Notes under the pieces: model-generated
Told to the model about the DNA's origin: nothing
The model's input: only the letters and a program-made list of their open reading frames with translations
The model's database searches: none
Assembly (NCBI GenBank): GCA_043803245.1
Contig: JAZDKE010000069.1
Coordinates: 1-59,056, forward strand
Length of the DNA: 59,056 bases
Direction: 5' to 3'
From: Chloroflexota bacterium
GTDB lineage: Bacteria > Chloroflexota > Dehalococcoidia > Dehalococcoidales > SURF-40
Shown: positions 1 to 59,056 of the stretch, piece after piece
How the letters are laid out: each line of letters opens with the position of its first letter
Position numbering within the stretch: position 1 is the stretch's first letter
Made by a program: the position numbers and the translations under genes

Positions 1-318
1 TATTTTTTCCGGTTCAAGAGTGCGCTCCATGTTCAAACCCTTCTCGGGGCAGATTTCAACACATCGGTTACACGCCACGCATTTGCCATGTTTGAAAAGT
101 AGCCGAAAGCTGTCTTTCTCATCAACCGGGGAAACGGTCAGTGCCCCCGTAGGACACTCCAGAGCGCAGAGACCGCAGCCAGTACATTTTGAAGAGTCCA
201 GCTCCACCTTGCCCAGAGGCGAAAGACGATTTAGCAGCTCCCGGCGAGTCATCTCGGCTCCGGGCTTTGAAGAGCCCCTCTTGAGCTTATTCTGATAAAT
301 CTGGTTTATCTCCCTCAT
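1..318 (-). CDS. 4Fe-4S dicluster ferredoxin-type protein (3' end runs off window)
   Basis: Not in the ORF track; translated by hand from ATG at 318 (ATGA overlap with the NrfD stop): MREINQIYQ...MTRRELLNRLSPLGKVELDSSKCTGCGLCALECPTGAL...HGKCVACNRCVEICPEKGL. Two CxxCxxCxxxCP motifs. Confidence 0.85.
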   Translation of the reverse strand, partial: MREINQIYQNKLKRGSSKPGAEMTRRELLNRLSPLGKVELDSSKCTGCGLCALECPTGALTVSPVDEKDSFRLLFKHGKCVACNRCVEICPEKGLNMERTLEPEKI

Positions 319-1555
319 GATGTCCCACTCGTGGCTGCCGGACCTTCACTCGGCCCGGTGACTCCTTTATCCGCTTCAGCTACCTTCTCAACCGGTTCTT
401 TAGGAGGCAGCAGTTCCAGGTATTTCAAACCCAGGATAAAAAGCAGCCCCAGGAAACAAGCTATTCCCAGCGAGAGGACCATTTCAACCGGCGTAAAGGC
501 AAAAGAACCCAGGGCACCCCACACGCCCTGAATCTCCCCGGGGCGGTAGTAATGGAGGGGATATGCCCCTCCCGGAATCACCAGGTAATACCTCTCGAAA
601 AAGATGCCGATTACCACCGAGGCCGCCGCTATGGCCACCCACCTGACCGACCTGTTTAATTTTGTATTTAACAGGATGGCGAGGGGTATGACCGCTCCCA
701 TGCCTATCTGAAGGCCCCAGAAAATCCAGCTGTAATGGCCCGAAAGCATGAATAAGATTGCTTCCCGGTTCGGTGAGTAAAGGTGCGTCAGCTTGTCAAC
801 GGCGATTAAGATCAGAAGGCCAATGATGAAGGCGACTAACATCCGGCTCAAAGACCTTATCATCTCTTTTTTCACATCCCGTCCGCTGAGCTTCAAGGTG
901 GCGGTCACCACGACTATCAGCAGCGCCAGCCCCGATACCAGAGCCGCCGTGAGAAATTCCAGAGGCTTAATCGGTGATACCCAGGTTTCCCTGGTGGCGA
1001 TGAAACCGAAGATAGCGCCGGTTCCCATGTGGACAAGGACGGCCCAGCAAACCGCCAGTGTACCCACCATCCTGGTAAGCCTCGGCTTGGCGGCGAATAT
1101 CACCCCAGATAAAACAGGCTGATTACGAAATAGCCGCCGTAAAGAATCCCGTTGATGGCAAACATTGACAACATGTTATTCAGGTAGAAGAACATGAAAA
1201 GACGCCAGAACTTCTCCGGCCGGCCCAAATCTATGGCGATTGACAGCATTGCCCCGAATATCAGCACGATGGCCAAAAAGACGGCCATCCTGGCGATGGG
1301 CCGGTACTCTTCTCTCCCGAAAACGTAGGTGAGCGAGGAGAGAATCGGAGAGCCAGCGCTGAGACCTACCAGGAAGATGGCCAGGACAATGGGCATTCCC
1401 CAGGGGACAGTGTTGCTACTGCCGAGCACCTGGTGGCCCTGAATATAGCTGATGATGAAGCTAACGAACCCAGCAAGTGCCAGGACGGCTAAAATCGCTA
1501 CCGCGGCACGATAGCCTTTTGACTTACCATCAAGACTTACAAAACTCGATGCCAC
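315..1555 (-). pseudogene. NrfD/PsrC-family membrane anchor, split by a single-base frameshift at about 1103-1106 (real lesion or sequencing error)
   Basis: 1100..1555 carries the NrfD N-terminus (VPWGMPI, DLGRPEKFW). 315..1103 carries the rest (FERYYLVIPG, many TM helices). The junction reads CTG GGG TGA; one more G in the G4 run gives CTG GGG GTG ATA and fuses the frames. Confidence 0.8.
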
Positions 1556-1564
1556 TCGAAATCC

Positions 1565-2251
1565 TTACCTGGGCAAATAATATACTTTCGGACTGGTGCC
1601 CATGCCTTCGTTCAGCCTGAACCACTGTCCGGCGGCAATCAAATGTGACACCTGGCTATCGGGGTCACCCAGGTCGCCAAAGGCGATGGCGCGCGCCGGA
1701 CAGGCTTCAGCACAGGCGGGGACCACTTCCTCCCCGACCTTTTTGCCCTCCCTGATTGCCTGGTCGATGCGGTGGAAACAGAAGGTGCATTTTTCAACCA
1801 CCCCGTGCACGCGATGAGGGTAAGGCCAGATACCCCGGTCAGCACGGTCTGGAGGCAGGTCAGGGCGGTCATATTCCTTTGCCTCCGGTTCTTTATAGTT
1901 GAAGCTCCTGACTCCGTAGGGACAGGCAACGATACAATATTTGCAGCCGATGCACCGCCGGAAGTTCTGTATCACAATGCCGTCATCACGGTGATAGGTC
2001 GCCCTGGCCGGGCATACCGTGACGCATGGCGCATCATCACAGTGCATACAGGGCATCGGTATCAGGTCGATGCTCAACGTTGGGTATTCGCCGCGACTGA
2101 CCGCAATCACTTTGTGCCAGAAAGGCGTCAGCCGCCGCCGGTGCTCCTCCGGCGAGCCATACGGCACATTGTTTTCTGATTTACAGGCAACGGAGCATGA
2201 CTGGCAGCCGGTGCACTTGCCCAGGTCAATCACCATTCCCCATCTTGCCAT
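1565..2251 (-). CDS. Four-cluster Fe-S subunit of molybdopterin oxidoreductase (ArrB/PsrB/NrfC-like)
   Basis: RWGMVIDLGKCTGCQSCSVACK, CMHCDDAPCVTVCP, CIGCKYCIVACPY, KCTFC...PACAEACP. Confidence 0.92.
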   Translation of the reverse strand: MARWGMVIDLGKCTGCQSCSVACKSENNVPYGSPEEHRRRLTPFWHKVIAVSRGEYPTLSIDLIPMPCMHCDDAPCVTVCPARATYHRDDGIVIQNFRRCIGCKYCIVACPYGVRSFNYKEPEAKEYDRPDLPPDRADRGIWPYPHRVHGVVEKCTFCFHRIDQAIREGKKVGEEVVPACAEACPARAIAFGDLGDPDSQVSHLIAAGQWFRLNEGMGTSPKVYYLPR

Positions 2252-2264
2252 CTAACCAATACCC

Positions 2265-4613
2265 TCAGGCCCGGTAGACTTTGACTCTGGTGTTGAAAAA
2301 GGCGGCCTGTCCGCTCAAGCGGTCGTAGTCTACGCCGATAATTTCATTGGGGTTAACGCCGATACCTTTAGCCCACTCACCATAGGCATAGTGGCCCTGG
2401 CCGCTGGCGACGGCGACCACCCCGGGATGCATCCCTTCGAACACCCTGGCTCTCGCCTTGATTTTGCTGAAGGGCGATTCCACCCAGACCATATCGCCAT
2501 CTCTGATTCCCAGGGTGCGGGCCGTCCGGCTGTTTATCTCGGCAAAATTGTTCCAGCCCTGACCGTGCATAACCAGGTACATTTCCTGCGCCCAGGGATA
2601 GTTCTGACTGCCATTTTCGACACTTAACAATGGCTCGTAAGTTGATAACACCAGGGGATAACGGCTGCCATCACCCAGGAAACGAGCTGTCTCGTAGTGG
2701 GGCAGGTAGGCCAACTCGTCTGCTTTTTGCCCGGTCTTCTTGAAAAGAGCTTCAAGATTGCCGGAACGGAATTCGAATTTCTTTGAAGGGGTGAGGAATC
2801 TCCAGTCGTATCTATAATATTTATAGGCTGGCCCAACCCAGACACCCTGCTCACGGAACCCCTCCCAGGATGCGAGGCCGCCAACGCGGTATTTAACGAA
2901 TCCCTGCGCATCGTCACCAAGGCCCGCAAGGGACTGCCCCACCGTACCACCCGTTCTTCCGGCCAGTTCAAAAATAATGTCGGTTATACTCCTGGTGTTG
3001 TTCAGGGGTTCGACTACCGGCTGTTTTAGCCTCACTTCGGCAAAGCCCGAGCCCGGCGGCGAGTGGTCGTAAGCCCATTGTTCCATAAAAGTGCAGGCCG
3101 GCAGTATGATGTCGGCAAACCGGGCCATCTCGCTCTCAAAAGGAGCGATATGCACATAATAAGGCACTTTCGCTAACGCCGCATCCCAGCGCTCCGTCCC
3201 CGGGGCCGACATGTTGAAGTTGCTGTTAAAACCAACGGCCATCTCGACCGGATAAGGCCTGTCTTCCAGTATGGAGTCGGCTACCTGGTTGGTTACCACC
3301 TGTGCTGCCGGGAAATCGTTTGTTTTCCTCATGTCTAAAACAGGTTCGGCCTTGCCCTCTCTGGCAATGCTATCTTCGACGACGTCCGGCATAGGCCGGT
3401 ACTCCGGGTATTCCTGATAGATTACACCCCCGGGAACGTCGATGCTGCCGATAAGCGCATTCAGGCAGAAAATGGCGTAGCTGGTGTACGAGCCGTTGGG
3501 CCAACTGGTGGCGCCCCGCCCTCGCCAGGCAATCGCCGGCTTGGTCTGGGCAAATTCTCTGGCGAGCTGCCGGATGGTCTCGGCGGGAATGCCGGTTATT
3601 ACCGCGACTGATTCTGGACTATACTTTTTAAGTACCAGCAGCTTGTAATCGCTAAACCCTGCCGTCCAGTTTTCGACGAAGCTGGCATCATAGAGGTTTT
3701 CACTTATTATGACGTTGGCAATTGCCATTGCCAGGGCACCATCGGTGCCGGGATTTATGGGCAGCCACTGGTCAGACCTGAGAGCGGTAACCGAATAGCG
3801 CGGGTCAATGACCACCACCTTCGCCCGGTTCGGTCTTTCGCGCCGAATCTTGCCCCACATCCTGAGACTGCGGGATAGCGGCTTGTATGATTCCAGTATG
3901 CCCACCCCGAAAGCCAGAATGTAGTTGGTGCGGGCAAGGTCATAGGCACTCTGGGTATAATTACCATCCGCCAGCCACTCGCCGGCCTTATCCGCCTCAT
4001 TATCGAGGCCATCCCCGGAAATAACATTGGGAGTACCGTAAGCATCGGCAAAACGGCGGATGATATCCTGGTCACTGATAGTGTTAAGTCCATCAAGTAA
4101 CAGCAGCCGGTGAGGTTGCCCCTTCCCTCTGAGGGCTTTCAGGCGCTCACTGACCTCATCCAGGGCCTGTTCCCAGGATATGGGAACCCACTTTGGGTCT
4201 ATCCCTCTGCCCTTGGCGGAATTTGCCCGCTTCAAAGGGGTGGTAAGCCGCCCCGGGTCATAGAGCACTTGAAGGCCAACGTGGGCGCGGGCGCAGTTTT
4301 CGCCCTCGGCGACCCGGGACAAGGGGTTACCGGCTACCTTCACCGCTTTGCCATTCACTACTCGCACTCTGGTAGCACAGCGGGTAGCGCAATTCAGACA
4401 GGAAGTGGGGACCCACTTCTCGGTAATAACGCCTTCATTCCTGGAAAGCTCAACCGGGGGAGGTTCAATTGAGGGGAAGGTAGCCGCGAGCGCGTATTTT
4501 TTGAAAACATAGCTCGCGGCAACCGATGCTCCGGCAAGACCCGATAATTTGATGAAGGTCCTGCGGCTTGCGCCGAAGCGACTGGTTTTGCTTTGGTTAC
4601 CTGACTTACTAAT
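2265..4613 (-). CDS. Tat-exported Mo/W-bisPGD oxidoreductase catalytic subunit, ArrA/ArxA-like; probable ATT start
   Basis: The ORF-track frame stays open 82 codons upstream of GTG 4367 and contains Tat motif SRRTFIK and FS0 motif CLNCATRC-x27-C. YDPGRLTTPLKRANSAKGRGIDPKWVPISW resembles ArrA. C-terminal bisPGD domain present. The best start candidate upstream of the Tat motif is ATT at 4613, 7 nt after GAGGG. Confidence 0.85.
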   Translation of the reverse strand: MSKSGNQSKTSRFGASRRTFIKLSGLAGASVAASYVFKKYALAATFPSIEPPPVELSRNEGVITEKWVPTSCLNCATRCATRVRVVNGKAVKVAGNPLSRVAEGENCARAHVGLQVLYDPGRLTTPLKRANSAKGRGIDPKWVPISWEQALDEVSERLKALRGKGQPHRLLLLDGLNTISDQDIIRRFADAYGTPNVISGDGLDNEADKAGEWLADGNYTQSAYDLARTNYILAFGVGILESYKPLSRSLRMWGKIRRERPNRAKVVVIDPRYSVTALRSDQWLPINPGTDGALAMAIANVIISENLYDASFVENWTAGFSDYKLLVLKKYSPESVAVITGIPAETIRQLAREFAQTKPAIAWRGRGATSWPNGSYTSYAIFCLNALIGSIDVPGGVIYQEYPEYRPMPDVVEDSIAREGKAEPVLDMRKTNDFPAAQVVTNQVADSILEDRPYPVEMAVGFNSNFNMSAPGTERWDAALAKVPYYVHIAPFESEMARFADIILPACTFMEQWAYDHSPPGSGFAEVRLKQPVVEPLNNTRSITDIIFELAGRTGGTVGQSLAGLGDDAQGFVKYRVGGLASWEGFREQGVWVGPAYKYYRYDWRFLTPSKKFEFRSGNLEALFKKTGQKADELAYLPHYETARFLGDGSRYPLVLSTYEPLLSVENGSQNYPWAQEMYLVMHGQGWNNFAEINSRTARTLGIRDGDMVWVESPFSKIKARARVFEGMHPGVVAVASGQGHYAYGEWAKGIGVNPNEIIGVDYDRLSGQAAFFNTRVKVYRA

Positions 4614-4776
4614 CTCCGGTCCCTCGTATCAGGCCATTCGCACTTCTAACCGCAGGCAAGGGTTCGTGCTTGCAGTGTTAGCTGCCCGGTATTGATAACG
4701 ATGTGGGAAGGTTATGAGGTTCTTTCTGACCAGTCTAACCGGCCAGAAGAGTGTCCTTTCTTTTTAACCCAGAGAT

Positions 4777-4805
4777 ATAATACATTAAGGCGGGACAAAT
4801 AACAA
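4777..4805 (-). promoter_or_regulatory. Putative sigma70 promoter of the molybdoenzyme operon
   Basis: Minus strand TTGTTA-N17-TATTAT. Confidence 0.4.
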
Positions 4806-4966
4806 GAGGCGGTATTGCCCGGCGTGCTTAAAAAAGCCGCAAATATAAGTACGGGTCGTTTGGAATTAGGAATAAATTCCGACGGGAGACTGGCTGACAT
4901 TCCGGGATATCAAATACCGCGAGGCTGATGTATAATAAGGCAGCACACTAACGTTCCCGCTGAAGG

Positions 4967-5719
4967 ATGGCTATGGTCTGGGTCTACACGATGGCCAGCG
5001 TCATATTTGTCAGTCTCCTGTCGCTGGTGGGCATATTATTTCTGCTAACTGACCGGGCCAGGCTGCGACGAATGCTGCCTTTCCTGGTCAGCTTCGCCAT
5101 CGGGGCGCTGGCCGGTGACGCTTTCATTCACCTCATTCCCCAGGCTTTTGCCGAGCTGGGACCGGGACTTTCCACTTCGCTGCTCATCCTCCTGGGGATG
5201 GTCATCTTCTTCAGCGTGGAGAGGTTCATCCGCTGGCGCCACTGTCATATTCCTCCCTCCGAGCACCACGTGCACCCGGTAGCCACCCTGAATATCGTCG
5301 GCGACGGGGTTCACAATTTCATTGACGGCATCATCATCGGGGCCAGCTACCTGGTCAGCTTTCCTATCGGGCTGACGACCACCATCGCGGTCGTATTGCA
5401 CGAAATACCGCAGGAAATCGGCGACTTCAGCATTCTCATCCACGCCGGTCTCAGCGTCAGGAAAAGCCTGCTGTTCAATTTTGCCACCGCGCTCACGGCC
5501 ATCCTGGGGGCGCTGCTGGCGCTCACCATCGGGCCGCATCTCGAGCAATTTTCCCTGGTGATGCTGCCGGTCACCGCGGGCGGGTTTATCTACATCGCCG
5601 CCTCCGACCTCATCCCCGAAGTCCAGGAGACCTGCGGCGGCGCGGGCGTCACTTTCGTCCATATCCTGGCGATGGGATTCGGTATCGGACTTATGTCAGC
5701 GCTGGTGCTGATTGAGTAA
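4967..5719 (+). CDS. ZIP-family (ZupT-like) metal transporter
   Basis: GDGVHNFIDG and LHEIPQEIGDF motifs, His-rich loop (HCHIPPSEHHVH), multiple TM helices. Confidence 0.92.
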   Translation: MAMVWVYTMASVIFVSLLSLVGILFLLTDRARLRRMLPFLVSFAIGALAGDAFIHLIPQAFAELGPGLSTSLLILLGMVIFFSVERFIRWRHCHIPPSEHHVHPVATLNIVGDGVHNFIDGIIIGASYLVSFPIGLTTTIAVVLHEIPQEIGDFSILIHAGLSVRKSLLFNFATALTAILGALLALTIGPHLEQFSLVMLPVTAGGFIYIAASDLIPEVQETCGGAGVTFVHILAMGFGIGLMSALVLIE

Positions 5720-5869
5720 CCGCCATTTCGACCTTTCAGCCCGGTTTTTAACGCTGGCCGCGGGGTATGGACAAAGAAGGGTTGATTTGCTAAAGTAAGA
5801 GTCCCATAAAACGTGATACCAGCCGGAAGAAGGCTAAGGTATTAAACCTTACTTTAAGGAGGCAAAAAG

Positions 5870-7027
5870 ATGAAATCACCGCTAAAGCTTGTTTCTACCC
5901 TGGTAATGGTTGCCCTGCTAGCCACCACGATTTTAGCCTGCGGCGGCACCCAAACCCTACCGGTCGAAACACCTCCGACGCCACCCGCCGAAACACCGCC
6001 GATAACGACGCCAACCACGGCACAAAACGGAACCCCACCCGCGGAAACACCGGCGCCACCGCCAACCACGGCAGAAAACGGAACACCACCAGCGCCACAA
6101 TATTCTTATGAAGCCGAAATATTCGGCGAGAAGATTAATATTGCCACTGACAGTAGAGGCGCAATGCTCGAACCCTTCGAGAGAACATCGCCGGACGGAG
6201 TCGTTACCATAAAATTCGAGGCCGGCACCAAAATCACCGGCAGTAACTTCGCACCGGTCAAAACGCTCTCCGCCAAAATTAACTCGAACCCGGTACAGCC
6301 GGCTGATGGCCCGAAAATCATCGGCCCGACCGTCACCTTCCTCCCCAACTCGGCCAGCATTTACCCGCCGATGACCTACCAGTTCAACTATGCCGGCTTC
6401 GAGACCCAGATTGCCGAGGTGCCCAACGCCCAGCTGGTGCTGGGTTTCCTGCTCAGCACGGGCAGCTGGGCCACCTTTTTTGATTCCCAGGTGGACACCA
6501 CCAACAAGGTTGCGACCGTAAAAATCGTAAGTTTCACCACAGACTACACCGTCGCCCTGTTGGCGCAGACGCCAAAGGAGATAGTGAAAGCCACCGAAGG
6601 GCCTAAGAACGGCATCGATGCCAGCATCGTTTCAATAAGCGAGCTTGGCGCCAGTGAAACGGCGAAGCTGACCATCAAGACGGTGCCCAATGCCCGCGTA
6701 ATGATATGGGTTGTTCAACCCCAGACCAACACCCGTAGCACGCGCCCCAGTGACCGCATCAAAATCGCCGACGCTGAAGGTATAGTCACCTGGGAGTGGA
6801 CACTACACTACCAGGTGGCAAGGGGTGAGGGCCGCATCGAGATTTACGTCACTACCAGCACCGACACGGCCTTCCTGACCGCTTTTAATAATAACACGCT
6901 TAACACCCTTTTCCCCGACCGGGCGACCGATATCGAAAACTTCAAGAAAGGCCTGATTGAACTGCTCGAACTCGACGACCACACCACGCTGAAGATGTTC
7001 ACGATAACCGTTGTACGAGGCTTGTAA
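5870..7027 (+). CDS. Predicted lipoprotein with Pro/Thr-rich linker, function unknown
   Basis: SD AAGGAGG; signal peptide ending ILA-C (lipobox); PT-rich repeat followed by beta-strand-like domains. Confidence 0.75.
   Translation: MKSPLKLVSTLVMVALLATTILACGGTQTLPVETPPTPPAETPPITTPTTAQNGTPPAETPAPPPTTAENGTPPAPQYSYEAEIFGEKINIATDSRGAMLEPFERTSPDGVVTIKFEAGTKITGSNFAPVKTLSAKINSNPVQPADGPKIIGPTVTFLPNSASIYPPMTYQFNYAGFETQIAEVPNAQLVLGFLLSTGSWATFFDSQVDTTNKVATVKIVSFTTDYTVALLAQTPKEIVKATEGPKNGIDASIVSISELGASETAKLTIKTVPNARVMIWVVQPQTNTRSTRPSDRIKIADAEGIVTWEWTLHYQVARGEGRIEIYVTTSTDTAFLTAFNNNTLNTLFPDRATDIENFKKGLIELLELDDHTTLKMFTITVVRGL
5981..6093 (+). repeat. Imperfect tandem repeat of about 51-54 bp encoding PPAETP...PTTA(Q/E)NGTPPA
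   Basis: gccaaccacggca(c/g)aaaacggaac at 6010 and 6061; ccacccgc(c/g)gaaacaccg at 5981 and 6035. Confidence 0.75.
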
Positions 7028-7069
7028 CCGGGAAATTCCCGAAAAGACTTACAAGACAGCCGCACTGAG

Positions 7070-7104
7070 ACCCGCGGGGTGGGGTTTTCCCCCGCTCTGC
7101 GGGT
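7070..7104 (+). terminator. GC-rich stem-loop after the lipoprotein gene
   Basis: ACCCGCGGGGTGGGG-TTTT-CCCCCGCTCTGCGGGT; no immediate U tract. Confidence 0.45.
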
Positions 7105-7162
7105 GGCACCAGTCGCAAAACGCGATTGCGGGTGATGTTTTTTTGAAAAGGGGACCCAACCG

Positions 7163-7345
7163 ATAAAAAGAGAGTTGGTTGACATCCTGGTCTGCCCGGT
7201 GTGCAAGGGCAAGCTGGAACTTACCGTAGATGAAAAAAACGAGCGGGAAATCATCAGGGGCTGCCTAACCTGCCCTGATTGCCGGGTGAAATACCCCATC
7301 GCCGACACCATCCCCAACCTGCTGCCCCTCGACCGGCGGGACTAG
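7163..7345 (+). CDS. Trm112-like (methyltransferase activator) protein; probable ATA start
   Basis: Not in the ORF track; hand translation (I/M)KRELVDILVCPVCKGKLELTVDEKNEREIIRGCLTCPDCRVKYPIADTIPNLLPLDRRD*. Typical DILxCPxCKG...YPIxDxIPxLL pattern; SD AAGGGG upstream. Confidence 0.85.
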   Translation: MKRELVDILVCPVCKGKLELTVDEKNEREIIRGCLTCPDCRVKYPIADTIPNLLPLDRRD

Positions 7346-7713
7346 TCCGGGCGGTAGGTGATGCGGCTCTGGGGAGACTCCCAGACCTCGATGGTGGTGA
7401 GCTTTACCGGGTCTTTCCCAATTCTGGCGCTTAGCTCCCGGTGGATGGTGGCGGCAATATTCTCCGAAGAGGGGTTTATCTTATCAAAGGGCGGGGCATC
7501 GTTCAAGCAGGTGTGGTCAAAGCGGTCAACTATTTCTCCCAGGTGCTGCTTTAACCTGGTGAAATCATAGGCCAGCCCGATTTCATCCAGGGCTAATGCC
7601 TCGACGGTCGCCGCCACCCGAAAACGGTGGCCGTGCAGCGCTTCGCACTTGCCACGGTAACCTCTCAAGTAGTGGGCGGCGTCAAAATCCAGCTCCACCG
7701 ACACCTGGTACAT
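7342..7713 (-). CDS. queD: 6-carboxytetrahydropterin / 6-pyruvoyl-tetrahydropterin synthase (PTPS-I/III type)
   Basis: FDAAHYL, CEALHGH, FDHTCLND, NPSSENIA, EVWES motifs. Confidence 0.92.
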   Translation of the reverse strand: MYQVSVELDFDAAHYLRGYRGKCEALHGHRFRVAATVEALALDEIGLAYDFTRLKQHLGEIVDRFDHTCLNDAPPFDKINPSSENIAATIHRELSARIGKDPVKLTTIEVWESPQSRITYRPD

Positions 7714-8216
7714 CAGGCCCCACCGGTTTTGAGCTTTGAGACGCCCCCAACCCCACCGGCGGCCCCGAGCAATTCCTTGACCGTCTTCTTGAGCACGGGA
7801 TGCACCAGCCCCGGCGCAAGCTCGGCCAGCGGCACCAGGACAAAAGCCCGCTCCGCCAGCCTCTTGTGAGGAATAATCAGCTCCGGGGTATCCATTACCT
7901 GGTCACCGAATAAGAGGAGGTCAATGTCTATGGTACGGGGCTCGCCGGAGCCGCCGGTCCGGCCCAGCTTGAGTTCGATATTCTTAGCCACCACCAGCAG
8001 GTCTTTCGGCGATAGGCGGGTGAAGGCCTGGACAACCTGGTTGAGAAAACGCGGCTGGTTCACCTTGCCCTCCGGTTCCGTCTCATAAACCGAGGATACG
8101 ACACCAAGCCGTAGCCGCTGTGACAGGAAGTCCACCGCCCGGCTCAGGTTACTTTCGCGGTCTCCCAAATTGGTACCCAGACCAAGGTAAACGGTAGCTA
8201 TTTCGCTGTTTAACAT
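7713..8216 (-). CDS. folK: 2-amino-4-hydroxy-6-hydroxymethyldihydropteridine pyrophosphokinase
   Basis: YLGLGTNLGDR, SSVYETEP, PRTIDIDLL, IPHxRLxERAFVLVPL. Confidence 0.95.
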   Translation of the reverse strand: MLNSEIATVYLGLGTNLGDRESNLSRAVDFLSQRLRLGVVSSVYETEPEGKVNQPRFLNQVVQAFTRLSPKDLLVVAKNIELKLGRTGGSGEPRTIDIDLLLFGDQVMDTPELIIPHKRLAERAFVLVPLAELAPGLVHPVLKKTVKELLGAAGGVGGVSKLKTGGA

Positions 8217-8281
8217 ACGCTACGTTCTTTGCAGGAAAATTACCCCATTTTAGCACGCCTGCCAGTGATTGGCAACGACCA

Positions 8282-9034
8282 TTAGAACAGGCTCAGGTAC
8301 CATCCGGTGATATTTTGCCCCCAGAGCAACATGACTGCGGTGGCAACCGCAAGGAAGGGGACGAACCCCATCACTTTAACTTTTCCCCGTTCCTTTGGCC
8401 CCGCCAGCCACCGCCAGCCGACCACCAGACCCGCGGCGGCAACCCCAATCAGCAGGGTTACCAGCCCTTCCGGGAAACCGAGCGCAAGGCCCACCAGACC
8501 CGCCATCTTAACGTCACCCCAGCCGGCGCTGCCCCGACCAAGACCCAGGGGCGCCATCACCAGCAGCCCCACGCCGACACCGACGAGGCCGTTCAGCAAC
8601 CCCGGGTCGCGGCCCAAGACGTTAATGAGCAGGATAACCACCGCCGCAGGATAAATCACCCTGCCCGGGAGGCTCCTTCGCTCCAGAGCGATAACCAGGA
8701 TAACCGTAAGCAGCGACCAATAAAAACAGGTTACGGCCAGCTCAAGGCTAAGGCCATAACGCGCCAGCAGAAGCACGAAGCCCGCCGCCGTCCCCAGTTC
8801 CACCCAGAGGATGCGCCGGGGAATCGGCGCCCGGCAGTGACGGCAGCGTCCCCCAAGCCCGAGGTAACTCGCCACCGGCACCAGGTCCCAGGCACGTAAA
8901 CGCTGGCCGCAGGCGGGGCAATGGGAAGGTGGGAACGCCAGGGACTGCTTTAGAGGTAAACGGTCAATGACGACGTTGAGAAAGCTGCCGATGGCCGCTC
9001 CCATTAAACCAAGGACCAGGTAGAAATACACCAT
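8282..9034 (-). CDS. pilD: Prepilin peptidase (A24)
   Basis: GSFLNVVIDRLP, SHCPAC...GRCRHC, GWGDVKM. The first catalytic xD position reads ALE. ATG at 9034. Confidence 0.88.
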   Translation of the reverse strand: MVYFYLVLGLMGAAIGSFLNVVIDRLPLKQSLAFPPSHCPACGQRLRAWDLVPVASYLGLGGRCRHCRAPIPRRILWVELGTAAGFVLLLARYGLSLELAVTCFYWSLLTVILVIALERRSLPGRVIYPAAVVILLINVLGRDPGLLNGLVGVGVGLLVMAPLGLGRGSAGWGDVKMAGLVGLALGFPEGLVTLLIGVAAAGLVVGWRWLAGPKERGKVKVMGFVPFLAVATAVMLLWGQNITGWYLSLF

Positions 9035-9220
9035 AACCAACTCCCGATTCTGCCCGAGCTATAACTTTATGTCAATAGGACTTTCTTACTAAGCCGATAG
9101 TGACCATTACGCTATTTACCATCCCTATATTAAAGTAGGATACTGGTCTTAAGTCAAACAAGTTACCCAAAGGAGGTGGAAGTCATGATGTCCAAGATTA
9201 AAACAAAGGGGGTAAGCTCA

Positions 9221-9598
9221 ATGAAGAAATTCTTCCGCAATTTCCAATACGGCGAGAAGGGCTTCACGCTGATTGAGCTGCTGGTGGTCGTGGCGATTTT
9301 GGGCGTACTGGCCGCGGTGGCGGTGCCCAATGTCGGCAAGTTTATGAGTAAAGGCAAAACCGAAGCCGCCAACACCGAGCTGCACAACGTCCAGACGGCG
9401 GTACTGGCCGGTATGGCTGACGCCAACGTTGGCACCATCACCGGCGGCACGCTGCAAGCTCCTGCCTCCGATGTGTCCATCAATGCCACAGCCACGGTGG
9501 GTGATTACATCGTCGGCGGCGTTGCCAAAGTCCAGGGTACATACACGGTCGGCACCGATGGCACGGTCGATCAGACCGCCTATCCCGGCGTACCCTAA
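9221..9598 (+). CDS. pilA: Type IV major pilin
   Basis: Class III signal EKG/FTLIELLVVVAILGVLAAVAVP; strong SD. Confidence 0.9.
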   Translation: MKKFFRNFQYGEKGFTLIELLVVVAILGVLAAVAVPNVGKFMSKGKTEAANTELHNVQTAVLAGMADANVGTITGGTLQAPASDVSINATATVGDYIVGGVAKVQGTYTVGTDGTVDQTAYPGVP

Positions 9599-9680
9599 TC
9601 TGATTCATTCGGGACTAACTTAAGAGGAACTCGGAAGTTTGGAAGCCTGGTCAAGGATTCCACTCCTTGGGAACTCTAAA

Positions 9681-9710
9681 AGGAAGGCCGGTCGTACGAC
9701 CGGCCTTCCT
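9681..9710. terminator. Perfect 30-bp palindrome between convergent pilA and pilT
   Basis: AGGAAGGCCGGTCGT/ACGACCGGCCTTCCT, preceded by AAA (T tract on the minus strand). Confidence 0.7.
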
Positions 9711-9923
9711 CATTTCGGTAACTTTTTTCCACACCTTGCGGTCGGGGGTACAAGTCTATCTCACCTCCGTTGCCCGGCATCCTGGAGGTGTATTTGGGAA
9801 GATGCCGGAAGAGCGGCCTTCTTCGACTTCACGGTCGGGGAATTTGAGTGAGGCAGGTTCATTAAACGGGGATGAGGTCGTTGATGAAATTTCAGTGCGA
9901 GCAAACCCGGTAGTGGACCGGGA

Positions 9924-10997
9924 CTACGCGTAGGGCGCCATTGTGATTAGCTTTTCGACTTCGTCGCGGTCGTTGCAGACGGCAAAGAGTTGTTCCCGGC
10001 TGATGACGCCCTTGCGAAAGAGGCCTACCAGCGATTGGTCCATCATCACCATGCCGCTCTGAGCGTTGGTCCGAATCATATTAGGCAATTGATAGAGCTT
10101 GCCTTCCCGTATCAGATTTCTCACCGACGGGATAGCCAGCATAACCTCTATCGCCACCACCCGTCCGGAACCATTCATCCTGGGGACGAGGAGCTGGCAA
10201 ATGACACCCAGCAGGAGGGTCGCCAGCCGCGTCTGTACCAGATTACGCTCGTGGGGCGGGAACAAATCGATAATGCGCTCCACCGCCTGGGTGGCACTGG
10301 AAGCGTGGCCGGTGGTCAGCACCAGATGACCCGTCTCGGCCACGTTAAGCACCGCGGCTGCGGTTTCGGTGTCTCTCATTTCCCCCACTAAAATCACGTC
10401 CGGGTCCTGGCGCAGGACATGTCTCAAAGACTCGGCGAAGGACAGCGTGTCCTGGCCCAACTCTCGCTGGGTGATGACGCATTTCTGGCTGGGGTGGAGA
10501 TACTCCACCGGGTCTTCAATGGTAACTACCCGGCGCTTTTCGCTCGCGTTTAGATGCTTCAGCATGGCTGCCAGTGTGGTGCTCTTGCCGCTACCGGTCG
10601 GCCCGCTGACCATAATCAACCCCCTGGGCCGGAGGATAAGCTCCTTGCACACCGGAGGAAGTCCCAGTTCGTCAATATCGTGAACAACCGGGGGTAAAAT
10701 ACGGATGACCATGCTGACGGTCCCCTGCTGGTAGGCCGCATTGCAGCGCGCCCGGCGACCTTCCGGTAGAGTGTAGCTAAAGTCGAGCTCTTTGCGGCGC
10801 TCGAACTCAGCCTGCTGCTCGGGTGTGGTAATCTGGCAAAAGGCGTCCTTTATGTCATCATCAGTCAGAGACGCCGCGGCTTCCAGCGGCTCCAGATAGC
10901 CGTTAATACGCAATATCGGCGGCCGCGCCACAATCAGGTGCACGTCAGAGGCACCCCGTTCACCGGCGGCCGTAAGCAGCGATATGATATCCATCAT
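9924..10997 (-). CDS. pilT: Type IV pilus retraction ATPase
   Basis: GASDVHL, Walker A GPTGSGKSTT, TIEDPVE, LRQDPDVILVGEMRD, VRNLIREGK. Confidence 0.93.
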   Translation of the reverse strand: MMDIISLLTAAGERGASDVHLIVARPPILRINGYLEPLEAAASLTDDDIKDAFCQITTPEQQAEFERRKELDFSYTLPEGRRARCNAAYQQGTVSMVIRILPPVVHDIDELGLPPVCKELILRPRGLIMVSGPTGSGKSTTLAAMLKHLNASEKRRVVTIEDPVEYLHPSQKCVITQRELGQDTLSFAESLRHVLRQDPDVILVGEMRDTETAAAVLNVAETGHLVLTTGHASSATQAVERIIDLFPPHERNLVQTRLATLLLGVICQLLVPRMNGSGRVVAIEVMLAIPSVRNLIREGKLYQLPNMIRTNAQSGMVMMDQSLVGLFRKGVISREQLFAVCNDRDEVEKLITMAPYA

Positions 10998-11008
10998 GTC
11001 CGTCTCCG

Positions 11009-12445
11009 CTAATGACTGAGCGTTAACCGGAACTCGGTGCGCGCCTGGCTTGCCCCGATAAAGGTAACGGTGACCCCCGGGAAACGTCCGCTCTCCCTGA
11101 GTCGCCGGCCATAGGCCAGGGCTTCATCCTCACCCGATGCCCCGCCGTCCACCAGCACCTTGTCACCGCTATAGCTGATATCAATGATATTCACCCCGGC
11201 CACCAGATTATCCTGAATGGCCGACAGGTCGCCGTTCACCCTTTCCTGCCAGCGGCTAAAGGTCAGGGACAGCGACTTAAACCTGGCCGAGCTCGCTTCG
11301 AGCTCTTTAAGATTCGCCTCCAGCGCCTGAATCTCTTTTCTCTGTGCGGCCACCTCTTTTTGCCGCTTGGTGACGAACTGCTGTTTGGCATCAAGACCAA
11401 CCTGCAATGAGCTGACGCTGGCCACCGTCTCCCTGACCAGCAGAACCATCGGCACCAGCAGGCCAACCGCCATTATGGTTCCCGCCACCGTCACCACCAC
11501 CGCCCGGGAAATGGGCTTGGGGCGGTGTTCCACGGGGAGGGCATTGATATTGACCACCGAAGCGCGGCCCTTGCGCCCGGCCCGGGTTTCTTTCAGGGCC
11601 AGACCGATGTTGACCAGGTACCGGCCGGCGGGAAAGTCCTCGGGGCACTTCAAGGGCGACTCCAACATCAACACCGGATGCTTGAGGTTACTGACCTTGT
11701 TTAAGTCAAGGCCTTCCGCCAGTTCCCCGGAGACCAGTATCGGTACCTCAGTGTCCAGCGGACTTCTTGCCTGAGTGGAATTATAGAATTTTACCGTCCG
11801 CTCCAGTTCTTCCCCGATAAGCGCCAGTTTCTCATCCCAGGAGAGGGTCTTTTCCAGGGATACCGTGCGTGCCAGCTGCGGTACCCGCCCGACCATGACC
11901 ACGATATTAAGCTCGGTGGGCTGCAGGTCGGCGATGATGGCGGTATCACGGTCGACTGCCCGGGACAAAGCCAGCGGTTTTAAGTCGATGAGGTAAGGGT
12001 TAAGCCCCGCCGCCCGCACGGCACCGACCAAAGTGTCAACCATATTACGGGGCAGGGCCGCCAGAAAAGCCTTGATCTCATGCCCCTGCCGTCCGAGGAC
12101 CTGCCAGCTGATGTAGAGCTGGTCGAGGGGTATCGGCAGGGCTTTCTCCGCTTCCAGTTTCACCGCGCTGGTCAGGAGGGGGCCGGAGACATCGGGCAGA
12201 ACGAGGACTCTGAAGAAACAGTGAATGCCGCTGAGGCCAGCCACTACCTTTTTGGTCCGCACTTTTTGGGAACCGAGGAGCGACGCGATTTTAGCCGCGA
12301 CTTCAGATTCGTTAGCGACTACCCCATCTTTGACCAGTCCCGGCTCAAGCGGGCAGTCCGCCCACTTCTTAATCTGGGCACCTTTCGTCACCAGCAACTG
12401 GAGACGGCTATCGTCGAGGTATAAAGTCACCACTCTTTTGGCCAT
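11009..12445 (-). CDS. pilM: Fused PilM-PilN type IV pilus assembly protein
   Basis: Actin-like PilM N-terminus (PLEPGLVKDG, EAEKALPIPLD, IGLALK), then INALP + TM + coiled coil + PilN-like C-terminus. Confidence 0.75.
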   Translation of the reverse strand: MAKRVVTLYLDDSRLQLLVTKGAQIKKWADCPLEPGLVKDGVVANESEVAAKIASLLGSQKVRTKKVVAGLSGIHCFFRVLVLPDVSGPLLTSAVKLEAEKALPIPLDQLYISWQVLGRQGHEIKAFLAALPRNMVDTLVGAVRAAGLNPYLIDLKPLALSRAVDRDTAIIADLQPTELNIVVMVGRVPQLARTVSLEKTLSWDEKLALIGEELERTVKFYNSTQARSPLDTEVPILVSGELAEGLDLNKVSNLKHPVLMLESPLKCPEDFPAGRYLVNIGLALKETRAGRKGRASVVNINALPVEHRPKPISRAVVVTVAGTIMAVGLLVPMVLLVRETVASVSSLQVGLDAKQQFVTKRQKEVAAQRKEIQALEANLKELEASSARFKSLSLTFSRWQERVNGDLSAIQDNLVAGVNIIDISYSGDKVLVDGGASGEDEALAYGRRLRESGRFPGVTVTFIGASQARTEFRLTLSH

Positions 12446-12447
12446 GA

Positions 12448-13053
12448 TTAACCACCCCGGTAATCATAAATCATTAAGGTAACCGTTATCATGGGCATTT
12501 CGACCGGACCCTCCTCACCACCAGCCTCAGGGTCAACGGTACCGCTCTCGGCTTCATCAGGTACATTTATCCGCGCCGACATTACCACGCCGGTGCCGTA
12601 TTTTGCCGTGAGCCCGGAGACAAAATCTACCAGGTCAGCCACCGTACCTTCGGCCTTGACCGTTACCAGTATCACCGAACATTTGACACCGCCGATTTCT
12701 TTTTCCGAGACCGCCGACGAATCAATCCGGGCGATGGTCACATCACTCTGCCCGGCAATGTCATAGATATCACCGCTGTTCTCAATCGTCTCCAGAGATT
12801 GTCGGAGGCGGCCCTTCTCCGCCGCCACCTCAACCCTGACCTTTTCCAAACGGCTCTGGAGGGCTTCTTTTTGTGAGACCAGCCCGGTGCTGGCCAATTT
12901 CTCAATCAGCAAACCGGCCTGGGCCATTTCCTGCTCGGCGCGGGCCCGGGCTTGAATCTGCTGTAGCTGTACCATGCTAAGACTGAGCAGAGCAATCAGG
13001 AAGACGCCAGCCCCCAGAAGCACCCTTGATTTATTACTCAGCTTAAACTTCAT
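12448..13053 (-). CDS. PilO-like pilus assembly protein
   Basis: N-terminal TM, coiled coil, ferredoxin-like C-domain (VTVKAEGTVADLVDFV); lies in the pil operon. Confidence 0.6.
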   Translation of the reverse strand: MKFKLSNKSRVLLGAGVFLIALLSLSMVQLQQIQARARAEQEMAQAGLLIEKLASTGLVSQKEALQSRLEKVRVEVAAEKGRLRQSLETIENSGDIYDIAGQSDVTIARIDSSAVSEKEIGGVKCSVILVTVKAEGTVADLVDFVSGLTAKYGTGVVMSARINVPDEAESGTVDPEAGGEEGPVEMPMITVTLMIYDYRGG

Positions 13054-13090
13054 CCGGGATTCCCCCGATTAAACTTTCCGATGGCCGCAA

Positions 13091-14302
13091 CTAACCCAGC
13101 TGACCGTACATGGAATACATCGCCTGCACCAGCGACAGGGTAATAAAAGCGACCACGCCGCCGATTACCACGGTGGTGACCGGCTGTATCATGGCGATGA
13201 GGACTTTGGTCTTTTCCTGGGACTCAACCTCGTAGCTCTCGGCAAGGGCCAGCAGGTTGGTGTCCAGACCACCGGTTTCCTCACCAATCCTGACCATCAG
13301 GACCAGCATGGGTAGAAAAATCTGCTTTTTGGCCATTGGCTGGGACAGCCCTTCGCCGCTGAACATACCCTTCTCCACGTCACGCAGAGCCTCTTTCACT
13401 ACCTGGTTGTTGCTCCCCTCGATAAGCAGCGACATTATCTCGGTAAGGGGTAAGCCAGCCTTAAAGAGCAGGGCCAGGCTGCGGCAGAAACTGGCCAGCT
13501 CAGCCAGCAGGTTAATGCGTCCGAACAGCGGCATTTTTAACGAGATGCTGTCCCAGACGTATCTGCCCTTTTTCGTCCGGACATAGCCGAAAGCACCGGC
13601 GACAACGGTCCCCAGGCCAGCGAGGAGGTGCAGCCCGTAGGTATTAAGAAAGTCAACCGAATTGAGCAGCAGCCTGGTCTGGGCCGGCAGTTCAATCGAA
13701 AGGTTGCGGTAAAGGCTGGTGAAGGCCGGCAGGACAAAGGTCACCAGGACACCGACCACGGCCACCGCCAGCACGGTAACGATTACCGGATAGAGCAAGG
13801 CATTCTTGACGCCCTTGCGGGCATTCAATTCTTTCTCCATGTAATCGGCAATCTGCCGGAGCACCGTTTCCATACCGCCGGTGCGTTCCCCCACGCTGAG
13901 CAGGCGATGGCATATCGGGGGAAAGACGTCAGGGTATTTCTTGATAGCGGTGGACAGCCGACTGCCGCCGCGCAACTCGGAGATTATCTCGGCCAGCACT
14001 TTCCTGAAGATACGGTTCGTTTCCTGTGATTTCAGGAGCTCCAGCGCGGTAACGATATCAATACCGGACTCAAAAAGCATGGCCACCTGACGGCAGAAGA
14101 AGATAACGGCCCCCGGCTTGATGCGGAAAAGAGATGGGAGCATGGTTTCCCAGTTGAGCTGCGACCGGCGGCTCGTTTTCAGGCTCAGAACGTCGGTGCT
14201 CTGGCCGGCCAATATCCGTAGCGCTGTCTCATGGCTCGAAGCCGCCACCGTGCCCCAGACCAGTTTCTTATCCTCTTTATAGCCAATGTAATGAAATTCC
14301 AT
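13091..14302 (-). CDS. pilC: Type IV pilus / T2SS inner-membrane platform protein
   Basis: MEFHYIG start; two GspF repeats (VGERTG...ALLYP; IGEETG...MIQP). Confidence 0.92.
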   Translation of the reverse strand: MEFHYIGYKEDKKLVWGTVAASSHETALRILAGQSTDVLSLKTSRRSQLNWETMLPSLFRIKPGAVIFFCRQVAMLFESGIDIVTALELLKSQETNRIFRKVLAEIISELRGGSRLSTAIKKYPDVFPPICHRLLSVGERTGGMETVLRQIADYMEKELNARKGVKNALLYPVIVTVLAVAVVGVLVTFVLPAFTSLYRNLSIELPAQTRLLLNSVDFLNTYGLHLLAGLGTVVAGAFGYVRTKKGRYVWDSISLKMPLFGRINLLAELASFCRSLALLFKAGLPLTEIMSLLIEGSNNQVVKEALRDVEKGMFSGEGLSQPMAKKQIFLPMLVLMVRIGEETGGLDTNLLALAESYEVESQEKTKVLIAMIQPVTTVVIGGVVAFITLSLVQAMYSMYGQLG

Positions 14303-14306
14303 CAAC

Positions 14307-16427
14307 CTAATCCGAAGAGAAGACGTTACGCAGAATCTCACACGGCGTGGTTATCCCCGCCTTGACCTTGAGCATGCCGTCGTGCCACATTGACGACATA
14401 CCTTCCTTGAGGGCCTGCGCCCGAATCTGGTCCGAGCCGGCCCCGGCCAGTATCCTGGTCCGTATTTCGTCACTCATGGTAAGCATCTCGAAAGCCGCGA
14501 CACGGCCCTGGTAGCCGGTATTGGCACAGGAGTTGCAGCCGCGACCATAATAGAACTCGGTGCGCTCTTCGCCGGTCTCCTGGCAGTAAGCAAGGCGGGC
14601 TTCGACCGGGGCCTTACGGAAGTCACGGCACTTGTGACAGATGCGGCGCACCATTCTCTGGGCAACGCTGCCCGCCAGCGACGATGAGACCAGGTAGGGC
14701 GGCACCCCCAGGTCCAGCAGCCGGAAAATAGCGCCCACGGCATCATTGGCGTGGATGGAAGCCATCACCAGATGCCCGGTGAGCGCCGCCTGGACGGCAA
14801 TCTCGGCTGTCTCCGGGTCCCGTACCTCGCCGACCAGGATGACATCGGGGTCAAGCCGCATAATCGCCCGCAGACCGGTGGCAAAGGTCAGCCCGGCCCG
14901 GGGATTTATCTGAACCTGGCTGATGTTCTGATAGCGGTACTCCACCGGGTCCTCAACGGTGATGATTTTGCGTCCCTTACAGTCGAGGCTTTTCAGCGAG
15001 GCGTAGAGCGTGGTGGTCTTGCCCGAACCGGTAGGGCCGCTGATTAAAATCATGCCGAAGGGGAACTTGAGCATTTTCCCGTAGACCGCCAGGTTCTCCC
15101 TGGAGAAGCCAAGCTGGTCCAGGCTTAGTCCCGCGAAGGAGGTATCCAGAATACGCAGCACCGCCATTTCGCCGTAAGCGGTGAAGATGGTGGCCACTCT
15201 CACGTCCACCCTTCTGCCCGTAACCATGATTGAGAACTGACCGTCCTGCGGCCGGCGCTGGTCGGCGATGTTCATATTGGCCATTATCTTGAGCCGCGAA
15301 ATAAGCGGCGACTGGGCGCTCGTGGGTAGAGTCATCGCTTCGTGGAGAACACCGTCGATGCGGTAACGAACTACAATGCCTTTCTCGGTGGGCTCGATAT
15401 GAATGTCTGAAGAGTGGTTTTTGATGGCCTCTTTCATCAGCAGGTCAAGCGCCCTCACGACCGGGGCGTTGGTAACGCTCTCGCTGGCCGTTTTGTCCTC
15501 TTTAACCGTGCGGGGGTCCTCGGTCTTAAACTGCTTCTCAATCTCAGCGTAAGCCTTGTAGTTACGGTCAATCGCCCGGCGGATATCATCGCGGTCAGCC
15601 ACTACCAGCTCAATCCTCATCCTGGCCCAGGCAGTCAGCGCCTCAAGGGTGGTAATATCATCGGCGTCCGTAGCCGCCACCTGGAGCACGTTTTCCATAA
15701 CCCTGATGGGGATGACATCAAATTTACGGGCGATACCCTCGGGGATGAGCTTGAGAGCCTCAGGCTGAATCGGGCAGGTATTGAGGTCAATGAGAGACTG
15801 GCCCAGCGTGGAGATAACCGCCCCCGCTTCAGGTTCCGGCTCAGTCATTATTTCAAGGCGCGAGAACAGGTTCTTAAACTCTTCCCTCTTATGGGAAAGT
15901 TCACCAGCGGCAGTCTCCAGGCTCGAAGGCGACGCGAAATCCAGGCCGGAAAACACCCGCTCCAGCTCCTGGCTTTTAACACCACCGTCGGTGACCTTAT
16001 CAGCTTTCCCCGCCTCAGCCGCCGGCGCCGCCACTCCGGGAGCTTCTTTGTAAGGAACCACGATTTCTTTGTCAGGAACGGGGAGTTGGTAATTATCGTC
16101 AATCGCTTTTTTGATTTCATCCGCGGTGGCGATGAGGGGCACGATTTTCTTCCTGGTACGTGAGGTCAGGGCATCCAGCACCAGTATATCATCGGCATCC
16201 GCCACCGCCAGTTGCATGACATCATCGTTCACCGAAATCGGTATCAGGTTATGGTGCCGGGCAATCGCCTCGGAAACCAGGCGAAGGGCACCCGGGTCAA
16301 TCTTGAGCAAACCGGGATTTATACAGGGTATGCCCTTTTGCGCCCCCAGCGCCTTGGCCAGGTCTTCGGGGCTGATAACGCCCCGCTCAACCAGTATCTC
16401 CCCCAGCCTCGGCTTCTTGTCCTTCAT
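14307..16427 (-). CDS. pilB: Type IV pilus extension ATPase with MshEN motif and duplicated N-domain
   Basis: RLGEILVERGVI; SSDIHIEP; GPTGSGKTTT; MRLDPDVILVGEVRD; tetra-Cys Zn motif. Confidence 0.93.
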   Translation of the reverse strand: MKDKKPRLGEILVERGVISPEDLAKALGAQKGIPCINPGLLKIDPGALRLVSEAIARHHNLIPISVNDDVMQLAVADADDILVLDALTSRTRKKIVPLIATADEIKKAIDDNYQLPVPDKEIVVPYKEAPGVAAPAAEAGKADKVTDGGVKSQELERVFSGLDFASPSSLETAAGELSHKREEFKNLFSRLEIMTEPEPEAGAVISTLGQSLIDLNTCPIQPEALKLIPEGIARKFDVIPIRVMENVLQVAATDADDITTLEALTAWARMRIELVVADRDDIRRAIDRNYKAYAEIEKQFKTEDPRTVKEDKTASESVTNAPVVRALDLLMKEAIKNHSSDIHIEPTEKGIVVRYRIDGVLHEAMTLPTSAQSPLISRLKIMANMNIADQRRPQDGQFSIMVTGRRVDVRVATIFTAYGEMAVLRILDTSFAGLSLDQLGFSRENLAVYGKMLKFPFGMILISGPTGSGKTTTLYASLKSLDCKGRKIITVEDPVEYRYQNISQVQINPRAGLTFATGLRAIMRLDPDVILVGEVRDPETAEIAVQAALTGHLVMASIHANDAVGAIFRLLDLGVPPYLVSSSLAGSVAQRMVRRICHKCRDFRKAPVEARLAYCQETGEERTEFYYGRGCNSCANTGYQGRVAAFEMLTMSDEIRTRILAGAGSDQIRAQALKEGMSSMWHDGMLKVKAGITTPCEILRNVFSSD

Positions 16428-16712
16428 CTCCAGCCTCTCGCCAGCCGCAATTGCCACCAGCCAGGCCAATCCGGCCATACCTTGACACCGAAAGAGCTAT
16501 TTCCTTTGATTTGGGAATGCGACCCGGTTTAATTCTAAGGGGAGAAAAGGACGGCTACAATATTACTTTAGGGCTATCAATCGTGGTAATTTGGTCATCT
16601 TGCGGGCAGTACCCGGAGACCCGCCATGGGTAAATGAGTGTCGAAGATAAAAATGACTGCGCCGTGGGATTACTATTACCGAGGAGAGTTAGAGGAGAGT
16701 TATGGGAGATGG

Positions 16713-17456
16713 CTAGCTATCCAGACCTTCCGGCCTGGTGTGGGCGGTCTTGAAGTCAATATTCTGGAGGGGCTTCTCCACCCGTGAGGGAATCCAGCCG
16801 TAGTGCATGGCCATCACCACGGCCTGGGTCCGGTCATTGGCGTCCAGCTTGCGCAGGATGGAGGTGATATGGTTCTTAATCGTTTGTTCGCTGATGGAGA
16901 GCTTATAGGCCACCTGCTTGTTCATGTAGCCCTGGGCCACGTAGCTCAAGATTTCCAGCTCCCTGGGAGTGAGCGGCGTCGCCAGTGTCTCCATCGCCCG
17001 GCCCAGGAGAGAAATATCCTGGAACTGCTTCAGCACCTTCTCGGCCACATGGGGCCGGTCAAGGACAATCTCGTTAATGGGACGCTCACCACGGCGGATT
17101 CTCCTGACCATGGAAATGATGTCTTCAGCTTTGGCTTCTTTGGAGAGGTAACCGATGGCGCCGGACTTAACGGTTTGAAAGAGCTGCTCGTCGTCCTCGT
17201 AGGGGGTCAGCACCACCACCGCGATGGCCGGGGAATGGCGGGTTATCTGACGCGCCAGGTCCAGACCGATAAATAGCGGCAGGCCAATATCCACCAGCAC
17301 CACCTCCGGCGAGAGGTCGGCTACCATCTCGGGGGCCCGGCTGTCCAGTTCGGCCTCGCCCGCGAGCTCAATGTCGTCGACTTCGGTAAAAGCCTGCTTT
17401 AGCCCCTTGCGGAAGAGGCTGTTGTTATCGACTAAAAATACCTGAATTTTGTCCAT
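16713..17456 (-). CDS. NarL/LuxR-family response regulator (no kinase gene adjacent)
   Basis: Receiver domain (LVDNN, VLVDIGLP, GYLSK) and LuxR HTH (LTPRELEIL...NKQVA...TIKNH). ATG at 17456. Confidence 0.92.
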   Translation of the reverse strand: MDKIQVFLVDNNSLFRKGLKQAFTEVDDIELAGEAELDSRAPEMVADLSPEVVLVDIGLPLFIGLDLARQITRHSPAIAVVVLTPYEDDEQLFQTVKSGAIGYLSKEAKAEDIISMVRRIRRGERPINEIVLDRPHVAEKVLKQFQDISLLGRAMETLATPLTPRELEILSYVAQGYMNKQVAYKLSISEQTIKNHITSILRKLDANDRTQAVVMAMHYGWIPSRVEKPLQNIDFKTAHTRPEGLDS

Positions 17457-17609
17457 TTGGCGTAAATAAGCTATACTACCCTCTATTATAGAGGTTAATA
17501 TACACGCCCTGCTATCATTTGTCAATAGGCTCGAAAAAGAACGCACGGGCTTTACCGAATTCGAAGCTTAGGGTAAAATGAAGTCTAACCTTATGACTGG
17601 GGGATAAAA

Positions 17610-19176
17610 TTGGACGACCAGCAAACAAAAAACGAGCTAATGGCTGACCTGGTAAAACGTCAGCGGAAAATAAGAGAGATGGGCGGCCCGGAAAACCTGG
17701 CCAAGCAGAAGGAAAAGGGCAAGCTCACGGCGCGGGAGCGCATCGAGCGCCTGCTCGACCCCGGCTCTTTCGTCGAAATCGGAATGTTCGCCAAAAACCG
17801 GACCACCTCCCAGGCGGAGGTGCCCTCGGACGCCGTGGTTACCGGGCACGGGGAAATTGGCGGCCAGCGGGTTTATGTCTTCTCTCAGGACTTCACCTGT
17901 GCCGGCGGCACCGTTTCCGAAATACACGCCAAAAAAATCTGTAACCTGCTGGACAGTGCCATCAAGACGGGCTGCCCTATCATCGGCATCAACGATTCGG
18001 GGGGGGGCCCGAATCCAGGACGGCGTAGATGCCCTGGCCGGTTATGGCCAGATTTTCTACCGCAACACCTTAGCCTCCGGGGTGGTGCCTCAGATATGCG
18101 CCATCATCGGCCCCTGCGCCGGCGGCGCGGTCTATTCTCCAGCCCTGATGGACTTCATCTTCATGGTCAAGGGCATCAGCTTCGCCTTCATCACCGGTCC
18201 GAAAGTGGTCAAGGCGGTAATGGGCCAGGACATCACCGAGGAAGAACTGGGCGGCGCTATCGTGGCCCAGAGGAAGTCAGGCGTGGTCTGCCGCTCCGAA
18301 GATAGCGAAGCGGAGTGCCTGGACAGCATCCGGGAGCTCTTGAGCTACCTGCCCGCCAACTACCGCGAGCACCCGAAGAGAGTTTCCTGGGGAGACCCTC
18401 CCGGGCGGACCGACCAGCACCTGTTTGACATCGTGCCCGCCAACCCCCGCAAGTCCTACGATATGCACCGGATAATCGAGCGGATATTCGACCAGAGGAC
18501 CGACGGCAAGAAGAGCTACTTCGAGCTTTTCCCCATCTTCGCCAACAACATCATCACCTGTTTCGCCCGTCTGGATGGCAACTCGGTGGGCATCATCGCC
18601 AACCAGCCCAGGGCTAAAGCCGGCTCTATGGATATTGACGCTTGCGACAAGGCCTCCCGCTTCATCCGGTTCTGCGACGCTTTTAATATCCCCGTCATCT
18701 CCCTGGTTGACGTGCCCGGCTACCTGCCGGGTACCGACCAGGAATGGGGCGGCATCATCCGGCACGGCGCCAAAATGCTCTACGCTTATTCCGAGGCCAC
18801 CGTACCCAAGATAACGCTCATCATCCGCAAAGCTTACGGCGGCTCCTACCTGGGCATGTGCAGCAAGGACCTGGGGGCCGACGCCGTCCTCTGCTGGCCT
18901 ACGGTAGAACTGGCCGTGATGGGTGCCGAGGGTGCGGCTTCCATCATCTACAAAAAGGAGCTTGCTGAGGCCGAGGACAAGGAAAAAGCCCTCCAGGAGA
19001 TGATTGGGGCCTACCGCAAAGAATTCGCTAACCCCTACCGGGCTGCCGAGCACCTCCACGTAGATGACATCATCAACCCGGCGGAGTCCCGCCGCCGCCT
19101 GTGCCAGACGCTGGCAATGTGCCGGGACAAGGTGGAACCACGCCCCGGCAAGAAACACGGCCTCATGCCGACCTGA
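17610..19176 (+). pseudogene. Acyl-CoA carboxylase/decarboxylase carboxyltransferase subunit (PccB/MmdA-like), frameshifted in a G9 tract
   Basis: One frame has GKLTARERI...INDSGG; the next continues GARIQDG...GPCAGGAVYSPA...DVPGYLPG...RKAYGG. G8 at 17999-18007 would restore NDSGGARIQ; the sequence has G9. Confidence 0.85.
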
Positions 19177-19263
19177 CCTTTTTGCCCGTTACCAGGCGGG
19201 GCTTGCCGAAGGTGCGCCTTAAAGCTATCCCGAAACCGCCATTAAATGCTATCATGGAGGGTG

Positions 19264-20265
19264 ATGGGCAAGAAAGACTTAGTTCCGCCCGGCCTGGCGT
19301 ACCTGGCGGACAACATTACCGCTAAACAAAACGTCCTGGGCGCCCCCAAGACCGAGGGTGCCCGCTGGGCCAAAGACCTGGGCCTGCCTAAAAAAGCGGC
19401 GACGGTTTTTTTTGCCGGTTGCGGCTACCAGTATTCGAACCAGCTTGAGTGCCTGATGTCCCTGGTGCGTCGTCTCGATAAGAGCCCCCTGGGTGTCGAG
19501 CTGCCGATGGGCCTCGCCAATTTCCAGAAGAAACTGGGGATTGACCTGGCGGCGGCCTACCGGACGGTATTTACCAGGGGCAAAGCCAGCGACGGCCAGC
19601 CCCTCCGGGACATGGTCAGCGTGCTTAAAAAACTCGACATCGAGTTCGGTTACCTGGCAGAAGATGAGCCTTGTTGCGGGGCGCCGCTCCATTTCATCGG
19701 TCTGGAAACCAGGTTCGCTCAGAACGCCCGTCAAGTCCAAAAGCAGTTCGAGGCTTTCGGCGTCGAGAAAATAATCAGCGCGGTGCCTTCCTGCACCTAC
19801 GCCCTGCGGACGCTGATACCCCGGCACACCGGCTCTAAAGTTCGGGTGGAGCACTTCGTTGAAACAGTGGCCAGCCGCCTGCCGGGACTGGACCTCAAGT
19901 TCCCCCAAAAGGTGAAGGTCACCTACCACGACCCCTGTCAGCTGGCCCGTTACCTGGAGCTTATCGAACCGCCCCGCCGGATACTTAAGGCCATCAAGAA
20001 CCTTGAGCTGGTGGAACCCGCGACCGCCGGCCAGTGGGCCACCTGCTGCGGGGGCGGCGGCGGTTTCGAAGCCGTCTTCCCCGAGTTTAGCCAGATACTG
20101 GCCCAGAACCGCGCCCGTGAGCTGGTCGAAACCGGGGCGGAAATCATCACCACCCACTGCCCCGGCTGCGTCATGCAGCTTGAGGAAGGCCTAAAACAAC
20201 TGAAAATTACAAATATAAAAGTGATGGAACTGGCCCAGGTGCTGGCGATGTCGCTGGAGGCGTGA
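19264..20265 (+). CDS. CCG-domain Fe-S protein (LutA/GlcF/HdrD-like)
   Basis: FFAGC, EPCCG, PSC, TYHDPCQL, CCGGGGG, CPGC. Confidence 0.88.
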   Translation: MGKKDLVPPGLAYLADNITAKQNVLGAPKTEGARWAKDLGLPKKAATVFFAGCGYQYSNQLECLMSLVRRLDKSPLGVELPMGLANFQKKLGIDLAAAYRTVFTRGKASDGQPLRDMVSVLKKLDIEFGYLAEDEPCCGAPLHFIGLETRFAQNARQVQKQFEAFGVEKIISAVPSCTYALRTLIPRHTGSKVRVEHFVETVASRLPGLDLKFPQKVKVTYHDPCQLARYLELIEPPRRILKAIKNLELVEPATAGQWATCCGGGGGFEAVFPEFSQILAQNRARELVETGAEIITTHCPGCVMQLEEGLKQLKITNIKVMELAQVLAMSLEA

Positions 20266-21497
20266 TTTTGTCGGTCTTTTCGGACTATAAAAAGAAGCTT
20301 ATGACTGCGGCCCACAACGACCGCATCCGTACCGCCCTTTCCCGGGCGATTTTAAGCTACCGCAAAAACACGAGCCAGGCGCTTGGCCGCTTCCCCCATA
20401 CCATCCCGCTGGCCGAGGAAGTCCGCGAGATTAAGGAACGGGCGATAGGCCGCATGGCGGAACTGGCGGCTCAGGCGAGCTGGGCCATCGAGGAAAACCA
20501 CGGTAAGGCCTATATTGCCAGGACCGCAAACGATGCCCTGGCCATCATCGGGCAAATCGTGGGCCGTAAAAAGCTCATCGTCAAGGGTAAAAGCATGACC
20601 AGTGAGGAAATCGGCCTGCGGCACTACCTGGAAGGACTCGATAACGAGGTCTATGAAACCGACCTCGGCGAATTTATCGTTCAGAAGCTGGACGAGCCGC
20701 CCATGCACATCCTTTCCCCGGCAATCCACGTCCCCAAGGAGGACGTTGCCCGGCTTTTCTCACGTATCACCGGCGAGGAACTGCCTCCCGATATCGAGAC
20801 CCTGGTAGCTACGGCGAGAAAGCTGCTCCGGGAAAAGTTCTTTGCCGCCGACATCGGCATTACCGGGGCAAACGTGGTCGCCGCCGACACCGGCACCCTC
20901 TTTCTCATCGAAAACGAGGGCAATATCCGGCTGGCGACAAGCGCCCCGCCGGTACACATCGCCCTGGTGGGCATGGAGAAGCTGGTGCCCACCCTGGGAG
21001 AAGCCTTCAAGGTGGCCGAGGTGACCTGGCGCTACGCCAACTATACCATGCCGTCATACGTTAGCCTGGTATCCGGCCCGAGCAAGACCGGCGACATCGA
21101 GAAGGTGACCACCTACGGCGCCCACGGGCCCCGGGAGTTCCACGTCGTTTTCCTCGATGGCGGGCGCACCGACCTGGCCCGGCACCCGGTGCTGCGCCAG
21201 GCGCTCTACTGCTTGCGGTGCGGCGGCTGTCTCTACGAATGTCCGGTATTCGCGGTCACCGCCGGCCATTTCGGCGATAAGTATTTCGCCGGCATCGGCG
21301 CTGTCTGGGCGTACGAAATCAGCCGCGACCCGGAAAAGGCCGCTGCCATCGCCTATACCTGTCTTGCCTGCGGCCGCTGTCGGGTGAGATGTCCCGTGCG
21401 AATTGATACGCCGGAAATAATGGTCGAGCTAAGGAAACTGATTGCCGAGGGCGACCAGGCTGAACTCCCAAGTGAACCGCCCGCCGGGACGCCGTAG
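20262..21497 (+). CDS. LutB/LldF-like LUD-domain Fe-S protein
   Basis: KGKSMTSEE, ETDLGE, ENEGN, GPSKTGDIE, GAHGP, CLRCGGCLYECP, CLACGRCRVRCP. Confidence 0.88.
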   Translation: MILSVFSDYKKKLMTAAHNDRIRTALSRAILSYRKNTSQALGRFPHTIPLAEEVREIKERAIGRMAELAAQASWAIEENHGKAYIARTANDALAIIGQIVGRKKLIVKGKSMTSEEIGLRHYLEGLDNEVYETDLGEFIVQKLDEPPMHILSPAIHVPKEDVARLFSRITGEELPPDIETLVATARKLLREKFFAADIGITGANVVAADTGTLFLIENEGNIRLATSAPPVHIALVGMEKLVPTLGEAFKVAEVTWRYANYTMPSYVSLVSGPSKTGDIEKVTTYGAHGPREFHVVFLDGGRTDLARHPVLRQALYCLRCGGCLYECPVFAVTAGHFGDKYFAGIGAVWAYEISRDPEKAAAIAYTCLACGRCRVRCPVRIDTPEIMVELRKLIAEGDQAELPSEPPAGTP

Positions 21498-21509
21498 CCG
21501 GTTAAAGAA

Positions 21510-22355
21510 ATGAGAGAGATAAGCGCTAGCCTGATTACCGGGACGGTGGCCCGGCTTTTCCAGGAGGCCAATTACCACTTGCCCGAAGACGTCCTCGATG
21601 CGCTGAAACGGGCGCAAAGCGCCGAAGAATCAGACCGGGGGAGAGAAGTCCTGGGCTGCATACTGGAAAACGCCGCCATCGCCGCCCGGGGCGAGCTGCC
21701 CCTCTGCCAGGACACCGGCGCCGCGGTGGTCTTCCTGGAAATCGGGCAGGAGGTTATTATTACCGGCCAGGACTTATACTCCGCGGTAAATGACGGCGTG
21801 CGGCAGGGCTACCAGGCGGGCTACCTCCGCAAATCAATGGTCTACCGGCCCTTTTCGGAGAGGCGTAATTCCCAGGACAACACCCCGGCGGTAATCCACA
21901 CCGAAATCGTGCCCGGTAACAGCCTTAAAATTTCGGTAATGCCCAAGGGCAGCGGCGCCGAAAACATGACGCGCCTGGCGATGCTCACCCCGGCCCAGGG
22001 ACGACAGGGTATCATTGATTTCGTGACGAGAAGCGTTGAGGAAGCTGATGGCTCGCCCTGCCCGCCGGTAATCATCGGCGTCGGTATCGGCGGCACCGCC
22101 GAGAAAGCCGCCCTGCTGGCCAAGAAAGCGCTTTTACGGAAAGTCGGCGAGGCAAACGCCGACCCCGAAATCGCCGGGCTGGAAAATGAAATACTGGAAC
22201 GTACAAATCGGCTCGGTATCGGGCCGATGGGCTACGGCGGCCGCATCACCGCCCTGGCGGTGCACGCCGAGGTCTTTCCCTGCCACATCGCCAGCCTGCC
22301 GGTGGTGGTAAATCTACAGTGCCACAGCGCCCGCCACCGTGCGGTGACCATTTAA
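21510..22355 (+). CDS. Class I fumarate hydratase / tartrate dehydratase alpha subunit
   Basis: PLCQDTG, DNTPAVIH, PKGSGAEN, PCPP, GIGG, HIASLPV, CHSARH. Confidence 0.92.
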   Translation: MREISASLITGTVARLFQEANYHLPEDVLDALKRAQSAEESDRGREVLGCILENAAIAARGELPLCQDTGAAVVFLEIGQEVIITGQDLYSAVNDGVRQGYQAGYLRKSMVYRPFSERRNSQDNTPAVIHTEIVPGNSLKISVMPKGSGAENMTRLAMLTPAQGRQGIIDFVTRSVEEADGSPCPPVIIGVGIGGTAEKAALLAKKALLRKVGEANADPEIAGLENEILERTNRLGIGPMGYGGRITALAVHAEVFPCHIASLPVVVNLQCHSARHRAVTI

Positions 22356-22418
22356 TCGTATTCCGGTGGCACACTACCTTTACCCTGACCACGGCACCGC
22401 GACCATTTTATATGAAAT

Positions 22419-22970
22419 ATGGCCAAGAAAGTTAAGTTACCGTTTAGCGAAGAGACTCTGGCCGGACTCAGGGCAGGCGATGACCTGCTGCTCAGCGGTG
22501 TACTTTACGCCGCGCGGGACGCCGCCCACCAGCGGATGGTGGCCGATTTGGAGCAGGGACGGCCGCTTCCCTTCGACATCCGGGGGCAGACCCTCTACTT
22601 TATGGGGCCCACCCCGGCAAGACCCGGCCAGGTCATCGGCAGCGCCGGGCCAACCACCAGCGGCCGGATGGACAGCTATTCACCCGCCTTAATCAGCGCC
22701 GGCCTCAAGGTTATGATTGGCAAGGGCAAACGCAGCCCAGCGGTCAAGGAAGCCATGAAGCGGCACCGGGCCATCTATCTGGGGGCAACCGGCGGCACCG
22801 GCGCACTCATCTCGCGGAGCATCCAGCACCGCGAAACAGTCGCCTACCCGGAACTCGGCGCCGAAGCGATACTACGTCTGGAAGTAAGCGACTTTCCGGT
22901 GACGGTGATTAACGATATCTACGGGGATGACCTCTACGAAACGGGTAAAGCCCGCTATCGCCTTCAGTAA
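22419..22970 (+). CDS. Class I fumarate hydratase beta subunit
   Basis: ARDAAHQR, GPTTSGRMD, MIGKG, ELGAEAI. Confidence 0.92.
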   Translation: MAKKVKLPFSEETLAGLRAGDDLLLSGVLYAARDAAHQRMVADLEQGRPLPFDIRGQTLYFMGPTPARPGQVIGSAGPTTSGRMDSYSPALISAGLKVMIGKGKRSPAVKEAMKRHRAIYLGATGGTGALISRSIQHRETVAYPELGAEAILRLEVSDFPVTVINDIYGDDLYETGKARYRLQ

Positions 22971-22988
22971 AACCGTAAGCATTAAAAA

Positions 22989-24533
22989 ATGAAAAAACGT
23001 TACGATTTCGTCATCGTGGGCAGCGGCATCGCCGGGCTCTACACCGCTCTCCTGTCCCGGGCGCTGGGCAGCGTCCTCATCATCACCAAAGGCCGCATCG
23101 ACGACTGCAACACCCGGTATGCCCAGGGCGGTATCGCCGCCGCCATCAGCCAGCAGGACTCGCCGGAGCTTCATTTCAAAGACACCATCGCGGCGGGTGA
23201 CGGCCTGTGCGACCCCGAAGCGGTGCGCATCCTGGTCAACGAAGCCCCGGACCGCATCAGCGAGTTGGTCAAACTCGGCGTGCCTTTTGACACCGTTCAC
23301 GGCCGGATTGCCCTGACCACCGAGGCCGCCCACAGCCTGCCGCGCATCCTGCACGCCGGCGGCGACGCCACCGGGGAACACATCGAGGTCACCCTGAGCC
23401 AGGAGGTGCATAAGGCGGATATCCCGGTGCTGGAAAACTGCCTGGCAACCGATATCCGGCTCGAACAGGGCCGCGTGGCGGCGGTAAATACTTTGAACGG
23501 CGAGAGCCGCACCGCCGCCGAGTTCGGCTGCCGCTACCTCATTCTGGCTACCGGCGGGGCGGGACAGCTCTATAAATTCACCACCAACTCCGAAATCGCC
23601 ACCGGCGATGGCGTCGCCCTGGCTTTCGAAGCCGGCGCCGAGATTACCGACACCGAGTTCTTCCAGTTCCACCCCACGGCGCTGATGCTGCCCGGGGTGC
23701 CTCCCTTCCTGATATCGGAAGCCGTCCGAGGTGAAGGCGGCATATTACGCAACGTCAATGGGAAACATTTTATGCCCGATTACACCCCTGAGGCCGACCT
23801 TGGGCCGCGCGACGTGGTCGCCCGCAGCATCGTTTACGAGATGAATAAAACCGGCACTGACCGGGTCTTCATTGATGCCAGCCACCTGCCCGCCAAGGTA
23901 ATCACCACCCGCTTCCCCCACATCTACCGCTTCTGCCTGGAACACGGCCTGGACATTACCCGCGACCAGATACCGGTTGCCCCGGCGGCCCATTACCTCA
24001 TGGGCGGCGTCAAGACCAACACCTGGGGAGAGACCAATATCGAGGGTCTTTTCGCCGCCGGTGAGACCGCCTGCACCGGCGTCCACGGGGCCAACCGGCT
24101 GGCTTCGAACTCGCTCATCGAAGTCATGGTCTTCGGCAAGAGAATCATCGAAAGAATCGCCCGGGGAATACCGTTCGCCGTTGGCGGCGTCCCGGATAAC
24201 CGGCTCGTCCGCCATCTGGACGGACGGCGCAATCTGCCACAGGTGCCACCGGCCAGCCGGGAAAGGCTGCAACAATTGCTCTGGGAAAAAGTGGGCATCA
24301 TCCGCGATAAAGGCGGCTTAGTCCAGGCGGCAGGCACGCTTTCCACCTGGCAACAGTCGCTGGGGCAAGCCCGGGACCGCACCTCCCTGGAACTGAAAAA
24401 CTTAGTCCTCTGTGGCCGGCTGGTTGCCGAGGCGGCGCTGGCCAGGGAAGAGAGCCGGGGGGCCCATTTCCGCGCCGACTTTCCCGAGAGCTCGCCCAAG
24501 TGGCAGCGCCACATCGTCCTGTCAAAAGAGTAG
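22989..24533 (+). CDS. nadB: L-aspartate oxidase
   Basis: GSGIAG, AQGGIAA, EAAHS.PRILHAGGDATG, QFHPT, ISEAVRGEG, GVHGANRLASNSL, ESRGAHFR. Confidence 0.95.
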   Translation: MKKRYDFVIVGSGIAGLYTALLSRALGSVLIITKGRIDDCNTRYAQGGIAAAISQQDSPELHFKDTIAAGDGLCDPEAVRILVNEAPDRISELVKLGVPFDTVHGRIALTTEAAHSLPRILHAGGDATGEHIEVTLSQEVHKADIPVLENCLATDIRLEQGRVAAVNTLNGESRTAAEFGCRYLILATGGAGQLYKFTTNSEIATGDGVALAFEAGAEITDTEFFQFHPTALMLPGVPPFLISEAVRGEGGILRNVNGKHFMPDYTPEADLGPRDVVARSIVYEMNKTGTDRVFIDASHLPAKVITTRFPHIYRFCLEHGLDITRDQIPVAPAAHYLMGGVKTNTWGETNIEGLFAAGETACTGVHGANRLASNSLIEVMVFGKRIIERIARGIPFAVGGVPDNRLVRHLDGRRNLPQVPPASRERLQQLLWEKVGIIRDKGGLVQAAGTLSTWQQSLGQARDRTSLELKNLVLCGRLVAEAALAREESRGAHFRADFPESSPKWQRHIVLSKE

Positions 24534-24634
24534 GCCCACCGGCACCTGAGGTCGGTGCGCATTAACGGAGGCATTGTCCCCAAACACATACCGCACTCCC
24601 CAAGTTTCTGATATCTCAGGGACGTAAATATGCC

Positions 24635-24663
24635 TTGCATTTAGAGCCAGTATGTGCTACGAT
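24635..24663 (+). promoter_or_regulatory. sigma70 promoter of the nusA-infB operon
   Basis: TTGCAT-N17-TACGAT with TGn extended -10. Confidence 0.6.
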
Positions 24664-24689
24664 ATAGGACACAACTTGATTTTGCTCGT

Positions 24690-24720
24690 AAAAGTGGGAC
24701 TTAAAACCCACTTTTTTATT
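24690..24720 (+). promoter_or_regulatory. rimP-leader-like attenuator hairpin upstream of nusA
   Basis: AAAAGTGGG-ACTTAAAA-CCCACTTTTTT in the 5' leader; resembles the GUGGG...CCCAC-U-tract leader known in front of rimP-nusA-infB operons. Confidence 0.7.
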
Positions 24721-24754
24721 GCCCGCGAAATATCGAGGGAGGTTTTCATCAGGG

Positions 24755-26260
24755 ATGAAAAGCGATTTTCTCATCGCTATCACTCAGCTCTCGGCTGAGA
24801 AAAACCTGTCGAAAGAAGTGGTCCTGGAGGCGGTAGAGTCGGCACTGGTCTCAGCCTACCGCAAGGACAATTTTGTTCCCAACCAGAATATTAAGGTCAA
24901 GATTAATCCCAAGACCGGCGCGGTAACCGTCTGGGCGGATAAAGAGGTGGTGGAAAAACCGACCGATACGCGCCAGCAGATTCCCCTGGCCGAAGCCAGC
25001 CGTATCCAGCCCGACGCCAAGCTGGGCGACTTCGTAATGGTGGAAGCCACGCCGAGCAACGCCGGCCGCATTGCCGCCCAGACCGCCAAGCAGGTTATAC
25101 TGCAGCGCCTCCACGAAGCGGAGCACAGCGCCATCTTCGAGGAATACGCCGATAAAGAAGGCGATATTTTAATCGGCATCGTCCAGCGCATCGAGCCGAA
25201 GCAGCTTCTGGTTGAACTGGGCCGGGCCGAAGCCATCCTGCCCTCGAACGAGCAGATGTCCAACGAGAGGTACCGCGTAGGCCAGAGGCTCAGGGTCTAT
25301 CTGCTGGAAGTCGCCCGTACCCCCAGAGGGCCCCGGGTAATTTTATCGCGTTCCCATCCCAACCTGCTGCGTCGGCTTTTCGAGCTCGAGGTACCTGAGG
25401 TCTATAACGGCCTGGTGGAAATTAAGTCCATTGCCCGCGAGGCCGGTCACCGCAGCAAAATTGCGGTGGCGGCGCGCCAGGAAGGGGTTGACCCGGTAGG
25501 CTGCTGCGTCGGACTGCGCGGCATTAGAATACAGAATATCGTGAACGAACTGAGCGGGGAAAAGATTGACGTGGTGCAGTGGCACGCCGACCCCAAGGTC
25601 TTCATTTCCCACGCTCTCAGCCCCGCCCAGGTACTGAGAGTCGAGCTTAACGAGGCCGAGCAGATTGCCAGCGTCATCGTGCCCGACCGCCAGCTTTCCC
25701 TGGCCATCGGCCGCGAAGGACAAAACGTGCGGCTGGCAGCCAAACTCACCGGCTGGCGGATTGACATCAAGAACACCTCGGATGTGGAAGCCGCCCGGGT
25801 TGGTAAACCAGCCGAAGAAGCGCCGGGAGTGGTCTCCGAAGAACTAGCGGCCAAAACACCGCCGGTTGAAACCAAGCCTGCCGCAGCGAAAGAGATTGAA
25901 GAGATAGTCGCGGGACCAGCGCCGGAGATAATACCGGAAGTAGCCCCGGTGCTCGAAGAGAAAGAAGTAGAGACTGCCGAAGAAGAAGAAGAAGAAGAAG
26001 AAGAAGAAGAAGAAATAGCTGAGCCGGTGCCGACCACCGCGCTCAGGCCGCCGGTGCACCTCGAACCGGAGAGACCCGCCGGCCAGCCGGTGATGCGCTT
26101 CGCCGAGGATATCCTGGAACTGCGCCGACGGGCACCTTCAAAGAGCCGTAAGAAAAAGAAAGGTACCAGCGCTAAGAAAGAAGAAGGCATCAAGGCCAAG
26201 AAGAAACGCCAGGGGCAGTCTATTGTTCCAGGTGAAGATGAAACCAGTAGAAGATATTAA
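24755..26260 (+). CDS. nusA: Transcription termination/antitermination factor NusA with long acidic/basic tail
   Basis: GRIAAQTAKQVI, S1 and KH domains, SLAIGREGQNVRLAAKLTGWRIDI. Confidence 0.97.
   Translation: MKSDFLIAITQLSAEKNLSKEVVLEAVESALVSAYRKDNFVPNQNIKVKINPKTGAVTVWADKEVVEKPTDTRQQIPLAEASRIQPDAKLGDFVMVEATPSNAGRIAAQTAKQVILQRLHEAEHSAIFEEYADKEGDILIGIVQRIEPKQLLVELGRAEAILPSNEQMSNERYRVGQRLRVYLLEVARTPRGPRVILSRSHPNLLRRLFELEVPEVYNGLVEIKSIAREAGHRSKIAVAARQEGVDPVGCCVGLRGIRIQNIVNELSGEKIDVVQWHADPKVFISHALSPAQVLRVELNEAEQIASVIVPDRQLSLAIGREGQNVRLAAKLTGWRIDIKNTSDVEAARVGKPAEEAPGVVSEELAAKTPPVETKPAAAKEIEEIVAGPAPEIIPEVAPVLEEKEVETAEEEEEEEEEEEEIAEPVPTTALRPPVHLEPERPAGQPVMRFAEDILELRRRAPSKSRKKKKGTSAKKEEGIKAKKKRQGQSIVPGEDETSRRY
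25979..26014 (+). repeat. Perfect (GAA)12 microsatellite encoding Glu12 in the NusA tail
   Basis: 36 nt of uninterrupted GAA. Confidence 0.95.
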
Positions 26261-26519
26261 GCGTCACATTCCCCAGCGCACCTGCATCGCCTGCAAGCGG
26301 GTGATGCCCAAGCGTGAGTTGAACCGGCTGGTGCGCACGACCAGCGGGGCCATTCAGCCCGACCCGGGAGGCCGGCTTGCGGGACGCGGCGCTTACTTAT
26401 GCTCCGGGTGTTTGAAAGAGGGCATCAAACCAAAACAGCTGGAACACACCTTAAAGACCACCATCACCGAAAATGATGTCGCGCGGCTGGCACAGTCCTT
26501 CACCAGGATGGGCCAGTAA
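26238..26519 (+). CDS. ylxR: YlxR/RnpM family (DUF448) RNA-binding protein
   Basis: HIPQRTCIAC...KRELNRLVR...GRGAYLC. Confidence 0.9.
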   Translation: MKPVEDIKRHIPQRTCIACKRVMPKRELNRLVRTTSGAIQPDPGGRLAGRGAYLCSGCLKEGIKPKQLEHTLKTTITENDVARLAQSFTRMGQ

Positions 26520-26531
26520 GAGGAGCAGACT

Positions 26532-28325
26532 TTGGCAAGAGCAGACGGAACCGGCATCGAGAAAACGGTGGAAGCCGCCGCGGCTCCCGCCCGACCGGTG
26601 CTGCAACTCCCCAAGACCTTAAACGTTAGAGAGCTGTCGGATCTCCTGCATACCAGCCCGATAGCCGTCATCAAGCAGCTCATGCGCAGTGGCGTTATGG
26701 CCAATATCAACCACGTGCTCGATTACAAGGTGGCCGCCAGCATCGCGGCCAGTTTCGGCTACGAGGTCAAGCTCAAACCTGAGCCAAAGAAGCCGGCCAG
26801 GAAAGCCAGAACGCCTGAAGAGACCACGGAGAGGCTCCAGCCGCGGCCGCCGGTGGTGACCATCATGGGCCACGTTGACCACGGCAAGACCAGGCTCCTG
26901 GACGCCATCCGCAAGACCAACGTGATGGAAACCGAAGCCGGCGGTATCACCCAGCACATCGGCGCCTATCAGGTCGAGGTCGAAGGCCGGAAGATTACCT
27001 TTCTGGACACGCCGGGGCACGAAGCTTTCACCGCGATGCGGGCCCGCGGCGCTCAGGTGACCGACATCACCGTCCTGGTGGTCGCCGCCGACGACGGCAT
27101 CATGCCGCAGACCCTGGAGGCCATTGACCATGCCCGGGCTGCCGGCGTACCGATTGTGGTCGCCATCAACAAGATTGATAAGGATAACGCCAACCCCGAC
27201 CGGGTCAAACAGCAACTGGCTGACGCCGGTCTGGTTGTCGAAGAATGGGGCGGCGACGTCATCGCGGTACCGACCTCTGCCAAAGAGCGGCGGGGCATCG
27301 AGGAACTGCTGGAGAATATTTTACTGGTATCCGAAATGGAAACCCTCAGCGCCAACGCCTCGCAACCAGGCAGCGGCACCGTCATTGAAGCCTCGATGGA
27401 CAAGACCAGGGGTCCGATGGCCACCGTGCTGGTGCAGCAAGGCACGCTGCGGCTTGGCGACACGGTTGTGGTCGGCTCAAGCTGGGGCAGGATAAAAGCA
27501 ATGTTCAACTACCTGGGGAAACACCTCAGGAAAGCCGAGCCCTCGACCCCGGCCCAGATTCTCGGCCTGGACACGGTGCCCCAGGTAGGAGACGCTCTGG
27601 TGACGGTGGCCAACGAGCACAAAGCCCGGGCCTTAATCGAAAAACGCCGGATGGAAACGCAGGCTGCCGCCAGGGCTACCCGGTTGAGCAACCTCTACGA
27701 ACAGATAAGCACCGGCCGGGTCAAAGAACTCAATATCATCCTCAAGGTTGACGTTCAGGGCAGCATCGAACCGATAAAAATTTCTTTAGAGCAGCTGGTC
27801 AGCGATGAAGTCAAGGTCAGGGTCATCCACAGTGCGACCGGCAACGTTACCGAAAGTGACGTTATGCTGGCGATAGCCTCCAGGGGTCTCATCATCGGCT
27901 TCAACACCGGCACGGAGCCCGGTGCCCGCCGCCTGGCCGACGTCGAGTCGATTGACATCCAGCACTTCAACATAATTTACGACCTGGTGGACAACGTGGC
28001 CAAAGCCCTCAAAGGTATGCTCGAACCCGTTCTGGTCGAAGTCGTCGAAGGCCTCGCCGAAGTGAGAAACGTCTTCAGCGTAGGTAAGAAGGGTAAGGTG
28101 GCCGGCGTCTCCGTCAAAGAAGGCAAGGTGACCAGGGGCGCCAGGGTCCGGGTAAGACGCGGCAAAGCGACCGTGGCGGACTCGGTCGTTAACAGCTTAA
28201 AACGCTTCAAAGAAGACGCTTCCGAAGTGGCCAGCGGCTATGAGTGCGGCGTGGGACTGGAGGGCTTCAACGCATTCGAGGTGGGCGACTTGCTGGAATT
28301 CTACCGGATAGACACCAAAAGGTAG
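26532..28325 (+). CDS. infB: Translation initiation factor IF-2 (short N-terminus)
   Basis: [48 protein letters not shown]. Confidence 0.97.
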
Positions 28326-28342
28326 CCTCCCAGGAGCTTTCC

Positions 28343-28714
28343 ATGACACATCGCATCGAGCGGGTGAACCAGTTAATACGACGAGAACTTTCAGAATTGC
28401 TCTGCCGCTACGTCAAGGACCCCAGGCTGGGCAATTTTATCACGGTAACCGAAGTCTCCGTCTCCAGAGACCTGCGCTTAGCCAAAGTATTCATCAGCTT
28501 TCTGGGCAGCGAAGAAGAAAAGCAGGTGGCGCTCAAAACGCTGAAAGCAGCTTCCGGTTACTTTCATGCCGAGCTCTCCCGGCGTCTGAAAATGAGACGC
28601 GTCCCGGAAATCAGCTTCCAATGGGACGACTCCATCGAGCGGGGCAGCCGCATCCTGGGCATCATTGACAAAATAGACCGCGAAAGCGGCGCCGATAATA
28701 CTTCCCAGGCATAG
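28343..28714 (+). CDS. rbfA: Ribosome-binding factor A
   Basis: MTHRIERVNQLIRRELS...DPRL...VSRDLRLAKVF...RRVPEISF. Confidence 0.95.
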   Translation: MTHRIERVNQLIRRELSELLCRYVKDPRLGNFITVTEVSVSRDLRLAKVFISFLGSEEEKQVALKTLKAASGYFHAELSRRLKMRRVPEISFQWDDSIERGSRILGIIDKIDRESGADNTSQA

Positions 28715-28715
28715 G

Positions 28716-29615
28716 GTGTTGAACGGCATCCTGAATATCAACAAAGCTCCCGGCATGACTTCTTACCAGGTCGTGGCCGCAGTTAAGCGCCTCAGCGGTG
28801 AGCGCAAAGCGGGGCACGCCGGCACCCTGGACCCCACCGCCCGCGGCGTCCTGCCGGTGTGCCTGGGCAAGGCCACCCGCACCATGGAGTACTTCCTGGA
28901 CACCAGCAAGACTTACCTCGCGGAAATCGAACTGGGGGTCACCACCGACAGCTACGACTCGAGCGGCCAGGTTACCGGCCGCCGGGACACCCGGGGCATA
29001 AGCCAATCACAGGTGACCACCGCCCTTAGTACTTTTCTGGGTCTTATCCAGCAGACACCGCCGATGTTCAGCGCCCTAAAGCACCACGGGACACCGCTTT
29101 ACCGGCTGGCCCGGGCCGGCGTAACCGTCGAGAGGCCACCCCGCCCGGCCCAAATCTACCGCATCGAACTAAAGAGCTTCGAACCCCCGATAGCCACGAT
29201 AGAAGTCGAATGCGGCCGGGGCACCTACATCCGCTCACTGGCCCACGACCTGGGAGAAGCACTGGGCTGCGGCGGGACTCTCAGAAGCTTGGTCAGGTTG
29301 CAGTACGGCCCTTTCGGGATTAGCGATGCCGTCACCATCCCCATGCTCGAAGACGCCTTTCGGAGCGGCCACGCTGAGGACTACCTTTACCCGGTCGAGT
29401 TCGTGCTGTCCCATCTCCCGGCAGTAACCGCGAACCACGAACTCGTCAGTCTCTTGAAACACGGCCATCATCTCGATGTCATGGCCTTAAGCCAACCGCC
29501 GGCCGGCGAACCCAAACTGCGGGTCTACACGCCTAGTGGACAATTCCTGGGCATCTGGCGGCTTGACCCCGCAAGCAACCGCTACCGGGCGGAGAAAGTC
29601 CTGTCCCCGGACTAA
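28716..29615 (+). CDS. truB: tRNA pseudouridine(55) synthase
   Basis: INKAPGMTS, GHAGTLDP, QTPPMFSALK, GTYIRSLAHDLG. Confidence 0.96.
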   Translation: MLNGILNINKAPGMTSYQVVAAVKRLSGERKAGHAGTLDPTARGVLPVCLGKATRTMEYFLDTSKTYLAEIELGVTTDSYDSSGQVTGRRDTRGISQSQVTTALSTFLGLIQQTPPMFSALKHHGTPLYRLARAGVTVERPPRPAQIYRIELKSFEPPIATIEVECGRGTYIRSLAHDLGEALGCGGTLRSLVRLQYGPFGISDAVTIPMLEDAFRSGHAEDYLYPVEFVLSHLPAVTANHELVSLLKHGHHLDVMALSQPPAGEPKLRVYTPSGQFLGIWRLDPASNRYRAEKVLSPD

Positions 29616-29636
29616 AGTAGCCGTCATATGGCGTCC

Positions 29637-29666
29637 TTGACAAATCGGCGATAATTGGCGTATAGT
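29637..29666 (+). promoter_or_regulatory. sigma70 promoter upstream of ino1
   Basis: TTGACA-N18-TATAGT. Confidence 0.6.
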
Positions 29667-29846
29667 CAACGCTAGCTCACGAGGGAGCTTTACCAAGACA
29701 TATTATGCTTGTTTACATTCGATTAAACCTTTCAGTTTCGACTTCTTTATTGGCGCTGATGCTGCCGGGTCAGGGTAATTAAATCTGGGGTCATGGCAAG
29801 CGGTTCGCTCTTTGTCTCATGATAAATGGTTAAGGGAGGTCAAACC

Positions 29847-30962
29847 TTGGGCAAGATAAACGTAGCCATCATCGGCGTCGGCAACTGCGCCTCATCGCTC
29901 ATCCAAGGGGTTGAATTCTACAAAAACGCCAGGGACAACGAGTTCGTTCCCGGCCTCATGCACGTAAATCTGGGGGGCTATCACGTCCGCGATATCAACT
30001 TCGTGGCCGCCATCGACATCGATAAAAATAAGGTGGGCAAAGACCTCTCAGAAGCCATTTACACCCTGCCTAACAACACCATCAAGTTCTGTGACGTGCC
30101 GAATAAAGGCGTCCGGGTGCAGCGCGGCATGACCCACGACGGCCTGGGCAAATACCTCTCGCAAATCATCCAGAAGGCACCGGGCGAGACGGCCAACATC
30201 GTCAAGCTCTTGAAAGAAACCAAGACCGATGTGGTCATCAACTACCTGCCGGTGGGCAGCGAAGAAGCCACCAAGTGGTACGTGGAACAGATACTGGCGG
30301 CCGGCTGCGGCATGGTAAACTGCATCCCGGTTTTCATCGGCCGGGAGAAAGACTGGCACGGGCGTTTTGCCGAAAAAGGCCTGCCGGTAATCGGCGATGA
30401 CATTAAATCGCAGGTGGGCGCCACCATCGTGCACCGGGTCCTCACCCGGCTCTTCCGGGACCGCGGCGTGAAACTGGAACGCACCTACCAGTTGAACTTC
30501 GGCGGCAACACCGACTTCTTTAATATGCTGGAGCGGGAACGCCTTGAGTCCAAAAAAATATCCAAGACCTCGTCGGTGACTTCCCAGCTCGATTACGAGC
30601 TCGGCCCGGATAACATTCACGTGGGCCCCAGTGATTACGTTCCCTGGCTCCTCGACCGCAAGTACTGCCACATCAAAATGGAAGGGCGGACTTTCGGCGA
30701 CGTGCCGCTCAACCTGGAACTCAAGCTCGAAGTCTGGGATAGCCCCAACTCGGCGGGCGTCGTCATCGACGCCCTGCGGTGCTGTAAGTTGGCCCTGGAC
30801 CGCGGCTTAAAAGGCGCTTTAATCGCTCCCTCAGCCTACTTCATGAAATCCCCGCCGGTACAGTACACCGATGACGAAGCCCGCCACATGGTCGAGGAAT
30901 TCATCACGGCACCATCTGCCAAGGAGACCCCCGTCCCCAGGAAATCGGGAAAGACCGGATAA
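29847..30962 (+). CDS. ino1: myo-inositol-1-phosphate synthase
   Basis: [56 protein letters not shown] start after GGGAGG. Confidence 0.95.
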
Positions 30963-30981
30963 CGGCCGGGTGGAGCGGCTG

Positions 30982-32106
30982 ATGAAAATAGCACTGGTTT
31001 CGCCCTACGACTTCTCTTACCCCGGCGGCGTAACTAATCACATTACCTGCCTGGAACGCTACCTTCGGCAGATGGGCCATTATGTAAGGGTGATTGGCCC
31101 GGCTTCCCAGGCCGTTCCCTCGCTCGATGGCCGTTTCATTCCCATTGGCAAACCCCGGCCGGTACCCGCGAGCGGCTCCATCTGCCGGGTTACCATTTCC
31201 CCCTGGCTTTCACCAAAAATCAATGAGACGCTCAACCGGGAAAATTTCGACATTGTCCACCTCCACGAACCGCTGATGCCCATGCTCTGCACTACGGTCC
31301 TGCGCCTTTCCGATACGGTGAACATCGGCACTTTCCACGCCCTCGCCGGTTCTCCGGGCTACGGATTTGGCCGCCCTCTTTCCACCTTTTTTTTCAGGAG
31401 ATGGTTCCGCCGGCTTCACGGTCGCATCGCCGTTTCCCGGCCGGCGCAGCAGTTCGCCAACAAATACTTACCCGGCGACTACACCGTTATCCCTAATGGT
31501 GTTGACCTGACACACTTCTCCCGTGATGTAGCCCCGATTGGCCAGTTCGGTGACGGCAAAATCAACATCCTCTTCGTGGGCCGCCTTGAGAAACGTAAAG
31601 GCCTGAACTACCTTCTGGAAGCCTACCGCCAGGTCAAGAGAGAGGTGCCCGAATGCCGTCTCATCGTGGTCGGGCCGGGTACCCGTCTGCGACACAAGTA
31701 CGAAAAAACCGTGGCCCGGGAAGACATCAAGGACGTGGTCTTCATCGGCCAGGTGAGCCATGATGAACTGCCTCGTTATTATCAAACGGCTGACGTCTTC
31801 TGCGCCCCGGCTACCAACCGGGAAAGTTTCGGTATCATCCTGCTCGAAGCCATGGCGCTGGGCAAGCCCATCGTTGCCTCGAACATCGAGGGCTACGCCA
31901 GCGTCCTGACCAACGGTAAGGAAGGGCTGCTCGCCCCACCGAGGGATGCCAAAGGCCTGGCTGAATCTCTGATGACCCTGCTTACCGACCCGGCCATGCG
32001 CCGGGAGATGGGTGAAAAAGGCCGGGTGACCGCCGCCAAATACAGCTGGCAGCACGTCGCCCAGCGAGTCTTCGACTACTACCAGAAAGTGCTAAGCGAG
32101 CTTTAA
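30982..32106 (+). CDS. GT4 glycosyltransferase, PimA-like (phosphatidylinositol mannosyltransferase)
   Basis: MKIALVSPYDFSYPGGV, HLHEP, GRLEKRKG, ESFGIILLEAMA; lies between ino1 and a PgsA-like gene. Confidence 0.85.
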   Translation: MKIALVSPYDFSYPGGVTNHITCLERYLRQMGHYVRVIGPASQAVPSLDGRFIPIGKPRPVPASGSICRVTISPWLSPKINETLNRENFDIVHLHEPLMPMLCTTVLRLSDTVNIGTFHALAGSPGYGFGRPLSTFFFRRWFRRLHGRIAVSRPAQQFANKYLPGDYTVIPNGVDLTHFSRDVAPIGQFGDGKINILFVGRLEKRKGLNYLLEAYRQVKREVPECRLIVVGPGTRLRHKYEKTVAREDIKDVVFIGQVSHDELPRYYQTADVFCAPATNRESFGIILLEAMALGKPIVASNIEGYASVLTNGKEGLLAPPRDAKGLAESLMTLLTDPAMRREMGEKGRVTAAKYSWQHVAQRVFDYYQKVLSEL

Positions 32107-32163
32107 CTTAAGAAACTTTAATTCCAACTTACCCGGGAAGTACTTACCTGGAAAGCACGACTG

Positions 32164-32790
32164 ATGGCCAAGCTCTCCGCGATAAGAAAAAACTTAGCCT
32201 ACCATCTTACAGCCCCGCTGGTGAAGCCGCTGGCCTCGCTCGGGATTTCTCCCAACGCCTTGAGCTGGACCGGCCTCGGGCTTTCGCTGGTGGCGGCTGG
32301 CCTGGTGGCCAAAGCCCACCTGCTCGCCGGCGGCATTATGGTGCTGGTTGCCAGCGGTTTCGACATGCTCGACGGCGCTCTGGCGCGCCGCACCAGGCAG
32401 GCAACCCGTTTCGGCGCCGTCCTCGACGCCACTTTAGACCGCGTCTCGGAGGCCGTGCTGCTGCTTGGTGTCCTGTTCCTGTTCCTCTCCGCCGGGGAGA
32501 ACAGCAACCTGTTCTGGCCGCTTTCCGGTAAATGGGCAATCTTTATCCTGGCCCTGGTCATGACGGGCTCCCCGATGGTGAGCTACTTAAGGGCCCGGGC
32601 TGAAGCCGCCGGCCTCGACTGCCAGATGGGTATCTTCACCCGGACGGAGAGAGTCATCGTGCTGACGCTGGGGTTATTGCTCAACCAGATGGTCATTGCC
32701 CTGGCCATTATCGCAGTTCTCAGTTTCTTTACCGCCGGGCAGAGGTTATGGCTCATCTGGCAGCAGACCAGAAACGAACCACCTCATTAA
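32164..32790 (+). CDS. CDP-alcohol phosphatidyltransferase (phosphatidylinositol-phosphate synthase-like)
   Basis: DMLDGALAR...GAVLDATLDR, VSYLRARAE, RTER. Confidence 0.88.
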   Translation: MAKLSAIRKNLAYHLTAPLVKPLASLGISPNALSWTGLGLSLVAAGLVAKAHLLAGGIMVLVASGFDMLDGALARRTRQATRFGAVLDATLDRVSEAVLLLGVLFLFLSAGENSNLFWPLSGKWAIFILALVMTGSPMVSYLRARAEAAGLDCQMGIFTRTERVIVLTLGLLLNQMVIALAIIAVLSFFTAGQRLWLIWQQTRNEPPH

Positions 32791-32891
32791 GTTAGTTTAT
32801 TTCACCCCTTTGTCTGTGATATAAATAGTAGGCCGGCGCTGCCCAGACTGGGGCAGGAAATAAACTTTGAAAATTCCGGGGAGGAAAGCTG

Positions 32892-34172
32892 ATGCCAGCC
32901 ATCGCCGTCATCGGTGCCCACTGGGGAGACGAAGGCAAAGGAAGAATCGTTGACCTGCTCGCCCAGAAAGTGAATATGGTAGTGCGCTACTCGGGGGGAG
33001 ATAATGCCGGCCACACCGTGATTAATCCTCTGGGGGAGTTCAAGCTGCACCTGGTACCTTCCGGCATTTTCGGACCGGGAACCTGTGTTATCGGCAACGG
33101 CGTGGTGGTCAACCCCGAACGCCTTCTTGAGGAAATTGCCCTCATCGAGAGCCAGGGCGTGACGACCACCCGGCTACTGCTCAGCGACCGGGCCAACCTG
33201 ATAATGCCCTACCACCAGCTTCTCGACCGCCTGGAAGAAGCCAAGCGGGGCGCTAAGGCCATCGGCACTACCGGACGGGGTATCGGGCCGGCCTTCGCCG
33301 ATAAAGCCGCCCGACTGGGCATCAGGGCCGGTGACCTTCTGGACCGGGAGTATTTCAGAGAGCGGCTCCGACGCGTTCTGGCGGAAAAGAACGCCATCTT
33401 AACCGGTGTCTTCGGGGAAAAGCCCCTTTCACTGGAGGCAATGTTCGAGCAATACTGCCAGTACGGCGAGCGTCTTAAGCCCCACATCCGGGAGACCAGC
33501 CAGGTTATCAGGGAGGCACTGGAACGTGGCGAACTGGTGCTGCTGGAAGGCGCTCAGGGAACCCTGCTCGACCCCGATTTCGGCACCTACCCCTACACCA
33601 CTTCATCTTCCTCACTGGCCGCCGCCGGCTGTCTGGGCGCAGGTATCAGCCTAACCCATCTCAAAGAAATTCTGGGGGTCTTCAAGGCCTATTGTACCCG
33701 GGTGGGCGCCGGCCCATTGCCCACCGAACTAAATGACCAGACCGGCGAGCTGCTTCGAGAGCGCGGCCATGAATACGGCACGACTACCTCCCGTCCCAGG
33801 CGCTGCGGCTGGTTCGACGCCGTGGCCTCCCGCCACAGCACTCAAATCAACGGGTTCACCGGGGCAATCATCACGCGGCTGGACATTCTCGACAGCTTCA
33901 AAAGCCTCAAGATATGCACTGGCTACCGCCTGGACGGTGAGGTGACACAGGAATTTCCCGCCAGCATCACCCGCCTGGAGCGTTGCCAGCCCGTCTACGA
34001 AGAGCTGCCCGGCTGGGAGACCGACACCGGTGACATCCGGGACTACCGCAAGCTGCCTCTCGCCGCCCGCCGCTACCTTGCCCGGATTGAAGAGCTCATC
34101 GCCTGCCCGATAGCCATGATTTCGGTCGGTTCAAAACGGGAACAAATCATCTACCGGCGACAGGTTATCTAA
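32892..34172 (+). CDS. purA: Adenylosuccinate synthetase
   Basis: WGDEGKG, NAGHT, IGTTGRGIGP, EGAQG, GTYPY, RPRRCGWFD. Confidence 0.97.
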   Translation: MPAIAVIGAHWGDEGKGRIVDLLAQKVNMVVRYSGGDNAGHTVINPLGEFKLHLVPSGIFGPGTCVIGNGVVVNPERLLEEIALIESQGVTTTRLLLSDRANLIMPYHQLLDRLEEAKRGAKAIGTTGRGIGPAFADKAARLGIRAGDLLDREYFRERLRRVLAEKNAILTGVFGEKPLSLEAMFEQYCQYGERLKPHIRETSQVIREALERGELVLLEGAQGTLLDPDFGTYPYTTSSSSLAAAGCLGAGISLTHLKEILGVFKAYCTRVGAGPLPTELNDQTGELLRERGHEYGTTTSRPRRCGWFDAVASRHSTQINGFTGAIITRLDILDSFKSLKICTGYRLDGEVTQEFPASITRLERCQPVYEELPGWETDTGDIRDYRKLPLAARRYLARIEELIACPIAMISVGSKREQIIYRRQVI

Positions 34173-34253
34173 GGGGTTGGGATATTCCAGCGAGACTTCG
34201 CCGGGGAAGCCTCCCGTAGAATTACGGTGGAAACCTACCCGTTTATTACGCGG

Positions 34254-35144
34254 CTAGAACGGCAGGTCGATGTGGTAGCGCTTCAGGGTATCCCTGATTA
34301 CCGCCGCCGTCTTCTCGTCCGGCTCGACCAGGGGCAGGCGCGGCTTACCCACCTGGAAACCGACCTGATTCAAGGCGTATTTTAGCGGGCAGGGATTGGA
34401 GACCAGAAAAAGGCTGTCCACCAGGGGCAGCAGGTCAATGTGGATGCGGGCTGCCCGGGCGATATCGCCGCTAAGCAGGCTCTCTATCATCGTCTTAATC
34501 TGTTTCCCGACCAGGTGCGAGGCCACGCTGATAACCCCGTAGCCGCCCAGGGCCATTATCGGGAAGGTGTCGCTGTCGTTGCCGCTCCAGACCAGGAAGC
34601 CTTTCCGCGCGCGGTTGATGATATCGGCTATCTGGGACAGATTAGCGCTGGCCTCTTTTACGCCGATGATGTTATCAACCTTGCTTAACCGCACCACCGT
34701 CTCGCTGGAGAGGTTGGTCACGGTGCGCGAGGGCACGTTATACAGGATACACGGCAGATTGGCGCCCTCGGCAATCGTCTTAAAATGCTGGTACAGGCCT
34801 TCCTGCGATGGTTTATTGTAGTAGGGCACCACCAGGAGACAGGCGTCAACGCCGATTTTGGCCGCCTTTCGAGTGGCGCTTAGCGCCTCCTCGGTGCTGT
34901 TTGAACCGGTACCCGCCACCACCGTGCCCCGGCCTTCAACGGCCTGCTTAATTTCCTGGAAGAGGCGGAACTCTTCGTCCCAGGTCAGTGTCGGCGATTC
35001 CCCGGTGGTACCCACCACCAGAATACCATCGCTGCCCGAATCAAGCAGGGCACGGGCCAGTTTCCTGGCCTGCGCGTAATCAACCTGCCCCTCATTATCG
35101 AAAGGGGTCACCATCGCGGTTATGAGGCGTCCTAATTCTTTCAT
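34254..35144 (-). CDS. dapA: 4-hydroxy-tetrahydrodipicolinate synthase
   Basis: GTTGES, PYYNKP, LYNVPSRT, GVKEAS. Confidence 0.96.
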   Translation of the reverse strand: MKELGRLITAMVTPFDNEGQVDYAQARKLARALLDSGSDGILVVGTTGESPTLTWDEEFRLFQEIKQAVEGRGTVVAGTGSNSTEEALSATRKAAKIGVDACLLVVPYYNKPSQEGLYQHFKTIAEGANLPCILYNVPSRTVTNLSSETVVRLSKVDNIIGVKEASANLSQIADIINRARKGFLVWSGNDSDTFPIMALGGYGVISVASHLVGKQIKTMIESLLSGDIARAARIHIDLLPLVDSLFLVSNPCPLKYALNQVGFQVGKPRLPLVEPDEKTAAVIRDTLKRYHIDLPF

Positions 35145-35148
35145 TTTC

Positions 35149-36174
35149 TCACTTCCGGCTCGGTATCAGACTCTGGTCAATCACCAGTTCGGCAATCTGG
35201 ACGGCGTTCAGGGCAGCGCCCTTGCGCAGGTTATCGGTAACCACCCACATCACCAGGCCGTTGGGAGTTGAGGTGTCTTTGCGAATACGGCCCACGAAGA
35301 CCTCGTCAGTGCCCGCCGCCGCCCACGGCTGAGGGTAGAGGCTCACCACCGGCTCGTCCAGCACCTTGACACCCGGGGAGTGGGCCAGGATGTCCCGGGC
35401 CTCATCGGGCGACATGGGGTTCTCGAATTCTACCCAGACAGCCTCGCTGTGCCCCCGGAAGACCGGCACCCGGACACAGGTCGCCGAGACGGCGATGGTC
35501 TCATCGTGCATTATCTTCCTGGTCTCCTCCACCATTTTCCGCTCTTCCTTAGTATAACCATCGTCCAGGAAAACGTCTATCTCGGGGAGCATATTAAAAG
35601 CAATCTGGTGCGGGTAGACGTGAGGAACCGCTGGCTGCCCGTCCAGGACGTGCTTGGCCTGCACCGTAAGCTCATCAACCGCCGCCAGACCGGTGCCCGA
35701 CACCGACTGATAGGTGCTGGCGATAATTCGCTTTATTTTGTTAATTTTATGCAGCGGGTACAGCGCCACCACCATCTGAATCGTGGCGCAGTTGGGATTG
35801 GCGATAATACCGTGGTGCCACCTGATATCCTGGGGATTAACCTCGGGTACCACCAGGGGCACGTCGTTTTCCATCCTGAAAGCGGCGCTGTTGTCAATGA
35901 CAACCGCGCCCTGCCGGGCAGCGATGGGCGAAAAGTGACGGCTGATATCCGCCCCGGCCGAAAAGAGTGCGATATCGATGCCGTTAAAGGAGTCGGGGCT
36001 GGCTTCTTTAACCTCGGCCAGAGTCTCATTCACCGTCATCATCCGGCCGGCGGAACGGTCCGAAGCTAACAGGCGCACCGAAGCCATCGGGAACCGGCGC
36101 TGCTCCAGGACACGGATGAACTCCTGCCCCACCATTCCGGTAGCCCCTAAGATAGCGACGTGATAACCCGGCAA
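35149..36174 (-). CDS. asd: Aspartate-semialdehyde dehydrogenase
   Basis: GATGMVG, DNSAAFR, ANPNCAT, CVRVPV..GHS, DNLRKGAALNAVQIAE. Confidence 0.97.
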   Translation of the reverse strand: MPGYHVAILGATGMVGQEFIRVLEQRRFPMASVRLLASDRSAGRMMTVNETLAEVKEASPDSFNGIDIALFSAGADISRHFSPIAARQGAVVIDNSAAFRMENDVPLVVPEVNPQDIRWHHGIIANPNCATIQMVVALYPLHKINKIKRIIASTYQSVSGTGLAAVDELTVQAKHVLDGQPAVPHVYPHQIAFNMLPEIDVFLDDGYTKEERKMVEETRKIMHDETIAVSATCVRVPVFRGHSEAVWVEFENPMSPDEARDILAHSPGVKVLDEPVVSLYPQPWAAAGTDEVFVGRIRKDTSTPNGLVMWVVTDNLRKGAALNAVQIAELVIDQSLIPSRK

Positions 36175-36182
36175 GTTACCTC

Positions 36183-36971
36183 CTATAGCCCCAGGAGAGT
36201 ATCAAGACCATAGACCAGGCCGGTGCGCTTCGTCACCTCGCGGATGGCCAGCACCACGCCCGGCATAAAACTCTCGCGGCTGATGCTGTCGTGGCGGATG
36301 CTGAGCGTCTGACCCAGGCCACCCAGCAGCACCTCCTGGTGGGCCACCAGCCCCGGCAGCCTCACGCTGTGCAGACTGATACCGCCAATCCCATCACCAC
36401 GGCTTTTTGGTGCATTATCGCCGCCGGTACGTTCAAAAGGCTTACCCCTGGCTTCTGACATGAGTCTTGCGGTCATCAGCGCCGTCCCCGAGGGCGCGTC
36501 AATTTTCTGTTGGTGATGCAGTTCGATAATCTCGGCGTAGTCGAAATAGCGCGCCGCCAGCTTGGCCATGTGCATCATCAGCACCGCTCCGAGTGCGAAG
36601 TTGGGCGCTACCACCGCACCTACTTTGCGGGACCTGGCCAGCCGGTCGATTTCACTGATTTCCTCGACGGTGAGTCCCGTGGTGCCGATTACGACGCTAA
36701 CCCCTTTTTCCAGACAGAGGCGCGCCGTCCGAAGGGCCACGTCACGATTAGTAAAATCAACGACCACGTCAGGCTGACAACCAGCTATAATTTGGGCAAG
36801 GTCCGAGGAAAAAGGCACACTGCCCGAGTTATCCGGCAGCTCAAGTTCCGTCTTCGCCGCCGCCAGTTCCACCGCTCCCACGAGCTTAAGGTCCGGCTCC
36901 CGGCAAACGGCGGCCAAGACTTCCCGCCCCATTCTTCCCCGCGCCCCGTTGACCACGACCTTTATCGGCAT
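36183..36971 (-). CDS. dapB: 4-hydroxy-tetrahydrodipicolinate reductase
   Basis: GARGRMG, IGTTG, ELHHQQKIDAPSGTA. Confidence 0.96.
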   Translation of the reverse strand: MPIKVVVNGARGRMGREVLAAVCREPDLKLVGAVELAAAKTELELPDNSGSVPFSSDLAQIIAGCQPDVVVDFTNRDVALRTARLCLEKGVSVVIGTTGLTVEEISEIDRLARSRKVGAVVAPNFALGAVLMMHMAKLAARYFDYAEIIELHHQQKIDAPSGTALMTARLMSEARGKPFERTGGDNAPKSRGDGIGGISLHSVRLPGLVAHQEVLLGGLGQTLSIRHDSISRESFMPGVVLAIREVTKRTGLVYGLDTLLGL

Positions 36972-36994
36972 CGTCGCTTTACTGCGCAAGGCAT

Positions 36995-39235
36995 TTAACC
37001 CCGGCGATAAGGTGCCCGGTCACGGTTGGGGGGACCCCTGCGGAAACCACCCCCGCTCCCCGGCGAATTCCGTTCCCGGAAGGGAGGGCGTTCCCTCTCA
37101 GGGGCGGCTGGCCCTTCACCGGTGTCACCGGTATAGCCCGGAAGCATCGCCCGCCGCGAGAGATTCACCCGTCCCATATTATCAATCTCGATTACCTTCA
37201 CGGTAACTTCATCCCCGATGTTGACCGCATCCTCCACTCGCCCTACCCGCTGGTTATCGAGCTCGCTGATGCGTATCAGGCCTTCCTTACCGGGTAGCAT
37301 TTCTACCATGGCCCCGAAGTTCATCACCCGCGTCACCTTGCCGGTGAAGGTATCCCCGACCTCGACCTCCCTGGTGAGCGCTTTGATGATTTCCATAGCC
37401 CTGTTGGCCTTCTCCTGGTTCGGAGAGCCGATGAACACCGTGCCGTCGTTCTCGACATCAATCGTCGTCTTGGTCTGTTCGGTAATCGCCCGGATGGTCC
37501 GGCCGCCGGGACCAATCACCGCCCCGATTTTCTCCGGGTCTATCTGTACCCGGTACATGCGGGGCGCGTACTGGCTGAGCTCGGGACGGCTTGAGCCGAT
37601 GGCACGGCCCATTGCCCCCAGAATATGAAGGCGGGCATCTTTGGCCTGGGCCAGCGTCTTCGAAATAATATCAAAAACCAGGCCTTTAATCTTTATGTCC
37701 AATTGCAACGCCGTGATACCCTCGGTGGTGCCGGCCACCTTGAAGTCCATATCGCCGTAGGCATCCTCGGCACCCTCGATATCGGTCAGCACGGCGTAAC
37801 GGCCGTCCTCACCGGTGATTAAGCCCATGGCGATACCGGCCACCGGCCGCTTGATGGGAATGCCGGCGTCCATCAGTGAAAGGCTGGAAGCGCAGACACT
37901 GGCCATCGAAGTGCTGCCGTTAGAACTCAGCACCTCCGAGACGAGACGTATGGTGTAAGGGAAGCCCTCGTCCTCGGGCAGAATCGGCTCAATGGCCCTC
38001 TCCACCAGGGCGCCGTGCCCGATTTCGCGCCGGCTGGGTGAACCGAGGCGCTTTACCTCGCCGGAAGAAAACGGCGGAAAATTATAGTGGTGCATAAAGC
38101 GCTTGGTCTCCTCAATACCCAGACCGTCGAGCTGTTGCTCCTTGCGGATGGAACCCAGAGTGGTAATCGTCAGCACCTGCGTCTGTCCCCGGGTAAAGAG
38201 GCCTGAGCCGTGCGTGCGCGGCAGCAGGGACACCTCGGCGCTAAGCGGACGAATTTCGGTTAGTGCCCGCCCGCCTAGGCGCTCACCGCTATGCAGTATG
38301 CTGTTACGCAACGCGGCCTTGAGCTTCTTATCCAGCATCGCCAGGATTTCTGCCTCGCTGAAGGTCTCACCCAAGCTCTCGATAAGCTCCTTTTTCAAAC
38401 CATCCAGGGCTTTTTCCCGCGCTTGCTTGGTGGTGAGCTTGATGAGCGCCGCCAGCTTTTCCGAAGCGACGTTAGCGACGGAGGCAGCCAGCGCCTCGTT
38501 TTCTTTTACCTCGGGAACAGCCGCCTTGGGCTGGCCGAGGGCCTCGCGGACCTTCTCCTGAAGCTCGATTACCGTCTGGTTTACCTCGTGGCCCAGCTTA
38601 AGTGCCTTAAGCATCAGTTCTTCGGAGGCTTCCTTGGCCCCGGCTTCCACCATCACCACCGCATCTTTAGTACTGGCCACCACCAGCTCAAGCTGGCTTT
38701 CTTCCAGCTGGGGCAGGGTGGGATTGACCACAAACTCATCATTAATGTAGCCGATGCGCACCGCGCCCACCGGCCCGGCGAAGGGTATCTCGGACATCAT
38801 TAGAACTACCGAGCCCCCGATTATCGAGAGAATGTCCGGGTCGTTCTCCTGGTCGGCGGAGAGCACCGTGGTAACTACCTGGATGTCCCGTCGCCAGCTT
38901 TTGGGCAGTAACGAGCGCAGGGGACGGTCGGTCAGGCGGCAGGTAAGGATAGCTTTCTCGCTGGGGCGTCCCTCCCGCCGGATGAAGCCGCCCGGGATTT
39001 TTCCGGCGGCGTACAACCGCTCCTCGTAATCAACCGTTAGCGGCAGAAAGTCCGTCCCTTCCCGCGGCTTATCGCTGATGCCCAGAGTAACCAGCACCAC
39101 CGTCTCGCCGTACCGGATGGTCACCGAGGCACTGGCCTGACCCGCCAGCTTACCGCTCTCAATGATTAAGCTTCTGCCGCCGATATTACATTCAAAAGAC
39201 CGATTTTCTAACAAACTTCCTCCACTATTCATCAT
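36995..39235 (-). CDS. pnp: Polyribonucleotide nucleotidyltransferase
   Basis: [36 protein letters not shown] and S1 domains. Confidence 0.97.
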
Positions 39236-39242
39236 TCACTGG

Positions 39243-39515
39243 TTATTTACGCAGCCCCAGGCTGGCAATCAGCTGGTTGTAGCGGCCAACGCTCTCGCGG
39301 CTCAAATAAGACAAAAGTCTCTTCCTCTGGCCCACCAGCGTAAGGAGCCCGCGCCGGGTATGATAGTCGTGGCGATGCTGCACCAGGTGACCGGTTATCT
39401 GTTTTATCCGGTCGGTAAGCAGGGACACCTGGACCTCAACCGAACCGGTGTCACCTTCCTGTCTTGCGTATTTTTTAATGATTCCCTGTTTTGTTTCTTT
39501 ATCCAAATGAGCCAT
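39243..39515 (-). CDS. rpsO: 30S ribosomal protein S15
   Basis: DTGSVEVQVSLLT...HDYHTRRGLL.LVGQRKRLL.YL. Confidence 0.97.
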   Translation of the reverse strand: MAHLDKETKQGIIKKYARQEGDTGSVEVQVSLLTDRIKQITGHLVQHRHDYHTRRGLLTLVGQRKRLLSYLSRESVGRYNQLIASLGLRK

Positions 39516-39739
39516 CCCGTCCTATAGTTATAGTTTAGGGCACAATTGCACGCATTATATCACAGGCGAGCCGGTATGTAAATTCAGAAGCTAAAGCTAC
39601 CCGAAGATGGCCACGACGTATGGCAAAATCCCGCCCCGGCGGGGTGATTGACTTGGATAATAAAAGGGAATAGGATATGACCAAATCGAATTTCCACCAG
39701 TTGTGGGACGCAACCCAGACAGGTATTACTGAGGTTAAA

Positions 39740-40105
39740 ATGAAATGGTATCTCGAAGTATTGAAGAAGTACGCGGTAGGCGATGGCCGGGCACGACGTA
39801 AAGAGTATTGGATGTTCTACCTTTTCAGCACTATAATCGGCTTGGTGCTTTCATTTGTAGATGGGTTTCTCGGCACTAATGTTGGCAACTTAGGTCTTCT
39901 TAGCGGTCTCTACGGTTTGGCTATATTTATTCCGAGCATTGCTGTGGCGGTTCGCAGGCTTCATGACACCAATCGAAATGGGGGATGGTGGTTTATTATC
40001 TTCGTTCCGCTAATCGGAGGTATTGTTTTTCTCGTGTTCATGGTTCAGGACAGTCAACCAGGTGAGAATAAGTATGGTCCAAATCCAAAAGCTGTTATGG
40101 CGTAA
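39740..40105 (+). CDS. DUF805 (YhaH/YhaI-like) membrane protein
   Basis: GRARRKEYWMF, AVAVRRLHDT, NKYGPNPK; visibly more AT-rich than its flanks. Confidence 0.9.
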   Translation: MKWYLEVLKKYAVGDGRARRKEYWMFYLFSTIIGLVLSFVDGFLGTNVGNLGLLSGLYGLAIFIPSIAVAVRRLHDTNRNGGWWFIIFVPLIGGIVFLVFMVQDSQPGENKYGPNPKAVMA

Positions 40106-40283
40106 GCATACTGGGGCTGGATATCAAACGGTCTTGTGGCGGGACTAACTTTAACTAGCCCTTCAAATAAAACGTGCTGAGGGAGCACTAGTCGCCTTAG
40201 GATTGCGATGACCGTAGCGCCGTGCTACAATAGACGCCGGATAGTTGTCCTTAACTTAAAGAGAGTAATCGCGAGGAGTACCC

Positions 40284-41075
40284 ATGAAAATCGTCGTTTG
40301 CATGAAGCAGGTAATCGACCCCGAGGCGCCGGTATCCTCATTTAAAATTGACGAAGCCGCCAAGAAGGCAATGCCGCCCAAAGGGACACCGCCGGTGCTA
40401 AACCCGGCCGACGAAAACGCCCTGGAAGCCGCCCTGCGGATAAAGGATGCCCAGCCGGATACCAGGATTACGGTCATCAGCCTGGGGTCGCAGATGGCCC
40501 GCCCCGTGGTCAAGAAAGCGCTGGCCGCCGGGGCCGACGCGCTCTACCTCCTTGAAGACGCCTCCTTCGAAGACCTGGATAGTGCCGCCACCGCCCACAT
40601 CCTGGCCACCGCCATCAAGAAAATCGGCGAGTCCGACCTTATCCTGTGCGGACGGCAGGCTTCGGACACCGACGCCGGCCAGGTGGGCAGCGGCATCGCC
40701 GAGATTCTGGGACTGCCCTCCGTCACGGTGGCCCGGAAGGTAACGGTGAGCGACGGCAAGCTGAAAGTTGAGCGGGTGGTCGCCGACGGTTACGAAGTGG
40801 TCGAATCGCCGCTACCGGCCCTGGTCACCGCCTCAAACGAGGTTGGCAGCCTGCGCTTTCCCACCGTCAAGCAGACTATGGCCGCGCAAAAAATACCCCT
40901 CACCACCTGGAACGCTCAGGACCTGGGCGTTGACGCTGGGAAGCTCCGGAAAATCAACAAGGTAAAGCTCTACCAGCCGGTCCGGGAAGTGAACACCGAG
41001 ATTATTGCGGGCGAGACGCCCGAAGAAGCCGGCGCCAAGCTGGCCACCAGATTGAGAGAGGCCAAAGTCATCTAA
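40284..41075 (+). CDS. etfB: Electron transfer flavoprotein beta subunit
   Basis: MKIVVCMKQV.D, NPADENALEAAL, CGRQASDTDAGQVG, LRFPT. Confidence 0.93.
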   Translation: MKIVVCMKQVIDPEAPVSSFKIDEAAKKAMPPKGTPPVLNPADENALEAALRIKDAQPDTRITVISLGSQMARPVVKKALAAGADALYLLEDASFEDLDSAATAHILATAIKKIGESDLILCGRQASDTDAGQVGSGIAEILGLPSVTVARKVTVSDGKLKVERVVADGYEVVESPLPALVTASNEVGSLRFPTVKQTMAAQKIPLTTWNAQDLGVDAGKLRKINKVKLYQPVREVNTEIIAGETPEEAGAKLATRLREAKVI

Positions 41076-41097
41076 ATCTCCGAAGCAGGTAACACCG

Positions 41098-41129
41098 GGC
41101 CCCGGAAAATCCCGGGGCCTTTCTCTTTT
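41098..41129 (+). terminator. Intrinsic terminator after etfB
   Basis: GGCCCCGG-AAAATC-CCGGGGCC-TTTCTCTTTT. Confidence 0.75.
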
Positions 41130-41919
41130 AGATAGGGATTTCCGGCTGGATTACCAGCCGGTTGATGCCCCTCTGTTCGATGTCATCGGGCACCCGGTCA
41201 TTACGGAAGAAGATGGTGTTCCCCTTGCGCTCCAGCACCACCGGCATCACCGCATTCCTCAGATAGAAGGTGTACTTCTGGCACTCACGCTTGCAGGGAA
41301 AGACGCCGATGTGCATTTCTCGCCCGGGGTCGTCACAGGCATTGGCCAGGCAGAAACGGGTGGTGGTGACGTAAGCGTAGGGCAGGTAAAGCGACCCCTG
41401 CCAGCGCTCCAGGGTAAAGCCGATGCCCTGAAGCAGATTGTCCAGCTCCACCCGGTTTACGCCCCGCCGGCGGTAAAACTCGTTTAAGGCCGGGACATTA
41501 AGGTTAGCGTCCCGGAAATAGGCCACCGTGGTCTCGGGCAGCTTGTCGATAACCGTCATCAGCCGCGGGCCGCGTTTGGTGCGGTTCAAAAGCCGCCCCA
41601 GCACCGGCTCTAATCCGGGATAGCGGCGACCTAGGAGCCGCAGCACCCCGTAGTCGTTGAAGACCACTTCACTATCCGGCCTGGCGGTAACCAGCACTTC
41701 CAGCAGGCCGCTAAGCTTCTCCAATCCCCGCTCAGTGACATAGGGCGTGACGAGGGTGAAGTCCAGCCCCTTCTCCCCCGCGAAATCGAGCACCCGTTTA
41801 AGGTCGGCGACATCGGGCAGCAGCCGCTCGCAGAACTCGACACCGAAGTAGATGCGTGAGTACCCGGGGTCAAAGTATTTCAGGTTTTCTAAGTTAGCGA
41901 TGAAAAGAGACTGTTCCAT
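41128..41919 (-). CDS. U32-like Cys-containing partner protein (UbiV-like position)
   Basis: RIYFGVEFCERL, LVTPYV, VVFNDYG, RVELDN, TTRFC, CKREC; overlaps the upstream U32 gene. Confidence 0.6.
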   Translation of the reverse strand: MEQSLFIANLENLKYFDPGYSRIYFGVEFCERLLPDVADLKRVLDFAGEKGLDFTLVTPYVTERGLEKLSGLLEVLVTARPDSEVVFNDYGVLRLLGRRYPGLEPVLGRLLNRTKRGPRLMTVIDKLPETTVAYFRDANLNVPALNEFYRRRGVNRVELDNLLQGIGFTLERWQGSLYLPYAYVTTTRFCLANACDDPGREMHIGVFPCKRECQKYTFYLRNAVMPVVLERKGNTIFFRNDRVPDDIEQRGINRLVIQPEIPI

Positions 41920-42895
41920 CTTTTTCCAGAATTTCGGGGAAATAGCAGAGATGCTCCCGGCACGGACGGCCATAGGTCTGCCGGTAGCTTTGCTGCGCCA
42001 TCTTGCGGAAGTTCGCCCGAGATGGCTTTTCCCGTGCCAGGCAATCAAGTAGCGAGCTTAAAAATTTGACGTCGGTAATTTTGCGCTCGGTGGTATTGCC
42101 CCGCCCCACAATCTTGAGGCTGGTAATGCCCATCTGCCCGAAGTCGAAAAGAGCGCAGGCCCCGCAGGGATGGTCGTCAACGTGCACCGTCTGCCAGATA
42201 TGCTGCCGCCGCCAGGAGATTTCGGCCTGGCCCGCACCGCCAGCCGCCGACACCGTAATATCGTAGGGCAGCATGCAGGCGTTCTGGTAGAGAGGCTGGA
42301 TATCCGGGCCCGCCAAACCGTGCTGAAAGGTACAAAAACCATCAACGTAGGGGCACCGCGAGTTCAAAACAAAGACCTCGGTCTCAATCCCGCTGATGTT
42401 GCCGGTGATGGCCCTCATTTCCTCTAAGTTCAAGTGCCGCGGCAGTGTCACCCGGCAGGCCCCCAGCTCCTGGTAAAACCGCACCGCCTCCGAGTTAAAT
42501 GGTGTGCCGCCGGTACTTATGTATAGTTTGGGACCGGCCGGTTTTTCCTGCAGGGTGAGGAGCAGCGCCAGGTCGGCCACCATCAGGGCATCAACCCCGA
42601 GGTCGCTTACCCTGGCAAGGTAGTCCATCAGATATGGGTACTGGCCGGGAGTATAGTAGTGCTCGTTCACCGTGAGGATGACCGGCACCCGGTGGGCATG
42701 AGCGATTTCCACGCAGCTTGCCAGGTCCCGGTACTGCGTGAAATTGGCGCCGCCGCCCGGGCGGCGGTTGATTGCCCCGGCGATGTACTTATTGTGCCAG
42801 TCGGCTAGCAGCAGGCCGCAGTAAAGCTCCTCAGCCCCGGCCTCGATTAAAGCCTCGACCTCGCTAACTTTGTCCACCGGAGAAAGTATCTTCAT
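41894..42895 (-). CDS. U32-family protein (putative Fe-S, O2-independent hydroxylase)
   Basis: MKILSP, AGAEELYCG, DALMVAD, RVTLPRHL, CPYVDGFC (Cx6C), SLKIVGR. Confidence 0.85.
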   Translation of the reverse strand: MKILSPVDKVSEVEALIEAGAEELYCGLLLADWHNKYIAGAINRRPGGGANFTQYRDLASCVEIAHAHRVPVILTVNEHYYTPGQYPYLMDYLARVSDLGVDALMVADLALLLTLQEKPAGPKLYISTGGTPFNSEAVRFYQELGACRVTLPRHLNLEEMRAITGNISGIETEVFVLNSRCPYVDGFCTFQHGLAGPDIQPLYQNACMLPYDITVSAAGGAGQAEISWRRQHIWQTVHVDDHPCGACALFDFGQMGITSLKIVGRGNTTERKITDVKFLSSLLDCLAREKPSRANFRKMAQQSYRQTYGRPCREHLCYFPEILEKDGTVSFHR

Positions 42896-43081
42896 TATGC
42901 TACTAAATAATTATAAACTTAATACGTTGGTCTTTACCATCACCGCAAATATATCGCTCTGGACTTAGGCACAGCCATGTGTTATATTTATATTCGTATA
43001 TTTGGGTTTTTTGTCCCGTCTTTTTTAAGCGAGCCAGCGCCTACCGATAAACGAACTCAAAGCTATAAGGAGTGACCGCCG

Positions 43082-44353
43082 ATGAACCAACGCAAACGTA
43101 AACTGGGGAGGGGCGTGGCTCTGGTGGGGGTCGGGATGTCCAAGTACGGCGTCCGCCAGGGGTTCAGCAACCGGGAGATGTTCGTTGAAGCCTTCCAGTC
43201 TATGCTCAAATCGGTTGACCGGGGAGTGGACCCGAAGGATATCGAAGCGAACTACGTCGGCTGCTGCGGCGCCTGGACGTGGGAAACGCAGGCCGGCATC
43301 AGCAAATGGTGCACTGACTGGGCCGGCTTAAACCCGATACCGGAAACCACCATTGACAACGCTTGCGCGAGCGCCTCGGTCGCCATGCGGCAGGCCATCA
43401 TCGGGATTGCCAGCGGTCTTTACGACGTCGTCATTGGCGGCGGCGTCGAGAAGATGACTACCCTGCCCACCGAAGAGACGACGCTCGTTCTGGCCACGGG
43501 CGGCGACATTATCTGGGAAGGCTATGCCGGCTATACGTTCCCCGGTCTCTACGCGACCATGGCCACCGCCCATATGAATGAGTTCGGCACCACCCCGGAA
43601 GACTTGATGGCCGTCGCCATCAAAAACCACAATAACGGCGCTCTAAACCCGATGGCCCAGATGCCGTTCACCCTGGCCGACCATATGAAAATGCGCATCG
43701 CCAAAGCCAAAGAAAAGGGACAGCCCGTCCCCGATTGGAAAAACGTGATGGACTTCCTGCACGACCCGGCTTACAACCCCATGATTGCCTACCCCTTGAG
43801 GCTGTTCGACTGCTGCCCCATCACCGACGGCGCCGCCTGCGCCCTCTTCGTTGCCGAGGACATCGCCCACAATTTTACCGATAAGCCGCTCTACATCGTG
43901 GGCAGCGGACAGGCCAGCGGCAATGCCCTGCTCAGCCGCGAATCTCTTAGCCATATCCCGGCAACGCGCATCGCCGCCCAGAAAGCCTACGAGATGGCCG
44001 GGGTCAAGCCCAGGGACATCAAGATTGCCGAAGTCCACGACTGTTTCACCATCGCCGAAGTGATGGCCATCAGTGACCTCGGCTTCTTCAAACCGGGCCG
44101 GGAGGCGGCCACCGCCGCCGCCGCGGGCAAGACCGCCCGTGACGGCATCATCCCGATAAACACCTCGGGCGGTTTAAAGAGCAAGGGGCACCCGGTGGGC
44201 GCTACCGGCGCCGGCCAGGCGGTGGAAATCTTTCACCAGATGAGAGGCGAAGCCGGTGCCCGGCAGGTGAACCGGGACGTTAACCTGGCGCTACAGCACA
44301 ACGTCGGCGCCCACGGCACCACCGTGGTCGTGCAAATCTACGAGAGGAGATAG
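43082..44353 (+). CDS. SCP2/archaeal-type thiolase
   Basis: NACASAS, DCCPITDGA, EVHDCF, NTSGGL.SKGHPVGATG, HNVG. Confidence 0.9.
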   Translation: MNQRKRKLGRGVALVGVGMSKYGVRQGFSNREMFVEAFQSMLKSVDRGVDPKDIEANYVGCCGAWTWETQAGISKWCTDWAGLNPIPETTIDNACASASVAMRQAIIGIASGLYDVVIGGGVEKMTTLPTEETTLVLATGGDIIWEGYAGYTFPGLYATMATAHMNEFGTTPEDLMAVAIKNHNNGALNPMAQMPFTLADHMKMRIAKAKEKGQPVPDWKNVMDFLHDPAYNPMIAYPLRLFDCCPITDGAACALFVAEDIAHNFTDKPLYIVGSGQASGNALLSRESLSHIPATRIAAQKAYEMAGVKPRDIKIAEVHDCFTIAEVMAISDLGFFKPGREAATAAAAGKTARDGIIPINTSGGLKSKGHPVGATGAGQAVEIFHQMRGEAGARQVNRDVNLALQHNVGAHGTTVVVQIYERR

Positions 44354-44357
44354 CTAA

Positions 44358-44798
44358 ATGAGCGTGGCACCTTTTACGGCAGCTTCCTTCGATAACTTCT
44401 GCCATGAGAAGAAGATAATGGGCGCAAAATGTAAGAAGTGCGGCAACCTGATTCTGCCGCCGCGCAATATGTGCGGCAAATGCTACGGCGATGAGTTGGA
44501 GTGGCAGGAAGTGGCGGGCAAGGGGAAACTCATCTCCTTCACCGTGATTGGCGTGGGCCCCACCCCGATGATTAACGAGGGCTACAACCGGGACAACCCC
44601 TATTGCTCCGGGGTAGTGCAACTTGAGGCCGGTCCCCGCATCTGCACCCAGATACTGGGAGTGGACGTTCTCCACCCTGAGAAAATCAAGTTAAACACGC
44701 CGCTGGTCGCCGATTTCATCGAAAGAGGCAGCTACTCGCTGGTGCCCGCCATCGCCAATATCAAAAAGACTTACCTTGCCTTCCGACCGGCCAAATAG
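44358..44798 (+). CDS. DUF35 Zn-ribbon/OB-fold protein
   Basis: KCKKCG..ILPPR.MCGKC, GKGKLISFT; directly follows the thiolase. Confidence 0.9.
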   Translation: MSVAPFTAASFDNFCHEKKIMGAKCKKCGNLILPPRNMCGKCYGDELEWQEVAGKGKLISFTVIGVGPTPMINEGYNRDNPYCSGVVQLEAGPRICTQILGVDVLHPEKIKLNTPLVADFIERGSYSLVPAIANIKKTYLAFRPAK

Positions 44799-44860
44799 TC
44801 CAGGGAAAGAGAAGAAAGTCCAGAACAAACCGGACTAAAAATATCGCGGGAGGAAAACAA

Positions 44861-46075
44861 ATGGAAAGAGACACCGTCATCGTCAGCGCGGTTAGAACAC
44901 CCTTCGGCCGTTACGGCGGCTCCTTAAGAGATATTGATTATTACGACCTCGGGGCGATACCGATGAAAGAGGTCATAAAGCGGGCTAATCTGGAACCGGC
45001 GGTCGTTGACGAGGTCTTCTGGGGAGTCGGCGACACCTCGGTCGCGAAGGATGTCTTTACTCCGGTCGCTGCCCGTCAGTCCCTGCTCAAAGCGGGCCTG
45101 CCGCCCACGACGCCTTCAATTTCTTTCGATAAGGCCTGTGTCTCGGCTATGTCCGCCGTCAAAATGGCGGCCACCGCCATCCGGGCCGGTGACATCGATA
45201 CCGCCATCGCCGGTGGCGCCACCAGCTTCAGCCGCGAACCGCTAATCCTGCGCAACATGCGCTTCCAGGGTTTCCGCATTGGCAACGTGAATATGGAAGA
45301 CCCCCTGTTTGCCCTGGGCTATAAGGACTTCAATCCCGTGAGCGTTGACAGCGATAACGTTGCCCATGAATACGGCATTGGCCGCGAGGAGCAGGACGAA
45401 TGGGCGGCGCGCAGCCACGCCAACTACGGCAAGGCCTGGAAGGACGGCAAGTTCAAGGACGAGATTATGCCGCTCACCATCCCCCAGCCCAAGGGGGAAC
45501 CGGTAGTGTTGAATATCGATGAGCAATACCGGGCCAACACCACCAAAGAGAGCCTGGCCAGCCTCAAGACGGTCTATAATACCCGGGCAATCACCGCGGG
45601 CAACGCCCCGGGCTTAAACGACGGCGCCTGCGCCATCCTGGTAATGAGCCGGGAGAAAGCCCAGAAGCTCGGCCTCCAGATTTTAGCCGAGGTGGTGGCC
45701 CAGGTGTCCATCGCCATCGATGCCAGCCGCATGCCGGAAGGCCCCGGCTATGCCATGCAGCAGGTGCTCAAAAAAGCTAACCTGAAACTCGACGACATGG
45801 CGGTGATGGAGATAAACGAGGCCTTCGCCTGCGTGCCCCTGGTCTCGATGAGGGTCTTCGCCGGTAAAGACCATGCCCTATACAAAAAAATCAGTGACCG
45901 GATGAATGTCAACGGCAGCGCCATCGCCATCGGCCACCCGAACACCGCGAGCGGCGCGAGGCTCATCGTCAACCTGATGCACGAACTGCGCAGACGCGGC
46001 GGCGGCTACGCCCTGGGCGCCATCTGCGGCGGCCTGGCCCAGGCTGATGCCACCATCATTAAAGTGAACGCCTAA
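44861..46075 (+). CDS. Acetyl-CoA C-acyltransferase (thiolase), divergent
   Basis: SAVRTPFG, KACVSA, TAGNAPGLNDGA, EINEAF, GHPNTASGAR, ICGGLAQ. Confidence 0.9.
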   Translation: MERDTVIVSAVRTPFGRYGGSLRDIDYYDLGAIPMKEVIKRANLEPAVVDEVFWGVGDTSVAKDVFTPVAARQSLLKAGLPPTTPSISFDKACVSAMSAVKMAATAIRAGDIDTAIAGGATSFSREPLILRNMRFQGFRIGNVNMEDPLFALGYKDFNPVSVDSDNVAHEYGIGREEQDEWAARSHANYGKAWKDGKFKDEIMPLTIPQPKGEPVVLNIDEQYRANTTKESLASLKTVYNTRAITAGNAPGLNDGACAILVMSREKAQKLGLQILAEVVAQVSIAIDASRMPEGPGYAMQQVLKKANLKLDDMAVMEINEAFACVPLVSMRVFAGKDHALYKKISDRMNVNGSAIAIGHPNTASGARLIVNLMHELRRRGGGYALGAICGGLAQADATIIKVNA

Positions 46076-46149
46076 TATATTATGGTCATCGCCCATACCC
46101 ATACGGGTCGCAGCGAAGCGTAACTGGAAACCGATTCGAGGAGGCTAAT

Positions 46150-47289
46150 ATGCAGTACCTTCAGGGGCTCACCGAAGAGCAGCAAATGATTGTTACCACC
46201 GTCAGGGACATCGCCAAGAACGAAATCGCCCCCCGGGCCGAAGCCATCGACCGCGAGGGCGAGTACCCCTGGGACATCATCAACATCTTCCGTGAGGCGG
46301 GCATTCTGTCCCTGCCCATCCCCGAGGAATATGGCGGCGCCGGGGCGAGCGAACTCACCTGCTGTCTGGTAATCGAAGAGGTGGCCAAGACCTGCGGTAA
46401 CTCCGGGCACTGTCTCTGCGACAACTGGCTGGGTATGGAACCAATACTGCTGGGTGGCGGTGAAGCGCTTAAAAAGAAATATCTTACCCAGCTGACCAGC
46501 AAAATCGCCGCCTTTGCCCTCACCGAGACCGAAGCCGGCTCCGACATCTCTGGTATTCAGACCAAAGCTGTCTTGAAGGGCAACCAATACACGCTCAACG
46601 GCCAGAAGATTTTCTGCACCAACGGCGGCAACGCCGACATCCTGTCCGTCTTCGCCCGCACCAGCCCCGACCGCAACCGCGGCATCAGCGTCTTTGTCGT
46701 GGAGAAAGGCACCGCCGGTTTCTCCATCGGTAAAAAAGAGGAACAGCTCGGCATGAGAGGCACGCCGGCCTACGAACTGCTCTTCGAGGACTGCGCCGTT
46801 CCCAAAGAAAATATCATCGGCCAGGAAGGCGAAGGGTTCAAAATCGCGATGCGCGTCTTCGACCGCAGCCGCCCCTTCGATGCCATCCTGGGAGTGGGCA
46901 TCAGCGCTGGCGCCCTCCAGTACGCCATCGACTACGCCAAAGAGAGAAAACAGTTTGGCCGCGCCATCGCCGAATTCCAGGGCCTGCAGTGGATGATGGC
47001 CGATATGGCGATTCAGATTGAAGCCGCCCGCCAGCTGGTCTACAAGGCAGCCGTCATGGTGGACGAGGACCATCCCGAAAAGACCATGTTCTCTTCAATG
47101 GCCAACTGCTTCGCCACCGATGTCGGGGTCAAGGTGACCAATGATGCCATGCAGATTCTGGGCGGCTACGGCTACATCAAAGACCACCCGCTGGAGCAGA
47201 AGATGCGGGACGCCCGGCTGCTCCAGATTGTCGAGGGCACCAATCAAATTCAGCGGGTCATCGTGGCCCGCAGGCTCCTTGAGAGCTAA
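46150..47289 (+). CDS. Acyl-CoA dehydrogenase
   Basis: FALTETEAGSD, NGQKIF.TNG, R.QFGR.I..FQ, GGYGY, IVEGTNQIQR. Confidence 0.95.
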   Translation: MQYLQGLTEEQQMIVTTVRDIAKNEIAPRAEAIDREGEYPWDIINIFREAGILSLPIPEEYGGAGASELTCCLVIEEVAKTCGNSGHCLCDNWLGMEPILLGGGEALKKKYLTQLTSKIAAFALTETEAGSDISGIQTKAVLKGNQYTLNGQKIFCTNGGNADILSVFARTSPDRNRGISVFVVEKGTAGFSIGKKEEQLGMRGTPAYELLFEDCAVPKENIIGQEGEGFKIAMRVFDRSRPFDAILGVGISAGALQYAIDYAKERKQFGRAIAEFQGLQWMMADMAIQIEAARQLVYKAAVMVDEDHPEKTMFSSMANCFATDVGVKVTNDAMQILGGYGYIKDHPLEQKMRDARLLQIVEGTNQIQRVIVARRLLES

Positions 47290-47322
47290 TATAAGTTAGT
47301 AAATATTTTGGGAGGAAGTAGC

Positions 47323-48786
47323 TTGATCACATCCGGGGAGTTTGTGGAAAGACTGAAAGCGATGAGTCCCAACTGCTACATGCACGGGGAGCTCATCCAG
47401 CGCGATGACCCGCGCATGCTGGTCGCGATGAAAGACATCCTGATGACCTACGACGTGGTCGCCGACCCGAAGTACCGCGACCTGGTGACCACCACCTCTC
47501 ACCTCACCGGCAAAAAAATCAACCGCTTTTGCAATGTCCACCAGAGCGTTGACGACCTGCTGAAGAAGCAGCGGATGACCCGGGAGCTCAGCCGTCTCAG
47601 CGGCACCTGCATCCAGCGGTGCATGGGCATCGACATGGTAAACGCCCTCTCCATCGTCACCAAGGAAGCCGATGACAAGAACGGCGGCAAAACCGAGTAC
47701 CACGAGCGCTTCAAGGCTTTCCTCAAGGAGTTCCAGAACAAGGATATGGTCGGTGCCGCCGCCCAGACCGATGTCAAGGGCGACCGCATGCTCCGGCCCC
47801 ACGAACAGGCCGACCCCGACCTTTACCTCCGGGTAGTCGAGAGAAACGCCAAGGGAATCGTGGTGCGGGGCTGCAAGGTGCACACCACCGTCGGGCCTTA
47901 CTGCGACGAGATGATTGTCACCCCCTGCCGGTCCCTCACCAAAGATGAAGGCGACTGGTCGGTCTGCTTCTCCGTCCCGGCCGATACCAAGGGCATCCAC
48001 ATGCTGGTTGAGGCCGCCAACCCGACCCCCAGGAAAGCGCTGCCCGCCGAGGTAGCCGAGCACGGTATCGCCCACAGCGTCACCATCTTCGATGACGTGC
48101 TGGTGCCCTGGGACAGGGTCTTCCTGGACAACGACCCGCAGCTCGGTGCCCGCGCTGCCCTGCTCTTCGCCCTCTACCACCGGCACAGCTACACCGGCTG
48201 CAAGCCCGCCTACACCGACGTGCTGATGGGCACCACCGCCCTCATCGCCGAGGTGAGCGGCATTGATAAGCAGCAGCACGTCCGGCACAAGCTGGCCGAG
48301 ATGATTTCCGTGGCCGAGCTGGTCTACGCTTCCGGCATCGCCGCCGCCCACACCGCCACCAAAGCCACCTCGGGCACGATGGTGCCCGACGTCATCTTCT
48401 GCAACGTGGGCCGCAAGCACGCCGGGGTCAATATCTACCACGAGTATGACATCCTCTGCGACATCTGCGGTGGCCAGCCGCAGACCATGCCCTACGAGGA
48501 AGAGTACGCCGACCCCAGGTGGCGGCCGTACCTCGACAAGTACTTTATGAGGAAGGCGGACGTCCCACCCGAGACCATTCACCGCGCTTTCCGCCTGGCC
48601 CAGGACCTGCTCGCCGGCCCGATCACCTCGAACATGCAGATTGCCGGCGTCCACGGCGGCGGCTCCCCGATTATGGAGGACATCGCCATCTTCGCCAACT
48701 ACCCCATCGAGGAGAAAAAGAACATCGCCCGGCACCTGGCCGGCATTCCCGAAAAAGAGATCGGAAAGGAAACCGGCAAAAAGTAG
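47323..48786 (+). CDS. 4-hydroxybutyryl-CoA dehydratase (AbfD)-family radical dehydratase, cluster ligands intact
   Basis: CIQRCMGID, AQTDVKGDR, RGCKVH, FDDVLVPWDRVF, HRHSYTGCK, HGGGSP. TTG start after GGAGG. Confidence 0.88.
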   Translation: MITSGEFVERLKAMSPNCYMHGELIQRDDPRMLVAMKDILMTYDVVADPKYRDLVTTTSHLTGKKINRFCNVHQSVDDLLKKQRMTRELSRLSGTCIQRCMGIDMVNALSIVTKEADDKNGGKTEYHERFKAFLKEFQNKDMVGAAAQTDVKGDRMLRPHEQADPDLYLRVVERNAKGIVVRGCKVHTTVGPYCDEMIVTPCRSLTKDEGDWSVCFSVPADTKGIHMLVEAANPTPRKALPAEVAEHGIAHSVTIFDDVLVPWDRVFLDNDPQLGARAALLFALYHRHSYTGCKPAYTDVLMGTTALIAEVSGIDKQQHVRHKLAEMISVAELVYASGIAAAHTATKATSGTMVPDVIFCNVGRKHAGVNIYHEYDILCDICGGQPQTMPYEEEYADPRWRPYLDKYFMRKADVPPETIHRAFRLAQDLLAGPITSNMQIAGVHGGGSPIMEDIAIFANYPIEEKKNIARHLAGIPEKEIGKETGKK

Positions 48787-48815
48787 CCGCACCGGATTAC
48801 CGATTTCTGGACACG

Positions 48816-48849
48816 GGAGGCGGGGCCGCGGATAAACGGTTCCGCCTCC
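48816..48849 (+). other. Intercistronic stem-loop
   Basis: GGAGGCGGGGCCG-CGGATAAA-CGGTTCCGCCTCC. Confidence 0.5.
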
Positions 48850-48875
48850 TTGAATTAAGGGGCAAGGAGCCGAAA

Positions 48876-49628
48876 ATGGACTTCTCACTTACGGGTAAAA
48901 TCGCCCTGGTCACCGGCGCAAGCCGCGGCATCGGCGAGGCCACTGCCCTGGGTTTTGCCCGGGCCGGCGCCGACGTCGCCGTCACCGCCCGTAATCCGGG
49001 TGAGCTGGCGAAACTCTCCGACCGGATTCGGGAAATGGGACAGCGGGCGCTACCGGTTACCGGTCACCTCGGCCGGATGGCGGATATCAACAACCTGGTG
49101 AGCCGGGTTAAAGAAGAGTTTGGGCGCATTGATATCCTGGTGAATAACGCCGCCGCCAATCCCACGATGGACGCCGCCATTGACGCCACCGAGCGCGCCT
49201 GGGACACGATTATGAGTCTGAACTTAAAAGGCCTTTTCTTCTTGAGCCAGGCCGTGGCAAGGGTGATGAGAGAGCATGGCGGCGGGCGAATTATCAACGT
49301 CGCCTCTGCCGGTGGTATCCGGCCCCACATTCTGCCCGTGTACTCCATCAGCAAGGCCGGTGTCATCATGGCCACCAAGATTATGGCCCTGGAATGGGCA
49401 CAGTACGGCATCAACGCCAACGCCATCGCCCCGGGACTGACTAAGACCCGCTTCAGCCAGGCCCTGTGGGGCGATGAGAAAACTTTGAGCTACTTAATGC
49501 AGCGTGTTCCTCTAAAGCGCTTCGCCGAGCCCGAGGAAATTGTGGGGGCGATGCTCTTTTTGGCCTCCGATGCGGGCAAGTTCGTCACCGGCACCGTCAT
49601 CAGCGTTGATGGCGGCGAGACGATTTAA
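48876..49628 (+). CDS. Short-chain dehydrogenase/reductase
   Basis: TGASRGIG, NNAA, YSISK; ATG at 48876 after AGGAG. Confidence 0.92.
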   Translation: MDFSLTGKIALVTGASRGIGEATALGFARAGADVAVTARNPGELAKLSDRIREMGQRALPVTGHLGRMADINNLVSRVKEEFGRIDILVNNAAANPTMDAAIDATERAWDTIMSLNLKGLFFLSQAVARVMREHGGGRIINVASAGGIRPHILPVYSISKAGVIMATKIMALEWAQYGINANAIAPGLTKTRFSQALWGDEKTLSYLMQRVPLKRFAEPEEIVGAMLFLASDAGKFVTGTVISVDGGETI

Positions 49629-49776
49629 ATGCTTTTCATCTGCCCCTGATGTGACCACCATCTCCGCAATGACGCGGTTGGCAGCACTCGGATGAGTTTG
49701 TGTCCAGTTTGACAAGCCCCGAGCCAAAAACCTATTATCATCTTAGAAGTCTTGTTATTAACAAAGGGGGGAACGC

Positions 49777-51282
49777 ATGGCGCTGAAGACGGTCGAGCAG
49801 TTCAAGGAGAGTCTCCGGGACGGCCGGGTGGTCTACATCGACGGGGAAAAGGTGAAAGATGTAACCACGCACCCCAAGCTGAAAATCGCCACCGACACCG
49901 CGGCCTTCGATTACGAAATGGCCGAGATGCCCGAGTACCGGGACCTGGCGGTGGTCAAGGACAAAAAGACCGGCGAGGAATACAGCCGCTACTTCCACCG
50001 CCCCAAAAACGGCGAGGACCTGCTCAAACGGCACGAGCTGATGCTTACCGCTTCCCGCTTGAATTACACCACCACTCCCTTTGCCCGCGAGATGATTGAC
50101 TCGTTCAACGGCTGCGTGGTGACCGCCCACGCCCTGGGCAACCGGGACTACATCGAGCGCACCGACGCCTATCTCGAACTCCTGAAAAAGAACGACCTCA
50201 GCCGGGCCGGCGCCATCACCGACGTTAAGGGCGACCGCATGCTTCGGGCCGCCGACCCCAAGCAGAGCCATCCCGACTACTACCTCAGGGTGATTGATAG
50301 AAACCGGGACGGCATCGTGGTGCGGGGTGCCAAGGCGCACATCACCGCCTCAGCCTACGTCAACGAGATGATGGTCATGCCCTGCCGCAACATGACCGAG
50401 GCTGACGCCGACTACGCGGTGGCCTTCGCCACCCCGGTTAACGCCAAGGGCATCATCCAGATTCTACACCCTTTCGACTCTCACCGCGGTCCCCTGGACT
50501 TCCCGATTGATGTGCCGGTGAGAAGCCACACCGACGCCCTGGTTGTCTTCGACGACGTCTTCGTTCCCTGGGAAAGAGTCTTCCTCTGCGGTGAGTGGCA
50601 GAGCGCCGTCACCGCCGTCTATAACTTCGCCTACCTGCACCGCCACACCGCGGTCACCTACCACATCGCCTGGGTTGAGCTTATCGTGGGATTGGGCGCC
50701 GCCATCGCCGACTACAACGGGGTAGTCCGGGCGGCCAATATCCGTGAGGAAATGACCGAGCTAATCATCTACCTCAACACCATGAAAGCGCTGGCCCGCG
50801 CTTCCTGTATTGATTATGTAATGCACGGCAACCTCGCCATCCCCAACCCGGTCACCGCCAACGTGGCCAAGCACTACTACGCGGACAACTATCACAAAGT
50901 GGTTAAAATCGTCGAAGACCTCTGCGGCGCTTTGCTCACCACCGCCCCAAGCTACCGCGACTGGCAGAACCCGCTAACCGGCAAATTCATGGAGAAATAC
51001 CTTGGCGGGCGGGACGGTGCCAGCGCCGAAGCCAGACTGAGGGTACTGCAGGCGCTGCGCCACTACCCCTGCCTCGGCACTGAGCTGGACGTAAATAACC
51101 TGCACGCCGAAGGTTCCCTGATGGCGGAAAAACTCACCATCTACGCCGAGGCCAGAAAGGACATCGAGCTCTACAAACAGCTGGCCAATTACCTGGCGGG
51201 CAACATCAAGATGAGCTGGGACGAGTACAAACAGCTCTGCCAGGAGCTTTCCAAGCTGGGCAAGGGCGAATCACAGCGTTAG
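49777..51282 (+). CDS. AbfD/HpaB-family paralogue lacking the [4Fe-4S] Cys ligands
   Basis: TDVKGDR, VVRGAKAH, FDDVFVPWERVF, HAEGS are retained. CxxxC is replaced by TPFAREMID and HRxSYxGCK by HRHTAVTYH. Confidence 0.85.
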   Translation: MALKTVEQFKESLRDGRVVYIDGEKVKDVTTHPKLKIATDTAAFDYEMAEMPEYRDLAVVKDKKTGEEYSRYFHRPKNGEDLLKRHELMLTASRLNYTTTPFAREMIDSFNGCVVTAHALGNRDYIERTDAYLELLKKNDLSRAGAITDVKGDRMLRAADPKQSHPDYYLRVIDRNRDGIVVRGAKAHITASAYVNEMMVMPCRNMTEADADYAVAFATPVNAKGIIQILHPFDSHRGPLDFPIDVPVRSHTDALVVFDDVFVPWERVFLCGEWQSAVTAVYNFAYLHRHTAVTYHIAWVELIVGLGAAIADYNGVVRAANIREEMTELIIYLNTMKALARASCIDYVMHGNLAIPNPVTANVAKHYYADNYHKVVKIVEDLCGALLTTAPSYRDWQNPLTGKFMEKYLGGRDGASAEARLRVLQALRHYPCLGTELDVNNLHAEGSLMAEKLTIYAEARKDIELYKQLANYLAGNIKMSWDEYKQLCQELSKLGKGESQR

Positions 51283-51300
51283 CGGTCTCTCAACAGACTT

Positions 51301-51350
51301 AAAAAAGAGCGGTAACCGACTCCACTAAGTCACTTACCGCTTTTCTTTTT
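51301..51350. terminator. Bidirectional terminator between convergent operons
   Basis: AAAAAAGAGCGGTAA...TTACCGCTTTTCTTTTT. Confidence 0.75.
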
Positions 51351-51375
51351 AATACCCGGTCTTATTTTTAAGTGG

Positions 51376-52146
51376 CTAGAGCCACTGGCCGCCGTCGATG
51401 ACCAATTCGGTGCCGGTGGTGTAGCTGCTGGCCGGCGAGGCCAGGTATACGATGATGCCCCGGAGCTCTTCAAGATTACCAGGACGACGCATGGGCCACA
51501 TGGCAATCATCTTCTTGCCGGCTTCGGAATCGAAGAAGTCCTTATTCAGCGGAGTGATGAAGTAGCCAGGGCTTAAGGTATTGGCCTGAACGTTGTAACG
51601 CGCCAGTTCCAGCGCCAGGATCTTGGTCAGCATCACCACGCCAGCCTTGGCGGCCGAGTAGGCAGCCATGCCCGCCAGCGCCTTGAAAGATGAGGCCGAA
51701 GCGATGTTGATAATCTTGCCCGATTTTTGCTCCACCATCACTTTGGCTACCGCCCGGCAACACAGGAAAGTGCCTTTCAAGTCCACCGCCAGCACCTTAT
51801 CCCAGTTCTCGGGAGCCATTTCCCAGACGCGCTTGTTCTCCCCGAAGATACCGGCACTATTGACCAGAATGTCAATCCTGCCGAAATCTTTGGTTACACC
51901 GGCTACCATACCATCAACGCTGGCCGGGTCGGTAACATTGCATTTGTAAGACTTGACCCTGGTCCCCACCTTGCCAATCTCCGAGCACGCCTCATCACCC
52001 TGAGGCGTCCCCGCCAGCAAGTCAGCCACCGCAATATCGGCTCCGGCTTCAGCTAAAGCCGCCCCGAAAACAATCCCCAGCCCGGAGCAACCGCCGGTGA
52101 TTAAAACTACTTTGCCCGATAAATCAAACATCTTGAGTTCTGCCAC
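51376..52146 (-). CDS. Short-chain dehydrogenase/reductase (KduD/gluconate-5-dehydrogenase-like)
   Basis: TGGCSGLG, NSAG, YSAAK, PGYF.T, IDGG. Confidence 0.9.
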   Translation of the reverse strand: MAELKMFDLSGKVVLITGGCSGLGIVFGAALAEAGADIAVADLLAGTPQGDEACSEIGKVGTRVKSYKCNVTDPASVDGMVAGVTKDFGRIDILVNSAGIFGENKRVWEMAPENWDKVLAVDLKGTFLCCRAVAKVMVEQKSGKIINIASASSFKALAGMAAYSAAKAGVVMLTKILALELARYNVQANTLSPGYFITPLNKDFFDSEAGKKMIAMWPMRRPGNLEELRGIIVYLASPASSYTTGTELVIDGGQWL

Positions 52147-52188
52147 GGATTCGCCCCCTGCTAACATTCTTGTGGATGGTACCGGTTA

Positions 52189-52962
52189 TTAGTCCCAGGG
52201 AAGCTCCCCGGGGTCGCCGGTGGCACAGATAACCTGTCCGGTAACGAAGCTAGCGTCATCGGATGCTAAAAAGACGATAATCGGAGCCACGTCTTCCGGT
52301 TCGCCAACCCTCTGCAGGATGTTTTTCTTGGCGATAGCGTCAAACATGGACTGGCGTAATTCTCCCCGGACAGCCTCAAACATATCGGTGCGGGCCATCG
52401 GTGCCACGGCATTAACCCTGATGCCTTTCCTGACCAGTTCCTTGGCATCCGCCTTGGTAAGCCCGATGAGACCCGCCTTGGCGGCGGCATAGTTCGACTG
52501 GCCGATGTTGCCGTGAATGCCAACCCCGGAAGTGATATTGACGATGCTTCCCCTGATATTGTTGGCTATCCAGTATTTAACGGCTGCCTGGGTGTTCATG
52601 AATGCCCCTCTCAAGTGAACGTAGAGGACCTCATCCCACATCTCTTCGGTGAGGGCGCCAATCATGGCATCGCGGGTAATACCCGCGTTATTGACCAGTG
52701 CGTCCAGCCGCCCGAATTTCTCCACCGCGGTCTTGACCAGTAGTTCCGCAGTTTCCTTGGAACCAACCCTGGCGATCACCGGCACTGCCTGCCCGCCGAC
52801 CTTCTTAATCTCCTCGGCCACCCGGTTGGCAGACTTTTTCTGCGGGTCAACGCTGTTGACCACCACCATGCCACCCTCTTTGGCAATGGCCAGAGCAAAC
52901 CCCCGGCCCAGACCCCGGCCGGCCCCGGTCACGATGGCTACTTTACCTTCTAACTTTCCCAT
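52189..52962 (-). CDS. Short-chain dehydrogenase/reductase (FabG-like 3-oxoacyl reductase)
   Basis: TGAGRGLG, NNAGITRD, GNIGQSNYAAAK. Confidence 0.92.
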   Translation of the reverse strand: MGKLEGKVAIVTGAGRGLGRGFALAIAKEGGMVVVNSVDPQKKSANRVAEEIKKVGGQAVPVIARVGSKETAELLVKTAVEKFGRLDALVNNAGITRDAMIGALTEEMWDEVLYVHLRGAFMNTQAAVKYWIANNIRGSIVNITSGVGIHGNIGQSNYAAAKAGLIGLTKADAKELVRKGIRVNAVAPMARTDMFEAVRGELRQSMFDAIAKKNILQRVGEPEDVAPIIVFLASDDASFVTGQVICATGDPGELPWD

Positions 52963-53054
52963 GCGGTTGTCTTGCCTCCTAGAGCTTTTAGTGAAAATAA
53001 CGCCAGCGCCTATTATACCCCAGCCGCCTCTGCTTGGCAAACCCCATAGCGGCC

Positions 53055-53100
53055 AAAAAAGAACCGGCCCAGGCAGAAGTCACTACTTGCCCGGGCCGGT
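53055..53100 (-). terminator. Intrinsic terminator after 53156..53893
   Basis: Minus strand ACCGGCCCGGGCA...TGCCTGGGCCGGT followed by TCTTTTTT. Confidence 0.65.
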
Positions 53101-53155
53101 CATTATAAGCCCAAAATACTCTAAGCTTAGGCTTCACCCGGAGGAGGCTAGCCGG

Positions 53156-53893
53156 CTATTTCTTTTTCGCTGCCTTGTAACTAGGGTCAACTTCGATAGT
53201 AAGCTCGCAGCAGTCGTCGCCAATCGCTTTGGTGCGGGAGAGATAGGCGTGGAACTTGGGGTTGCACAGCTTGACCAATTCCCTCTCGTAAGCCGCGGTC
53301 GCGGAGCAGAGACGGTAGTCGCCCCGGCGCACGTCGTAGGGGCAGTAAACCGGCAGACCCTTATAGAGCTGAATCCTGACCCTCTCGTCGGTGGCTTCAG
53401 CGATGACAATCGGGAAATTCTGAATATCGTAGACGGTGGCGATAAAAGAACCGATTTCTTTGATGGAGCAGTTGGGGGCATTGGTCAGCTGCCCTCTTTT
53501 TTTGGCGGCGTTGAATTCAGAATAAGCGAAGCTGGCGTAGGCATCATCCACCGCCTTATAACCAGCGTCACCAAACAGCTCTGGTAATATTGTGCGGAAG
53601 GCGCCAATTTCCTTGAGGTGGCGGGTGTTGGTGCTGATGAACTTGGTCGAAACCGGCAGCTTGCGGTAGGGCAGTTCTGGCGGAGGCATCATTACGTAGC
53701 GAGCGTATTCCTCTTTGGCTTTCCCACCAGACTCAATCCACTTGACAAACTGGGAATCATCCAGCGTCGGCGTCGGAGGTGCCGGGAATTCCCCGTAAAT
53801 ATCCCGTCTGGTCTTGGGCGCATCCTTGTTTAATTCCTTCTGATTGAACTTGGGTTTCGGTGGATACTTGACCTTGTCCTCTGGTCCTGGCAT
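53156..53893 (-). CDS. Hypothetical protein with C-terminal V4R/ATC-hydrolase-like Cys domain
   Basis: Strong SD AAGGAGGAG; C-terminal CPY...LC...CNPKF...GDDCCEL pattern. Confidence 0.6.
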   Translation of the reverse strand: MPGPEDKVKYPPKPKFNQKELNKDAPKTRRDIYGEFPAPPTPTLDDSQFVKWIESGGKAKEEYARYVMMPPPELPYRKLPVSTKFISTNTRHLKEIGAFRTILPELFGDAGYKAVDDAYASFAYSEFNAAKKRGQLTNAPNCSIKEIGSFIATVYDIQNFPIVIAEATDERVRIQLYKGLPVYCPYDVRRGDYRLCSATAAYERELVKLCNPKFHAYLSRTKAIGDDCCELTIEVDPSYKAAKKK

Positions 53894-54032
53894 TAACTCC
53901 TCCTTTAGCTCCTTTCACTTTTAGGGTATCCCCAACCCCCCTCCGGCAAGGCTCAGGACACCCTCTTTAGTGTAACAGACCTTCAGATAGCATGTCAAGG
54001 AAACCCGAGGCTAATCAAGGCTGCGCGGATTT

Positions 54033-54662
54033 TCAACCGACGTTTCTGATGACGCCGATAACCTTCCCCTGTATCTCCACATTATCCGTTGGCTCGTAGA
54101 ACGGCGCCATCTGCCGGTTAGCCGGCTGCAGGCGGATGCGGCCTGCCTCGCGATAAATCCTCTTTAAGGTCATCTCCTGCTGAGCTTTGAGCCAGACCGC
54201 CACCATGTCACCGTCAGCCACCGTACCGGTCTGCTGCAGGAGCACCACATCACCATCATCAATCAGGGCGTCAATCATCGAGGTGCCTTTAACCTTGAGT
54301 GCATAAACATCTTCCCGGCCGCGGACCATTGATTCGGCTACCGGGAGCATACTCTCGGGCACCGTCTGCCAGGCGTCAGAACCGGGCACCGGCAGCGGCT
54401 GGCCGGCGGCGATGGTGCCCATAAGGGGCACGCTGCTTGTCCGGGCCGTTCCCGCCCGACTCAGCCGGATGCTGCGGAACACCCTGGGGTCACGCTGAAT
54501 GTGGCCTTCCCGCTTCAGTATGTCAAGATGATACTGGACTACCGAGGAAGTGCTGATATCACATCCCCGGACGATGTCCCTGACGGTGGGGGCATAACCC
54601 CGCTCATTAAGGAAATCGCTGATGAAGCTCAGAATGCGCTGTCTCTTACGGGAAACCGGCAT
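54033..54662 (-). CDS. lexA: SOS repressor LexA
   Basis: wHTH (GYAPTVRDI...STSSVVQYHL), cleavage site IAAG, GTSM (Ser), TLKR (Lys). Confidence 0.95.
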   Translation of the reverse strand: MPVSRKRQRILSFISDFLNERGYAPTVRDIVRGCDISTSSVVQYHLDILKREGHIQRDPRVFRSIRLSRAGTARTSSVPLMGTIAAGQPLPVPGSDAWQTVPESMLPVAESMVRGREDVYALKVKGTSMIDALIDDGDVVLLQQTGTVADGDMVAVWLKAQQEMTLKRIYREAGRIRLQPANRQMAPFYEPTDNVEIQGKVIGVIRNVG

Positions 54663-54673
54663 CAGTCCCTCTT

Positions 54674-54745
54674 GATACAAGCGTTCTATTGAACGAATTT
54701 ATCACAAGTAAGCCGGGTTGTCAATAGTCTTGGCCGTGATATACT
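54674..54745. promoter_or_regulatory. Back-to-back lexA and comEA promoters with tandem degenerate LexA boxes
   Basis: Minus: TTGACA(54724-54719)-N17-TAAATT with TGn. Plus: TTGTCA(54718)-N16-TATACT with TGn. Imperfect palindrome GATACAAGCGTTC-TATT-GAACGAATTTATC at 54674-54703 contains GTTC/GAAC half-sites. Confidence 0.65.
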
Positions 54746-54770
54746 GGACTGGTAATCCAGGAGGTACCGC

Positions 54771-55277
54771 ATGGCAGAAGACAGGACCGGCAAACTCTGG
54801 GCATCATTAATAATCTTATTGTTAATCGCAATCGCCGTAAGCGGCTACTTCGTCTGGCAGGGACTCTCGGGGCACCGTCCCCTGGAAATTGAGCTAGCTC
54901 CGGCGCCACTCTTCGATGGTGAAATATACATTGGCGGCGACGTCGCCAGCCCCGGTTATTACCCCTTCAGTTCCGATGACCGGCTACTAGAGCTGATGCG
55001 GGCTGCCGGCGGGATGACCAAACCCGGGGCCGGGCAGTGGCGGCTCGGTGTTTACGAGGCTGAGGCCGAGCCGGCCCCACAGCGAATCGACATTAACCGC
55101 GCTGAAGTCTGGCTGCTCAAGACCCTGCCGGGCATCGGGGACGCCCGCGCCCAGGCCATCGTCAACTACCGTGTCCAGAACGGCCACTTCCGCAACATCA
55201 ACGAGCTTACTAGCGTGCCCGGTATCGGCCCCGAGACCCTGGCACAGGTGAGAGACATGATTACGGTGGCCGGCTGA
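54771..55277 (+). CDS. comEA: Competence DNA receptor ComEA
   Basis: N-terminal TM, SLBB (IYIGGDVASPGYY), HhH (IDINRA...LPGIG..RAQAIV.YR..NG.F...EL..VPGIG). Confidence 0.93.
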   Translation: MAEDRTGKLWASLIILLLIAIAVSGYFVWQGLSGHRPLEIELAPAPLFDGEIYIGGDVASPGYYPFSSDDRLLELMRAAGGMTKPGAGQWRLGVYEAEAEPAPQRIDINRAEVWLLKTLPGIGDARAQAIVNYRVQNGHFRNINELTSVPGIGPETLAQVRDMITVAG

Positions 55278-55293
55278 AGAAGAGGCATGCGGC

Positions 55294-57105
55294 GTGACAC
55301 TGGTATATATCAGCGGAGCGTGGCTTGTGGGCATTTTCCTGGGGTCGAAGTTTGACCTCTCGGCAGCGCTGGCGGCCATCGGTCTTGCTCCCCTGGCGGT
55401 TTTGATATTCCGCCGCGGCAACACCCGGGCGGTGATACTGAGCACCATTTGTCTGATAACCTTCCTTGGTGCGGCTCTCTATTTCCCGTTACGCCTGCCC
55501 GCCACTGATAAGTCGACAATCAGTTTTTACCACGAACAGGCCGGAACAACGCTCAAGGGTCTGGTTAGCTCGCAGCCTGAGACCGGCGGCCAGCAGACGC
55601 AGCTCCGCTTTACGGCCCAGGAAATTAAAATAGCCGACCGGTGGCAGGAGATTTCGGGCACTGCCCTGGTGTACGTACCGGCCTACTCCGAATACCGCTA
55701 CGGCGACCGGCTTTTGCTCAGTGGCCAGCCCCAGACACCGCCCCGGTTCGATGACTTCGACTACCGTGATTACCTGGCGCACCAGGGCATCAGCACCATC
55801 ATCTTCTATCCCAGGATTGAAATCCTGTCCCGCGACCAGGGCTCCAGAATACTGGGCTGGGTCTACGGCCTCAGGAGTAATCTAGGGCAAGCCCTGGCCA
55901 GGGCGCTGCCGGAACCGCAGGCCTCGCTGGCCCAGGGCATTACCCTCGGCCTCAGGGGAAATATCCCGCCAGAGCTGAACCAGAACTTCTCACGCACCGG
56001 CACCACGCACGTATTGGCTATCTCCGGCCTCAACCTCAGCATTATTGCCGGTATCTTCCTGAGCCTTGGCCTGTGGCTCTTTGGCCGCCGTCACTATTTC
56101 TACGTCTGGCTCGCCCTGGGCAGCATCTGGGGCTACGCCCTGATTACCGGCCTGGAAGCACCCGTGGTCCGGGGCGCTATCATGGCCAGCCTTTTCCTGG
56201 TTGGCGAGATGCTGGGACGGCAGCGCAGCGCCATTACCGCCCTGGCGCTGGCCGCCGCGCTGATGGTGGCGCTGGACCCGCAGGTGCTCTGGACGGTCTC
56301 CTTCCAGATGAGCTTCCTGGCAATGGCCGGGCTGATGGCGGTCTTTCCCAGGCTCCAGGCCCTGGGCCGCAAAGCTGTTAAAGCCAGGCTGGGCGATAGC
56401 GGCCGGGTCGTCTCCGGTGCCAATTTTTTAAGCGACAGTTTCAGCGTCAGCCTGGCGGCTATCTTAACCACCTGGCCCCTAACCGCCTATTACTTCGGCA
56501 TCATCGCCTTTACCGGCCTGCTGGCCAACCTGCTGGCCCTGCCGGCCTTGCCGGGTATCATCGTCACCGGAGCGCTCACCAGCGTTATAGGGCTGATTGC
56601 CCCGGTCGCAGCCCAGGCTACCGGCTGGCTGGCCTGGCTTTTTCTTTCGTACCTGGTGCTGGTGGTCAATGCTTTCGCCGCCTGGCCGGGTTCCGCCCTG
56701 CAAGCCGGCGCCGGCAGTGCCCTCCTGGTCTGGGGCTACTACCCGGTCCTCGCCGCACTTCTCTGGTTGTCCAGCCGCCGCAGCCTTACCGGAGCGATAA
56801 CCCGGGCTTGCGTCAGCCTGAAGACGGCCATCTCCGGGGTAAATATCCGTGTAGCGAAGTGGGCCGTTCCGCCCCTGCTGGTTGCCGCGATCCTGCTCTC
56901 GCTGGCCGCCGCCACTATGCCCGATAAAAAGCTCCGTATCAGCGTCTTAGACGTGGGCCAGGGTGAGGCTATTTTAGTCCAGACGCCCGCCCGCCAGGAC
57001 ATCCTGATTGACGGCGGTCCCGACCCGCAGGCCGTAATCCGGGAACTGGGACGGAAGATGCCGTTCTGGGACCGGACGATTGACCTGTCAATGGTGACAG
57101 CGTAA
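55294..57105 (+). pseudogene. comEC: DNA uptake channel ComEC/Rec2, interrupted at the start of its metallo-beta-lactamase domain
   Basis: OB/DUF4131 (FDYRDYL), competence domain (GTTHVLAISGLN, SFQMSF), MBL start (VLDVGQGEAI, ILIDGGP, FWDRTIDL), then SMVTA* instead of the expected continuation to the THxxxDH motif. Confidence 0.9.
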
Positions 57106-58633
57106 CACCCACTTTTGGATTGATTATCCCGGTCGCTTCCACGCTCTCGCCGTCAATCCAAACCGTAATACCGAGCATATCCAGGGCAAGACGCTTGCCC
57201 TCATAATCAAAGTTCGGCAGTTCCTTTTGCATATCCCCGATAAACTTTTCAAAGTCCGGCAAGTTGATAGCGGCCTTTTGGCTAGCCTTAAGCTGTGCTC
57301 CTAAGTCGGCTTTTTGCGCTTTCAGTGTTTCGCGGGTCTTGTTAATTCTTATGTTTTCGCTTTCTACCTGGCTTTCCTGAAAGCCCTTTCGTAAAGCTAG
57401 CTGTAAAAGCTGACATTGCTCGCGGTCAATGACTTTGAGCTGGTGCTCGATGCGCACTAGTTCGGCCTCGTAGATACCAGCCCGTTCCGCATCACGGCGC
57501 TGATTGGTAAGCCTATTCTTAATAAAGTCGCGGTCACCTAGATAGCTTTCAAGTTCCGCCCATACCATAGCTTCCAGCTTGTCGGCCATCCAGTTCTTAT
57601 TATGGCAACGATTAACCGGCTCGTTTACTTTCAACTTGCCCAAGCAGCGGTAACGGCGCTTGGCATATCGTTTGCCTTTGACAACCTTGCTGTGAATACC
57701 GCCGGTGAAGGCCCGCCCGCATTGCCGGCAGCGGATATGCCCACGCAATAAATACTCGTGCTTAGGCGTGTTATTCATTCGGTGCCGGTTATCCTGTAAA
57801 CGTTGCTGCGCTGCGTCAAATAACTCTGTGCTGATTATGGCCGGGGTAACATCAGGTATCTCTATCCAATCCGATTGTGGCCGGGTGAATTGCTTATGGC
57901 CTTTGGCGGTAGTGAAGGCGTAGGTTTTGCCAGTGTAGCTTTTGTTAGTGAGGATAGCCTTTACAACTTGTTTGCTCCAATGCCCGCCGCCTAGCTTGGT
58001 GGGTGCGACCTGCTCGTTAAGCCGGGTAGCTATGCCGCTGGTGGCTATGCCCTCATTGACTAGCCACTGGTATATTTGACGTACCCAGGCGGCCTCAGTT
58101 TCGTTTGTGACGCGCCGCCCGCTATGGCTGTCTACTGCCTTGACGTAATCGTAGCCGTAACACCGGGCAAAGCCGCCGCCCGGTATGTATCCCATTTTGG
58201 CCTTAGCTTTTCTACCGCGCCCAGTGCGTTCCTTTATCTTTTCAGCTTCAATCTTGGCGGCAAAAGTTCGTATATAACTAATCAGTTTGCCAAGCTCTGA
58301 ATTATCAACGTCCTCAGTAACGGCTTCCAACTTGACACGGTGCTTTTCAAGCTCCTGCGTGATGATAACGCCGCAGCCAGGGTCACGAGTAAGCCGGTCA
58401 AGGCTGTAAATCACTACCACGTCAAGAGCCTCAGCCCTCACCAGCTCGCGCAATTCGTCCAACTTTGGCCGTTCAAGGGATAGCCCGCTATATGCTTCAG
58501 AATAGCGATAGGACACGTCATAGCCTTTGCCCTGGCAGTAGGTAAGGCAAGCCTCAAGCTGTGTCTGTAAGCTGGTGCCCTCGCGTTCCTGGCTATCCGA
58601 GCTTACCCGGCAGTACACGGCTGCGGTTGTCAT
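56969..58633 (-). CDS. Large serine recombinase (integrase)
   Basis: YCRVSS catalytic motif, SG...RP, SLDRLTR, recombinase domain (YGY, NKSYTG, PAIIS.ELF), Zn ribbon (LLRGHIRCRQCG...YRC...C), coiled coil, KRLAL. ATG 58633 after SD GGAAGG. Confidence 0.93.
   Translation of the reverse strand: MTTAAVYCRVSSDSQEREGTSLQTQLEACLTYCQGKGYDVSYRYSEAYSGLSLERPKLDELRELVRAEALDVVVIYSLDRLTRDPGCGVIITQELEKHRVKLEAVTEDVDNSELGKLISYIRTFAAKIEAEKIKERTGRGRKAKAKMGYIPGGGFARCYGYDYVKAVDSHSGRRVTNETEAAWVRQIYQWLVNEGIATSGIATRLNEQVAPTKLGGGHWSKQVVKAILTNKSYTGKTYAFTTAKGHKQFTRPQSDWIEIPDVTPAIISTELFDAAQQRLQDNRHRMNNTPKHEYLLRGHIRCRQCGRAFTGGIHSKVVKGKRYAKRRYRCLGKLKVNEPVNRCHNKNWMADKLEAMVWAELESYLGDRDFIKNRLTNQRRDAERAGIYEAELVRIEHQLKVIDREQCQLLQLALRKGFQESQVESENIRINKTRETLKAQKADLGAQLKASQKAAINLPDFEKFIGDMQKELPNFDYEGKRLALDMLGITVWIDGESVEATGIINPKVGVTLSPLTGQSSGPRTASSVPVPGLRPAGRDRRQSGCPGGRASGLK
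57079..57092. mobile_element. Putative hybrid att site (serine-integrase crossover) in comEC
   Basis: Perfect inverted repeat ATTGAC-CT-GTCAAT around a 2-bp core, exactly where ComEC similarity ends. Confidence 0.75.
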
Positions 58634-58791
58634 TCTCTTACCTTCCTTTGTGGCCCGGATTGCTTTACCTTTGGTCGATTCCAGTAGGGACTTATGCACT
58701 TTGGACAATGTTCTGGTAACACTGGCTTCCGTGGTATCCAGGTATGCCCGCAACGTAGGCACTTCAGCGTGGGTAACTTGATATCTACCAT
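58630..58791 (-). CDS. Small Zn-ribbon protein (53 aa), translationally coupled to the integrase
   Basis: MVDIKLPTLKCLRCGHTWIPRKPVLPEHCPKCISPYWNRPK...; two CxxC; ATGA overlap with the integrase start. Confidence 0.8.
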   Translation of the reverse strand: MVDIKLPTLKCLRCGHTWIPRKPVLPEHCPKCISPYWNRPKVKQSGPQRKVRE

Positions 58792-58797
58792 ACCGTT

Positions 58798-58826
58798 ATT
58801 ATATAAGTTCACTTGTATATTGTCAA
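58798..58826 (-). promoter_or_regulatory. Perfect consensus sigma70 promoter with overlapping inverted repeat; leaderless arrangement
   Basis: TTGACA-N17-TATAAT, 6 nt before ATG 58791. TATATAAGT-TC-ACTTGTATA dyad at 58800-58819. Confidence 0.85.
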
Positions 58827-58844
58827 TACCTTTTGCCATTATTT

Positions 58845-59056
58845 TTACCTTGCCTTAGCCCGGTGTGCGTTAATCTCCGCTATGTAGGCGTTATATTTAT
58901 CCGCCGGTATCCTATCGTCCACGAAATGAATTCCGCGTTCAGCTATGCCATAGACGTAATGGGGCTTTGCACCATCTACGCCCACGGCCCTGCGGTCAAC
59001 GTAGCGCCATTTGTACCACTTGGAGATTAGAGACAATAGACTGGCGTATGGCACCC
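58845..59056 (-). CDS. 3' part of an element-encoded hypothetical protein (start probably outside window)
   Basis: Open frame to the window edge: ...SLLSLISKWYKWRYVDRRAV...YVYGIAERGIHF; loosely winged-helix-like. Confidence 0.5.
   Translation of the reverse strand, partial: VPYASLLSLISKWYKWRYVDRRAVGVDGAKPHYVYGIAERGIHFVDDRIPADKYNAYIAEINAHRAKAR

Follow-up and report, generated by a model that had tools for sequence, protein, structure and literature searches.

A large serine integrase element interrupts comEC at a recurrent target codon in an uncultured Chloroflexota lineage

RESULTS

The uptake gene set and the truncated comEC

The window, that is, the whole stretch of 59,056 nucleotides that was analysed, is an entire contig (C69) of a metagenome-assembled bin of 70 contigs that is 78% complete. 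The host is an uncultured, small-genome member of the Chloroflexota that is Dehalococcoidales-like. Open frames for pilD, a pilin, pilT, a pilM-like gene, pilC and pilB lie at positions 8282 to 16478, each with the expected Pfam family, and an intact comEA (54771 to 55277, forward strand), with matches to Pfam HHH_3 (72 bits) and SLBB, is found directly upstream of comEC. The sequence-only reading of this DNA had taken the uptake genes other than comEC to be intact, and these open frames bear that out.

The comEC 5' fragment (55294 to 57105, forward strand) was recognised by its Pfam domains and by alignment with relatives and forms an open reading frame of 603 amino acids. It is host-derived through position 57087, where the protein reads FWDRTIDL, and its final five codons and stop are supplied by the element. 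The C terminus is thus ...FWDRTIDLSMVTA, followed by the stop, where the comEC of relatives reads on in the same frame as ...TIDLVILTHPHADH.... Pfam searches found DUF4131 and Competence in the window protein and no Lactamase_B, and the stop falls just ahead of the HxHxDH metal motif, which in relatives lies 3' of the break. The open reading frame therefore lacks the full three-domain arrangement (DUF4131, Competence and Lactamase_B with HxHxDH). It had been proposed that comEC reads normally to FWDRTIDL and stops five codons later, before the metallo-beta-lactamase motif, and the open reading frame, the Pfam matches and the alignment all confirmed this. Matches were obtained in 31 other genomes (41 searched), and in 20 of these the comEC frame was open, free of internal stops and 799 to 824 amino acids long. 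A comEC that ends naturally at the window's break point, named in the sequence-only reading as a refuting observation, was seen in none of the 31. Judged by these comparisons, the window comEC is a broken three-domain gene and not a natural two-domain form.

The integrase and the visible part of the element

Nucleotide likeness to the comEC of the same genus is lost beyond 57087, whereas a relative's contig that is about 90% alike passes this position into an intact comEC with codons for VILTHPHADH. The GC content falls from 0.62-0.66 before the junction to 0.45-0.54 after it. The visible part of the element (57088 to 59056), delimited by this drop and by having no likeness to the comEC of relatives, is cut off by the contig end after 1.97 kb.

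A large serine integrase is encoded on the reverse strand at 56969 to 58636, with its ATG at 58636. The part homologous to the rest of its family spans 57089 to 58636 (516 aa); the open reading frame then crosses the junction and runs another 39 codons, antisense to comEC, before its stop at 56969. The Resolvase (PF00239, 102.8 bits; cut-off 23.3), Recombinase (PF07508, 76.4 bits) and Zn_ribbon_recom (PF13408, 47.6 bits) domains each exceeded their Pfam cut-offs, so that the lower-GC DNA with a large serine recombinase noticed beyond the junction in the sequence-only reading is indeed present. The protein also matched the PHROG 95 integrase (E value of 3.9e-96) and, in the PDB, chains of the TP901-1 and A118 integrases. 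Its segment VYCRVSSDSQ aligned with IYTRVSTTNQ in the catalytic domain of the TP901-1 integrase, with S12 as the catalytic serine, invariant among 30 family members. Cysteines C303, C306, C331 and C344 were likewise invariant among family members, in keeping with a Recombinase plus zinc-ribbon architecture, and residues 256 to 501 aligned with the structure of the A118 integrase C-terminal domain.

Next to the integrase gene lies an open reading frame of 69 amino acids (58630 to 58839, reverse strand) for a CxxC...CxxC zinc-ribbon protein, the stop of which overlaps the integrase ATG (ATGA). By tblastn, relatives of it were found at 55 other loci, mostly directly upstream of an integrase, and C27, C30, C45, C48 and W53 were invariant in a 43-row alignment. 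The protein had no family in Pfam, PHROG or Atlas. A complex prediction for integrase residues 140 to 516 with the zinc-ribbon protein scored 0.01, a value that speaks neither way. A second small open reading frame (58845 to 59054, reverse strand) reaches the contig end; it had weak relatives at 4 other loci and no family in Pfam or PHROG.

The junction and the crossover dinucleotide

The dyad ATTGAC-CT-GTCAAT (57079 to 57092) lies inside what would be a hybrid attachment site at the comEC-side junction, across the likeness break at 57087/57088. Its left arm is host comEC and its right arm is the integrase-proximal arm of the element. Perfect 6+2+6 dyads occur 17 times in the window against 14.4 expected, so the dyad is not unusual in itself, and its significance comes from its position exactly on the likeness break. 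Likeness to intact comEC stops at most 3 nt from the proposed CT (57085 to 57086), which occupies codon positions one and two of the Leu in FWDRTIDL.

To assess the crossover point, 13 related loci were brought into register at their junctions. Parallel insertions carried CT or TT at this point, and the antiparallel insertions, three of three (the window, L095 and L075), carried AG behind an equally long element arm. One locus, L058, was out of register, with three extra bases and one comEC codon fewer, which leaves its core undecided. From this comparison we infer that CT is the crossover dinucleotide. The earlier proposal of a CT core within the dyad is thus favoured by the comparison of junctions, while the far junction with a matching core, which the proposal also called for, is absent from the assembly.

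Search for the far end and for empty sites

The remaining 3' part of comEC had been expected further along the contig. The contig ends within the element, and the piece is absent from the 78%-complete assembly: a tblastn search of the own genome with an 810-aa ComEC of the same genus returned the window itself only, and a Lactamase_B family search of that genome returned six unrelated genes, none of them distal comEC. Restoration of the frame can therefore be argued solely by analogy with the right-hand junctions of relatives. In the own genome, blastn and tblastn searches for more of the element returned the window and a remnant on contig C21 only. With the integrase as query, IMG/VR yielded one locus (L050), without comEC beside it; an exact 37-base word from the element end gave no match there. 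A scan of genome contigs yielded six loci, none with comEC.

Among public runs, only two groundwater runs of one study contained small shares of the stretch (0.15 and 0.07). In both, element positions 57211 to 57717 had almost no cover, a result that carries no weight. One groundwater contig, 99% alike, stops exactly at 57087, as at a branch of the assembly graph, which weakly hints at a mixture of occupied and empty sites. No contig from the two runs bridged the junction. The evidence for it in this genome is a single assembled contig, together with the recurrence elsewhere.

Recurrence at the same comEC codon

On a contig of another genome (G193, locus L022), a 71%-identical integrase is followed by comEC amino acids 602 to 808. 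By tblastn, comEC adjoins the integrase in 11 of 80 metagenome loci: seven with the 3' part from amino acid 602, two with an antisense 5' end, which is the arrangement of the window, and two at about amino acid 158, a second comEC site. A twelfth comEC locus, L082, was recognised by eye and by flank clustering. Overall, the same Leu codon of comEC borders a related integrase (56 to 71% identity) in 10 of the 80 metagenome loci and in one further genome, and both orientations occur. Insertion at one site inside the coding sequence of an uptake gene thus recurs across taxa. Repeated insertion of homologous integrases at the same codon had been suggested as a check on the proposal that the element targets comEC in a Chloroflexota host, and the recurrence upholds both the repetition and the site specificity.

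Other targets of the integrase family

In other clades of the family, the integrase lies against radC, a type IV pilin gene or comM. These target classes are tblastx clusters with one Pfam-tested representative each (the radC N-terminal domain for L113, comM for L033 and the pilin for L121; for comEC, DUF4131 was tested for L136). Between 29 and 30 of the 80 metagenome loci abut comEC, radC or the pilin gene; comM is the neighbour at a single genome locus, L033. Together these four genes make up most of the flanks that could be named. The neighbours also included genes unrelated to competence, for a BNR-repeat protein, IspD and transaldolase, as well as intergenic hairpins. The recognised sites are highly conserved motifs, namely FWDRTIDL/THPH, DFDY, pilin FTLIELL and the HNHPSG region of radC. 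Element cargo varies within the family and includes restriction-modification genes and a HerA ATPase. The window's own genome has been hit twice, in comEC by the intact element and in radC by a decayed relative; this radC covers only positions 2 to 102 of the 121-position RadC profile and adjoins an integrase remnant.

In a tree of 101 integrases, the window integrase groups with those of L058, L059 and L057 (support 100), and L095 falls within a second comEC clade (support 99). Targets cluster on the tree, with 11 changes against 23.4 when shuffled, and the comEC Leu codon has been reached independently by at least three integrase clades. As far as this tree and the flanking genes tell, the family is widespread in Dehalococcoidia, and each clade has its own target.

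DISCUSSION

These data are best explained by an element that carries its own serine integrase and is inserted in comEC, a recurrent, site-specific target, as a new example of a known habit; we give this reading a probability of about 0.78. An integrative element, of which the integrase end (1.97 kb) is visible, would have entered comEC through its own large serine integrase, with crossover at the CT that opens the Leu codon of FWDRTIDL|VILTHPH. The window junction would then be the hybrid site at the 5' part of comEC, and its element arm would consist of the final ~20 nt of the integrase gene. The truncated protein is predicted to keep the OB-fold and channel domains and to have lost the catalytic part of the metallo-beta-lactamase nuclease domain; because that part is removed, DNA uptake has most likely been lost or crippled, and with it the function of ComEC. 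Published results on the nuclease domain point in two directions. Metal-site mutations in it abolish transformation in Legionella (PMC12455585), whereas 14 of 51 known transformable strains have a ComEC naturally without the domain (PMC6299819), so that a truncated ComEC might retain some function.

That last observation also lends something to the view that the sites are neutral harbours, in which conserved motifs serve merely as landing places and the truncated ComEC, with its OB fold and channel, still works. Every recognised site does lie in a highly conserved motif, and since the family also abuts competence-unrelated genes and intergenic hairpins, targeting may follow sequence conservation and not competence. 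Set against this are the predominance of four competence-associated genes among the nameable flanks, the independent arrival of at least three integrase clades at the comEC Leu codon, the position of the cut inside the nuclease fold, away from a domain border, and the non-transformable phenotype of metal-site mutants of a three-domain ComEC (PMC12455585). We regard a neutral harbour as rather doubtful. An assembly artefact that wrongly joined host comEC to a foreign integrase contig appears very improbable: the genome is a metagenome-assembled bin and the contig stops inside the element, but independently assembled sequences, from one other genome and from 10 metagenome loci, show the same geometry at the same codon, and the two sides of the junction share only a few bases, far below the assembler word length.

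The sequence-only reading had offered two outcomes, silencing of transformation or a switch. Serine integrases excise precisely, and excision by the integrase would rebuild comEC exactly. A competence switch would further require that the element be excised on cue without being lost, restoring full-length ComEC, in the manner of the Listeria comK prophage or the Bacillus skin and SPbeta elements. The integrase open reading frame is intact and has the catalytic-serine motif; the comEC 5' fragments of the window and of relatives, and the 3' fragments of relatives, are still open frames; and the conserved small protein, whose translation is coupled to that of the integrase, is a candidate accessory factor. 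On the other side, neither a directionality factor nor, for this population, an empty site or a circular form was seen. A recent insertion would leave open host fragments just as well, and the two orientations, the several competence genes and the varied cargo fit selfish targeting better than a switch tuned to the host. A programmed switch is thus not indicated, and we consider it unlikely; silencing is the simpler outcome and fits published precedent, and nothing was found in support of the switch.

Disruption of competence genes by mobile elements has already been published (PMC4260502, PMC4774983 and PMC12378983), so a single insertion is no surprise. The closest parallels are the streptococcal elements Phi1207.3, Phi10394.4 and Tn1207.1 (mega), which are serine-recombinase elements in comEC (celB) (PMC4260502, PMC4774983). 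They too use serine-family recombinases and one specific dinucleotide within comEC and disrupt the uptake pore gene; they differ in host (Firmicutes instead of Dehalococcoidia), in site, with a GA core, and in being prophages or resistance islands with several recombinases. The window integrase has the same architecture as that of Listeria A118/phi10403S (27% identity over 96% of the length), although the comK prophage differs from the window element in targets and hosts. The comK prophage is a documented excision switch. Retargeting of the A118-type integrase family among competence genes (comK, comFA and radC) is described in PMC4774983. Identity to the large serine recombinase sr1 of Wolbachia phage WO was 28% over 95% of the length. 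This recombinase splits a ComM-like Mg-chelatase gene (PMC9203015), a target that resembles the comM split at L033; phage WO is unlike the window element in that it is a tailed prophage whose host bacterium lives inside cells, and its targets are not presented there as competence genes. Dehalococcoides, which belongs to the class of the window's host, has ssrA-specific genomic islands driven by serine recombinases; these are reported to enter the tmRNA gene without destroying it (PMC3146451), unlike the element here. In Bacillus subtilis, SPbeta (SprA, in spsM) and skin (SpoIVCA, in sigK) are similar in that large serine recombinases interrupt a host gene that can be rebuilt by excision; SprA chains matched the window integrase weakly. 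Both of these rearrangements are programmed in development, and a directionality factor is known for them.

What is new is the setting, an uncultured Chloroflexota lineage, and the breadth, with one integrase family, clade-specific sites and four competence-associated genes. The targets are often associated with uptake or competence (comEC at two sites, radC, the type IV pilin gene and comM), which fits the view that mobile elements disrupt competence and thereby escape deletion by transformation; protection of the element in this way would be its evolutionary rationale. The loci form a natural data set with which the idea that elements block curing by transformation could be tested outside pathogens, and the natural pairs of integrases with the same comEC site and opposite polarity could help to study how serine integrases set direction. 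More tentatively, the family may represent Dehalococcoidia-wide integrase islands that specialise in uptake genes, flip polarity through a complementary central dinucleotide and keep an attachment arm inside the integrase gene. Such an arm means that integration would alter the C-terminal tail or stop codon of the integrase, a possible form of integration-dependent control. We know of no demonstration of natural transformation in this lineage, and none of the 12 papers listed, of 1,448 matches in the literature, mentions Dehalococcoid-. The choice of targets suggests that DNA uptake matters to these organisms, and if the islands are indeed specialised in this way, the elements would be indirect evidence of active natural transformation in uncultured Dehalococcoidia.

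Interruption of comEC in the window

The window spans contig C69 in full; the genome bin that contains it is 1.13 Mb in 70 contigs and is 78% complete. In the window, comEA (54771-55277) directly precedes a comEC ORF (55294-57105) which matched the Pfam domains DUF4131 and Competence, lacked Lactamase_B, and ended in ...FWDRTIDLSMVTA*, where the equivalent position in relatives reads ...FWDRTIDLVILTHPHADH... Counting the window's own genome, comEC was matched in 32 of the 41 related genomes searched. Among the other 31, the frame was open over 799 to 824 amino acids with zero internal stops in 20, the remaining matches being contig-end pieces or split genes, and in none did comEC naturally end at the break codon of the window. 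The nucleotide match to a same-genus comEC ceased past base 57087, and the GC content changed from ~0.64 before this junction to ~0.50 after it. The truncation of comEC noted in the sequence-only reading was thus confirmed by the domains, by the open frames of relatives and by the break at 57087. The dyad ATTGAC-CT-GTCAAT (57079-57092) is of ordinary frequency (17 comparable dyads observed in the window versus 14.4 expected) and therefore gains weight only from its position on the break point.

The integrase ORF begins with an ATG at 58636 and reads on the minus strand to 56969. The product contains the three large serine recombinase domains, all over Pfam cut-offs, and matches PHROG 95 "integrase." It aligns with the catalytic domain of TP901-1, serine motif included, and with the C-terminal domains of the A118 integrase, and shares ~27% identity with the Listeria A118/U153 integrases across its entire length. 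Of the element, 1.97 kb is present before the contig stops at 59056. The 3' part of comEC was absent from the 78%-complete assembly, and further element sequence was found on no other contig of it.

Recurrent insertion at the same comEC codon

The integrase was used to search 363 genomes of the same order, and relatives (E ≤ 1e−20) were found in 135. Among 30 genome loci fetched, comEC was present at one besides the window (L022, genome G193), where an integrase of 71% identity precedes comEC amino acids 602 to 808, both on the same strand; the 5' part of this comEC is on a different contig, which stops at amino acid 534. In a scan of metagenome contigs, of which the best 80 of 290 relatives were kept, comEC lay beside the integrase in 11 of the 80 (tblastn). 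The 3' part from amino acid 602 was seen at seven loci (L058, L059, L073, L079, L085, L098, and L123) and the arrangement of the window, an antisense 5' end, at two (L075 and L095). L108 and L136 use a second comEC site, past the DFDY motif (~amino acid 158; antisense amino acids 1 to 159), and their integrases form a separate clade (support, 100). L082, which has a short flank, was assigned by eye and flank clustering as an eighth parallel case, i.e., with integrase and comEC on the same strand.

An empty site was found in one public groundwater run, in which the contig of a ~90%-alike relative matches the window up to 57087 and from there reads on into codons for VILTHPHADH. That the junction is an assembly chimera is very unlikely, because the same geometry recurs in independent assemblies. 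Homologous integrases have thus inserted repeatedly at the same comEC codon, confirming at the sequence level that the insertion is real and site specific. We place the probability of the mechanism as stated, serine-integrase insertion at comEC, at about 0.8. Separately, a 522-base public contig from groundwater run X1, 99% alike, stops exactly at 57087, the last base common to occupied and empty sites, as a branch in the assembly graph would produce.

Probable crossover dinucleotide and orientation

Junctions were read outward from the integrase gene and anchored on conserved coding motifs; in this register the length of the element arm was constant within each clade. In parallel insertions the arm is followed by CT (L022, L059, and L123) or TT (L073, L082, L085, L098, and L079) and then by GGT..., the remainder of the host Leu-Val codons. 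In the three antiparallel insertions (the window, L095, and L075) it is followed by AG and then by the reverse complement of host ...ATTGA(C/G). The L058 junction, 3 nt out of register, was assigned no core. This pattern of CT/TT versus AG suggests that the crossover in both orientations is likely at the same host dinucleotide, bases 1 and 2 of the Leu codon, and that the element likely carries CT/TT or its complement there. The CT core proposed earlier is accordingly supported by the in-register junctions, as read from hybrid sites. Work on Bxb1 and phiC31 has established that serine integrases take their polarity solely from the central dinucleotide, a rule that the CT/AG pattern appears to match. 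Since the host site is near-palindromic (ATTGAC-CT-GGTAAT in a same-genus genome), both orientations are plausible. At L057, which encodes a close relative of the window integrase, AT-rich noncoding DNA follows (2315-2400) with symmetric arms CAACGC...GCGTTG around AA, which may represent an unintegrated attachment site.

Integrase C terminus, zinc-ribbon ORF and cargo

The window integrase ORF has no stop at the junction and runs for 39 extra codons antisense to comEC, ending at 56969. Across the family (window 56969-57110; L022, L059, L073, L085, L025, and others), the ORF crosses the crossover, so that the last residues or the stop codon come from flanking DNA; the tail varies from 39 amino acids in the window to a stop created at the junction itself in the second comEC clade. 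Judged from these frames, the integrated and excised elements must encode different forms of the protein.

A 69-amino-acid zinc-ribbon ORF (58630-58839, minus strand) overlaps the integrase start with its stop (ATGA). Relatives were found by tblastn in 55 other loci, mostly directly upstream of the integrase and in a few with an intervening gene. They are ~60 to 70 amino acids long with a CxxC...CxxC pattern, the four cysteines being invariant in a 43-row alignment, and the ORF matched no known family. Its possible roles are those of an accessory subunit, a directionality factor or a regulator.

Two same-site relatives each provided 10 kb of element (1-10000), within which the comEC 5' part was not found. 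L059 carries a primase-polymerase/D5-type helicase, a type II restriction-modification pair and a trypsin-like protease, and L123 carries a radical-SAM protein, a HerA-type ATPase, an HNH protein and a small resolvase. Their gene content resembles that of integrative islands whose cargo varies and is partly of a defense type, rather than that of tailed prophages.

Integrase phylogeny and other target genes

A FastTree phylogeny was built from 101 distinct full-length integrases, i.e., the 115 loci with a match minus 6 partial sequences (L022 included) and 8 identical duplicates. The window integrase clustered with L058, L059, and L057 (support, 100), L095 was nested in a second comEC clade with L079, L098, L073, L082, and L085 (support, 99), and L123 and L075 were placed elsewhere. 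These positions put at least three clades at the Leu-codon site, with the antiparallel state appearing at three separate places on the tree. Target labels required 11 changes versus 23.4 when shuffled; targets thus cluster on the tree, each clade having its own site.

Other targets were identified by clustering flanks with tblastx and searching Pfam with one representative per cluster. radC was the target in a 15-locus cluster (12 within the best 80 metagenome loci), in which L113 matches the RadC N-terminal domain; L109, inserted in radC in sense orientation, was assigned by eye only. A type IV pilin gene was the target, at the N-terminal FTLIELL motif, in five loci of one clade (L110, L115, L116, L126, and L121, the last matching N_methyl). 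comEC, radC or the pilin gene adjoins the integrase at ~29 to 30 of the best 80 metagenome loci. At L033, a genome locus outside those 80 with a more distant integrase, comM is cut within the Mg_chelatase domain. Further targets were a BNR-repeat protein (6 to 7 loci), IspD, transaldolase and several GC-rich hairpins.

The only radC of the window's genome (C21:185-1223; L137 and L138) matches the RadC profile to position 102 of 121, ~20 positions short. It is followed by an antisense C-terminal remnant (123 to 132 amino acids) of a related serine integrase; at the contig start, other sequence takes the place of the remnant's 5' side. With comEC and radC both cut, two competence-associated genes are struck in one genome. 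comM is intact, and dprA gave nothing over the cut-off in this incomplete bin. In the window, a divergent lexA (54033-54680, minus strand; LexA_DNA_bind plus Peptidase_S24) lies directly upstream of comEA-comEC, and a type IV pilus cluster (8282-17546) comprises pilD, a pilin gene, pilT, a pilM-like gene, an unassigned 200-amino-acid ORF, pilC and pilB, with a LuxR-type response regulator adjacent and all frames open.

Probable consequences for DNA uptake

The insertion cuts comEC inside the nuclease fold, immediately before HxHxDH. In Legionella, metal-site mutations in the ComEC nuclease domain abolished transformation (PMC12455585), whereas ComEC without a nuclease domain occurs in 14 of 51 known transformable strains (PMC6299819). 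The cut has likely abolished or strongly reduced DNA uptake. The sequence-only reading proposed either silencing of transformation or a competence switch in which excision restores comEC. Precise excision is normal serine integrase activity, and both comEC halves were open frames wherever observed, but open halves are equally expected of recent insertions. No empty or circular forms were found in the same population, no directionality factor was identified, and no host-side logic was found. While the site-specific element in comEC stands, we consider the switch unsupported and improbable.

Insertions of this kind are already known. The streptococcal elements Phi1207.3, Phi10394.4, and Tn1207.1/mega, which encode serine recombinases, occupy a GA dinucleotide site inside comEC/celB (PMC4260502), relatives of the Listeria comK integrase occupy comFA and radC (PMC4774983), and phage WO sr1 recombinases split a Mg-chelatase gene (PMC9203015). 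A 2025 review lists elements in competence genes, comEC among them (PMC12378983). Our literature search found no paper joining large serine recombinase, attB and comEC and, for serine recombinase integration at comEC/radC in dehalococcoids, only a paper on an ssrA island. Given the precedents, what is new is the phylum and the sites. Breaking competence genes, according to Croucher et al. (2016), lets elements escape deletion by transformation (PMC4774983). The interest of the present elements lies mainly in the targeting of DNA-uptake genes across the family and in the natural pairs of opposite polarity.
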